Assembly (NCBI GenBank): GCA_030704615.1
Contig: CM060732.1
Location: forward strand, 55,676,001 to 55,740,000
Length of the DNA stretch: 64,000 nucleotides
Direction of reading: 5' to 3'
Source: Takakia lepidozioides
Lineage: Eukaryota > Plantae > Bryophyta
Shown: piece after piece, positions 1 to 64,000 of the stretch
Position numbering within the stretch: position 1 is the stretch's first letter
How the letters are laid out: each line of letters starts with the position of its first letter
The notes under the pieces: generated by a model
The model's database searches: none
What the model was told of the DNA's origin: nothing
What the model saw: only the letters and a program-made list of their open reading frames with translations
Made by a program: the position numbers and the translations under genes

Positions 1-34
1 TGCAGTCATAACACAGAGACGTAAAAGCCGCAAT

Positions 35-1638
35 TTGTTGAAGTGCATGTGTGGAGCAGCACTACCACTAGTGCAGGTGGAGTCTGCTGCAGCCGTGACT
101 CGAGGAGCAGCACGAGTTCCTGAGCCATACGCTCATTCAGAGGATGTGCCACCTCCGGGAGAGCAGGATGACATGTATGGTATGGCGGAGTTACCTACCA
201 TGGTTGCTCAGACTCCATTGTGGGGCACGAGCAAGGATTTGCAGCGGGATGCTGATAGACGGGTGCAACAAGCCTGGGTGGAGGCTTTGGTACTATTAAG
301 AGAGGAGGAGAGTGCGGGGATTGCACCAGGACCACCTCAGTTATCTCCATTGGACACCACACCTATTGTGTGGCAGTATTCGGATGAAGGCATTTGTCTT
401 CTCGACTTGTTTGGCGGGATCAGCACCGGATTGGCTGCTGTGATACAGGCAAGTGTACGGGTTCGGCGTTACCTATATGTGGAGAGGGATGAGACTGCAC
501 GACGCGTTTCACTTCACCATGTTGGTCAGTTGGTGCAGCGGTACCCTGAGTTGTTGTCGGTGTCTGCAATTCGTGGATATCAGCAGGCCTTGCCAGCAGA
601 CAATTCGTTGCTGGGGGCGCAGGATTTGGAGCGGGTTGGCTCCACTGATCTGGTAGTGGCAGGTTGGCCTTGCCAAGGGCATTCATCAGCCGGGCATGGC
701 AATGGATTGCGAGACTTGAGGTCGGTCTGTTTTAGGAGATGATGCGGGTTTTGCGTCACTTGCAGCTTCATCAAGCTGTATCTCCAACATACATCTTGGA
801 GAATGTGCCATTGATGGGCGATTCTCGGGCCAGGGTGATGGCCAGTGTGCATCAAGTCCGGTCGTGGCTTGGGTCAGCAGTGTTGCTAGATGCAGCTACA
901 GTGGGGTCATGGGCTCATCGTCCACGGCTATGGTGGACTAACCTGATGCCACCTGCACTGCTCAAGCGTGCATTTGATGGGGTGCAGCGGCCAGCACATC
1001 TCACAGTGGATAGCATTCTGGACACAGGGAGGCAGTCTCAGTGTGTGAGACACGATGACCGTTCGCCTTTGGCAGTGGTCAACAAGGTGGGTCAACCACG
1101 AGCAACATTACCTACACTGTTCAGCTTCCCAGGATCGCATGCTTTCCGGGATAGTGGACCTGGCCTCCTGTGGGATGCTCAGTTGCAGCAGTTAGTGGAG
1201 CCTAATGCTGACGAGCGTGAGCGGGCAATGGGTTTTACCACTGGTACCACGGCGGTGTCGTCTCTTTCTGAGGCATCACGTCATCAAGTGTTGGGGCAAG
1301 CAATGGATCTCAATTGCTTGACCTGGATTATCAGCTTGGCTATGGCTGAGCAACGCAGAGTGCGGAGTACACTTCCCTCGATGGTCTCTCTGCCTACCGA
1401 GACGGTACAGGCAGTGAGTGGGGGCGAGCATGTGAGGACCACGGGGTGCAGACATCCATGGCACACGTGGGAGGTGCTCGAGGTTCAGAGGGAGTTGGCA
1501 GCCAAGGTGGCGATGAAAGATGAGGTTGGGGATTTTTCTCGGGTGGAGGAAGTCCTTGAGGATAAGATGATGGGGCAAGATGAGGCCTTGTCACTGACTG
1601 AGCAGGTAGGGAGTACTGCTCAAGAGGTTGCAACATAG
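35..1638 (+). pseudogene. DNMT3-like cytosine-5 DNA methyltransferase domain of the retrotransposon polyprotein (one frameshift near 725-735)
   Basis: Motif I LLDLFGG (~398-418), motif II YVERD, motif IV GWPCQG (662-679, catalytic PC), motif VI ILENV (793-807), motif VIII HRPRLWWTNL (~916-945), motif IX ERERAMGF and motif X LGQAMD (~1291-1308), in canonical order across ORFs 35..742 and 739..1638. Confidence 0.92.
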
Positions 1639-1752
1639 CAACCACTGGACGCGTCCTCTACCTCTAAGCCCACTGGACTTAAGGTTGCAGTTACGGAGGA
1701 CAATTGGGAGCCTGACATTGGACCCATTGTCACCGGAGGAGAGAGACGACGT

Positions 1753-4700
1753 ATGCGGCGGTTCATGAGGGCTTACAGGAATTGCTTTGCCTTCAATTTG
1801 AAGGACTTGGGAGCACTGAAGGGTCAAGAGATCCGTATTGAATTGGCCACTGACACGCCAATCTTTCGGAGACCCTATAGATACAGTGACATGGAGAGGT
1901 CTTTGATTCAGATGAGGACTCAAGATCTCTGGGAGGCAGGTTTGGTTGAGCTCTCTGGTGAAGAGTATGCTTCAGCCACAGTGATGCCAGCCAAGAAGGA
2001 TGTCTATGGCAAATGGACGAAGAGACGTATGTGCGGTGATTACCGGCCTGTAAATCGTCAGACCAAGTCCGATAAGTATGCCATGCCAACACCAGAGGAG
2101 ATATTTGATGCCATCGGACATGCTAAGGTCTTTAGCACTTTGGATTTACGATCCGGATATCACCAGTTGCCAATCAAGGAGGCGGACAAGCAGAAGACGA
2201 CATTCTGGGGATCAATGAGCACGGCAAGGATTGCCTATATCAGTGGCGGTTCTTACCATTTGGGCTTAAGAATGCTCCTGCAGAGTTTCAGAGAGTCATG
2301 GATAGGATTTTAGTAGGGGTGGACTTTGCTCGGTGCTACATAGATGACATCATCATCTTTAGTGTTACGATGGAGGAGCATGAGAGACACCTTCAGGTGG
2401 TATTGGAGCGCTTGAGAGCGCACGGATTGAAGTTGCATCCGGGGAAGTGCAAGTTTTTCCACAACCAGATTGAGTATCTGGGTCACATGATATATCCTGG
2501 AGGATTGGGGGTACAACACACTAAGGTAGAGGCCATTGCACAAATTCCATGCCCCACGGATGTGAGCCGAGTTCGAGCTTTCATGGGGTTGGCAAACTAT
2601 TATAGACGGTTTGTCAAGGGATTTAGTACCATTGCAAAGGCTCTAACCAAGCTGACCAAGGTGGACCAGGAGTGGCAGTGGGAAGATGAGCAGGAACGAG
2701 CTTTTCAAGAGCTCAAGGCGAGGTTGACCTCGGCACCTATCCTGAGACGACCTATCAGGGGGCGTCCCTTTCAGCTGCATACGGATTGGAGCATGCTGGG
2801 GCTTGGAGCGGTGCTCACACAGGTGGATGATGATGGAAGAGAGTTCGTAGTGGCTTATGCTAGCCGCTCAAAAAACGCTGCAGAGGCTAAGTACAGCTCA
2901 TATGAGGGAGAGTGCTTAGCTGCAGTGTGGGCCGTGGCACACTTCAGGTGCTATCTATACAGCAATCTTTTCATCCTTGTCACGGATCACCAGCCACTCA
3001 AGTGGTTGATGGAGTCAGACAAGCTTACGGGGAAGCTTGCACGGTGGGCACTCATATTCCAGGAGTATGACTTTCAGGTTGTGCATCGACCGGGTTTGGT
3101 CAATCGGGATGCAGATGGATTGAGTCGCAATCCATGCATGAGCCAGCATGATGACACTGGAGCTCGGTGGCATGGTGAGACGGACGAGGAGATGGTGCCG
3201 CGATGGCATGCATCTCCATTTTTGTGTATCTTGGCATCGGGAGGTCAGGTTGGACCTACAACAGGGATGACTGTAGACGGAGTGTCTGAGGACCCTAAGG
3301 CTAGTGATGAGCAAGGTGGTGCCAGAGATATACATGAGGATTCGGCTGTGTTGGACTACCTCCGCACGGGAGACACGGCAGCCACTGTGACTGCCAGCGA
3401 GAGGGATCGGATCCTGCAACGAGCGAAGAGGTTCAAGTGGGAGGGGATACACCTACTTTGAGTGTGGGAGGATGGTCGGGTGAGGATTGTGCCTCACCCC
3501 ACACAGCGTGCACGGTTAGTGCGGCATGCCCATGAGGAGTTGGGGCATTTTGGAGTGCGACGCACTCACAGTTTAATGCAAGGGCAGTATTGGTGGCGTG
3601 GTATGCATACAGAGGTGCAACAGTTCGTGGCTAGGTGCATGGTGTGTGACAGGGTGCGTGCTTCATTCAACACCCCTACACCACAGTTGCATCCTTTACC
3701 AATCATGGGATTGGGCTACAGGTGGAGTCTTGACTTCGCAGGACCGTTGCCACTGACTATGCGCCACCACAGATATGTGTTGGTGATGGTGGAGCACTTC
3801 TCCAAGTGGATTGAGTTGGTTCCATTGCCTGACAAGGCTAGTGAGGGGGCTGCGTATGCATTCTTGGATCGTGTGCTTAGCTGATTTGGTGCTCCAGCTG
3901 AGGTACTCACGGACCAAGGGAAAGAGTTCTTGGGGGAGTTTCAGGCTTTGTGTGATAAAGCCTTGATAGACCACTACACCACTTCTCGGGATCATCCTGA
4001 GGCCGATGGCTTAGTAGAGAGAGTTGTTCAGACGGTGAAGAGGGGTTTGCACAAGTATGGTTTGCAGAAGGGACACCTAGGAGATTGGGATCTTCAGGTT
4101 CATTGGTTAGCCATGGGCTAAAGGTTCAGCAAACAAACATCACTTGCCTCCTTCTCACCATATTTCCTTCTCTTTGGCCGAGAGCCGGATTTTCCTGCAG
4201 CCATTCGTAGGGACACTGCTCAAGTCCTTAACCTTGACGATCCGGACGTGTGGGTACGTGCATGTGATCAGCGTGCAGAGTTGTTCAAGAAAGTCATGCC
4301 CATGGCTTTTGAGAACCTTGCCATTGCACAGCACCGGGATACGTTGAGGTATGCCACTATACGTGGTGGAGGATATTGTCCTGGGGTTCGGAGGTTTAGC
4401 CCTGGTGACTATGTTTATTTGCAGCAGACTGCTCCTACGACTCTGGATGTTATTGCAGGGCGTGTTATTCTGAGGGTTCGAGAGGTGTTGCCCTCAGGGG
4501 TCCTGATCTTGGAGGGTCGGGATGGCATGACTTGGAAGGACCATGTGCGTAATTGTGCGCCATGTCACCTTCCCAATGTCGATGGCAGAGTTGACCCAAA
4601 CTTGGCAGTGGTACCTGCAGGTTTGAGGTGCATGCTCTGTGGGTCTGCCAAAGGGGCAGCCACCATGCTGGTGTGTGATCGATGCTCAAGGGGTTGGCAT

Positions 4701-4772
4701 ATGGGATGCTTGACACCACCTCTTGAGAAGGTTCCTGACGGAGATTGGTTGTGTCCACACTGCTTGGGATAG
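1753..4772 (+). pseudogene. pol: reverse transcriptase, RNase H, integrase, C-terminal PHD finger (frameshift ~2210; in-frame stops at 3459, 3882, 4119)
   Basis: ORFs 2298..3461, 3462..3884, 3930..4121 and 4248..4772 share one frame. Terminal CMLC...LVCDRC...WHMGC...WLCPHC (4629-4763) is a C4HC3 PHD finger. Confidence 0.93.
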
Positions 4773-5020
4773 TGGCAGTGGACATGACTGGAGGCAACTA
4801 ACAAGACATGGGAGGCCAAGCTCCTAGGAGTCAATACATGAGATCCCAAGCTCAAGTTCACAGGTTGCAAGATGGCGACTAACGATGGGGCAACTCTTGC
4901 ACCTGGCCTCTTGATCTATCGAGTTTGAGTGTAGTAGGGATAGTGGTGGAGGACTTAGTGAGGCTATGGTCACTATCACATCTTGTGGCTACCTGGACTT
5001 AGAGGGACCTAAGCACCAGC

Positions 5021-5208
5021 TAGGGGGGCGATTGTGTAGACTAGTGACTGCCATAGTGGGCAGCATAGTGGCAGCCTAGTGAGTGACTAGTTGTAGCCTA
5101 GTGGTTGGACTAGTGGTGGACTAGTGGTATACTAGTGTGTGGTGTGCACATGTGTTGTGTGGTTTTGGACAGCGATGTAGTTGTGTAGCGATATGTATGC
5201 GTACGACA
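5021..5208 (+). repeat. Polypurine tract (5021-5031) and short 3' LTR (~5033-5208)
   Basis: TAGGGGGGCGA is followed by TGTGTAG...GTACGACA (TG...CA ends, imperfect terminal inverted repeat). Host repeat sequence resumes at 5209. The 5' LTR is not in the window, so this cannot be confirmed by pairing. Confidence 0.65.
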
Positions 5209-7780
5209 GATAGAGTGTGGCCAGATTACAGGCACAAGATTACTTATGATTCCACGTGAATCAATAGCTACTAGCAACCTGCATGGGTAGATGGTCAACT
5301 GGAAGCTGCAGCAGCAATTCAAGCATTGCTAATGAAGCAACACATTTCACCCTGTTTTTCTCTCTTATCAGAATTGGCCCTGAATTTTCATGTTGAATTC
5401 TGCAAGTTAGCTTGTTGACTGAACCTTCAATAGTTTGGAGGGACTGACTGATATTGCCAATGTGACAACAAAGTATCCTGAAACAGGTAACAGAGACAAG
5501 GAGACCAGGAGCTGTGGAATGAATAGTTTTCTGACCCAAGTCAATGGTGGGACAATCGAGGCAAAAGACAAATGCCTGTTGATTTCAGAGAGTAGAAAAT
5601 GCAGTTGAGCATAGGAACTAGTGTGAAAAGTTGAGTTGGGTTTTTCCTAGAACAATTATAGGCTTGCATTGTTAGTTACTAGCAGCAAGGCAAGGGTGAA
5701 TGCATGATTTGTGCGGAGGCATGGATAGGTGAAGGAGCAGGGCAGTTGTAGGATTGGGTGGGTCAAAAGCGGCACATGTTGGTTTGGTCTTAGCAGGCCG
5801 TGAGGGCACCTTCTTCTTCAACCTATTTCAGCCTGTTTTTCCCTCTTATCAGACTCGGGCCTAATATGCATATTGAAATCTGTAAGTTAGCTCGTTGGTG
5901 CAAGAGAGAGAGTCAGCTTGGTCTTAGCAGGCCGTGCTTTGTTCAAAGCTGGAATTGTACCTAATGTCATTCTGAACACTGCCTGGCAGCTCTGGAAAAG
6001 GGGAAAGAGGTCGACATGTTTGCAAAATGAAGGCCTTACTTGGTGCCTGCAGAATCCATGGCAATGTGGAGATGGTTGAACGTGCGGCATGAAGGTACCT
6101 TCTTCAACACATTTCACCCTGTTTTTCCCTATTACCAAAGTAGTCCCTAAATTTTCATATAGAATTCTGCAAGTTAGCTCGTTCGTGATGTGAGGTTGCA
6201 TGAGTTTTATACCAATCTTTCACGATGGTGGGACAACCGCAATCACCAGGTGTGGCTTTTCTTAATGTACGATGTGAAGAAGTTCGTCCATCCTGCAAAG
6301 ATGGGCTCTTGACTCTTGTGAGTACCATGATTTAGTATTCTTCCTAATGTTTACAAGGTTATTGGGAGAGTCAGCTTGCAGGTCTTAGCAGGCCGTGTTT
6401 CAATCTCTGCCTGCTCAGCTGCACCGTGGTGGTTCTCACAGACCAATCTGACATTACCTGACTTCAGACAAACAACAAACACAAGAGGTCCTTTTGGGTT
6501 GATGGTCGGTCAAATCCTCCATGGGTCAAGGACAATGTGGTGAGGGCACATTTTAGCCTGTTTTTCCCTCTCATCAGACTTGGCCCTGATGCATGTTGAA
6601 TTCTGCATGGGTGATAAGTACGGTTGGGTGTTTGCTGGAACAATTGTAGGTTGTCATTGTCAGCCGCTAGCAGCAAGGGAAGGATGTATGCATGATTTGT
6701 GTAGAGCTTGGATAGCTGAGGGAGCAGGGGTAGAGTCTGGCCAGTCCAGATTCATCCAAGAGGGCGGGACTTCAAGCTCACGATTACCTATAATTCCCTG
6801 TGGATCAATAGCTGCAAGAAACCTGCATGGGTAGATGGTCAACTGGAAGCCGCAGCAACAGCGGCACAATTGATAAAATCAGGCACTACTAATGAAGGCA
6901 CCTTCTTCAACACATTTTCACCCTGTTTTTCCCTCTTATCAGAATTGGCCCTAAATTTTCATGTTGAATTCTGCAAGTTAGTTGGTTGAGTGAACCTTTT
7001 GATAGTTTGGAGTGACTTTGACATGGTACTGCCAATGTGACAACAGGGAAGTATCCAGAAACTGGTAATAGCTGAGACGAGGAGAAGCTGTGGAATGAAT
7101 ACTTTTCTGACCCCAGTCCAAGGTGGGACAATCGAGGCAAAAATGTGAATGCCTGTTGGATTACAGAGAGTAGCTGATGCAATTGACCATAGTGATAAGT
7201 TGAGTTGGGTGTTTCCTAGAACAAATCTAGGCTGTCATTGTCAGGTGCTAGCAGCAAGGGAAGGATGTATGCATGATTTGTGCAACGGCATGGATAGCTG
7301 AAGGAGCAAGGATAGAGTCTGGGTCCAGATTCATCCAAGAGGGCCGGACTTCAAGCTCCAGATTACCTATGATTCCATGTGGATCAATAGCTACAAGAAA
7401 CCTGCTCCATGGGTAGATGGTCAACTAAAGGTAGCAGCTGCAGCGGCACAGTTGATAAAATCAGGCACCTCAACCATGACCACAGCTTCTAAAAGAGGAT
7501 CAAGAGAGGTGGCTGAACGAGATGTGGTGTTTTGGAGTGCCATGATTGCGAGGTATGTGCAGCATGGGTATGGGATTTAGGCTTTGGAAATCTAGGAGCA
7601 AATGATGTGGGAAGGGATTAAGCAAGACCAGGTCATGTTCATTTGTGTTTGTAATATGCATATGGGAGCCTAGCAGCCCTGGGAAGGGGCAAAGAGGTTC
7701 ATGGTGACATTATCAAAAGCTGGAATTGTACCAGATGTCGTTCTGAACATTACCCTGGTGTACATCTACATCAAATGTGA
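5209..7780 (+). pseudogene. Tandem degenerate copies of a gene with OSB-type PDF motifs followed by PLS-type PPR repeats
   Basis: LWNE*FSDPSQWWDNRGK (5512-5565), EFYTNLSRWWDNRNHQ (~6202-6249), PDF..KQTQEVLWVDGRSNPPWV (~6455-6530, frameshifted), HPRGPDFKLQITYDSMWINSYKKPAPWV (7330-7415) running in frame into DVVFWSAMIARYVQHGYG..ALEI*EQM..GIKQDQVMF..GKEVHGDIIKAGIVPDVVLNITLV. DNA blocks repeat 3-4 times (e.g. 5250-5720 vs 6800-7300). Confidence 0.75.
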
Positions 7781-8027
7781 GCCTGGCAGCCCTGGCCAGA
7801 GAAGAACATGAAGAGGGCTTACAATTTCGTTCGCCCGGGCGTAGACATTGCTGGCAATGAGAAGAAGGCAGGAAAGCAGTTCAGTGTTCCTAGCATGCAT
7901 GCGGAGACGCCGTGTAGAAGTTAGGCTCAAACTTTTATCATGGCTGGATTTTGTTGACAATGTTCCAACACTTACTCTCTGGGATTTTATATTTTATTGG
8001 AGCTTGAATCCCCAATGGTACTTCTTT

Positions 8028-8905
8028 CACTACACTAGTGGTATGTGTTCCTCTAGTCATGTTCCTAATCACTTGCACGCCACTGTAATAGTGGTATAAT
8101 TTAAAACTGTAAGAGTAGCCAAATATACACACAATTGCCTCCATTACCACTCATGTAGTGGTATAAGTAATCACCTATATATTACTGTATTAGTGGTATG
8201 AATTCCTCCAGTGGTATTCCTAATCACTTACACACCACTCTGTTAGTAATCATTCCAATCCATAGTTCCCACTCAGAGAGACACCATGGATGATTCAAAC
8301 AGCTTACATACCACTATGTGGGTAATCATTCCAATGACCTGCTGAGTGTCATCCACTCACATAACCACGGTTTGAGTGATATTGTATATTCTCAGTTTTC
8401 ATAGAATAACTCTGTCAGTCATTTCGCGATCACTCAACAAGTGGTTTCGGAAGTCATTGAATTTTTCACTCCATCCATTTCGTAGCACCGACACATGACA
8501 CGTGTCCATGCTGAGAGTGTCGTCACGTGTCAACATAATCTCCAATATCATCCACGGACCACCGACTTCCACGTATCCACTGGGAAACGGAAGTGGTTAC
8601 TTTACCACTATAACACGTCAGTTTACCACTGTGACACGTCAGAAGTGGTTGGTTTACCTCAGTAACACGTCATTGACACGTCACAATGGTTAATTTACCA
8701 CTGTGACATGTCAGCGAACAGGTGGACCCGGACGTGAGTGGTTCGAACCACTGTCCTTAACCACTGATGCCACGTAATGTCTTTTATCACTCACTTGTCC
8801 TAATCCACTGGTTCTTCATCACTCTGGGGCCAGAGTGGTTTAGTGTCTTTTACCACTCAAAATGAGTGGTTAACAGAGTGGTTATTCCGCATTTTTCTTC
8901 TAGTG
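8028..8905 (-). mobile_element. CACTA (En/Spm)-type non-autonomous element, one intact terminus
   Basis: The minus strand starts CACTAGAAGAAAAATG at 8905. Dense ACCACT/AGTGGT subterminal repeats occur in both orientations across 8030-8885. The left boundary is uncertain. Confidence 0.6.
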
Positions 8906-9429
8906 CATGGCGCACCCAGAAAGACATCATACATTACTCTATGGTGCTAAAATCTTTCACAACCGCCTCAACAGCCTATCATAAATTCAACAACTCGACA
9001 GGCTTTTATTTCCACGATCAGCAGCACGGATCACTACACCGCCAGTCCTTTCCGCCCCTTCCTTCATCGCCACTACTATTTACATGCCTAAACTATAATC
9101 AAAACCAGGTAGAAACATGTTACCCACATCTGATCGTCATAAACAGGTTGGTATCGCTCCGCCGTCATGCCCGCCAGTACTCCATCGTTGCCATAGCCCT
9201 TGGCAACACCACACACTTAGGTTATCGTGCTTCCTTATCTCCTACTGGTTGCAGCCCGATTTACCAGGCTGCCATTGCCTTCTGCCCTCATCTCCTTCAT
9301 CACTACCTCTAATCAGATGCCTACAGCAAGATAAACAAAAAAAACATAGAGAACTCGTTCTGTCTTGTCATAAACAGATTGCCTTGCTCGGCATATTCAC
9401 ATGCCTACGAACCCTATCTTACAGGTGAT

Positions 9430-12400
9430 CCGATTCATTACCCACTCTGCTCCTCCTTTGAGGTCATCTTTATCAAGTAAGAATCATAAAGCTATGCGGC
9501 ACCGCTTCCCTTCACCTGTACTTGCCCAACACACCACGTGGTCTCCCCCGTAACTTGATCTTTCTGAAACAGATCATCATAAAGAAAGAAGCAGCACCGC
9601 TTGCAGCTGCACACCCTACCAAGCATCGCCCCTTAACTGACTGCTGCACCGCATGCCATGATGTTCTCCTCGTAAGGTAATCTCCCAGAAATCGATCATT
9701 ACCAAGAAGATGGCGGTACCATTAACACAGAGCATGGATGGATGAAAATCGCGGGTACTTAGGCTATATCCTGGTCGAGCGTTCCAACGTTCCCATGATG
9801 TTCCTAGAACATGGATGAACTTCATTCATCCGGTGGTTGAAAAATCCATTGTTTCATAGTTTATCCACTTCCATCAAGGCGAAAATCCTTTTCTCAACAG
9901 CGGTGATATCATTCTCTCCAGAGTCTTCAACCCGATCCTCATTAACGTTCAACTGCCTTGATGCTGAGGTATTCCCAAAAGAAGAGGAAGGGAGACCTCC
10001 CGTGCCCACCCTTGATGGAGAGGAATTAACAAATAGAAACCTCCACATCATCTAAAGCAACATCCTCCGGAGACAATCCAAAGGTCGAAGGGGTACAATA
10101 CCCGTCAACAATTGCCCTCAACCCAGCAACGACACCATCCGTGAGCATTCCTTCGGGAGCGGGCATGCTAACACCAGTAGGGAGCTCCATTTCCAATGTC
10201 TGCGTTTGTGGGTGTCGAGCGGCTTTTACTCACCCATCCCTTCGCTATCCGAGGTGGAAACTCCAAGATAGAAGAGTTGGATATCTCTAAGCACTCAGCC
10301 CGCTCAGAACAATCAGTCATGACCTACAGCTAGTGAATCATGGTTGTGCTTCCTATTTGTATTCCTCTTTGCCTTCATGTTATCAATTTACCTTACCGTG
10401 TATACTGAAGCATCAGATTGCTTCAGTATCTACTAAGTTCCAATTAATCATGCATTCATTCCGCAGCTTCTCTCCTGTCTCTCTACACAATATGTTTGTA
10501 TCGATTCAATATCGGATTAAGATTAATCATGTATCATGCCTATGCCATGGTGTCCCTAATTTACCCTGCTGTATAATTTTACAGCTTGCATGAATTAAGC
10601 CTCAATCAAGTCATCATCTCCTCTTCACTGTTTCCGCTCTCCGTTACGTCTCCTCCTCCCTTGAACAAGTCGCCCTCCTCAAGAAGTGATCCCCTTCCTG
10701 TTGCCGCTCTGCCTAATCAACCCGCAAGCTGTTTTAACCACCTACCTAACTATCCGTCACCCCTGAAGTAACACGTTCCCTCTGCAGATGTCGTTCCCTG
10801 TCAATGATAACTGTTCCCCATGTACTGTGACAGGCCGTGTCAAGCTGTGTCGAGTTGTGACTGGCTGTACGAAGCTGTGTCGGGCTGTGTCGGGCTGTGT
10901 CAGACTGTGTTTGGCTGTGATAGACTGTGACGGGCTGTGTAAAGCTGTGTCGGGCTGTGACTGGCTGTGTAAAGCTGTGTCTGGCTGTGATAGACTGTGA
11001 CGAGCTGTCTACAGCTGTGTCGGGCTGTGACTGGCTGTGCGAAGCTGTGTCGGGCTTGTATCTGGTTGTGATAGACTGTGACGAGCTGTCTACCCCCCCT
11101 AAAGCCGGCACCTGCTACCCCTAAGGCTCCTGTTGGTCTCAGTCTACCATTCATAAGTCTACGCAAAAATTAAGGGTACCCCACAAAACCCGTAAAAGCG
11201 TCCAAGTCCCAAGCAGCCCTCTAACATTACCCCTTCCCCTCTCAAAAAGCCGTGTCCTCACGGTTTACTGTTTGGGATCAGCAAACCTTTGTGAGCGAAC
11301 ACCCTTCTGTCGGTGAGAGTCTCGTGAAGGACTCCGTGTGCGAGCCCGAGTCCTGTCACTGGCTGATGGAGACAATTGAGCACTACCTGGAAATGTCTGA
11401 CCCTCCTTTGGCTGATAACGAGGTAACCTCACAGGCATAGGAGATCCCCGTCGTTTCTTCTTTGCCATCTGAAGTGCATAGTCCTCTGCCATGTCAAAAG
11501 AGTCCTCTGAAGAAACAGTAGTATCAGAATCCTCGTCCCCCCTTAGGTGTTTTAACGGCCGAACTTTAAGTGGCTTCTTGGGAATCCTGCGTGGCATACA
11601 ATGTGGGCCCACCATGTCGGGAAGTTTAAACTGTACGACTTGCTGTAAGCACTTGCAAACAAAATTAGTGAACGCCCTGAACTCCTTAGCCGTATAGGTG
11701 AGAGGTGTGCCAATGACTTTGGAACAGTGTAAGTATTTCCAGGCTTCATGTCCCTTAAAGAAAATATCCTCAGGGCCGAATTACTCTGTTGCCAAATTGT
11801 TCCAAGCCGAATTAAACCATGAACGAAGTTGGGAATCCTTCTACATCATAACTTTTGCATCATATAGGTACATATGAGGTGGAACTGAAGGTAAAACCAA
11901 TGATCCCCATTGGAATAACTCAGAAATCGTTATTGCATCTTTTGCTGCTCAATGTGATAACGTGCCATAAAACAAGCAGCATAGTATAATCCACAGCCCA
12001 TGACAATACTAGATACATCATTGGTCTTGGTATAGATGTACCCATGTACAACCTGGAAGGCAATTAATTCCTTCAACATGGTACCTGCCTCAGACCAGTA
12101 CCTTGCAAAGTGATGATCCTCAATGGGTCGATTGTTCGGAAGAACCTTAGTCCGAGTTGCCACTGGCAACTAAATGCGCATGATCTGGTAGTAATGTGCC
12201 AACGACTGCGGAGGACTAAATTCCTTCCAAGCAGCCCATGACTGTTTATGTGTTTCAATATGCAAGTCGTGCTGCAATGGTTTGTCATGGATACCAATGT
12301 ATCCCTTCAACTTATTGACATTGACTCTTCCCAGCATCTCTTTGTTAATGGTTTGTAACATGACGGTGTTGTTATCATACATCTTCTGTATGACATAAGG

Positions 12401-14714
12401 TCCTTTCCATGGTGATTTAAGCTTAGAAGCCTTAATCTTCCCCTTCTTTTGCAACCACAGAACCAAATCTCACGTCTTAAAAGTCTTTAATTTACCTTCA
12501 TCAAACTGATCCTTCCTCTTCATCTTAATTCTGGTCATGTTATCCGCTGCATCAGCACGTACTTCTTCCACATGGTATAATTCATGTTTCCTGACCTTAA
12601 TTGAATCTTCCAATTCCATTCTCTTTCCCCATTCCGTTCTCATGGTAGGTAACAGGAATTCCACTGGAAGTAAAGCTTCCATACCATAAACTAATTGGAA
12701 TGGTGTATACTTAGTGGTGACTTTATATGAAGTCTTGTATGACCACAAAGCTGTCAGCAATTTTGTATCCCAATCTGTTCTGTTTGCATTGACTATCTTA
12801 GCCAAGATAGTACATAGTATTTTGTTGGTAGTCTCTGCCTGCCCATTACCCTGTGGGTAATAAGTTGTACTCTTCCTATGCACAATCATGAACTCTTTAG
12901 TCAATAGTTCTATGGTCTCATTAATGAAGTGACTTCCCTGGTCACTGATAAATTCCAGGGGACAGCCAAATCGCGTAAGTATGTTCTCATACAAGAACCT
13001 TGTTGTGGACTTAGCTGTGTTGTCCCTCAGACCTTTAGCTTCCACCCACTTTGTAGTATAATCAGTGGCTGTGATTATATACTTGTTCTGTGTATTCTTG
13101 GCTGGTGGGTTAATTGGTCCAACAAAATCTAGTCCCCATTTCTGAAATGGTTCAGTAGGCATCGTAGGATGCAAAGCCATCTTCCCAGATCTCTGCAATG
13201 GTCCTAGCCTCTGACACTCATCACAACTCTTACAATACTTGTGTACATCCTTGAACAAAGTTGGCCACCAGTAACCTGCAAGTAGTATCTTTCTACTGAT
13301 AGTCTCTTCTCCAAAATGACCTCCAACCACTCCTTTATGAACTTCCTCCAAAACTTTATTTACTTCATGGTGGTACAAGCATCGTTTAAGTACTCCATCA
13401 GGTCCTAACTTATAAATTCTGCCCCCTACCATAGTATAAGGTAAAGCCTTGATAGCGATTCTCTTCCTCTGCTCCTTTCCATAACTAGGTGGGCACTGAC
13501 CATGAGTAAGGTAGTATCTGATTGGCCACTGCCAATCTAACCAGTCATCTGCACTTCCCTGCACCTCCACTGCAAATAAACTCGCATCAGGTAATTGGTC
13601 GTCTACTCCTGTGGCTGGCTCTCCTGTTGATAGGCGTGACAAGTGATCTGCCACAAGATGCAAACGACCAGGCTTGTAAACAACCTCGAACTCAAACTCG
13701 TGCAAGATTATTAACCACCTTGTTGTCCTTCCACTTATCAAAGGTTTGTTCACCAGATATATCAGAGCCTGGTGATCCACATAAAACATAAACTTCCTTC
13801 CCAATAGGTAATGCCTGAATTTCTTGACTGCATAAATCATTGTCAGTGCTTCTCTTTCAGTTGTGCTATAGTTCCTTTCAGTACTGTTCATCAACCTGCT
13901 AGCATAGTACACATGTGAGTCTATATTTCCTTTAACACTGCTCCCAACGCTTCTCCTGAGGCATCACAGTGAACATGAAATACTACATGTCAGTGAGGGT
14001 TAATCAGCACAGGTGTAGTTGTTACTGAGTTCCTCAAAAGCCTGTTGACATTCAGCTGTCCATGCAAACACTGCATCTTTCTTCAGAAGCTTGCTCAATG
14101 GTGCTGCTATCTGTGCATACCGTCTGACAAATCTTCTGTAATAACTGGTTTGTCTAAGGAATCTCCTTAGACTCTTAACATTTACTGGTGGTGGAGAGGC
14201 TTTAATGGTCTCTGTCTTTCTGGGATCCACAAGAAGTCCCCTCTTACACACAATGTGTTCCAAAAGCACCCTTGAGTTCACACAGAAAGTACACTTCTCT
14301 GGATTCAGGCCCAGACCTCTCATCCTGCATCTGGCCAAACATAACTCCAATTTATGCAAGTGCTCATTCTTAGAGCTGTACACACTGAAATCATCCAAGA
14401 ACACCTGCATGAAATCATCCAGATACTCATGAAAAGATTCACTTATCACTCTCTGAAAGGTTGCTGGTGCATTACAAAGTCCAAAAGGCATGACTTTGTA
14501 TGCATAAGCACCCCAGTCTGTGATGAAAGCTGTCTTTCCCTGGTCTTCTTCTGCCACTTGCACTTGATTATAACCACTGAAGCCATCCATGAATGAGTAC
14601 ATCTCATGGCCTGCCACAGTGTCCAATACCGCTTCTGTGAATGGCAAAGGGAAATGATCTTTCTTCGTACAAGCATTCAACTTCTTATAGTTCACACAAA
14701 CTCTCAGTTTACCA
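9430..14714 (-). mobile_element. Second Ty3/Gypsy LTR retrotransposon (RT-RNase H-integrase), 5'-truncated at the LINE junction; left boundary approximate
   Basis: Minus ORFs 14000..14713 (LRVCVNYKKLN, MDGFSGYNQ, MPFGLCNAPATFQR, FLDD), 12470..13912 (NYSTTEREAL, GGHFG...CDECQR, WGLDFVGP, SDQG, YYPQGNGQAE) and 12170..12466 (SPWKGPY, GPY/F-like). LTRs were not resolved. Confidence 0.88.
10830..11091. repeat. Degenerate ~10-bp tandem repeat (GCTGTGTCGG / GCTGTGACTG / ACTGTGACGA variants)
   Basis: About 25 units are directly visible, with higher-order blocks. Confidence 0.9.
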
Positions 14715-16925
14715 TATATTCGGAGCCTCTGGCCCTGCCACCCAGCATACCTGGACTGGTAGTGGCCTTGCCCACCCACCACTAGGTCTCCACACACAAG
14801 AAGCTCTCCAATGGGCTCGTTGTGCGGCTCAATTCTCCTCACCTACCACCACCATACTCATACTTACACAACAACAATGGCCCGATCCTAGACACCCCCT
14901 CCTCCAACTTCCCGCCTGCGTCTAGCCGCTATCGAACCAAACCAGCTCAGATATATACATGTCCCCCCCTTCCCCAAGTACAAAGAGCCTACCTTAACCC
15001 TGCTACTACTTGTTCAAAATACCTTCCCCCCCAACGCACATATTCCGGACTTCCCTACCCGTCTCCACCACCTATTAGCAGGAACACATGGCACACCGCC
15101 TTTCCACTCCCCCCAACTTACCCCACTACTCCTAACCCAATCCCCAGTATTAGCCTATGCAAAGCTTGGACACGGGCGCTACCACGCCCCCCCACCCCCT
15201 GCCCAATAGCTACCCTCACTACACCCCCACTTTGCCAACAAACTCTACCTCTAAAATACCCCCCTGCCCACTCTCATTATACTGATGGCTCCCTCACCGG
15301 CTCCCACGCAGGTTATGACATTTACCATGCCGCCCCTAAACAAGGCATGTCCCTTAGACTACCTAGCCCCGCCACCATTTTACGCGCTGAGCTTATGGCC
15401 ATCCATGACGCACTCTCCCAGTTAACCTCTTTTCCCCCCACATTACATTTTTACTGACAGCCTGACCTCCCTCTTTTTCATTCGAAATCACCTCCCTCGA
15501 CCCTCTTCCCACCATCACCATCCTGACCGGAACCTCATTACAGCCATTGTCCATCTTGTTATCTCCCTGAACCAACCCATCTACTTTATCAAAGTTCGCT
15601 CGCATACTGGTATCTTTGACGACGATGCAGCCAACCTCCTCGCCTAGCAGGGGGCCGCCCGCCCCCCCCTTGATCCCACAACGGACCCCATTCATATCGC
15701 ACACACCCACCCATTTTGGCTTATACACCCCGTCCCGGAGTCTCCTGAGTCCTGACCAATCCGCAACCTTTTAACTGTACTTACTCGGGAGACTAGCAAA
15801 CAAGCCTCAATATCTACCAGCCACACCAAGAAACGCATCCAGAAATGGACGCAATCCACTGTACAACACCATAAACTATCCCACCACTTTTGGCACACCA
15901 AAGCCGCTACTGATGCACAAATACGACAAACCCTCAAATTTAGATATGCTCAATACATGGGCCACCATCGCAAACACACCTTCTGGCCGCGCCTCTACCT
16001 TTCCCCGAACTGTCCACTATGCTCCCGCACCCACATGGTCCGCAATACATGGCCCCACCTTCTCAGCCAATGTCCCCACCCCGTCATCCATGGTCTCCGT
16101 ATCACCCGACATAATCATGTTATCTCGCACATACACAACTCCTCCTACAATGCCCTGAAACTCGCTGGTTCTCACTTATCAATGCGGCATCTACCAAGGC
16201 CGACCTCCGGACCACACTGTACCGTCATGGGTACTCCCATACACCTGCCGACCTCACTTACCCTGCATATGCCCTGCTCAACTATGCCCGGACATCTTGC
16301 TAGTACAAGGTCTACCCATACACGCCACGCCACCCACTATCCAATCCCCCAACCTCACTTGCATACACTTTATTGAATTCACATACTGCCACAACCGCTA
16401 TCCTAGCACCTCCACTCTAAAAAAACGTCAGAAATATGCTCCGCTTATCCTAGCCATCCGCCGACTCGGCTGGACCATTGACCCACTAACCGTCATCACT
16501 ACTGGAACACAAGGTGGCATCCACAATGCCAACATCTATGCACTCCACAAGAAGTTTAGAATCCCCAACCTTCTATACACAAATGCTTAAAAACTATCCA
16601 CCTAACGGCACTTCGCTCTATCATAGCCAGTATCACCAATAAACGACAACAAGAATCCAATCTTCCACTAGGCTCTTATGTACCCTCGGGATCCTCCGTG
16701 GTACCCGGGGTATCCCCCCGGTACCCTAGATACTCTCCTCTGATATCACTGTTGTCACCGATACCCTATACACTCCCCTCTGCTATACCCCGGATACTAC
16801 TCCCTGGTGTCCCCTGGACATCTTTTTTACTTAGAGGGCCCACCCCCGAAAGGGGGTAGTAGCCGCAAGGCGAAGTGGCTCTTAGTTACGCCGGTCCCTT
16901 GACCGGAGTTTTATCTCTTTCTCTA
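14715..16925 (+). mobile_element. 5'-truncated non-LTR retrotransposon, Dualen/RandI-like (RNase H + CCHC zinc knuckle + restriction-like endonuclease), degenerate
   Basis: RNase H: HYTDGS, TILRAELMAIHDAL, DSLTS, KVRSHTGI (15275-15650). Zinc knuckle and RHN: CPLC..TWPHLLSQC..ITRHN (16010-16115). PD-(D/E)xK-like: PDILLVQG..HFIEFTYC..KKRQKYAPL..GW (16288-16520). A structured, T/C-rich 3' tail follows. Confidence 0.75.
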
Positions 16926-17513
16926 ACCTCACTTTCGTTCACCAATTTACCAGGTGTGTGCCCGTTTTACGAAATTTCCTACATGACCTTGAGCTGACAA
17001 TTTAAGAAGCCAGCCTGAAGCCAAACAGTAATTGGTGACAAACAACAATGCGAAATTCTGCTCATCTAGACAAGCTCTTACAATTAATCCTCAAAATGCA
17101 AAAATGAAACAGCCTGAATGGGTAGAAAGCCAGCGAGAACGAAGAGGAAAGATAAAAGAAGTTCGCGTGTGCACCCATAGAGAAGCTCATCCATCAACTG
17201 ACCAAGCAAGGACAAATAGAGAACTGCATGGGAATTCTACCCTTTCACAAATGCGTCATAGCCGAAGTTGAAGGGCAAGCCCAGTGAGCTGATCTTCATC
17301 AGAGCAAAGAAGAGCCCTGGTATTGATGAGGGGTTGTGAAGAAGCCCGACTACATTCATGTGCGTTACTTTTGCATATAATTTTAGGTTGGTATGAAACT
17401 GTAAAAGAGTGAGATTATCATCTACATTCATATTATTTCTTGCAAAATTACCATATGAAATAGAAGTCATTGCACTGGAGAAGTTACAAAACATCAGATT
17501 CCGTAAGATTTCA

Positions 17514-18512
17514 CACTACTGCAAAAAAGAAGGTTAGCGATGCCTATCCGTCATGGCCCCAAAATGCCCGTGACGAAGGTATCACAGGTTGGATTACAAC
17601 GCCCCGGCCATCCACTACAGGAAAAAGAAGTGGGGGGGGGGGGGGGGGGGGGGGTTGTTAGCGACGCCAGCCGCGCCCCCACGCTGGGCCTGCGACGCCC
17701 AGCCGTCGCAAGGTGCGTCGCCGCGGGGGGTTGCGACGGATTTTTTTTTTCCTTGCGACGCCGGGGGTCGCAATGCCAACAAAATAAATAAATAAACAAA
17801 TTTGGGCGTTGCGACGTCCAGCAGTCGCAAGGTGCATCGCCGCGGGGGGTTGCAACGGTTTTTTTTCCTTTCGACGCCGGGGGGGGGGGGAGGGGTCACA
17901 ATGCCAAAAAAATAAAAAAATAAAAAATTGTGAGTACCCCGAAGGCGGCGAGGAAGCACGGGATCTGAGAGGCCGACGACAGCAAGTGGAGCATTGCGAT
18001 GCCAAAAACGTTGTTGGGAGCGCCCCGCGCCTGGCGGGGCTGCAACAACGATGACGGCGTTGGGGCTGGGCTCTAAGGCTGCGGAGGTTGCAATTCCCCG
18101 GCGTCACAAGAGAAACCCCCTTAGAAGGAACTTGAAAGAAATCTTGATATTTATATATATACTTAGACTGCTTTTGTGATACATAGATGTATCGTAGGTG
18201 TGTTGGTTAGTCTATAGTGTCTTAGAAATGTTATAATGTGGAGGTCCTAGGTTCAAGTATGCATTGCCTAATATATGTAGAACAATGAACGTATTGCCAT
18301 CGGACAGAACCGGAGTCAATGGTCAACAAGTTTTTGAAATTCAAATTCTTTGCGACCCCCGGACGTCGCTAATTCGACGTCGTAGAGAAGGAAACCAAAA
18401 ATAAAATAAAATAAATAAATAAATAAATATTTGGCCGCGTTTCCTAGCGACCCCCATCCGTCGGTAAATAGCGACAACATTCTAGCGACGCCCGGGCGTC
18501 GCAAAAAGGGGC
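17514..18512 (+). mobile_element. CACTA-type non-autonomous DNA transposon, right end truncated
   Basis: Starts CACTACTGCAAAAAAG at 17514. Many GCGACG/CGTCGC subterminal repeats in both orientations; internal direct duplication 17690-17800 / 17810-17925; poly-G at 17632-17654. Confidence 0.7.
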
Positions 18513-19812
18513 TTCTAATTTCAAAGAGGCTTGTGGCTTGTTTGGACTCAAGCTGAAAAGGTAGATCGTCATGGGCCTGCCTGCTTCTGATGTATATGAC
18601 CAGTCAACACATGTTCCTTCGCTTGCATTCTTGTCGTCATATGTTTTTCAGCATTTCCCTTTGTGAGACACTGACAGTTTGGTATGAATATAAGCTCCAG
18701 TGAGAACTTGCGACGTATCAGGTAGTGCAGGTAAGAACAAGTGCAGCTGTGCAGGTGTTTGTTATAGGAGAGTGCTCTTCTCGTGTATAAAACCTAGGCA
18801 GAGGAGCAATGGAGTCTTTTGGGCATCAGGGTATAGTTGAATCTATTCGTGTGTCCCCAACCAGAGATGGAGTGTGCAGAGTGTTTTGGTTTGATAGCAA
18901 ATGCTCAAGTTTGGAGTTAAGGAACACACAACAGGCAACGATTGACTGGGTTAATGGCACCAAAACAACTTCTGGACTCCAGTGACAGGGTATCCATGAT
19001 CTCCCTTGCAACATAAAGGCCCATTGATAATCAGTCACCTTAGTGGCTCCTATCATCTCGACCCTGAATGCAGGAAGACTGATGCACTTGTAATACCCTC
19101 TCTGCTCTCCAAATCACGGCTATGGCAATGTCCTACCACAGAAGGTTTGATTTCACCTTCAAATTCCATGGAATTGCAAATGTGCAGAGGTCCTTAATAA
19201 AGTGCACAAGCAGGGACTAGTATTGTCACCCTGCCCATTTGCATACATGTATCGGCGATGACTATACCAAAGGTTGCATGATACATTCAAGACAAAGCCA
19301 CTTGTGAAGCTCAAACTGTGCCAGTGCTTCTCTATAGAGCTGCCTGTAACAGGAATGTCTGGTAAAGATGGGGCCTGGGGTTGGAGTGGAGAGATTTGTA
19401 CACATTGCTGACACTCATTCAAAAAGTTAAGATCCTGGGCTTCAGTTCATTCGCATCTGAGTTCCCACCCCCCAGAGTTCTCAAAGTGGTTGAGAGAAAA
19501 AGGGAGCTTTACAACATCCAAAAGTACCTGGGAAGTACCACATTGAAAACAAAGCACCAAGTCCTAGCAGGAAACGATTGGCCTTATGACAAAAGAGAGA
19601 AAATAGAGAAAAGAGAGACTTCCATTATCGAACATCTGTTCTAGATGGTCACAAAGATGAAAGAGCTTCACTTGGTAGCATGGTATTCTACTGATACAAT
19701 TCACTGCCAACCATACTAATGTAAAGAGGTGTGTACATGCCGCGTAACACTACCACATAGTATTACAACAAAGAATTACACCTTCATGTCGACAGCGATT
19801 CAAGCTTCACAA

Positions 19813-22800
19813 CTAAGGGCCCTTGTCCAGCTTCGGTCTAGGCGCTTTGACTCTATCTCTGCGCCTTTCATCATCTGAGAGTTCACCAGCTATAGCGAGC
19901 TTCTTCTTAAAGACACGGGAGGGGCTATGGGGAACATCTCTTGTGCCATTACCCAAAGATGCTGAAATTACCTGAGCACCAGCTTTGAGTTTCTTCTTCT
20001 TGATTTTCTTCAATGGGGATTGAAGCATCAGTTTCGAGGCCTCTCTCCCTGAATCACTGCGATCTTCTGCCATCTTTTTGATTTCGTATTTGCTCGACTT
20101 CAACTTGACAGGTTCACCGGGCGTTTTCCTCTTCAGCTTCTTCCCGTCACTACCTAATTTTGTCTTCAGCATACTCGAAAGTAGTAGATTTCCACTGTCA
20201 AATACACCATCATTCCTGTGTAACATAGTGGTAGGCACATTCCTAGATTTTGATAAGGAGGGTAGCAGGCCATGGCTTGACATATAGCTGGAAGGCTTTG
20301 GCATTTGCCTATCTGCAGAGTCATCCCCAACCTTTTTCCAATCACTCAAGAGACCCACTTTTTGCCTTTTCTTTGGTACCTGCCACCACAACTCACCGAA
20401 GTAAGACAGACAGCACGAAGGGAAGAAAGACTCCACTTTCCCAAGAAAATTCCCCTCAACGCTGCCATCCAGCCATGCATAAAACTGTCTGGCATGGCAT
20501 CACAGACAAGTCTCCTCCCATTTCGGTTTGCCCTCAGATGGACCTCAGTGGACAAAAGACCTTAACAAGCAAGAACTTTTTCCCTTGATGCGAAGAGAAA
20601 GAAACACACTGGCCATAAGAGGCCAGAGAAACAACAAGGAGTTGCCCATCGCAGAAGAGAGACCAACAATCCTAACCAAGTGATCCGGAGGCTAAATGTG
20701 GCACCGGATCAAAGCAAGAAGCCTTTGTTGTGTTCTCAAGGCAAGCAGATGAGTGCTTGGCTTGAAATAAAGCTGTGTAGTAAATGACAATGTGCAGGAA
20801 ATATGATTAGGCCCCAAAAGACCCTCAATGTAAGGAGCGAAGGAGGATTCATTAATGAAGTTTTGCTTTCCTGTTGTTTTCGGTCTTGCCTGCAAACTCA
20901 AACGAGATGTACTCAGATGGGAAGATGTGTCATGTGCCCACTCTTGCTGTGAAGAAGATTAGAGGTTGTTGATGGGATGACCAAGAACCCACACAAATAA
21001 ATAACCCAGAGCTTAGAGTCAGGACAAACAGTAATGTGTTTCCCTTCAGGTTTGAGAAGACAGGGTGCTTGTTGGATATAGAGTGGTACCGTAGACAGAA
21101 CGAAACATGGAGATATAGCTACTACCCCAGTTTGAACTCTGGGACAAGGTAGGCAAATTCTTGTGCGGTTCGTTTTCTCTTGTTTCCAAGCCCTCCTCTA
21201 TTTTCACCTCATGGCGCACCTGCTAGAATGGTACAAGTTTACAAGGGGCTGGGAATCCTAGCTCATGACTAATGATGACTACTTACATGTTGACACCATG
21301 GCTGGGTCTAAGAGATAACAACTTAATGTTATGCTCACATAGACGTTAGAACTTGGTTGCTTTTTATGTTCTACATGTGAGGCTTCATTTACAAGCTGTA
21401 AACTTACAGGAAATCACTTCTACCAAGTGAAAGTGAAATGTTTTCATTGAACTAGAAGGACTACAAAGTCAACTTCAAAGAACCAATCAGTCTGTGAACA
21501 GAGCATTGTCACCATACTTTTACATCTACTTACAAACCCTGGAAGGGACTGCATGGCTTGAGCCCAGGACTACTGCGCTTTACCACTGTGAAACTAATTA
21601 GGGCGAGTCTCGTTATATAACCAGTTAATTAAGTGCCCCCCATCACAAATCCACTAGGTTAAATGCGAGTCCCGAAAGACAGCAGACCAAACTAGTTCAC
21701 ATACCGTGTTGACCTTTCAGCATCAAACCTGCTGAGGAAGTGGAAGGTGCAGGCAAGCGAACCTCAGTATACTGAGTCAAGAAGGTACAAGCCTAAAAGT
21801 GCTCAAGAGGGTCGTCTGTATTGCAGGTGATCATTAAGGACCACAAGGAATTGGAGAGGTGGTGGACAGGGTAAGGTCAGAAAAACTTAATTAGAAAGCT
21901 CAAAATTAGAAAGACATTCAGGTGATACCTTTGTAAGCTTGCTAAGCCGCTTCTTCCGCTCCTTAGCACGGTAGACAGCACCCTTGATGCCGTTGTTATC
22001 CATCCAACCCTCTGGCCAAAGTTCTGCCAACTGCAGACCACTGGTTCTCTTGTCAATTATTACACCAGGAGTATCGTACAAGGGAGTAATAGTAAAGCAG
22101 TCCCTTTGAATCCTTGCTTGAAAATTGTCGTTCACTCTCTACAAACTAGGCATCTGTTTTCCTACATTGATCTAACACATTATAAGCAAAACAGAGCCTG
22201 CTGATTGCATCAAAATGCCTCTCACCTGATGGCAAGCAAGAACACACACACAAACAGATGAGAAGGAATGACACACTGACCTCAATATAGAGTTTCCGAA
22301 TCTGTGGTCCTTTATGCTCATCCATTCCCTGTCCGAATTGCCAAGAATCACAAGGCAGCAAATACTATCATCCATCGATCTAGTCAGATCACTGCAATGA
22401 CCAAATCAGAAATAATCTCGACCCAAAGTATGACTCTGCTCCATGATTTTCCAAGAGACTTGGTCAGAAGTATGCAGACTCCCTGGTTTAAAGGTTTGAT
22501 GATGATTGAGCTCTGAAAGTATTCGCAATGTTACAACAACACCAGCATTTGACAGTTACGGTAATCCCAATGAAGAACTTCTTTTGCAAAAGGATTGAAC
22601 TCATCCATCATCCATTTCCTACTTCGGACATACATGACTACTGTTGTAAACACCCTTGGACATTATTCATTGACCACCAAAAAGAAACAACCAGCATGGA
22701 AATGAAAATAGGTAAGAGCAGGAGTGAGACCTCCAGATACTGTTCGTACAGATCACAGAGACGGTCCTCAGTAGCATGGTCCCACTTGTACTTTACACTA

Positions 22801-25800
22801 CTGCTGCCACCTTTCTCTGCTGAACCTGGCATTGCCTGAAAGTCATCCGACGATCCGTCTTGCAGCTCGACATCCTGACGATAGACAGAAGGACTAAGAG
22901 TTTTAGAGTCCCATCATACAATACCAGGTTGCTTACCAGTTCAACTGGTATATTCTTAAACAGAGAACCTTTAAGAATGTGCTGCCGTCTTTGGCCTTCC
23001 AAAAAAATCCACTATCATTTATTGAGAGGAAAGATCTGTGTACCCTTAAGGCCAACACTTCAAAAGACAAAAGCTGAATATCCTACTGAATATTACTCAT
23101 AGTCTCGTCCTCATATATCGGATAATCACTTCAGCCATCGTTTATGATGACAAATTAACGGCGTGCCATGAGTGCATACAATTCTACTCTGACGCAAGGG
23201 TCTGGAACTGATGGAGTGATTGTACCTGAGCTTGGATTGAGACCCGAGCTTTGACCATCTCTGTGACTTCACGCTTGATATCCTGTAACCGCCCTTCCTT
23301 CTCTTGCTTGGCTGACAGCCCTAGCTCCACCATTTCCTTCAAGTTTCTCTGCATCCATAGAGGTGTACCATTGGCATGCAATATTCTTGCAAGCGTATGA
23401 TACTCAGACTGTTCCAGAGCAGGCTACAGGCCCTCAAAATTGCCATAACCACTATTGTAGCCAAGCAATCTACGAATGAAACACAGCAGAACAACTTGAA
23501 TAGGAGCATGATTTGGCGTGTACCTTAAGTGTTGGAAGGCGCATAACATGCCCCAAAATTCCCATCAATCGCTCCACCAGCTCATCTGGAACTTTGCCTT
23601 GTTTAGCCTGATACTTTTACGCACAGACACATGTACATCAATCTCCCTTCAAGAGGACCAATTCACCAGAAAAGGACATGTACAAGCTCAACATAATATC
23701 TCTTCTAAGCCCACAGAAAGAATAAAGACACTAGATTATCAAACCAGAAAGCAATTCTAAGGATTGCTTCCTTTTCTTTGCTTTAGTCTGGAAGTCTGTC
23801 CTGGGTCCCAACTGAGATACAGGAGGGCTGGGTGCAAAGTCTGAAACTTCCATGCACTTGAGTCAGCAAACCAGGGAGGTCGGGTCTTCTCTTCCCTCCA
23901 GTGAATGCTACCTGCTGTGGACCGAGAATGAGACTAAGAATCTAAGGTTGGCAATACACTTGCAAGCAACCCAGACATCAATTCTAGCATTCTTGCACTA
24001 CATCACACAACACAGCTTAGTGCATTGTAGTCACAGCCCACACACAATGACAACCACACAGGAGGGTGACAGTGCAAACGTACGGCAAGCCTTGCAACCT
24101 TTGCAAGCCTCTGCTTCACATCACGTGGCAAGCGCTTAACCTTTCCTCCAGACTGTGATGGAGGCTCAGGTTCTTCTCCATCTGTCATTGGTGGGCAACC
24201 TGCCACACAATCCTCAAATCATATCAAACAAAATCCACAGGCATGTGACTCAACAAATATTGAAAATGGTCCGTTTCCAGGCCACATTCAGAGGTATGGG
24301 ACAAAAAGATAAAGATAAAGATATTAAAAGTGACACTGGATGTGAAGAGGCGTCTTCCTCGTCTGGGAAAAACTATATGCTTCAAAAAGTTAGGTCTGAA
24401 ACATACATAGGGTTACACCTCTCTCCAAATCCTGGATTGCTCTCTCCAGCACAGTGCCCTTGGGCCATCCTGCCCGTTTTGGGCTAACCTCCTTTGGACC
24501 TGGTGATGCTGATTTCTGCTCCCACATTAGAACCCCCAAGAGTCACAAATCTCGTCAATCTCTTGAGGTGCAACATGTACAACTAACATATGAAGGGAAG
24601 TACTGCTTTCAGTGTTCACTGGACCGTACTCGTCAACCTGGCTCTTACAATCAGATCTGCCCAATGGACATTGCAGTATTCTCTGTCAAGGTTGCCATCT
24701 ATACATGCTTGTATTTACTCCTGTCAGTAACACTCACAGAGGCTATCAGAAGTCGTAACACGTGATGTGAGCAAATATTGACACGCATTACTTACAGTTG
24801 AAATTTTGCCAACAGTTCCATCGGAGTCCCTAGTGTCCTCATCCCTGGCTGAGTTTTGTGCCACATTCACCTTCATCAAGTTCGGTGACCCTAGCACAAT
24901 TCCTTTCGAGTCCCTCGCTGAATCCTTCCTCTGTTTGTTTACCTCCAATCTCTGTGGGCTACCCATGTCCTCAGCTGTGATGGCCTGGGGTTCCTTTGCT
25001 CCAAGAGTCCTCTCAGCCTTTCTTGTGTTTCCAACACTATTGTCAACATGGACGCGTGGACTCCCATCTTGGTGATGATGATAAGCCTCTGTAACACGGA
25101 CCTTATTCAGTGCTGATAAAACCCTGCTAGATCCATCTTTCTTGCTGTTCTCAGCCTTGGGGCCAACTTCCTTCATCTCCTTCGCCCTTTTGTGACTGTG
25201 AGATATACCCAGATCCAGTTTTACACCATGCTTCTCACTGTCACAGTCCTCTTTTGGGTCCCTCGAGTTCTTGTTAGTCAGAGCTTGTTCATTGGCTATG
25301 GCTGTCTGAACTCCATCAGAGGGCCCAGGATCAACACTGACAGAAAGTGGGAACTGTCTTGCTGCAGCTTTCATCCGGACCCCCATCATCTTCAAACGTT
25401 TCTTTCCCTCCTCCACTTTTTTCTCAACAACAGGGTTCTTAATTTCCTTGCGTTTCCTTTTCTTGGGGATTACCACAGGGGCAGGAGGAGTCTCAATTCT
25501 GATTGGACAACATCCCAGAACATCAGAGTATGTCATGAAAACACAAAAACACATTCTCTTCTTGAAGGGCTTTCTAGAGGATATCTGGAAAACCTGAACT
25601 AATTGTCTCTATCAAGGTAAATCACACTAGTGGAGTGAGCCCCTCACAAAGGTAGGATCTGTTCCCTTTTGTTCTGCCCAAACTGGATGTGGGGACTATG
25701 GCCACAAGGCTACGGCAAACGTCTGATGAGTACATTCTCTCTCGTCTTTCAGTCACAGCTGCATTCATTATTTTTCTTCTTGACCAACAACCTCCACAAT

Positions 25801-28386
25801 TTGTGCAGTGGAGTTAGTATCAACTACATGACTGTTGATAAAGATGAGTCAGTGGCACTCCTAACGACCAGCCACTTGGCTCTAAAAGTAACATCAATGG
25901 CAGGAGTGCCACTTGTGGCTCTCTCTCTCTAGGCTCACGAGTACATTCTGTCTCCAAACTACGGCAAACAACTTATGAGTACACTCACTCTCTCTATCTC
26001 TGTAAGTCCCACTACTGGAGTGAGCCCCTCACAAAGGTCGTGTTTGGCCCAAACTGGGTGCGCAGGGTCTATTGCCACAAGGAAACAATGTGTTATGAGT
26101 ACATTCTCTCTCTCTCTCAGAGCTGACATAACCAACTTAATTTTATCCATCTTTCAATAAAATGTGAGTCTCTAGAAGCCAACATACATCACCAGCACAG
26201 CCTGAGCCAATTCTGGACTATTGTAAGCCTAAAGAAAGAGAAGAGGCTTACACTTTCTCCAGCACCCCTCTGTTGATAAAAAAGCCAGTGTGTTTTGTCC
26301 TTGCCTTTTCCACCAGGAAGTACTCATTCTACAACACCCCAATAAAAGCAAGTTAAGCAATAGGTGAAGTCTGCTGGCCCAAAAATAATGATACATCAAA
26401 CTCATGGGAGTGGAATTAGGTGGCCCTGGTACGAGAAATAAGAAGCAATAAAGGGGAGAGGGGATTGATATATAAAAGATGGACAACTGTATTAACGCAT
26501 GCAATTTTGAAGAATCACTCCAAGGCCAGAAACATGATAAAAATTGACTTGAAGAAAGTAGTATACCAGCTCTGTATCATCAATGAAAGGGTCATCAGTA
26601 TCATACTGATCCTCGTCTGGCACACCCTCTTCATTGTCATCGTCACTGTCCACTCCCTACCATGGTTGCACCCCACCATAAGCAAACATAAGAACTGCAA
26701 TGTACCAGACTTACACAGACCTTTGGGTTGTATGTCATCACCTCTGCCCTACCATGGCTCAGAGGCAAAGGGAATTACATATGGTTGGAGATATGAGGTT
26801 AATTCCTATGGCCATCCAACAAATGGGTTAAACATGTAAATGTAAATGTAAATGATGCAACCACGTCCTGTCAGTTTACTTGTTAGTTTCCAATGTCACA
26901 CCTGCCTGGCCAATGTAGAAATCGGAAACCAGCCACAACAGAATTTGTGTGAAACATGCAAACTGCCACGATTTTTATTTATGGCTCTGCTTTGGAATAA
27001 TATGATTGTGCATAAACCTTCCAATGTTGCTCCCTTAATCCATTCATCTATCCCCTCCACAAAGGCAGAATACCAGAAGTAGACAATGCCAGCACCCTTG
27101 AGATACTTCGGCAGTACATATTGCTGCCTGGAAGAGTGTCAGTATGGTTGCTACCAGGAGTTAAATCTCGCTGCCATCCAATAGAATCCTATGGCTTGAA
27201 GAGTGGTTTTTTTTTCCCATTACCTCCACTCCTCCATATGAAAGAGGAGAGACAGTAAACAGTTTTACATCATCCCTTCTAAACAGAAAGGCTGAGAAAA
27301 TGCCACAACCCACCCAATCCTCCACCACTGCATTCTGCTGCATAAGTTGCAAATTCCTTGCACCAACACCCAGGTGTACAGTTGAAGGGGTCAATAATCG
27401 AACAGGTGGAGTTGGAAGCACCTTATAGAGACGCTCAATCTTCTCAATCACTGAACTGAAACGATTGGGAGGAGGTGGGATCGGATCCTCATTCTCGACT
27501 GCAACAACTGTGCCCATCTGTAACAGTCCAACCAGTTGCCCATCAACAACATGTAGCAAGGGAAATACCCGGCAACCAAATAGTGTACCACTGCAAGACC
27601 TAAAACGACCAAAACTCTTTTCTATCTCTTGTGGGAGATGACCTGGGAATAACTGTCATCTCTCCAAACAATGCCTTAATATTCCAGTCAGTCTAAATAA
27701 GCAACTCGACCTTCATTATGCGTCAGGTGTAGACGGTAGACATCAAATGAGTTGAACAGTTCTCCCACTGTGGATGATTTTCTCACGCATATACGAACAA
27801 GGATTCTTTCCATGTAGCTTATTTTGTAGAACTGCCTTGTAGTTCCGAGATCCTTTTAGCCAAATGAGACCAATGAAAGATGCCCACACCATTGACAAAC
27901 CCATAGGAGAGAAGTCATTTGGAGGTTATTCTTGAAACACATCCATGGCCATAATCGAAAGGTCCTTTACCTGATTTGGTCTCCTTATATTGATGAGCCT
28001 AATCCTGGCTCATGTTTAAGGTTGAACTAACCCTTGCAATGGGTCAATATCTTTCATGCTAGAGCACTAATTCTTTAACTATACATCAGCACTCTGTAAG
28101 AGCCGAGAACTACCTCGGGGGCAATTCGTGCTTCCAATGCAGGATTGGCACCAGCAGGAGCGCTGGAGGCTGGGGGTATGCTCTTCTGTGCCTCCCTCTG
28201 CAGCTTCCTCCATGACACAACAGTAGTATCGCCGTCCTTCAGCTCCACAAAATATCTCTGCCTGGCAGGCATAGCTGTGCTCTGGAACGGGACCGTAGTA
28301 GTACTTGCCCCACTTGGAAATGGAGCCATGAAAAGACCGCCGTCCTGCATCTTCGACTTCTCGGCGGTAATAACTGTACCACTCAT
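19813..28386 (-). CDS. UBN: Ubinuclein-like (HIRA-complex histone H3.3 chaperone subunit), multi-exon
   Basis: GT-AG bounded exons include 28114-28386 (RYFVELKDGDTTVVSWRKL...ANPALEARIAPE), 27422-27517 (NRFSSVIEKIERLYK), 26567-26656 (DQYDTDDPFIDDTEL, HRD motif), 26252-26328 (GFFINRG), 24796-25498, ~24080-24198 (KRLPRDVKQRLAKVARLA), ~23229-23350, ~22735-22955 (KYKWDHATEDRLCDLY), ~22280-22335 (GPQIRKLY), ~21929-22030 (LAELWPEGWMDN) and terminal exon 19813-20379. Confidence 0.9.
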
Positions 28387-30289
28387 AAGACTGTCACCAC
28401 CATTGCAAGTTCTCTTGTCCCCACACGAGACAACAATCGCTCGCCTCCCTCGTGGTCACCCCTACCGGTTGAGTAACACCCACCCCTCTTCCTGCTGCAT
28501 GTTGCAAAGAATTTCGTCCACTCCGTTGACAATTGATCCACTACTCGTCATAAATGTACGCCATTGTCTGCCAAACCCTAAATACCACTATACTGTTTGC
28601 ACCTACAAAGGGAGGCAACGGGAGGAGAAAGAGACGCATAGTAAGAGCCCCAACAAACCCAATCTACTGAGCAGTTTGGCTTTTGCTACAAAATCCTGCG
28701 GGCGGAAACTCAAGGCCGAAAATAAAAAACCTTCAGGTACCCTTCACACAGAAAAGACCCAACCTTGTTCACGTAAGTAAAAGCAGTGCACAGCCCAGTC
28801 AGATGGTCGCAACCACAGCCTCAAAAAGCCTCTTATACTACTCAAACCCCGACTACCGAAATGGGTCTACGAACGAGTCTACATCATCCAATGCATTTCC
28901 ACAACGCTGCACTCCGTGAAACCATTCCCGAATGTCTCCAAGCTTGCCAGTTTCGATCACCACACCATCAGATCTTCGTCACCTCCACCCCAGAAACGAC
29001 CTCAATCGCTCATAGACAAACGCAGATTGCCAAACAACCCCACATCAGGTCATCACATGCCCTGGGGAGGAAGAAACACCCGCAACGCATAAATTACCGC
29101 AGAAACCTCCATACTCAGAATTGTTTCCCAAATCCATGAAAACCCGTCACCACACCATCGGATCCCTGCCCGACCTTTCCTTGAAACGACAGCAAGACGG
29201 TGTGGAGGGGGCGCTGGGGGCACGGAGAGCGAGGGCGGCCACACAAACAAGGCTGCACAAACAGAGTGTGCGCAGATCTTCCAAAGCACCGCGTGCAATG
29301 CTCATGAATGTATGGCGCCAAAGGGCAGTTAGCCCGGCGATACTCCCTCTCTGCTATCGCCACCCTCTCTCGCACACACCTCCTGTTTCGCCACCCACAC
29401 ACTCTCCCTACTTATCAACACACTTTTGCTAATTTCTTTGCTAATCTTGGATCCTTTTTTTGGTTCTTTTGCTGGTTTTGTGATCCTTTGCTGCTATTTC
29501 ATGTTTTCTTCTCTCTCTTTTTCAGGACAAAAAATCCCTTCTTGAAGGTGAAGGAGGCTGGTAGCTCGCGCGGCCGAGCCTCTTTCAATGTGAGCCTGCA
29601 AGGTGCGGATCTTTCAATTTGTATGTGCGAGACGAACAGTTTGATTAGAGTCTCGAGATATGCGGAGTTGGCATTGCTCTTTAGCTTTGCCTTGCCTTGA
29701 AGATAGATGAAAATTTAGAGGAGTTGGGGTGTCGGCATTGTTCTTTTGTTTTGCCTTGCCTTGAAGATGCGTGGAAATTTAGACTAGTTGGGTTAATAGC
29801 CTGCTGGACATGAGTGAAGGATTGGGTTCTGCAAAGTCTAGAAGGTTCTGCAAAATCTGCTACACCAGGTTTAGTGATCAATTAGCCGCGAATTAAGAAT
29901 GTGCGATAAGTAGGCAATAACATGCTCCTGAGTATGACAATGAGAGTGATCAGGGTTGCAATTATCAACAGTGCCTTGATACAATAATAGAATTGCCATA
30001 AATTATAAACCCATATGGAAATGTAAGTTGCTTTTGATCAAAATCTTTGAGTAAAGCTTTATCTGAGAAGCAATGGTACTAAGTACTAAGCTTAGTCTGT
30101 CTTTTGTAGGACACTAGGAATAATGTAAGAACTTAATGCACGGTACTTTCGCCGGATACTGGCAGCCTGGGCTCCTCAGACGGGGCTGTCAAGTCCTCCC
30201 CACCCCCTCTAACCTCGGTTTGGCTATTAAATTCAAGGGACCACTCAAGGTAGGGGACTAGTTTTAGTGGAGAGCAGGAATAAGGTGCC

Positions 30290-33200
30290 AAGTGCCACAT
30301 CATCATCAGCAACATCATTGCCATCATTTGTTTAAAGCTGCCCGGACTGTCATAAAAAACCATACAAATATAAAATAGAAAAGACGCCATCTCTATCATG
30401 TCATCGTCGCCACGTTTTGAAGGCCACGTCATCACGTACATTCTTGAAGCTGCCCGGATTGCCTGAAAAAATGAAAACAAATGAATTATGAAGATCATTT
30501 CTGTCAAATCTGTTTTTTTCTTTTTTTCTTTCTCTTTTCTTTTCTTCACATATTCAGTAAGTGTTATAGCAGCCTCTCATTTTTTAATAATAGGGTCATG
30601 AATGCACGGGCCCTGCCAGTACGGCCCGTAGGGTGAGCTCATAAGTCCATTGCCCATTCACCGGGTCGGCGAGATTTTGAAATTTTTCTAAGCCCTTGTT
30701 CATCTACAGTGGCGGACCTTCTAGCGGACTTGACACACCCTCCAAGAGACCAACTCCAACCTTCTAACTCTCCAACCCCCCTCCAACAGACCGGCAAACC
30801 CTTCGACAAAATATATATTTAATAACACACATTACTACCCAACAGGATTCGAACATCAAACTCATGCTTATTATTAGTAGCTCTTTAACCACCACATTAC
30901 CTGCTGCTTTCAGCATACCATTGCAGTAACTAATGCTTTATGTGCATATTGTGGGCCCCAGCAGACTAGCTCATGTGTTTTATGGCCCCAATAGACCAGC
31001 TTGCCGGACAGATCCAACAGCAGACTGGCGGGTCTGGTAGGGGCACTCCTACCCTCCGCCACCCCCTCTTGCCACAACTTTAATTTGGTGGAAAGCACGT
31101 TTCAGTTCACTAATATTTCACGATAGTACATGTAAATATGATAATGGTAATAGCTAATGAAATGTGAAAATTCTTAATATTGAAATTTTATCTCTGGTCT
31201 ATATTTTAAACAGCTAAATACGTATATTTATTAATATATTATCATTACACATCAGTAAAATCAAATAAGTTCATATTATATATAAATTGAATATCAACAC
31301 CATTAATACATCCACAAATATTATTATTGCAAAAATAACAAAACAATGCCAAAACTGGAGAATCCTACGAATAATGTATAAAGTTAATGCACGCGTATAA
31401 TCTCTAACAAGACGGTAGGTTATATTGAATGTTCCCCGCCCTCCTTAATAATGACATGAAACTGAAGGGAGTGAAACTTCAGTCCGGGTGACAGTAGGTT
31501 ACAGAATAGACAGTCAGGGTTACATGGTGGGGAGTAGCTCCACTTGTAACTATGTTTAATATGGAGTAAGATGAGTTACACAATTAGTGTACAAGCCAAG
31601 GGTGACATTATCATCAATCAAGAATCAAACCTTCCACCTCATCGCCTCCATTACTCATCATTCATTGTCTGATAATCTGTCGCATTCTAAAGTGTTTAAT
31701 AGTGATACCGCGAAAAGGTAAGGTGGGGAAGATTTGATAGGGAACCTGCCAGAGGAGCCCTAAATCTGGCGAAAATACACCTATGTTATGTTTTTACATT
31801 GTTCCTCATGTTTTTTTTGCATAAAATTCTAGTGATGACTGAAGGTTGGAGACTAGTTTTAGTGTAAAGTAGAAATATAGTTACCATAGTGCCACACCAT
31901 CGTCATGCTAGGTCATTGCCGTCATTTGTTCAAAGCTGCCTGGACTGCCCGAAATTTTATAAAAATTAAAAAATTAAAAAGACGTCATCTATGCCACGTG
32001 TCGCCACATTTTCAAGGCCACATCATCAACGTATAAATACTTGAAGCTGCCTATATTTCTCAAGAAAAAAAAAACTGAAGTATGAAAATTATTTTTGTCA
32101 AATCTGCTCTAATCTTTCTTTCTTTCATGTCATATTCAGTAAATGTTATAGCACTTCCAAATATTGTTTTGATTTGGTGGTAAGCATGTTCCAATTTACT
32201 AATATTTTAGGATAGTATATGTAATTTTGATAATGGTAAGTACTAATGAAATGGGAAAACTCTTAATATTGAGTTTTTGTCTCTTGTCTACATTTTGAAT
32301 AGCTAAAACTGTAGATCTATTAGTATATTATAATTACACATCAATAAAATCGAATTGTAATACACTTCCTCATTACAGTGTAATTAGGCGACGTGGTCTG
32401 CTTCCCTTCCCTGTCAAATCGAACTGTGCACTGTAATGAGGAAGATTTGAGGGGGAAGGGAAGCAGACCACGTCGCCTAAATTTGGCGAAAGTACCATCA
32501 GATCAAATGCCTATGTTATATTTTTACTGTTCATTGTTCATATTGTTTTTTTTGCATAAAATGTATTTCTTATCAAAAGTATCATTGTTCTCATAAGTCG
32601 TCACTAGTAGTGTGGTGCAATGTGTAGCCCTAATATATTTCCAATCAAAAGGAACATTGTGCTCAGAAGGGCCTGTTAATGCGGCGCAAGTAGCCCTAGT
32701 TCTAGTGTGGAGCAGAAATAGGGTGCCATAGAGCCACATCATTGTCATTGTCACCACGTCATCTTCAATCACGTCATTGCCGTCATTGTTTATAGCTGCT
32801 TGGACTGCCTTAAAAAAATTTATAAGTAAAAAATAAAAGATGTCATCTCTGCCATGTCATTGTCGCCACGTTTTGGAGGCCACGTCGTCAACGTACATTC
32901 TTGAAGCTGCCCAAATTGCCCAAAAAAGAAAACTGAATTATGTTTGAAATCCTTTTTGTCAAATCTGCTCTAACATTTATTTTTTATTTTTTTGTTTGTT
33001 CATATATTCAATGTAAATATTATAGCACTTTTAAATATTCCTTTTATTTCGTGGTAAGCACGTTTCAATTTACTAATATGTTATGATAACACATGTAAAT
33101 ATGATAATGGTAATAGCTAATGAAATGTTAAAACTCTTACTGTTAAATTTTCGTCTCTTGTCTATATTTTGGATAGTTAAAATTTGTAGATCTACTAATA

Positions 33201-33950
33201 TATTATGACTACACATCAATAAAATCAAACAAATTCATATTGAAAAGAAATGAATATCAACATCATTAATACATCCAAAATATTCTTACCGTAAAAATAT
33301 GAAACAACGCATAACATGGAATAATGTATGAAGTTAATGCCCGCTTGCAATCTCTCATAAGAGGGTAGGCTAGGCTGGTCTCCAACATATGAATGTTCCA
33401 AACCATCTCTTGAGAATAGCGTTAGTAGTGGTGACAGTGGCAGAGATGGGATGTCGGGGCTTACAGAGTGGATAGTGTAACCCCACTTGGGATTACAGGG
33501 CGGGAAATGTAACTCCACTCGGTGTAACTCACACTTGGTCTCAAAATTTGACTAAGTTCAAATTTGGCTAAGTTTAAAATGGACTAAGAAGAGTTACACA
33601 ATGTAGGGGATGACACAAACCATAGAAGCCAACGGTGACATTACCACCCGTTATGAATCAAACCTTTCACCTCATCGCCTCCATTACCAACACCTTACCA
33701 ATAGGCTACTCATCACTATCTGACAATCTCTTGCATTCTAAAATATTTAATAGAGAATCTGCGATAAGACAAGTGGGGAAGATCTAGGAGAGGACTTGCC
33801 AGAGGAACCCACACCGCCTACATCCGACGAAGTACCATCAAATCATATTCTTACATTGGTCCTAATGTTTTTTGCATAAAATATATTTCTAATTAAAAGG
33901 AACATTGCTCTCAGAAGTATCAATAATAGTGGGGAGCAACGCATATCCCT
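30290..33950. repeat. Cluster of 2-3 degenerate direct copies of an AT-rich non-coding element (probable non-autonomous DNA transposon)
   Basis: Shared blocks: 30300-30570 / 31890-32150 / 32730-33030; 31085-31420 / 32175-32350 / 33050-33375; 31600-31830 / 33635-33900. Confidence 0.7.
30709..31062. mobile_element. MITE-like insertion with short terminal inverted repeats
   Basis: GTGGCGGA (30709-30716) / TCCGCCAC (31055-31062). It lies within the ~500-bp stretch that interrupts one copy of the AT-rich repeat relative to its sisters. Confidence 0.5.
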
Positions 33951-35974
33951 AGTACTTACGAACCCAGGAGGGTGTTATGCAATGGCGAATATCGTGTTGG
34001 TAAGATGATTGCAATGCATGCGGTGAAATCTTGGGTTTGATTCTGCAGGGGAGGCTATTATAGTGTCACCCAGGGTATTCGCACTCCAATTGGTGTTACC
34101 CCAGTAACCTTGCGCAACATCTAACCCACATACCAGACCAACACTCTTACACACCCAGTCGTATAACCCAGTGTAATCCCAAGTGAAGTTACACTCCCTA
34201 CTCATGTGTAACCTGGTGTAACCCCGAGTGGAGTTTACACTCCTTCTGTTCCATGTCACTCTCAAGAGAGGGTGGAGAAGATTTGACATGTCGAAACAGG
34301 CGCACCATCCTCTCAGAGGTGGCAAGTGTGCATGAAGTTCTTACATTATTCCTATTATCTTCCCTTTACAACAAGGTACATTAGTTTAGGTTATTAGAAA
34401 TATCAAAACACAGTTTGATTTTGTTAATAATTTTTAATTGTTGGAATCTGGGGTCTCAAAAGTAAGTGGCTGATTACTACTTACTGGTACCATGATGCTA
34501 TCTTTATGTATTATGACCTAGGAGCTAGGTAGATATTTCAACCTTGGAGCCTCTGCTCACTGTCTATACAAATGACTCACATGTACCAGACCACTATGGC
34601 CCTAAAATTTAAAAGATAATCTCTACCCTTTCTCAAAAAAAATAAAATCTCTACCCTGCTGATAATGCAACGCAAAAGGACAAATTACAGCAAATTGTTG
34701 GGCATATGTGTTTGCAGAGCCAAGTATCTATCTTTAATAAACTCACACAACACTGAAAAAAGCAGTGCTATCATCAAAGTGCACAGAACTGCAAGTACCA
34801 AGTTTGACTCAGTTTCCACTGAACGTGTGAGAGATCTCTTGATGGAAGTAGGAGAGAGTACGCAACTCTGAATAACCTCCATACAGGTAATTCCATTCAT
34901 ACTAGTTTGTAGTGTGAACAGCGTGAGTGTGTGAGAGGGAGGGATGGAGACAGAGTCCTTCGTAGAATGTGTAAAGTTTGTGTGGGCATGTGCGAAAGAA
35001 CTTAACACTGTCTGGAAGAGTCAGAAGGCAGCTCAGAGTGCGTGGAGCAGGAGACATAATGAAGTTGTTGGTGATGATGATGGTGATGATAAGCTTGGTG
35101 ACGGCCCCACGAGAGGCATTTCAGGCTGGCCATTCACAAATATCTAGGGATGCATAGAACAAAACTCTTGCAATGATGCTTGCCTGTCTAATCTCTTCAG
35201 CCTCATTGTTTATTCCCCCTCCCCTCCTCCATCTCAGCTTATCTTTCTCTCGCACATACGACATGGGGATTGATTCCAGGCTCTAACCTGGGATCCCTGC
35301 ATCCATCCGAGCACTTTTTCGTGAACACAATGCAAACATGAGGACATGTGGACGAGTAATGAATGCTGTGGAGAACCCAGACATCTGGGTGCACGAATCA
35401 CACTGTTGTTTGATATATCTTAGTTTTTTCACAGATTCTTTGCTCGGATGGCCTCGTCCTTGTTCGTATGCACTCTTTTTCATAGAAAGCTAAACATGCA
35501 TGGCACATGTGTGATGTTCCGTGTTTGAACTTTGAACCATGACGCGAATTCTTCTTGTTGCTCTTCATCTTCGTCACCATTAGGAAAATTCCAGCTCACA
35601 TCAAACTTCTCCAAAACAGGACAGTGCATGCGAAGTTCAAGCCGGGGAATCAAATGCGGCTGTACGGCCGTGAAAGCTTCCGAATCACATTTGCTTTACG
35701 CCAAGCCTACAACAAAGCATGAGTGCGTCATCCTGATCTGTACGCTCAACCCAAAAACTAAAACATGTATGCCAACACGATATGCTTCAGTATGATTCCT
35801 CGATACTCACTAAAGGAGGATTTTCGTGATGTAAGTTACTTGCTTTGCACTGAAAAAGCCAACCCTCATAGCCAATCTTCCCAATCTTCTGACAAAAAGG
35901 ATTCCAGTACAGTCTTCCCAATCAACTTGTCCATGTCTAGGGCGGATTAAAGGAAAGAAGCCTTGAATGATCAG

Positions 35975-37500
35975 TCCAGGTGGCCTCCCCTTGCTGGCTG
36001 GCCAAGAGCCTGTTGTGTATGTTTTGGTGGTGTCTGGGAGCGCCAAGTAGGATTAAAGTGTTTTGGCCATCCGACCAAGTGACCCACAGGGCGAATGCTC
36101 CTCCCATCTTAGAGAGTCGAGAGAAGGTGGTCCTGTTGAAGCCTCGACAGCAGGCATGGGAATGCAGCAGACACTACATGAAACTGAGTGAGGATAAGGG
36201 AGGGAGTCAGGTTTCGGTAGACTTCGCAAAGGAGGACAGCAACATGACAGGGGGGCTCCTGAGAGTGGCGCTTATATGTGGTGGGCCTTCCACCGAGCGG
36301 GGAATCGCTTTGAACTCAGCTCGCTCTGTGCTTGACCATCTGCAGGTACTTTTTAGGAACGATGGGTGTAAGACTAAAAGGAACCAGCTCAATGGGACAC
36401 AATTCGTACCGAATGTACAGCTCCACACGCACTCGTCACTCCACGAGCTGCCGCGGTATGACATAGGCGAGAGATTGATAGATTGTTGATTTCTGTCGTC
36501 TTTTGATTCTAAGGATGGTGGTTTTGCAGAGAGGATGTACAGTGTCAGAGATGGAAAGACCCAAACAGCTGTGTATGCCCAATAAAGTGTTTGAATCTCG
36601 GGAGATGAAGGCGGTCTAGAGGCGACATGACAACAGCAACAAAGAACGACTCGACAAATTGGAGTAACTAAGTTGCCCACACAGAATGGGGAAATGGATG
36701 CTTGCAAGCAGGCTTCACAAATAATGCAGAAAACTTGGGAAGGACCAGGCGCTCGTTCCTACAGGAAAGTCTTGTGGCTTTGTTGGGAATATCCCTTCTC
36801 TCAGATTTACCAATTCTAAATGCTTGAATTTCACCATCATTTAGCATTGTTCAATCTGTGAGCTAACAAAAGTTGAGCATCATCGGATTTACTAATGGTT
36901 GGTTTTGCGGCCCTGCCAGTGGTGGCCCATTCTCTTTGCCACCACACACAGTTTTACAGGGCTTGTAATCTATTGAGAAGATTGGGTGTGCCAAGAACCA
37001 TGTGGCCAGAATGTGTAGCTTGGCTTTCATGCCTGAAACGGAGCTTTCCATTATCAGGTTGTTAGCTTCCTGCAACTGGTTCAGCGTTATGAAGTAGATA
37101 TAGCTTTCAGAGCTTGCACAGATTTCAGACCCAACTCAAATGGTGAAAATTGAGAATTATAGACTTTTTGTGACTTGTTGAGCTGTGCTGGATTCCACAC
37201 TATCCCTTCGCATCAGACGATCATGTAGGCTCCATTTCATCCTCTCTATTCCAGCCCCCAGCTGTCAACCCACACATCCACCCCGCGTCCCAAAAACGTA
37301 GAAACCTCAGAGAAGCGAAATTAAAAATAAATTGGTCTCGCACATGTCAGAGGCAATGAGAGCAAGTGCTGGTGGATATAGGTCATTCGGGAAAGGGCCA
37401 GGCTGATGATTTGGTAATACATTGCTATTACCTGAACCGAGAATTGCAGTTTTTGGCCATCTCTGGTACTGCTTCGGCTCCCATGCTTTATATCTGAAAT
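35975..37500 (+). pseudogene. Partial duplicate of DDL exon 1 (35975-36495) and exon 2 region (37118-37500)
   Basis: Near-identical to 50105-50612 (LRVALICGGPSTERGIALNSARSVLDHLQ) and 50625-51045. Lacks the start codon region and all downstream exons. Confidence 0.9.
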
Positions 37501-37989
37501 GAATTCGGTTTATCTGTGCCTAAAATCCTGATATATCTGGTACTCCTCTGCTGGAGATGGCAAATACAGTGACTCTGACAGTCCTTCCCATGATATTTTG
37601 ACATTCATGAGCAAGTCACTAACCTGAAGAGAGAAGTTACCCTGAAAATTTGAGCGACTGAGGTTCAATAGCTATGCAAGAGGAAGAAATAGACTTGATG
37701 AAGAAAAGCATGTGATGCTTGGACGGCACATACAGTTGGATGGAACAGACAACAGTGGGGAGAGGGTCTTGACCCTTCTGTGCGGCGGTTGGCTATGGTA
37801 AGCCCTCAAGATTGCCCTGGAGAGTGTACCCACAAAACTACCAACCCTTGCACACAGCTGACTACAGGGGATTTAAGGTTGACTTGATGCTGGCATTGAC
37901 ATCATTACAGCAAGTGCGATTTAGATGTCTGCATAGCTACAGTGGGCCTTCTACCTAGCACAGATGTGTCCAGCTGTGTGTGGCAGTCA

Positions 37990-39170
37990 CAGCAGTGTGA
38001 GAAGCTAAGATAGGAAGAGCAAGAGAGAGCAAGACCCAATACCATTGGCATAACCAACCCCCAGACGATTTCCAACAGCTACCATGCACTTAATTGCCGA
38101 TGCCACATGTGGCAAATGCAAATCCTTGATGCGAGTGCCCTCTCCATTCCACTGGACAAGTAGCCTGTTACTTAACCCACCCCAAACTGTTCCATCAGTT
38201 GCTGCCACCAGGCCTCCAATCGTCTACTCTCCTCTGAGACTTGGCCCACTCTATCCGCTGCACGACGGACAGCTTCAGCTGCCCCCATCCCAGCATTCTT
38301 AGAACGTTGCAGCCAGCCCGCAGGCTCTTGTCCTTTTTTGACACTTTAGCGTATCCAGCTCGGCCATCTTCCTCCTAAAGAAGTTCGGTCCCCTGTGAAA
38401 ACTGTTGACCACGTCCGTAAATTGCCTTATAAGAGGGGGATGATCTATATAGATGGACAAGCCATTCTCCTTAGAGAGGGATAGAGAGATGCAACTCACT
38501 CCCAGTTGTCATGCTTTGATCAAGATGACCTAACATGAACGACTCTGCCTAGGTTAGTGATAAGCTCTGAGTGGGTTGGCATTAAATCAGAGCAAGTGTA
38601 TACCCAGATAGACAGGGATTCGAGGAGGTATACCATAATGTAATGTGATAAAGCCTTCCAGCCCAAATGTGTCCAGCTGAATGCTCAACCACCAGAATCC
38701 GTACTTCAGTGTGAGATGAGCCAGTCACTGGCCCCCTCAGCAGCACAGATGATCAGCATAAAGGCAGCTGTTGTATGGTCCCCTTCTGGCCCACTTCAAA
38801 GGCCACGTGATACAGCTTCTCACGGCCATGCCTTCATTGAACCACTTTCTGATCCTGTCCAATATTCACCTGGAACCAAAAATGTGTGATAAGCTTTGAA
38901 AGATAAAATATGAAAAAAGACTCACCACACTTCCCAGGTTACAGTCCTAAAGGATAATCAAACAGATAGTTCAAAGCTTCCAGGCCCACCATAGGAAGTG
39001 ACAGCAATTGCACCTGCCAAGAACGAGTCGCATAGTCGGCATCCCGCTCTCCAGGATCGCCAGCTCCAACCTGCATTCGCCAAGCCCTCAAGTTGCCATC
39101 TCTGTGCCCACTCCATACAATCTCCATGAGTGAAGACTCTCGACAAAACCACTTCAGCAGGCAGAATGAC
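37990..39170 (-). pseudogene. Fragments of a type II inositol polyphosphate 5-phosphatase (WD40 region; FRA3/5PTase12-14-like)
   Basis: IVWSGHRDGNLRAWRM (39070-39125) and DGTVWGGLSNRLLVQWNGEGTRIKD...IKCMVAVGNRLGVGYANG (38040-38200) resemble the N-terminal WD40 domain of plant type II 5PTases. Frameshifted and incomplete. Confidence 0.65.
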
Positions 39171-39227
39171 CTACATTTTGGCTTGCTCTCAGCTGAACCT
39201 TTCGTGAGAGGACAGTCATGGACAATG

Positions 39228-41600
39228 CTACACCACCAGCCTGCTTAACTCAAGTGCTATCAATTGCCGGTCATGCTTCTGCTCCATCAGGGCACCTCCC
39301 TTTGCACCATCCGGCCAATTTTTCGTGCTGCTTAAGAAAGGAGGGTAAGTGGTCATTCCCTCTGGCCCAGCCCAATCGAAGTCAATAAAAAAAACTTGAC
39401 CCATAATCGAATTCACCATTATGTTACTGAGCCAACTATCACCCTGAACAGCCCTCAACTCCAATCCCTGGACTTGGACCAGGGCTGCCTCAACGTATGC
39501 TTTGCACCATTCCCATGCATCGGAAGCCCTCTGGTTCCTCTCTGTTTGTACTAAACGTAGTGCACCAGAGGAATCCACCCTTCATCAGAGCAGAATAATG
39601 GAGGGGTACGCGCAGCACGAAACCAACTGCGGTGTACCCCCTCACCATAGCGCTAAGAAAATTTGACAATCACCTGTTTGCCACCAGACTCCACAAGATA
39701 AACCAGGCGCTGTCCTACTCGAGTAAGTCGAACCAGAGGATATACTTTTACTAAGTAATAGGGCCAGCATGCTGCTGAAACCCTTTCCCTACTTGCAGGT
39801 ATCTGCAGTCTGTCGTGCAACGTACAAAGATCAAACAACTACTGCACCAAAGCTCTAGTACCCAAGCCAAATGCTACATGAGTCAGCCTAAAGAGATGCA
39901 GAGTAGCTGTTGGCGGTTCAATCACTAGATGCTTATGAAACACCACACCATTGATGTGTATATGCGGGCCAACAATCTCAGATGGGAGAACCATCAAATA
40001 ACTGCCAAACCTCACATGTGATTCCATCTACATTACACATCTACACATGATATGTACATAACATTCTATGCATTTTGCATGTTTAATCTGCATCTCTACA
40101 GATTAAAGATGTAGCCACTATAATAGCTCAACACCAAGCTCAACACCCAGCTTGTGATCCACTTACTAATTCTCGTCATTGAAACACATACCTCTTTGAA
40201 AGCCTTATGTAAGTTGCTGAAAATCATCTTGATTTTGCATGTGCAAATGTTGGGTGCAACCACCAAATGGAGAGCACCAGGCAATACCTCAGTAAGAATG
40301 ATTCAACTTGTCCAAAACTTCAACTTGCTCATCTCTGCCTTCACATCAGTATTGGTGGATACGAGGTTTTTGATCGAGGTCAAACTCCATCTGCATAGTA
40401 CATGCCAGTTTCTAGGTAGGCATCGCCATTTAAACCCTTTGCCCACTGATAAGCAAAAGCTACATGCAGCTATTACCAACTACTTGCCACCAGAAGTCAA
40501 GCTAGAAAATAGCTGAATCTGGCTCCTGCTTATCAGTGGGTTTAAATGGCGATGCCTATGTGGAAACTGACATTAACTGACAAAAACCTTGCATAAGAAG
40601 CAGATAGCTCTTCTCGCAAACAAGCCAAAGGAAGCTCATCGGTTAGAGAGTCCTTGTCATCGAGCGCCTTTGCTCCCTCATGTATCTGCGCAAACAGATC
40701 CGGCCTATCCCGATGGATCTTCAGGAGACATGCCCGTGATTGCAAAGAAAACTACGCAACAGACTTATCATTCTCTCAACCCCCTCCTCTGCCATCTGGC
40801 CGGTTGAAGATTTGTAATCACCACCTCCTCCTTCTCCTCCTCCCTCCTCCCAGCTCAGAATTGGTCGTTCCCTCCGGCCAGCCCAATCGAACTCAATAAA
40901 AAAAACTTGACCCGTAATAAAATTCACCATTACGTTACAGAGCCAAATATCACCATGAACAGCCCTCAACTCCAACTCCTGGACTTGGACCAGGGCTGAA
41001 CTATGCGTCGGGAGCCCTCTGCTTCTTCTCTGTTTGTAAACGTAGTGCACCCAGAGGAATCCACCCTTCATCAACAGCCAAATACTGCATTGTTACGGCC
41101 TTCCGATCTCCGGGTACAGCAGTAACACTGAATAATTCAGGGGCACCCCCAACACGAAACCAACTGGTACCTCCTCACCATACCGCTGTTTGCCACCAGA
41201 CTCCATAAGATAAACCAGGCCCCGTCCTACTCGCTGCTTGCAGGTATCTACAATCCGTCGTAAAACAGACAAAAGATCAAACAACTGCTGCACCAAAGCT
41301 CTAATTACCCGAGCCAAATGCTCCATGTACCGCTCATCAGTCAGCCTAAAGAGATGCAGAGTAACTGTCAGCGGCTCAATCACGGGATGCTTATGAGACA
41401 CCGCACGATTGAAGCATATAAGCGGGCCAACAATCTCAATCAAAACGATTAGGCAGCAGGACAAAAGGTGGGAGTTTCTCCAAGAGATTGCACTCCAAGA
41501 GTTGCGATGTAGTAGCCATCCGACCAGAACCTTCGAAAGGTGCACTTTATATGCTGCCAGTGGAGGAGAACTCCATTCTGAGAAACCTAGAAGGATCACC
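39228..41600 (-). pseudogene. Two degenerate copies of a fungal-type (Crinkler-associated-like) kinase-domain gene
   Basis: Copy 1 (39228-40000): QVIVKFS..RYGE..VQGDSWLSNIMV..FIDFDWAGPEGMTTYP..NWPDGAKGGALMEQKHD. Copy 2 (40860-41600): SCCLIVLIEIVGPLICFNRAV..IEPLT..LARVIRAL..VHGDIWLCNVMV..IEFDWAG. Confidence 0.7.
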
Positions 41601-42546
41601 TCTTGCCTATGTAATATAGTGGCAAGGTGAACGTTGTAGCATTTACATGTTCAGAAGATCTTTGGGGTTTATTCAATTAGGGTTGAATTCTTGTGCAAAT
41701 CCATCTTGTCCTTTTTGCTCTTCTCCTCTACGTCCTATGTCCGTATCAGCGTAGTGGCCGTGCCTTAAGTCCCATGGTGGAGCAGGGTTATCTCTCTCTA
41801 CTCTTGGCTAGTTCTTGGATACTCAAACCTATACACCAAAGTAATTGTGAGAGTGGGAATTGCTACTCAGAGCTGTGTGAAACAGTTGATTGTTTGCCAA
41901 TAACTTATGGCTAGTTCTATGGTGCTCACATCAAATCTGGCTAAAGAAGCTACCAGTCATCCAATGTTCATCACTTGCCATGTCAAAAGGGGAAACTTTC
42001 AAGCAAGTAGTAAGTATTACCATCAAGCCCAGCTCATGCTCCCGAACGTCACGAGTCATGACCCTTGACCCTTGTTTTGTAGTTTAGAGATGAATGAGCT
42101 GAGTGAATTACATAGTGATGTTCTTCTGCGGGTTGATCTCGCGTAGCGCTAAATAAGTATGGCTGGATTTTTCATTGCACCATCCTGATCTGTTCTGGCC
42201 ACGGCAGATTCCGTCCTAGGGTGTTCCTCCGTGCAGGAACCAAGAGTCAGGCATTAGAGGGTTTTGGGATCCGCATCTCTGACTCTGTTTTTGAGAAATT
42301 CTTCGCACTGTTGTGACTTCTTCCACCTTGTCTGAGGGGTCATTGATGTGTTCCACTGGTAGCGGGTCAGGATCTAACCTCTGTTAGCTAGATGCATTTT
42401 AAAGTCAGGTATCAGAAACAGAATAAAATGTTCCTGAAATTGTAGGATTGTACGGAGTGTGTCTTCTTCTTTGGATGTCGACCATGGGAGCGGGAGCGAG
42501 ACCCTCAAACTCAACTGCGAGCAGTGTTAAATGAGAAACTCAAGTC

Positions 42547-44574
42547 ATGGAGTCAAACCCTGTGGCATGCAGCGGAGCAGAACCGAGACCAGGGCTTTGT
42601 CAAGTTCTAGAGATGCAGGACGTGACAGGGGATGCTGCACGCCCCTCAGATCATCTCCTGGGGTCTCATGTGGTGGATTCCGCTGTGGCATCTCATCAGG
42701 AGTCGCTACGTGTGCCATTAGGACTGGGAATGCGCTTGCCACCCCTCCCAAGTATCAATGCGGTCTCAGTGCGATTTGCTGAGTCGGCATCTAATTTTGG
42801 GCGTCGGCTTGCAAATCTAGTCGAAGAAACCATCGCTCGTGATGTACGAACGAGCTTGATAGATCCAATTGCGGGGCCGCCAATTGACAGGGTATTGAGT
42901 AGCGATAGTACAGAGCATAGAGCAACCATTGATGGTCCCCTCACAAGTGCAGCTCCCTCCAGTACTGTCTCTGCCTTGACAATCTCCCTTCCAGCCAGGG
43001 ATGCTAGTGGCAGTGCAATTGAAAGTAATGGTCTCTTGAGTAACTTGGCAATTGAGCGGGCGACGTCCATACTCTCATCAACAGGGGCCGCGGTGAGGGG
43101 AATTGGCCAACAATTTATGACAACCCCTCCGGCTGTATGGCATGGCTTGGTTACAAGAGTACAAACCACATTGCGAGGGTCTGCAGACGACATAGGCTGG
43201 CTTCAGAGGATGGGTCCACCTGTTGAGGATGGCACCGACCTGTTTCTTCAAACGCTTGACACAATCAGCCATGGTGTGCATGTTCTTCCCAACACTCTGA
43301 CCTACCTCCTCATCCCAGGTCTATTCAGCAATCACGCCCCACTATATTTTGTTGACACCAAAAAGCATTTCTCAAAATTGGGCCTATCTTGTCACATTGC
43401 CAAAATCCACAGTGAGTCTGCTGTTGAGAAAAATGCAAAGGAGCTGAAGGAGCATATAGAAGAGCTATACTGGGGCACAGGGAAGAATGTAGTTTTGCTA
43501 GGACACTCTAAGGGAGGGGTAGATGCGGCAGCAGCATGTTCCATGTTCTGGCAGGACTTGAAGGACAAAGTGGTTGGGTTAGTGTTGGTGCAAAGCCCCT
43601 ATGGAGGGAGCCCAATTGCCTCCGACATTTTGAGAGAGGGTCAAATTGCCGACGTTGAGACACGGCGCATCATAGAGCTTCTGATTTGCAGGATCATTGA
43701 GGGTGACATGCAGTCTCTGGAGGACTTGACATATGACAGACGGCGGCAGTTCTTGGCCAAGTATACCTTACCTCCCGATCTTCCAACTATCTCATTTCAT
43801 ACAGAGGCCAGCCGAGCTCCTGGGTGGGTTTCTACAATGTCACATGTAGCACTAGCCGAGCTTCCATGGTTATCAGGAAGCAGCACGACTGCAGGCCCTT
43901 CTGTGGAAAATGGTGCCGGCACGCGGGTTCCAGTGGCTATTCCCTTGGCTGCAGCAATGGCAGTCTGTGCGCTACATCTGGAACTCAGATATGGAGAGAA
44001 GAGTGATGGCCTTGTGACCCGTAAAGATGCTGAGGTTCCAGGTTCCATTGTTGTGAGACCTGAAAAGAAGTTGGACCATGCCTGGATGGTTTACTCGCCT
44101 TCCCGTAAGAACCCTTTGGAACCTGATGCACCCCAGATGTGTGAAGCTCTTATTACTCTACTTTTAAACCATGAAAAGTGGAGAAGGGATGAAACACACA
44201 TGACATGTGAAGCTGAAGTCAGTTTGCATGAGGCACAGGCAAGTGCCAGTGCAGCACTGTCAAAGTCAGATGTAAGTTTGGTGCACATGAACAGTCCGAG
44301 TTTTGTGCAAAAGACATGGATGGAATCTGATGTGATGCCAGAAGCTGAAGTTAGTTTCCATGAGGCCCAGCCAAGTGCAAGTGTGTCACCATCAGAGCCA
44401 AAACAAACCAATCTGGACATGGGTAGAATCACTGATATGCACATGATGGGCCTGGCGGGAAACTTATCCCATGTGATTCCAGAAGCTGGAGTTAGTCTCC
44501 ATGAGGCACAGGCAAAGGTGGCATCTTCAAAGTCAACTGAAACAGAGTTTATTGTAGGTAACACAATGGATTGA
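42547..44574 (+). CDS. Alpha/beta-hydrolase (lipase-like, At2g44970-type), single coding exon, 675 aa
   Basis: Uninterrupted ORF with LRGSADDIGWLQ, YLLIPGLFSNH, nucleophile elbow GHSKGG, QSPYGGSPIASDILREGQ, KSDGLV (Asp) and LDHAWMV (His). Confidence 0.92.
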   Translation: MESNPVACSGAEPRPGLCQVLEMQDVTGDAARPSDHLLGSHVVDSAVASHQESLRVPLGLGMRLPPLPSINAVSVRFAESASNFGRRLANLVEETIARDVRTSLIDPIAGPPIDRVLSSDSTEHRATIDGPLTSAAPSSTVSALTISLPARDASGSAIESNGLLSNLAIERATSILSSTGAAVRGIGQQFMTTPPAVWHGLVTRVQTTLRGSADDIGWLQRMGPPVEDGTDLFLQTLDTISHGVHVLPNTLTYLLIPGLFSNHAPLYFVDTKKHFSKLGLSCHIAKIHSESAVEKNAKELKEHIEELYWGTGKNVVLLGHSKGGVDAAAACSMFWQDLKDKVVGLVLVQSPYGGSPIASDILREGQIADVETRRIIELLICRIIEGDMQSLEDLTYDRRRQFLAKYTLPPDLPTISFHTEASRAPGWVSTMSHVALAELPWLSGSSTTAGPSVENGAGTRVPVAIPLAAAMAVCALHLELRYGEKSDGLVTRKDAEVPGSIVVRPEKKLDHAWMVYSPSRKNPLEPDAPQMCEALITLLLNHEKWRRDETHMTCEAEVSLHEAQASASAALSKSDVSLVHMNSPSFVQKTWMESDVMPEAEVSFHEAQPSASVSPSEPKQTNLDMGRITDMHMMGLAGNLSHVIPEAGVSLHEAQAKVASSKSTETEFIVGNTMD

Positions 44575-44639
44575 GGACGGAAAGGACAAAATGTTACATA
44601 CATTCATTAGCTATGAATTACAGCCGCACATAAAAAAAC

Positions 44640-47600
44640 AAAGTTGTACATTGGCACACTGCTGGCAAGACATTACCTGGGCTTTCAGATATTGGCCAAC
44701 TTTGTAGGGTGGGTCGCCTAGTGATACTCAAGTGGCCAGCTTATAAGACTCTCCTCTAGATCCTGCTTGAGAGAAGTCACTCTAGTTTTGGGTCTGGGGG
44801 AAAAACTATATAGGCGACCTTGCATTGAATTGGATCGTAAATGTTTGAGTGACCTCAAAATGTTGTGTACAATCTGGGCCAGATATTGTGGGGATTCATC
44901 GGCTTCTGCCATCATCAACTCCACTCCTCTTGATGTCTTAAAAGAGCGAGATCGACAATTCTCCTGAAGAAAGTTTGTGGATAAATTGGGATTGACTCTG
45001 CAGGTGCCTGCAAAATGAGAAAATTAGCAGTTTTGTCAGAATGCCAAAAGTTGCCCCATATTGCAGGTCCAGCAAGCATAAATGCAGTAACACACCGTTT
45101 CTGTGGAGGTTATCCATGAAGACAGAGTCACATGGGATACAGGAACTCACTAGGTATGCATAGTTATCATTTTTCAATTCATACCGTCATTGATATGTCA
45201 GCTAGCCTCTGGTAATGAAATGAAATGAAATGGTGTTTTATAACGTCCGCGGAAAGCTCATAATGAAATGAATTGGTACTTTATAACGTCCTCAGAAGGC
45301 TCATAGAGCTTATGGGACAAAGTGGAAAAAACATGGGAGAGGAAACAAAACCAGAGCCAAAAATAAAACTATTGCCCGAGGGATTGTCAAAGCGTGAGGG
45401 CCTCGTGCAGGTAAGCCGCCAAGCATTTCTAATCCTCATAGAAAATGAAGGAAGAAATGAAGGAAGAAACTTCTATAACGTCCTAGCAGAAAGCTTAAAG
45501 AGCTTACAGTACAAAAAGCAAGAAAGTAAACAAGGAAAAAGTGGGACCCTAAAAGAAGCCCAAAACCTAGACCAAGTTTGAGAGCCTCATGAAGATATGC
45601 CGCCAGGCATCTCTAGTCAGTTGAAAAACATGATCAGCAATGTTGAATTTCACCCCGTATTCACGAAGTAGGTGCAGTGAAGAAGTCGCCTCTCCGGCTG
45701 AGGCAAGTAAAAAGGGTGTGACCTCAAGCTGCGAGACAATAACAACTCAGTTGAAAATTCCCTATGGACGCTAGTCTAACATGTGAGGTGCATTGAGTGA
45801 ACCCAGAGGGAAAGAAATATATGATAGCAGTACAGCTGGAAAGTACAGAACAATCTGTTTTTCTTCAGGCAAACAGAAGATACTCTCATGGAACCATGAT
45901 GAGCAGTTATGGTGTATGATCGAACTGCTGCGAGTAATGGATCCATATCAATGAATAACAAGATAGAGATAGATAGCGAGAGCGCTAGATTATAGAGCGT
46001 GCAACAGTATTCAAAAGAAAATTCTCTTTGAAAAACATAGAATTCTTGGCTTAGGGACTCACATCCTTGCAGCCCCACAAGTGAAGCCACACATTGGTGC
46101 CACTTATTAATGACACCTGGCGCTCAGCACATCTACTTTTTGCTTTTCCTCCACGGAACCTCCACCAGTCTTGCCTGACCCTGATTTTGAAGAGGAGGAA
46201 CCCCTAGGTTCAGGGAGTGGTATTGCAGAGATCCGGGAACATGCACGATCAAGAATCAACCCAATCATGTCTGAGTGCGACAGTCCCACCTGCAAAGACA
46301 TGCTAAAAAGGCAGTGAGGAAAAAGGAGAAAACGTGCCTAAGAAGGTTGATTGTGACGTTCAGATATTTTACAAAACAATGCACATAGTCCAAATCCAAA
46401 AACCCTCAAGTGTGGGAATGCTGAGGCTGACATTTAGGACATTGCTACCCCAAGACGTGACCAGCAGGTCCCTGTTGTGTGCACTTTCTAGACAGAAGCA
46501 AGGGAATGTGCTCAACGGCCACTAAAAGAGCAAGGACAGAAGAAAGAAACCTTACAACATCCACACAGAGAAAGAGAAATGAAATAAAATGGTACTTTAT
46601 AACGTCCGCAGAAAGCTCAAAGAGCTTAATGGGACAAAAGGAAGAAACCATAAAGAAGAGGAATGAAATGAAATGGTACTTTATAACGTCCGAAGAGACA
46701 AAACCACAGCCAAAATCAGCCCAGAAGGAACAGAGAAAGAGAAATGAAATGAAATGAAATGGTGCTTTATAACATCCCGGAAAGCTCATAGAGCTTATGG
46801 GACAAATGGAAGGAAGAACATGAGAGAAAATAGGAAAACCAGAGTCAGAGAAAAGAACTCTTGTTTGAGTGATTGTCTAAGGGTGAATGCCTCGTGCAGG
46901 TAGGCTGCCAAACATTTCTGATCCTCATAGTGGAAGACTCCAGTGAGAGATTGGGTTCCACGGAATAGACAATGGAATCTCCCACGGATCTCATAGTATA
47001 GGGGGCAATAGAAGAAGTGTTCTTCAGTTTCAATTCAGTTTCAAAGAGAGAAAGAAACTTTATAAAATCTACGGGAAACTCAAAGAGCTTATGGGACAAA
47101 AGCAGTACACATGAAAGTCGGGCCTCAAAACTACAATTCAACGTCCAGAAATTCCCAAGCTGTAAAGCCTCATGCAGATATGCCACTAAAAAGAAAGAAT
47201 TACGTCCAGAGAAGGAGAGAGAGATGGAGGGAGAGGATACCGCTGCAGCTTGTTGAAACAAGAAGCTCGTCTGCTCCATTCCACTCATTTGCAGTCCTCA
47301 CATCAGAGCCTAAGCACTGAATGATTTACAATCCCAGACAAATTCTTGTCAGTCTACCCATTGCATGATCTGCAGGCTAATCCTCGAATTGGCCAAGGTT
47401 TCTCTTAAGCAGCTCACACCTTGCGATGGCCATATCCAATGGGGATGTATTGACCTCCTAGGGATCAGTGTCCTCACTGAAGAATCATCCAACAAAAAGC
47501 TAGAGAGGGGCATCACTTTGCGAATCTTCTTCCAACACTGAAGCTCAAACAAATCATGAAGCTATGCAACATACAAGAAATAATCTTGCTCCTTCCACAC

Positions 47601-47845
47601 CCTACGCATACATAGGAGTGGCAGTGACGCACCAAGTTGATGTCAGAAAAGACAATTGTCCCTGTTTCACGATTGCTGAACACTTCTGTCCCTTGACTTG
47701 TTTGTTGACCAGTCATCCTTGACCAGCTTGAAGGGGGCAGCAACCAACCATCCACACGAGCAACGTCACGAAGCCCAAGCGTTTTGAATAGCTTCGCTGC
47801 CCCATTGCGAATCTCTTCAATAACAGCAATAGGAAACCGGGGAGG
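44640..47845 (-). pseudogene. Inverted, scrambled partial copy of the 3' half of the DDL gene (exons plus introns)
   Basis: Reverse-complement matches: 44640-45200 to ~61240-61880; 45530-45615 to ~60937-61040; 45620-45700 to ~60240-60335; 45700-46650 to ~55370-56320; 46800-46970 to ~58975-59150; 47050-47845 to ~54500-55280. Confidence 0.92.
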
Positions 47846-47849
47846 ACCA

Positions 47850-49430
47850 GATGTGGAAGAATTATCACAAGCCATTGTAATCCATACCAGTGGCACCTAA
47901 GCGATTTTGTCAAATATGGTTTGTCAAATAAAATGCAGCTCACAATGGGCGTATGTCAGGCCCTACTGTTCTCGGCGACCATGACTGCAACGCCGGGGTA
48001 CGACCAGCTGCAGTGTTTAGACTGGCAGCGACACTCTGTGAAAGTGGGGAGGCCACTTCATCTTCTACGGAGTTAGTGGAACGTGTTGTGTTAGATACGT
48101 ACTCGGATTTGAGGATCAAGACTGCCACGACGGCGCCATGTCAAGTTGGAGCTGCCAGGTTGACGGAGCTGCCAGCTAGGCCAACCATCGAGCACACCAT
48201 GGTGACACTTGGAGTTGTCTTGTTAGACAACTAAAATGACAATTTTTTTTTGAGTGGACCGACAGGCAAGAAGTACCGGCCACTTTGGGTGTTGTTAGAC
48301 TCTGGGGCTCAACCTTGAGGATGTCATCAAAACCCTAACAAAGACCTATTGATGTGAGTTAATAGTGGAGGTCATAATCAAGCAAAGAGTCTGAAGCCAT
48401 GGATGGAACAAACCCTTACTATGACTGATTTGACTTTGTGACCAACTTTGTGATCAGGCTGTAAACATCACAGCCTCCATAGTTGAGCATCACTAACTCT
48501 AACCGACTAAACCCCAAAGATCTGAAGCACAAGGAGACACAAGAAGAGAAAGTCAAGGATGGCAAGACATGGGGAGCTCCTCTACCATGTACCTAACTTG
48601 GATGCGACATTGATTGAAGAAAAAGAGAGTCGGTCTGAAAACCTTGGGAACCCTGAGTGCGTCTGTCCATGAGAGAAAGTAAGTCTGAATCCAATGATCC
48701 GTCTGAAAGCCATCTGTTTGCTCTTGAAGACAATGAAAAATCAAGTATGGCAGGTGACAAAGCCTCCATAGCTTGATGTAAAGTTGCTTGCGATGGGGAG
48801 CAAGGTCCAACAACTGCCCAATTGTGAGCTGCATTTTGTTTGACAAACCATATCTGACAAAATTGCCTAGGTGCCAATGGCCTTATGGATTACAGTGGCC
48901 TTAGATAATTCCTCCACATCTGGTCTTGCTGAGGATAAAGTCATCCCTTCCTCCTTCTCCACAATGGCTCTAACTCACCTCATTATGTAAGTTCTCTCCT
49001 GCCAAGCCCTGTAATTAGATGGGACAGAAATCTTGGGTACTCTTCATCTACCTCTTCTGGCATAAGTGGTGGTGGCTGTGTCTATGTGCTTGGCCACAAG
49101 TCACTACTAGTGTCTCCACACATGGTAGCACCATAGTGACTACCACACTGGGACTTGTTTCTTATGTTCCCTTGGAAAGAAGCATAGGAGAAGGCTGGAG
49201 AAAGAGGGGGATCTGGATTTGAGATGCTTGAACTAGGCACCTCAAATCCAGAGTCCCCTCCTTCTTGATCCTTGTCCTATATGTCCTTTCCACGGGTGAT
49301 TAGCCAACGCACTCAAGAGCATAAATATTTGATGGACATGGACGGGCCTTGTGCATACAACTATTACAATCCCGGCATTCGCACATGGCCCCTACGAGTC
49401 AAGCATCGGTGCTACAACTGGTGAGGCAAG
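47850..49430. mobile_element. Gypsy gag/protease relics
   Basis: Plus-strand VLLDSGAQP aspartic-protease motif at ~48289-48315; minus-strand QLTIGQLLDLAP gag-pol linker-like peptide (~48795-48835); 47850-47950 is an inverted copy of ~48815-48925. Confidence 0.5.
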
Positions 49431-49749
49431 TCAATTTGACTACTTAGTTGAAACGATATAATGGACGAGAGGGTTTAGGGAGATGTATAGACTGTGATGA
49501 CTCTGAGTCCCTAACAGGCAAAGGCACAAACTGAAGATCACACCGCATTTCCCAGCTTCAGAAGCAACCAACATAACATGTTGTATTGGATTTGAAAACC
49601 CAATTGGATGCCAATGCAAGTTCTTTACTGCCGCAGCAACAAGAATCCTAACAGATTGAAAAAAATCACCCTCTGGTCCTTTCATTACAACACAGCCACT
49701 TGTGGAAAAAAAATCCTAAGGCTGACCTATGTCCTCCGAAGGATATGCT

Positions 49750-50005
49750 ATCATACCGGCGTAAGAAACAGGTAATTCTTCTCGCAAACAAGCCAATAGA
49801 AGCTCATCGGTTGGAGGGGCCTTGTCAACGAGCGCCTTTGCTCCCTTATATATCTTGCGCGAACAGATCCTGCCTATCCCGATGGATCTTCAGGAGACAT
49901 GCCCGTGATTACAAAGGAAAACTACGCAGCAGAATTATCATTCTCTCATTCTGCCATCTCGCCAACTCAAGACTTGTAAGCTAAAACCTCCTCCTCCTCC
50001 TCCCA
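49750..50005 (-). repeat. Duplicate of 40590-40855 (sequence associated with the kinase pseudogenes), just upstream of DDL
   Basis: CTTCTCGCAAACAAGCCAA..GAAGCTCATCGGTT..CCTATCCCGATGGATCTTCAGGAGACATGCCCGTGATT is shared by both sites. Confidence 0.85.
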
Positions 50006-50080
50006 GCTCAATACTTGAAGTGACTACGCAACGGGAGCACAAGTGACCCTGTGAATTTTCGCCGGAACCCCTCATTGGGT

Positions 50081-53000
50081 ATGCTGGCAGTTAAGGTTAA
50101 CCCCGGGTGGCCTCCCGTTGCTGGCTGGCCAAGAGCCTGTTGGGTATGTTTAGGTGGTGTTTGGGAGCGCCAAGTAGGATCGAAGTGTTTTGGCCATCCC
50201 ACCAAGCAGGGCGAATGCTCTTCCCATCTTTACAGAGTAGAGAAGAAGGTCCTGTTGAAGCCTCGACAGCAGGGATGGGAATGCAGCAGACACTACATGA
50301 AACTGGGAGAGGATAAGGGAAGGAGTCAGTTTTCAGTAGACTTCGCAAAGGAGGACAGCAACATGACAGGGGGGCCGCTGAGAGTGGCGCTTATATGTGG
50401 TGGGCCTTCCGCCGAGCGGGGAATCTCTTTGAACTCAGCTCGCTCTGTGCTTGACCATCTGCAGGTACTTTTTAGGAACGATGGGTGTAAAACTAAAAGG
50501 AACCAGCTCAATGGGACACAATTCGTACCGAATGGATAGCTCCACACGCACTCGTCACTCCACGAGCTGCCGCGGTATGACATAGGCGAGAGATTGATAG
50601 ATTGTTGATTTCTCCCACAATTGCGCAGATTTCAGACCCAACTCAAATGGTGAAAATTGAGAATTGTAGAATTTTTGTGACTTGTTGAGTTGTGCTGGAT
50701 TCGACACTATCCCTTCGCATCAGACGATCATGTAGGCTCGCTTTCATCCTCTCTATTCCAGCCCCCAGCTGCCGACTCACACATCCACCCCGTGTCCAAA
50801 AAACGTAGAAACCTCAGAGAAGCGAAATTAAAAAAAAAAATCGTCTCCCACATGTCAGAGGCAATGAGAGAGAGCGAGGGCTGGTGGATATAGTTCATTC
50901 GGGAAAGGGCGCTTTGGGCCAGGCTGATGGTTTGGTAATACGTTGCTATTACCTGAACCTCGAATTGCAGTTTTTTGCCATCTCTACAGCGCAGGTACTG
51001 CTTCGGCTCCCATGCTTTATTTCGGATTCGGTTCATCTGTGCCTAATCAATGTAGAATGTGAAAATTAATGCTTGATCTAGAAAACTTACATTGTGGTTG
51101 GTGAACTTCCAAAGCCTACTCATCTGGTCGGATATTGACGGCGTTTAATGTGTTGGTGTAGATGTACTCCAACACACCATCTGACTTTGACTTCAAGCTT
51201 GCCAGGTAGCTCACAGTTCCGAAACATTTAATAGACAAATTTCCTTATGTATTGGAGTAACTCTCTACCTGGGCATGTGTGGCTGGATATTTGGCTGTCA
51301 AGCATCTGCATTGAGTTTGCTCAGTAAGTATGTGGTAGAAAATCGTGTTCACTTTCTTAAAACTTGAGCTTATGTATCTCCTTCACTTTCTATCTCTCAG
51401 GTTTAGGTGTAACAGTGCAAGTTGGTAATTTGCAGCACAGCACAAGCCTTTGAGTCTCACTCAGAGTTTCTTAAGCATCTGTGTGCAACAGTTGACATTG
51501 TATTCCCTGTCCTCCATGGCCAGTTTGGTGAAGATGGAGGAATTCAGGTACTATGTGAACTCTTTCTTCATCCACCATAACTATCATCTGCCTATACAGA
51601 AATGTGAGTCAGCTTCTGCAGATGCAGGGATTTCCTTTTGAATTCTATGCATCACATTTGTCCAACCTCCACAGAGGTGGGGAGAGATGCTACAGCGTCA
51701 TGAAAACAGGTCACTCTCAGTTTAGGAGTCAGAAAACTACAGGCTGGATTTTTGAGGACAAAAAAGTTTTCTTTGGAAGATCAGAGGGAGAGAGCTATGA
51801 AATTCTGGATCTCATTTTGGGGCTGTGGGCTTGGGTGGAGTCAGGAACTACTTGAAAGTGCAGATATCCCCTTTGTGGGCACTAGTGCTGCAGCTGCTCG
51901 CAAGGCATTTGACAAGGTAAGACCTTCCAAGCAACAAGTCTTTCTCCATTTATCTCTCCTTGAACATCAGATGACCATCATCAGACAAGGGTTCTCTTAA
52001 CTCAAGCAAGACAAGGTGCTGCACCCTTACAATATTTGGGTGAATTTGCTTCAACTTGATGAATTTTCTGTATTAAACCTGGAAAGAATGAAGCAAACAA
52101 GTCTAGGTCCCACTATTGAATCGAGCCTTCAGCAAAGTTAGCGACCCCATTCTGCTCTCCTCTTTCCCATCTGCCCTCTTTGCCCTTTTACTGCTCCATC
52201 CTCGTGATGGATATATCTATGTGGAGATATTTGGCTGAGAAAGACATGCCTTTATTGATTTAAGAGAACGAATGTTTCATGTAAACCAGAATGCTTCATT
52301 TTACAGTGATCACTGATCTCATTTGTTGTTATGAGCAGTATGAGGCAGCTCTGGAGCTAGCATCACAGGGCTTTGCAACCCTTCCAAGCTTCCTTATACA
52401 GGTGTGCTTCCTTACATAACGAGAGCATCTATGGAGTAACTGCTGGCCATGGCACCAACACTTCACTGTTTCATATAGTCCATAAAGTTGGTTCACCCAG
52501 GGTGAGGTGAACAACTACCACAACAGTCAATGATCACTACATAGGTCAACTGAGGAGCTATAGTGACAAGTGGGTGTGAGGATTAGTTGGGGTAAGTCTG
52601 CAACGAGCTTGCGACAAATGAACCCTGATTAGTGTAAATGGCCAGACTGAGTGAATCTTCTTAACTGGCCCAGTACGTTTCATCCATGAGCTCCTTGGTA
52701 TCCTCTGACCCAATGATCTATACATTCCCCAGGCAATCTGCATCGGATCCATTTACAGAGAAACCATTCCTGAAACCACATAATTGTCAAGCACCTTTCC
52801 TTGAGCACGGGGAAAACAATTTGGACAGCAAGCGCACTTCAGCTATTACAGCCATCCGATGATGTGACTTGAAACTACTACTCTTATGGTGTGTGAGTTC
52901 ACAATGGTGACTGTCCCCAGTCATCACAAATAGTGTTGTTCACTTTTCATAATTGAACTTCCTCATTCTTTCAAGGAGTAATATTGTCATTCAATTCACT

Positions 53001-56000
53001 AAGCTCTTAAGTGTCATGTTACAATTGATGAGGGGCACCAGTGCCGTGTCCAATTGATTGAATCCAACACTTCTCAACTTTGCATGACCTTCTTGTTACA
53101 GATCAAGTACCTAATCGATGATGATCCATTCTTCAAGAATAATTAGGTGAAGGTCTTCCACTACTTGCTGATGTATTCATGAGCATACTCCTATGCAGCC
53201 TTATTCTTAGTTGTCTTTGTCACTTCTCCATGTTTCTCTGACTTTTGTATCTGAAGTTTCTCACTAAGGTTGTTTTTCGCTTTTATGCTGCAGGACGTTG
53301 GTTTCAACATTGATGCGTTGAGGGAATGGTTTTGCAGTAATCGTTTAGATATCAAGTCAGGTCAGGTTGTGGTAAGAAGCTTCCAAGCGAATATACATCT
53401 TGTAGTATGTCTTGTATTATGCTTAAATCGTTTGTCAGGGGCACAGCATATGAGAGCAAAGGATGGTTTTGTACAGCTGCACTGGTTGATTCAATCAAAA
53501 CTTTGTGTAACTCACTGTAAAGATTGTTTCGAAATTGCCGACAAATTTTGGTCTTAGGCTGGTGCATTCTGGATGCAGGTGAAGCCAGCATGTGCGGGTT
53601 CAAGTCTGGGAGTCAGTGTTGCCATTGGCATTCAATCAGCTGTAAAGAAGGCTGAGGCCCTTTTGACCAAGGTAAAAATCTGTGCCGTTTCGATACCTCC
53701 TTGAGTAGGCAACTCCACAAGTCTATATCTTTGGAGAAGCATGGACAGACTAGTTTCCTGGCACGGTGTGGGAAAGAAACGTGAGACTCAACGTAGCAAT
53801 TATATTCAATGGTCAATGTACGTGTTGATACACTGGTAAAATCAAAGATTTCATGCTATACTTCAATGGTGACGTGGCCTCTTGCAGGGGGTGGACAAGA
53901 GGGTTGTGATTGAAATGTTTGCAGAGGGTGGTCAAGAATTCACAGCAATTGTCTTAGATGTGGGCTCTGGAATTGACTCCTGCCCCGTAACTCTGCTGCC
54001 AACTGAGGTTATTCTCTTTCTCTCTCTCTCTTCTTGTGCCGGCAAGCAGTATCTATAAGTCCTCTGACCTCGTGTGGAGACATGAAGTATTATTACTTTA
54101 TGACTTTTCTCTTCTTGCTTTGTTCTCTCTGTATCTTTACACTTGCATACCTACTCAAAGTGAAATGCACCTGTTGTGCCAACCTCAGGTTCATTTACTC
54201 ACTTTTGAGATGTAGTCACCGGTTGAATTGGTTCTTGCAGATTGAACTACGGGGACTAAATAAGAGTGAAGTCGATGTCGAGGGTCCAATCTTCAATTAT
54301 CGGAGAAAGTACTTACCAACAAGTCAGGTACAGAACCACTACTGGCAATCAAAACAAATTTCTACATTACACGTAGGTTCTATCTACTTTCAACCATCAG
54401 CCCCTGCATTCAATTATTCTCTCTGCACTCAATTCTCCGGAGGTGGAATGACAAAGCTCTTGGGCTCCAATTTATCCCCTGCAGGTATCATACCACACCC
54501 CTCCCCGGTTTTCTGTTGCTGCTATCGAAGAGATTCGCAATGGGGCAGTGAAGCTATTCAAAATGCTTGGGCTTCGTGATGTTGCTCGTGTGGATGGTTG
54601 GTTGCTGCCCCCTTCAAGCTGGTCAAGGATGACTGGTCGACAAACAAGTCAAGGGACAGAGCTGTTCAGCAATTGTGAAACAGGGACAATTGTCTTTTCT
54701 GACATCAACTTGGTGCGTCACTGCCACTCCTATGTACGCGTAGGGTGTGGAAGGAGCAAGATTGTTTTTTGTATGTTGCATAGCTTCATGATTGTTTGAG
54801 CTGCAGTGTTGGAAGAAGATTCACAAAGTGATGCCCCTCTCTAGCTTTCTGTTGGATGATTCTTTAGTGAGGACACTGATCCCTGGGAGGCCAATACCTC
54901 CCCATTGGTTATGGCCGTCACAAGGTGTGAGCTGCTTAAGAGACTCATAAACCTTGGCCAATTTGGGGGTTAGCCTGCAGATCATGCAATGGGTAGACTG
55001 ACATGAAGTTGTCTGGGATTGTAAATCATTTAGTGCTTAGGCTCTCATGTGAGGACTGCAGATGAGTGGAATGGAGCAGACAAGCTTCTTATTTCAACAA
55101 GCTGCAGCGGTATCCTCTCCCTCCATCTCTCTCTCCTTCTCTGGACGTAATTCTTTTTTTTTAGTGGCATATCTGCATGAGGCTTTACAGCTTGGGAATT
55201 TCTGGATGTTGAATTGTAGTTTGAGGCCCGACTTTCTTGTTTACTGTTTTTGTCCCATAAGCTCTTTGAGCATACCCTAGATTTTATGCAGTTTAATGAG
55301 CTTTCCGCGGATTTTATAAAGCACCATTTCACTTCATTTCTCTTCTTTCTGGTTTCTCCCTTTTGTCCCATAAGCTCTTTGGGCTTTCCGCCGGCATTAT
55401 AAAGTACCAGTTCATTTCATTTCTCTTTCTCTGTGTGAATGTTGTAAGGTTTCTTTCCTCTGTCCTTGCTCTGTTAGTGGCCATTGAGCACATCCATTGC
55501 TTCTGTCTAGAAAGTGGACACAATAGGGGTCTGCTGGTCTCGTCTTGGGGTAGCAATGTCCTAAATGTCAGCCTCAGCATTCCCACACTTGAGGGTTTTT
55601 GGATGTGGACTATGTGCATTGTTTGTCAAATATCTGAACGTCACAATCAACCTTCTCAAGCACGTTTTCTCCTTTTTCCTCACTGCCTTTTTAGCATATC
55701 TTTGCAGGTGGGACTGTCGCACTCAGACATCCTTTGGTTGATTCTTAGTCGTGCATATTCCCGGATCTCTGCAATACCACTCCCTGAACCTAAGGGTTCC
55801 TCCTCTTCAAAATCAGGGTCAGGCAAGACTGGTGGAGGTTCCGTGGAGGAAAAGCAAAAAGTATATGTGCTGTTTGGAGGAGACACTTCTGAGCGCCAGG
55901 TGTCATTGATAAGTGGCACCAATGTGTGGCTTCACTTGCGGGGCTGCAAGGATGTGAGTCCCTAAGCCAAGAATTCTATGTTTTCAAAGAGGATTTTCTT

Positions 56001-59000
56001 TTGAATACTGTTACACGATCTGTAATCTAGCGCTGTCGCTATCTATCTCTATCTTGTCATTCATTGATATGGATCCATTACTCTCAGCAGTTCGATCATA
56101 CATTATAATTGTTCCATGAGAGTATCTTCTGTTTCTAGCCAAAGAGTGCCTGAAGAAAAACAGATTGTTCTGTACTTTCCAGCCATACTGCTATCATATA
56201 TTTGTTTCCCTCTGGGTTCTTTGCACTCAATGCACCTCACATGTTAGACTAGCGTCCATAGGGAATTTTCAACTGAGTTGTTATTGTCTCGCAGCTTGAG
56301 GTCACACCCTTTTTACTTGCCCCAGCATCAGTTGATGACGATCAACAGGATGTGTCGGCTGGTCCTCCAAAGGACAAGACAGTTTGGGCTTTACCGTAAG
56401 TCCTGTTTCCTTTGCAATCAACTTTCTCTCCATTGAGCATTTTCATTACCTTTCATCAGTACTGAAAGTTCGACATCAGCAATCTATCTCACAATGGGAA
56501 TGGTCAGCTGAAACCTGTGGCAGTCTCATACCGAGTTGGCATTCCACCGAGAGGAGGTATATACTACTGGATCAATGGTGGCATAGCTATGGGATCTGTG
56601 ACATCTCAAAGCATGGCAATTGCAAACATTCTTCTCTAATCTGGGCCCTTGATGCCCCCCTGTGGAATCTTCTTTTATTCGTTCTTTCATTTTGTCTGCT
56701 GATACTATGCCAGATATGCATCAGTGTTGCGACACACTGTTGAGGAAGTGGTGGAGGGCTGTGTGATGGCGTTGCAGCCCACTACAGCTGCCATTGTGTC
56801 CAAGTGGAGAGCCCAGGTGTTGGCAGAGCTTCACAAACTCGACGATTGTAGAGGAGATGGTGGGGACATGGAGATGCCAAGAAAGCTAACAGTGAGTGAG
56901 TGGATCGAAGAAGCTAAGCAAAACAACGCAATTATATTCCTTGCAGGTTGAATTCCTGCCTCTGTACATAAAGGGTTTGATGAAGGGTGGAATGCACAGC
57001 GATTTTGCAAAGATGGAATGGATATTGTTAAAACCGAAGTAAGAAGATGACCAACAGTTTAGCTAATTATTTTCTGCACTGCTCAGACACAAGTCAGCCA
57101 GTAGGGGTTTTGTCTATGCATTGTTTAATGCGTCACATGGGTGCCTTGCCTGATCACAACGTCCGGCATGGCTGCCTTCATTGTCTCTTAGATCCTCTAG
57201 CTTTTCATTTATGAAATTTTCCCTTGGACTCTCATTCATCCTTGATCTTCATGTGTTTGATTAGTACATGGCGGCATTGGTGAGGATGGCACACTGCAAG
57301 CTCTTCTAGAAACTTCAGGAGTACCCTATACAGGTATTAATTTTCCCTCTTTCTGCTTATGACAAGCTGATAGGACCATTTGAATAGCTCTAAAGGATCC
57401 ATTTGGTTGGGTTGTTTGATGTTGTGCTTGTCAGGATCTGGTGTAGAGGCATCGAGGCGTTGTATTGACAAAGCGGCCACAGGCGCTGCTATTGCACATG
57501 TGCGTGAAGTTTAAGCATTGGACTGGCTTACATTACCCCCAGGGGGCAGTTCTAGCAGACAGGGGAAGTGAAAGGGAGGATGACAAGAGTAGAGTAAGGG
57601 GCTTTGGTAGTGAACCTCCCTTTCTATAATTCAACCTCAAAGCTGCTGTCTGCATAATAGGAAACCCTACTGTCAGCTCTATGTATTCAGTGTAGTTCAA
57701 GCACTCTGACTCCGCAAAAAATGACCTCACAGAGAATATGTTTCTTTTGCTAGATTCCATACCCATTTGGTAGGGTTCTAGTGCTTGACTGCCCTTGTTG
57801 GTTTGGGAACAGTTGTCAAGTCATGGCATCTTCACGGCTGCCAAGGCTGTGCGTACCACAGGGGAGCTTTTAGAGGAAGGAGCTCAACTGTGGGAAGCAC
57901 TGAAGAAGGAATTGAGTGCAACTGAGATCTGTGTGAAACCAGCCAGTGATGGCTGCTCCACAGGTGTTGCTAGACTAAGGTGGGTGCTGCTCTCATCCCT
58001 CAGACATGGACAGACTGTGGTCACTCACACATGATGGAAGAGAAATGCACTTCAAATGAACAATATCAGAGGCAAGGGGTTAAAATGTATCACTTGCTAT
58101 CAGCCACATTTGATGCCAACAGATGTGTAATCCTGTATAGGTCTTTTTAAATGCCCACTTGTGTTATCCTGTCCGATTTGGAAATTGTTCTGATCCCTTA
58201 TGGATGGTGGAGAGAGAGGCTACAAAAACAGATGTTGAATATGAGGGTTATATATTCTGGGGTGCCTCTTTTGGCTGCAGCTGTTTTGAAGATTTGGCCA
58301 CGTATTTGAAGGCTATAAACGAGAGGCTACCTTGCCTGTGGCCTGGTAGCCTGGCCAAGGTGTGTATATCCCACCTCTTGCAGATGCATTCCTTTGAGTA
58401 CACCAAAAATAGCATGCCAACAGACATTTGTTTCTGTCAGATTAGTGTAGGCAAGCAGATGCCTGTAGTTAAGTCATGAAGCAGAAAATGGAGGATTCAT
58501 TCTTGGAAATTCTTTGCAGCAGAGCCACAAGATACTCCTAAAGCTTCAATTAATAGTGCTTTGAGTCTGACGCTGCTTTGAGGAAGAAAGATAATCTCCG
58601 GTAGCATTGTCCCAACAAATTGATTTCTTTAAAGTAAAAGTTGCAATGCATAGTCTGTAAGTCTGAAAGCTACTGAACTGAATGTTCTGGCTTGGCAACA
58701 GGCACATGGAATCATAGAGATGCCCAACCCCCCTCCAGAAAAGATACTCTTTGAGCCTTTCATAGAAACTGATGATGTTGGAGTGGCATCAGACAAGATT
58801 AGCCAAGGACAGCTATCAAGGGAGGGTAAGAGTCCATGGCTGGAGGTAACCGTTGGAGTAGTGGGCTCACAAGGGGCTATGCATGCGCTCTCCCCCAGTA
58901 TCACTGTGAAGGAATCAGGGGCCATTCTTTCTCTTGATGAGAAGTTCCAAGGCATGACCTTACTCTGTCTCCACTGTCTATTGAACCCAATCTCTCTCTG

Positions 59001-61531
59001 AAGTCTTCCACTATGAGGATCAGAAATGCTTGGCAGCTTACCTGCACAGGGCCTTCACCCTTAGACAATCACTCGAGCAATAGTTTTATCTTTGGCTCTG
59101 GTTTTGTTTCCTCTCTCATGTTTTCTTCCGTTTTGTCCCATAAGCTCTATGAGCTTTCTGCGGACGTTATAAAGTACCATTTCATTTCATTCCTCTTGAG
59201 GAAATGGGAATGGATATTCAATTTCCCCTGCCCTGTATATTGAGAAATTATAGGGGGGTCATTTCTGGCAGAGGCATTCAGTTGTGAAATCATAGATTCT
59301 TAACTGCTTCTGTCTTGAGCAGCAATTTAGAATGGAGGTTTTTCTCTGGTTTGTCCTCTTGGCCTTCTACGGCATTTCTTTCACTCAGTAGGTATAACTT
59401 AGCCCTACACATTCTCACTTCATAAGCTGCAGTAACCTGCATTTGCACCTTCACCATCAGTATTGGATAAATGTTCTCAATGTATATAATAATGGATGGT
59501 CCAGCCTAAAAGAGCCTTGAAGAACGACCGTGGCTGTGGGTTTATTGGACAGGTGGAACTGGTGTAAATTTGACGCCTCCACCTTCCTCACTTATCAAGT
59601 ATGCTCTCTCTCTCTCTCTCTCTCTCTCCCTGCACACAGCCCAGACTGACGGGCAGATGCCTCCTGTGCCCTGGACACATCCCCATGCATGTCACTTCTG
59701 TGGTAAACACAGGGCTATAGAACTATAATGAATAACCCAGCAACCGGGCTGTCAAGTTTGCATGTGGATGAGTGCCTCTGTCAGTGCCTTAATGGCAGCT
59801 GTGGGAAAATAAGTTTACAGCTGCAGCTGAGCTACGGGGATAAGCTAAACCCTGGTGGATGTGAACCCCACAAAAGGCTCTGGGAGGGTTAGTTTCCCGT
59901 GGGGTCAATGGCCGTAAGGCTATGTCAAGCCAACGTTCGCAGGAAACAGCTTGAGTACACTTCTTTTTTATAAATGAGGCTATGGAAAATGTAGTTTGAG
60001 TACATTATCTTAGATGGAATGAGTTATCATGCCCATTTCCTGCTTGTTAGTACATCTCTCTGAGTTAGATAGAGTCAGAGTCCAATGAAGTGTGGAGCAA
60101 GACAATCCATACGGCACACTGGCTGTTGTGTTGTGATTTCAGGGAGACAGCGGTTGTGGCGTGCAAAGAGCGGATAGAGATGGTAGCTAATGTTTTGATG
60201 CTGGAAGGATTTGCCCGTATAGATGCCTTCATTCATGCTGATACCGGAGAGGTGACTTCTTCACTGCACCTACTTTGTGAATACATTCATGGCCTATTCA
60301 GTATCAGGGGTGAAATTCATGGCTGATCATTTCAATTGTTGCTTGTTCTGTTCAGTAATGAACTTAGCAGAGTTATCACTTAGGCTTGTAGAACCATCTG
60401 GCGATATAAGGATATAGAGGAAAGTAAGAGCTGCGAGGTGGGTGCCGCTCTAGGATGAACTGCCTGCTTTCTTCTGTGATTTTGTAGACACAAATTTCAG
60501 GCTGATATGCTGGGAAAAGGGAAAGGAGAAAAGGGACTGATTGGTGGAGGTTGCATCTACATACAAGTTCTCACTGCAACCTTGGCGAACTAATGTATTG
60601 GGCGGAATGGTGACAGGTAATAGTGATAGAAGCTAACACAGTGCCTGGCATGACTCCCTCAACTGTCCTCATTCACCAGGTTCCCTTACTTTCTCTATGT
60701 TTCCTTTCTCTATGTTTCCTGAGCAGTTATATACATTGTATCTTATCTTTGTCTGATAAGCTTCCTTGCTTCTTGTGGAAGTTTTAAAGTTGCTTTCTTT
60801 GTTTGGACGTTCATTTCATTTCATTTGTTATTTGGTTTCTCTTGATGTGGTCTTTTCTTGTTGCTTTACTTTGCTCGGCTGCTACTACCTCTTCAGAGAT
60901 AGCCAATCCCTGACAGAAATTTGTCAATGACAAGGACTAGAGATGCCTGGCGGCATATCTTCATGAGGCTCTCAAACACGGAGAACCTCTCTAGGTTTGG
61001 GGCTTCTTTTAGGGCCCCACTTTTTCCTTGTTTACTTTCTTTCTTTTAGTTTTCATTCTTGGCTCTCATGTTTTCTTCCATTTTGTCCCATAAGCTCTAT
61101 GAGCTTTCTGTGGACGTTATAAAGCACCACTTCTTTTTCATCTCTTTGAGCTTTCTGCGGACATTATAAAGTACCATTTCATTTCATCTCATTTCTTTCT
61201 TGTGATCTTTCTCCTCGGGGCTAGCTGACTTGGCTTTTCAGTATGCTTCAATGACAGTACATGAATCAAAAAGCGATAACTATGCATACCTAGTGCGTTC
61301 CTGTATCCTATGTTACTATGTCTGCATGGATAACCTCCACAGGAACGGTGAGTTACTACATTTATGCTTGCTGGACCTGCAATATGGGGGAACTTTTGGC
61401 ATTCCGACACAACTGCTAATTTTCTCATTTTGCAGGCACTTGCAGAGTCACCCCCAATTTATCCACGAACTTTCTTCAGGAAAATTGTCGATCTCGCTCT
61501 CTTAAGACATCAACAGGAGTGGAGTTCATGA
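50081..61531 (+). CDS. DDL: D-alanine--D-alanine ligase, plant type with duplicated ATP-grasp modules and N-terminal transit-peptide-like extension; ~22 exons
   Basis: Exons include 50081-50464 (LRVALICGGPSAERGISLNSARSVLDHLQ), YSNTPSDFDFKL, VFPVLHGQFGEDGGIQ, IPFVGT, VKPACAGSSLGV, EFTAIVLD..PVTLLPTE, IFNYRRKYLPT, YHTPPRF..LGLRDVARVDGW, SGMEQTSFLFQQA, VLFGGDTSERQVSLISGTNVWL, VLRHTVEEV, VHGGIGEDG, CVKPASDGCSTGVARL, ALSPSITVKESGAILSLDEKFQ, GGTGVNLTPPP, LEGFARIDAF, IEANTVPGMTPSTVLIHQ and last exon 61436-61531 (ALAESPPIYPRTFFRK..stop). The start codon choice is inferred. Confidence 0.92.
55250..55430 (+). repeat. ~60-bp intronic motif TTTTGTCCCATAAGCTCT(A/T)TGAGCTTTC..CGGACGTTATAAAGTACCATTTCATTTC recurring in DDL introns
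   Basis: Copies at 55250-55430 (x2), 59131-59190 and 61081-61190 (x2); reverse-complement copies at 45215-45320, 46580-46805 and 47055-47100. Confidence 0.85.
59604..59628. repeat. (CT)n microsatellite in a DDL intron
   Basis: Directly visible. Confidence 0.95.
59835..59970 (+). other. Structured RNA-like element with T-rich tail in a DDL intron (possible LINE/SINE 3' end)
   Basis: ACCCCAC/GTGGGGT stem, GCC-GTAA-GGC hairpin, TCAAGC/GCTTGA stem, then AGT..TTCTTTTTT. Same architecture as 16833-16920. Confidence 0.45.
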
Positions 61532-62114
61532 TGGCTGAAGCCTATATAGTCATCGACGAATCCCCCACAATGTCAGGCCCAGATTGTCCACAACATTTTG
61601 AGGTCACTCAAACATTTAACGATCCAATTCAATGCAATGTCGCCGATATAGTATTATCCAACTCATGTCGCTGCGAGGTTGGGCTCTTTCTATGAAGGAG
61701 CAGATTTAAGGTAACGTGCCTTGGAAGCCCAAACCCAAAACTAGAGTGACTTCTAAAGCGGGATCTAGAGGAGAGTCTTATAAGCTGTGCCACTTCTGTA
61801 TCACTAGGCCACCCGCACTACAACGTTGGCCAATATCTGAAAGCCCAGGTAAGGTCTTGCCAGCAGCGTGCCAATGTACAAAACTACCTAGCAACTCAAG
61901 GCAGCTGTCCCGGCTGGCAATTCCCAGCCCTTTATTGCTAGTGCTAGGTAATCGAGAAGTGTCTTCCAAAAACGCAGTCAGCCGGGGATTTTGTAGAGAA
62001 CCTTGTTCAAAGTAGGAAATTGTAGATTTTGTGATGTGACTGTAGTCAGAATCTGGGCATCCTGTCCTCAGAATTGTAGAAAGCAAGTTTCTTTCATGTG
62101 GATAATATGGTCTC

Positions 62115-62660
62115 CAGAGCTGTGTGAAACAGTTGATTGTTTGCCAATAATTTTGAATATGTTACATGGATTTATGACTACGACTATGGTGCTCACATCA
62201 AATCTGGTTCAAGAAGCTACCAGTCATTCAATGTTCATCACTTGCCATGTCAAAGGGGGAAACTTTCAAGCAAGTAGTAAATATTACCATCAAGCCCAGC
62301 TCATACGTCATGAGTCATGACCCTTGTTTTGTAGTTTAGAGATGGATGAGCTGAGTGAATTAGTGATGTTCTTGTGCGGGTTGATCTTGTGTAGGGCTAA
62401 CTAAGTATGGCTGGATTTTTCATTGCACCATCCTGATCTTGTAAACTCCGTACCGTGGTTAATCACAGTCAGCGTTCTCTTGACTGCAGCTTCAACATCC
62501 CATGAACTAGGATAAATCTGTAGCAGTTGAGGACTTTCCAGAAAATACTGGAGAGTGTGGTACTCTCACAATTACTTCGGCGGATAGGTTTGAGTATCCA
62601 AGAACTAGCCAAGAGTAGAGAGAGATAACCCTGCTCCACCATGGGCCTTCAGGCGGCACT
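62115..62660. repeat. Duplicate of the region upstream of the hydrolase gene
   Basis: 62115-62440 matches 41866-42190 directly; 62590-62650 is the reverse complement of ~41765-41830. Confidence 0.88.
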
Positions 62661-64000
62661 GTCCATGCCAAGTTACTCTTAATATGCATGGGTCAGACAC
62701 CTACCTCATGACTGGACCTACCTTAAGTACCAACTGGTACCAGCATGCACAACCTGAAACACTCTTCCCCAACGAAGAATATGTGCAATCTGAGAGATTC
62801 TTTGACGACAACTTGTGCACTCTTGAACTCACACACACAAGAACTGTGGGACTCCTTATTGTGATTGCTCTAGTATAGAATCAAAAGTCTCAGAGATAGA
62901 GGTACAGACCAGTAGACTCATCTTCAGATTATGTGGTACAAGGTCCACTCTCCAACAACGTGGACCATCAACTCCAAACTTGGCAGCAACACTTCCTGAA
63001 ATCTCACTTGAGACTCTGCTGGAAGCTGGTTGGCAAACTGCAAGTTGCAACAGTGAATGTAACTGTGGATCCATCCATGATTCCATCACTCTAGTCTCTC
63101 ACCTCCAGCGCCATCCAAGGATCTGCAGAATCAGAGTCCCACACTAAGACTTAAAGAATCATTAATGCAGTGAAGTCAAAGAGGCTGAATAGGACATGGG
63201 CTGTTATTGTTACAGATAGCCCATCTCTCTACTCCCTTCAATTCCTTTATGCCTCTTTATTGTTGTCTCTGCGCCCGAGTCAAGGGTGGCCATGCACGAG
63301 CTCGGAGATGATGATGATTATTCATCCACATATATCATCCCTATTCATCTATCTGTCACCCTTTTTCCTAATTTTATTTTATTTTATTTTTCAGGAAAAT
63401 ATTGATTCGTCCAGCTGATAGGCGAATGCATCATCCACATCCTCTCCCTCTAGTGGCTCGCGTGGCCTTCCGAAAAAAAAATAAAAAAAATAAAAAAATT
63501 GAAGAACTAAACAGAAGAATAATTCTGACGTGGACGAACGAAACCCATGGACGAAACGTTTGCAATGATGCAGTTATCATCCGTTCGGACGGAAATCATC
63601 TATAAACAGCAGGACGGGGTTGGTGGCGGGTGGTAGCCCGGGTCAAACCACGGTGTCAGAAGCTTTGAATGCGCACGAACGAGTTTCATCTATCACCTGA
63701 TGAATGACGCCTCACCATTAGTGGGTACACGACCTCATCCACATCTACATCCACATCCTCACGGGAGGATGGATGTCCAAATGGATGAATGAAGCTCCAC
63801 CTGGTGACTCACTGTTACGTGACGTATTGTCAACGGAAGCTTCCGCAAAGGGAGACTTGGGGGTCAATTTACGTCCGGTGGGATGAATTTGCACAAGCCA
63901 TCCATAGGACTCGCTACTGAGACCCATAAATAAATACATTCCATAGGACTCGGAGTGGTCACCGACCCGTCGTTAACAACTAAAGTCGATGGTTCCAATA

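Follow-up and report, generated by a model that had tools for sequence, protein, structure and literature searches.

The element at the start of the window, the 64,000-nucleotide stretch of Takakia lepidozioides DNA analysed here, is a decayed copy, lacking its protease, of a high-copy Ty3/Gypsy family that carries a DNMT3-like cytosine methyltransferase (DNMT). In the favoured model, to which a probability of roughly 0.55 is given, the DNMT ends a Gag-protease reading frame closed by a leaky stop codon, is made at the level of Gag and likely methylates the cDNA of the element within the particle. The initial annotation had proposed a land-plant, bryophyte-type family of DNMT-bearing elements. 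This was borne out: the family belongs to Gypsy, is akin to KnitGypsy-Dnmt3, and its DNMT3-like domain is conserved and selected. Rather than occurring at a single locus, lying outside the unit, or evolving neutrally or without the catalytic Cys, the domain is present in multiple copies, lies inside the termini, keeps this Cys and has a dN/dS of 0.13.

Reverse transcriptase (RT), RNase H (RH) and integrase (INT) are present in the window, and the relative L058 contains a Gag-like region, protease (PR), RT, RH and INT, in Ty3/Gypsy domain order. A DDE integrase, TG...CA ends and 4-bp target site duplications (TSDs) were found in relatives, while the window holds the right end only. The RT-RH-INT and PHD regions annotated downstream of the DNMT were recovered by domain search (Table 1); the closest structures to the PHD finger are the PHDs of CHD4, KDM5B and PHF12. 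Host-family contigs diverge from the window at 46, and the window accordingly contains neither the 5' repeat nor gag. At 127/134 some 327 aa were deleted, among them the aspartic protease that relatives have there. The methyltransferase (MTase) frame is broken near 723 by an indel relative to other copies, with motifs I-IV in frame +2 and VI-X in frame +1. This break went unmentioned in the initial annotation, as did an RT frameshift near 2206 and stops at 3459-3461, 3882-3884 and 4119-4121; several of the decay stops are private to the window copy when compared with host-family contigs. From 5209 on, other host-family contigs run into a repeat-A-like start, the window copy having a single B and not B1-A2-B2.

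Table 1. Features of the element copy in the window
Feature	Positions	Strand	Basis and details
Gag-protease linker remnant	46..127	+	tblastn to Marchantia P0006 aa 436-462; loose ends at 46 and 127
Internal deletion junction	127..134	+	P0006 matches jump from aa 462 to 789; loose ends at 127 and 134
DNMT3-like MTase, N-terminal half, frame +2	383..736	+	Motifs I, II, IV; catalytic Cys 671-673
MTase motif I	401..424		
MTase motif II	476..490		
MTase motif IV	662..679		GWPCQG
DNMT3-like MTase, C-terminal half, frame +1	724..1356	+	Motifs VI (ENV), VIII (HRxRxW), IX, X
MTase motif VI	799..807		ENV
MTase motif VIII	916..933		HRPRLW
MTase motif IX	1213..1236		
MTase motif X	1291..1308		
ORF1 variable C-terminal tail	1357..1635	+	dN/dS 0.54 in the matching L058/L055 stretch
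Conserved stop TAG + CAA-CCA (CARYYA), likely read-through signal, ORF1/ORF2 boundary	1636..1644	+	Comparison across families
Reverse transcriptase + RNase H	1639..3068	+	YIDD 2337-2348; RNase H 2679-3068; frameshift near 2206
Integrase	3498..4118	+	HHCC zinc domain; DDE core D 3732, D 3912, E 4017
PHD finger, C-terminal on integrase	4629..4763	+	Pfam PHD E 2.7e-11; ORF2 stop 4770-4772
Polypurine tract (PPT)	5021..5030	+	Aligns with PPT of Sphagnum-type L069; precedes repeat B in relatives
Repeat B, GACA end, right end of copy	5031..5208	+	Alignment with relatives and host-family contigs

The TAG between the DNMT and RT had been read as plausibly a mutated TGG within an ancestral, continuous DNMT-RT-RH-INT polyprotein. 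The shared frame was verified (736-1638 lies in the RT frame), but the derivation from TGG failed, the stop being conserved and never TGG, and the continuous polyprotein was not supported, since the stop is conserved in the clade and the DNMT ends a Gag-PR ORF. No variant at a frequency of at least 1% was found at 1634-1645 among 966, 8, 19 and 1 contigs from four sequencing runs. In 53 distinct Sphagnum-type copies a stop was present in 52 (TAG 38, TAA 14, TAC 1, TGG 0), followed by CAR-YY in 50/53; the usual form was CAA-CCC (47/53), one base off CARYYA, with strict CARYYA in 1/53. The strict form follows the stop, as in the window, in L055 and L058 (TAG-CAG-TTA), L067 (TAG-CAA-TCA) and L045 (TAG-CAA-CCA). 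Stop and CAR-YY are thus common to five diverged families, against a background of 0.8% for this context (256 of 33,481 stop triplets), and the second codon after the stop varies in amino acid (Pro, Leu, Ser) but keeps YY. With a stop fixed in the host family and four others, it is extremely unlikely that the TAG is a decay mutation of the window copy in a single polyprotein, a reading that the host-family contigs and the Sphagnum-type copies refute for this clade, even though this copy does have private decay stops and a continuous DNMT-pol frame is real in L077, L079, P0044, P0271 and Closterium, all belonging to clades other than that of the window.

An unbroken relative, L058, has a stop after the DNMT: 1369 codons (Gag-PR-DNMT) are followed by TAG and then by 1047 codons in the same frame (RT-RH-INT-PHD). 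Likewise, 45 of the 49 proteins of the DNMT clade of the window terminate past the DNMT without a pol domain. Four Marchantia gene models fuse DNMT and pol domains in one chain, being gene models only, with the DNA unseen.

On this comparative evidence, programmed read-through at the ORF1/ORF2 stop is likely. ORF2 could otherwise be expressed by termination-reinitiation, by internal initiation just past the stop, or from RNA in which an intron removes the stop codon, the solution of Ogre-type elements. Re-initiation would be permitted by an ATG two codons past the stop in the Sphagnum-type family and four codons past it in L055, near which gene callers start P0322 and P0323, and the four Marchantia models bridge from DNMT to pol. 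These models, however, join at differing points; in the window no ATG occurs within 38 codons past the stop, and most host-family contigs do not share the CTG (1645) or the ATG (1753) of the window; in L058, with GTG at the ATG site, the first ATG comes within RT. Frame and CAR-YY are both conserved, although neither route needs them, and one contig, from a sequencing run presumed to be of RNA, covers 1264-3435 without a skip, a weak indication. Expression by these routes is considered improbable. An RNA stem 3' of the stop was rejected as support for read-through: single-sequence folds gave z values of -2.0, -2.2, -1.1 and -4.1, but z ≤ -2 also occurred in 4/35 and 6/36 control windows, compensatory change was seen in 0/37 pairs, and no structure was common across families.

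Read-through of a stop is the route to the env product of SIRE1. In the window one UAG, in frame and with CAR-YY(A) after it, corresponds to the type I read-through motif of plant viruses, UAG-CAR-YYA, described for tobamoviruses (PMC3542737). Tca2 and VdLTRE5 are rare gag-stop-pol retrotransposons with the stop after gag (PMC3441728), whereas in the window family it follows protease and DNMT, and the accessory enzyme would therefore share the expression level of Gag.

The C5-MTase motifs I, II, IV, VI, VIII, IX and X were confirmed in that order, unpermuted, and the profile of the relatives scored the two window pieces at 6e-49 and 2e-101. Sequence profiles ranked DNMT3A (2e-17) ahead of HhaI (2e-6) and DRM2 (2e-5). 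The predicted structure (pLDDT 96.6) had DNMT3A as top match (E 4e-20, TM 0.73/0.83), and all listed Foldseek matches were DNMT3. By sequence and modelled fold the domain is nearest to DNMT3A/B, not to DRM, DNMT1 or DNMT2; DRM identity was rejected on the unpermuted motif order. The idea of a transposon nested in a host DNMT3 gene was also rejected, as DUF3444 and introns are absent and, of 134 homologues with at least 900 aa, 131 have the domain within an element. Bacterial or phage contamination was dismissed in view of plant neighbours, TSDs and plant-named relatives. The host PpDNMT3a/b of non-flowering streptophytes have an unpermuted DNMT3-type MTase like that of the element, but carry a C-terminal DUF3444 (PMC6453930), for which no match was found in the element proteins, where the domain forms part of a retroelement ORF.

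The dN/dS of the DNMT (L058/L055, 325 codons) indicates purifying selection. The window and L001 differ with pN 0.19 and pS 0.755, at synonymous saturation, and two decayed sister copies gave a dN/dS of 0.88. Of 203 homologues, 199 keep the catalytic Cys and 202 the Glu of motif VI, and the two Arg of motif VIII hardly vary. From these sequences the enzyme is predicted, with fair confidence, to be an active DNA methylase. Retention of the fold for RNA methylation, or for use in the particle as a structural component or nucleic-acid binder, would agree with Gag-level stoichiometry, with the change of motif IV Pro to Glu in 82/203 homologues and with the lack of DNA activity of KnitGypsy-Dnmt3 in yeast, a result called inconclusive by its authors (PMC5890265). 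Such a role is quite unlikely given the near-invariant residues, the PC retained in 50/51 members of the clade of the window, and a sequence and fold nearest to DNMT3, not DNMT2.

Gypsy polyproteins are processed by the element protease, and proteins fused to Gag usually end up inside particles in the cytoplasm. Termination at the ORF1 stop would yield a Gag-protease-DNMT product, while read-through would add the in-frame RT-RNase H-integrase-PHD extension. As read-through is likely and the DNMT lies upstream of the stop, the methylase would reach Gag abundance and, by analogy with Gypsy processing, be packaged in particles and freed by the protease; it would then likely methylate the cDNA of the element before insertion. 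That cDNA is the main DNMT substrate is judged slightly more probable than its opposite. Unmodified H3K4 is the ligand of similar PHDs, and a weak analogy hints that the PHD finger may guide insertion into chromatin bearing it. No trace of self-methylation as CpG/CHG depletion was detected, CpG observed/expected being 0.51 in the element and 0.46 in the rest of the window.

An active DNMT might instead act mainly on chromosomal DNA, at the insertion site or on resident copies, so that the element would encode its own silencer or a brake on copy number. The large presumed excess of DNMT over RT would go beyond the need of one cDNA, the PHD finger points to chromatin reading, a brake of benefit to the host was raised in PMC5890265, and the host DNMT3 of moss deposits CHH methylation (PMC10952607). 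Still, in the clade of the window the DNMT shares a chain with PHD and integrase only upon read-through, and the particles to which Gag-fused products normally go are cytoplasmic. A chromosomal main target is thus rated as unlikely, if less so than the other alternatives, and methylation of cDNA in the particle is preferred.

The paired long terminal repeats (LTRs) assumed by the initial annotation were not confirmed: relatives have split direct repeats, A1...PPT-B1-A2-B2, ending in TGTC...GACA. Relatives lack the canonical LTR organization, and the label "LTR" is inexact. Among nine distinct insertions with both ends visible, six had exact 4-bp TSDs, two had one mismatch and one had none. For Phygy and Selgy, the REXdb bryophyte and lycophyte clades, the comparison covered the TSDs, none of the nine being NCGN, the insertion site of Phygy. 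No TGG start of a tRNA primer binding site was found within 16 nt after A1 in the five relatives checked (5/5). The repeat order A1...B1-A2-B2 is that of PAT/Ngaro/VIPER, but those elements use a tyrosine recombinase, unlike the Gypsy integrase, TG...CA ends and 4-bp TSDs found here (PMC6681497).

Relatives (438 protein clusters at E ≤ 1e-30) extend over chlorophytes, Closterium, liverworts and mosses, with Calypogeia, Marchantia and Sphagnum as nearest named relatives. Viral contigs gave 12 pattern matches and no relative of the window element. The RT tree is unrooted; the DNMT tree was midpoint-rooted without host DNMT3, the window being represented by the C-terminal half of the domain. In chlorophyte relatives the DNMT lies inside Pol, between RNase H and integrase, and related elements occur in Closterium. 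In the sister land-plant clade (L077, L079) a single open frame spans DNMT and RT, and motif IV reads GWEC. Since DNMT is joined to Pol in sister and chlorophyte relatives, the lineage as a whole does not depend on DNMT at the abundance of Gag.

KnitGypsy-Dnmt3 of Klebsormidium nitens (de Mendoza et al. 2018, PMC5890265) resembles the window family in its Gypsy domains, unpermuted intronless DNMT3-like domain, catalytic residues and purifying selection (Ka/Ks <0.2). It has DIRS-like repeats instead of LTRs, matching the split repeats of the relatives as far as the legend of Fig. 4 describes them. Its DNMT lies in the Pol polyprotein ORF, whereas that of the clade of the window ends the Gag-PR ORF before the conserved stop. 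The hosts differ, Klebsormidium against a land plant, and the kinship is drawn from these shared features, no Klebsormidium-named protein being among the named homologue matches, a minority of all matches (including 20 proteins from two cluster look-ups). The dinoflagellate SymbioDIRS-Dnmt3 and SymbioLINE-Dnmt are likewise retrotransposon-borne cytosine MTases, the DIRS enzyme being DNMT3-like and methylating CG de novo in yeast, but they represent independent capture on DIRS/LINE backbones, unlike a family with DDE integrase, PHD finger and 4-bp TSDs (PMC5890265). EpiLTRs/DAM-LTRs are also LTR-type elements with DNA methylases and a chromatin-reader domain; their DNMT, which is DNMT4-related, lies 3'-terminally in pol together with DAM and a chromodomain, and the preprint sets them apart from streptophyte Gypsy-DNMT3 (bioRxiv 10.64898/2026.05.21.726589).

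Retrotransposon-borne DNMT3 is already known; the land-plant occurrence and the read-through layout are new relative to the literature found. No embryophyte DNMT-carrying Gypsy element or such read-through was found in the literature as far as its text was accessible, a scope with subscription journals and Repbase outside it, and the name "KnitGypsy" was found in PMC5890265 alone. Later papers citing it say "streptophytes", and their trees may include land-plant sequences. Homologues are spread widely enough to suggest a single old DNMT acquisition across green plants and not a Klebsormidium oddity. More tentatively, a Gypsy lineage spread over green plants may have kept the methylase since early Viridiplantae, read-through in one land-plant clade turning it into a Gag-level cargo that pre-methylates each cDNA, and replication proceeding without a tRNA primer site via split direct repeats, with an internal palindromic GACA-GC-TGTC junction resolved by integrase. 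New insertions would then arrive epigenetically marked already.

The role of retrotransposon DNMTs has been an open question from 2018 onwards, as hosts known so far are difficult to work with experimentally and in yeast the enzyme of Klebsormidium gave no signal. Marchantia polymorpha is a genetic model with methylation mutants, and close relatives of the window element are annotated in it as hypothetical genes (e.g. Mp_4g09160, Mp_8g17980); this role is therefore testable there. The read-through layout predicts DNMT at about Gag abundance, far above RT. Given their unusual ends, such elements would be missed or mislabelled by LTR-finding pipelines, and DNMT gene counts in bryophytes may include transposon ORFs.

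The window holds a real DNMT-bearing element, present as a dead copy (see the table below). The C5 cytosine methyltransferase motifs of the initial annotation were confirmed in order; a profile built from relatives scored the two pieces of the split domain at 6e-49 and 2e-101, and Pfam alone gave a weak match (E 0.0018). The methyltransferase ORF lies in frame with the reverse transcriptase (RT) across a single TAG, also as first described. Alignment to the Marchantia protein P0006 skips at 127/134 from aa 462 to aa 789, so that the protease (PR) is deleted from this copy. Contigs of the host family (the element's own family) part from the window at 127/134 and at 46. From sequencing run X1, possibly the source sample of the window, 62,886 contigs map to the 5.4 kb. 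Among the differences listed, which do not include 4119, the majority of covering contigs are unlike the window at positions 3459 and 3882, and there are indels at positions 723 and 2206; these four breaks are therefore not shared by the whole family.

Features of the element copy and of other parts of the window
Feature	Position	Remarks
C5 cytosine methyltransferase	383-1356	Motifs I, II, IV, VI, VIII, IX, X in unpermuted order
Motif IV	662-679	GWPCQG
Frameshift	near 723	Splits methyltransferase domain
Motif VI	799-807	ENV
Motif VIII	916-933	HRPRLW
TAG stop	1636-1638	After tail 3' of methyltransferase
RT		Downstream of TAG, in its frame; frameshift near 2206
RNase H (RH), then integrase (INT)		Same frame as RT; integrase stops at 3459, 3882, 4119
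PHD finger	ends 4772	Last domain, end of coding region
Polypurine tract	5021-5030	
Terminal repeat (single B)	5031-5208	Last bases GACA; closes element
Scattered direct repeats	5210-7600	50-120 nt; PPR-like fragment at end, near 7500-7580 (likeness by eye; no Pfam match)
Very deep coverage, run X12	5221-5400	
Tandem array	10814-11063	10-bp unit, ~25 units
Unrelated decayed Gypsy pol	12470-14842 (-)	RT, RNase H, integrase; no DNMT match
RNase H fragment	14786-15457 (+)	Next to decayed Gypsy pol
D-Ala-D-Ala ligase exon fragments	35971-37331, 50024-50838, 55300-55965	Duplicated/inverted blocks, 88-96% identity
Intronless long ORF	42535-44574 (+)	679 aa; weak alpha/beta-hydrolase matches (LCAT, PGAP1-like)
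Inverted arms	44.6-47.9 kb and 54.5-62.6 kb	

Elsewhere in the window, the D-Ala-D-Ala ligase blocks are a local segmental duplication of a gene of the plastid-peptidoglycan type.

The nearest solved structures by sequence were DNMT3A (2e-17), HhaI (2e-6) and DRM2 (2e-5). The natural domain of the related metagenome locus L058 had a predicted fold with pLDDT 96.6, and this model matched the DNMT3A-DNA structure (E 4e-20, TM 0.73/0.83). Sequence and model together indicate a DNMT3-like enzyme and, with the unpermuted motif order, uphold the original choice of DNMT3 over DRM. The catalytic Cys is retained across the family (199/203 homologues), as are the ENV Glu (202/203) and the two motif VIII Arg (199/203 and 198/203). 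By the Nei-Gojobori method, dN/dS between L058 and L055 was 0.13 for the DNMT, which is not neutral, 0.05 for RT and 0.54 for the tail. The window against L001, of the Sphagnum-type family, gave pN 0.19 and a saturated pS of 0.755, and two decayed sister copies gave 0.88, as expected after insertion. On these substitution ratios, the DNMT domain is under selection. Two observations speak against activity of the DNMT: the domain of the Klebsormidium element showed none in yeast (PMC5890265), and the CpG observed/expected ratio is 0.51 in the element and 0.46 in the rest of the window, so that the element has no additional CpG loss.

The TAG had been interpreted as a decayed TGG within one continuous DNMT-RT-RH-INT polyprotein. 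Neither view was borne out in the window's clade (support 0.962), where 45 of 49 proteins lack any pol domain downstream of the DNMT; the other four are Marchantia gene models seen as protein only. Homologous proteins terminate near the same point as ORF1 of the window. In the host family, positions 1634-1645 had no listed variants at or above 1% in 966, 8, 19 and 1 contigs, and adjacent positions vary. Sixty-two of 80 metagenome loci reach the stop site by BLAST to L001, representing 53 distinct copies, with TAG in 38, TAA in 14, TAC in one and TGG in none. CAR-YY follows the stop directly in 50/53 copies (strict CARYYA in 1/53), against a background of 256/33,481 stop triplets. Outside the BLAST-covered set, the context is TAG-CAG-TTA in L055 and L058, TAG-CAA-TCA in L067, TAG-CAA-CCA in L045 and TAG-CAA-CCC in L052; L077 and L079 belong to a stop-less clade, and in the remaining examined loci of the 18 uncovered, L047 being left out, the site is truncated or deleted. 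L058 is intact, with Gag-zinc knuckles-PR-DNMT at 976-5085, TAG, and RT-RH-INT-PHD in frame at 5086-8229. To judge from the copies compared, the stop is a feature of the element and not decay. In plant viruses, UAG-CAR-YYA is the motif of type I read-through (PMC3542737); the gag-stop-pol layout is described as very rare in retrotransposons (PMC3441728). A downstream ATG near the stop would speak against read-through; the Sphagnum-type family and that of L055 have one soon after it, the window and L058 do not. An RNA stem 3' of the stop, suggested by single folds, failed controls.

The ends of the element are not LTRs. Instead of the paired canonical LTRs first proposed, full-length relatives carry split direct repeats in the order A1, internal region, polypurine tract, B1, two bases, A2, B2, with A1 (~340 nt) beginning TGTCATG and B1 (115-185 nt) ending GACA. 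B1-A2-B2 was found in seven distinct loci and a single B, as in the window, in nine (L019, L028, L032, L039, L040, L044, L060/L061, L070, L073); recombination of B1 with B2 would explain the latter, and so would collapse during assembly. Insertion is of the integrase type: nine distinct two-ended insertions showed six exact 4-bp target duplications, two with one mismatch and one without duplication. A PBS-like TGG start, sought within 16 nt after A1, was absent in 5/5. The B1/A2 junction is a palindrome built from both integrase ends. In L069 (10345-10357), L002, L007 and L080 it reads GACA-GC-TGTC (right end, two bases, left end) and resembles a retroviral circle junction, inside the element. 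PAT/Ngaro/VIPER elements have the same A1...B1-A2-B2 order (PMC6681497).

With the C-terminal methyltransferase half as query, 54 proteins were found among 3,663 candidates, the top relatives being from Calypogeia fissa (75%), Marchantia polymorpha (63-72%) and Sphagnum. When 1.84 billion representatives were searched with a profile, 438 clusters matched at E<=1e-30. PR, RT, RH or INT shares the chain with DNMT in 131 of 134 homologues of at least 900 aa. Bryophytes and Closterium have PR-DNMT upstream of RT, and 42 complete proteins (including P0045, P0093 and P0162; named sources Haematococcus and Scenedesmus, chlorophytes) have RT-RH-DNMT-INT-PHD; a Cymbomonas protein has RH-DNMT-INT. The position of the DNMT in the chlorophyte-type polyprotein differs from that in streptophyte elements, and many RT-RH-DNMT-INT-PHD proteins have GWEC in place of GWPC in motif IV.

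A DNMT tree was built with FastTree from 204 sequences over 328 columns and rooted at the midpoint; of the window's domain it includes only the C-terminal half. In this tree the window clusters with Calypogeia, Marchantia and Sphagnum-type sequences with support 1.0, and the domain occurs in many copies and species, in agreement with the land-plant, probably bryophyte, family initially proposed. In the unrooted RT-RH tree (139 sequences), the window groups with Sphagnum-type and Marchantia elements (0.955), and every DNMT-before-RT element falls within a single clade (0.999). Since both trees agree, DNMT and RT have moved together. In a second land-plant clade (L079:5248-14566, L074, L077), with the order Gag-PR-DNMT-RT, no stop separates DNMT from RT and motif IV reads GWEC; this clade shares the split direct repeats, shows a target duplication of 4 bp and adjoins a PPR-DYW gene.

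Retrotransposon-borne DNMTs are already known as a kind from KnitGypsy-Dnmt3 of Klebsormidium nitens, which according to the Fig. 4 legend of PMC5890265 combines DIRS-type repeats with Gypsy domains. As its clade has the DNMT outside the Pol ORF, and as the Klebsormidium element was compared by description, the window element was classed as a variant that would work like KnitGypsy-Dnmt3 and not as a member. The main text of that paper mentions neither a land-plant element nor Marchantia; in the survey table it gives nine DNA_methylase genes for Physcomitrella and ten for Selaginella. Neither an embryophyte DNMT-carrying Gypsy nor read-through of such an element was found in the literature searched, which lay outside subscription journals and Repbase.

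The PHD finger of the window resembles those of CHD4, KDM5B, PHF12 and PHF21A. Several of these are readers of unmodified H3K4, and by analogy such reading by the element would suit silent chromatin. The main translation product would be Gag-PR-DNMT, with Gag-PR-DNMT-RT-RH-INT-PHD as a minor read-through product. The protease would release the DNMT within the particle, where the nearest DNA would be the newly made cDNA. Following ideas put forward in PMC5890265, methylation ahead of insertion could let the cDNA pass for self, make it resistant to deamination, or determine the chromatin of the insertion site.
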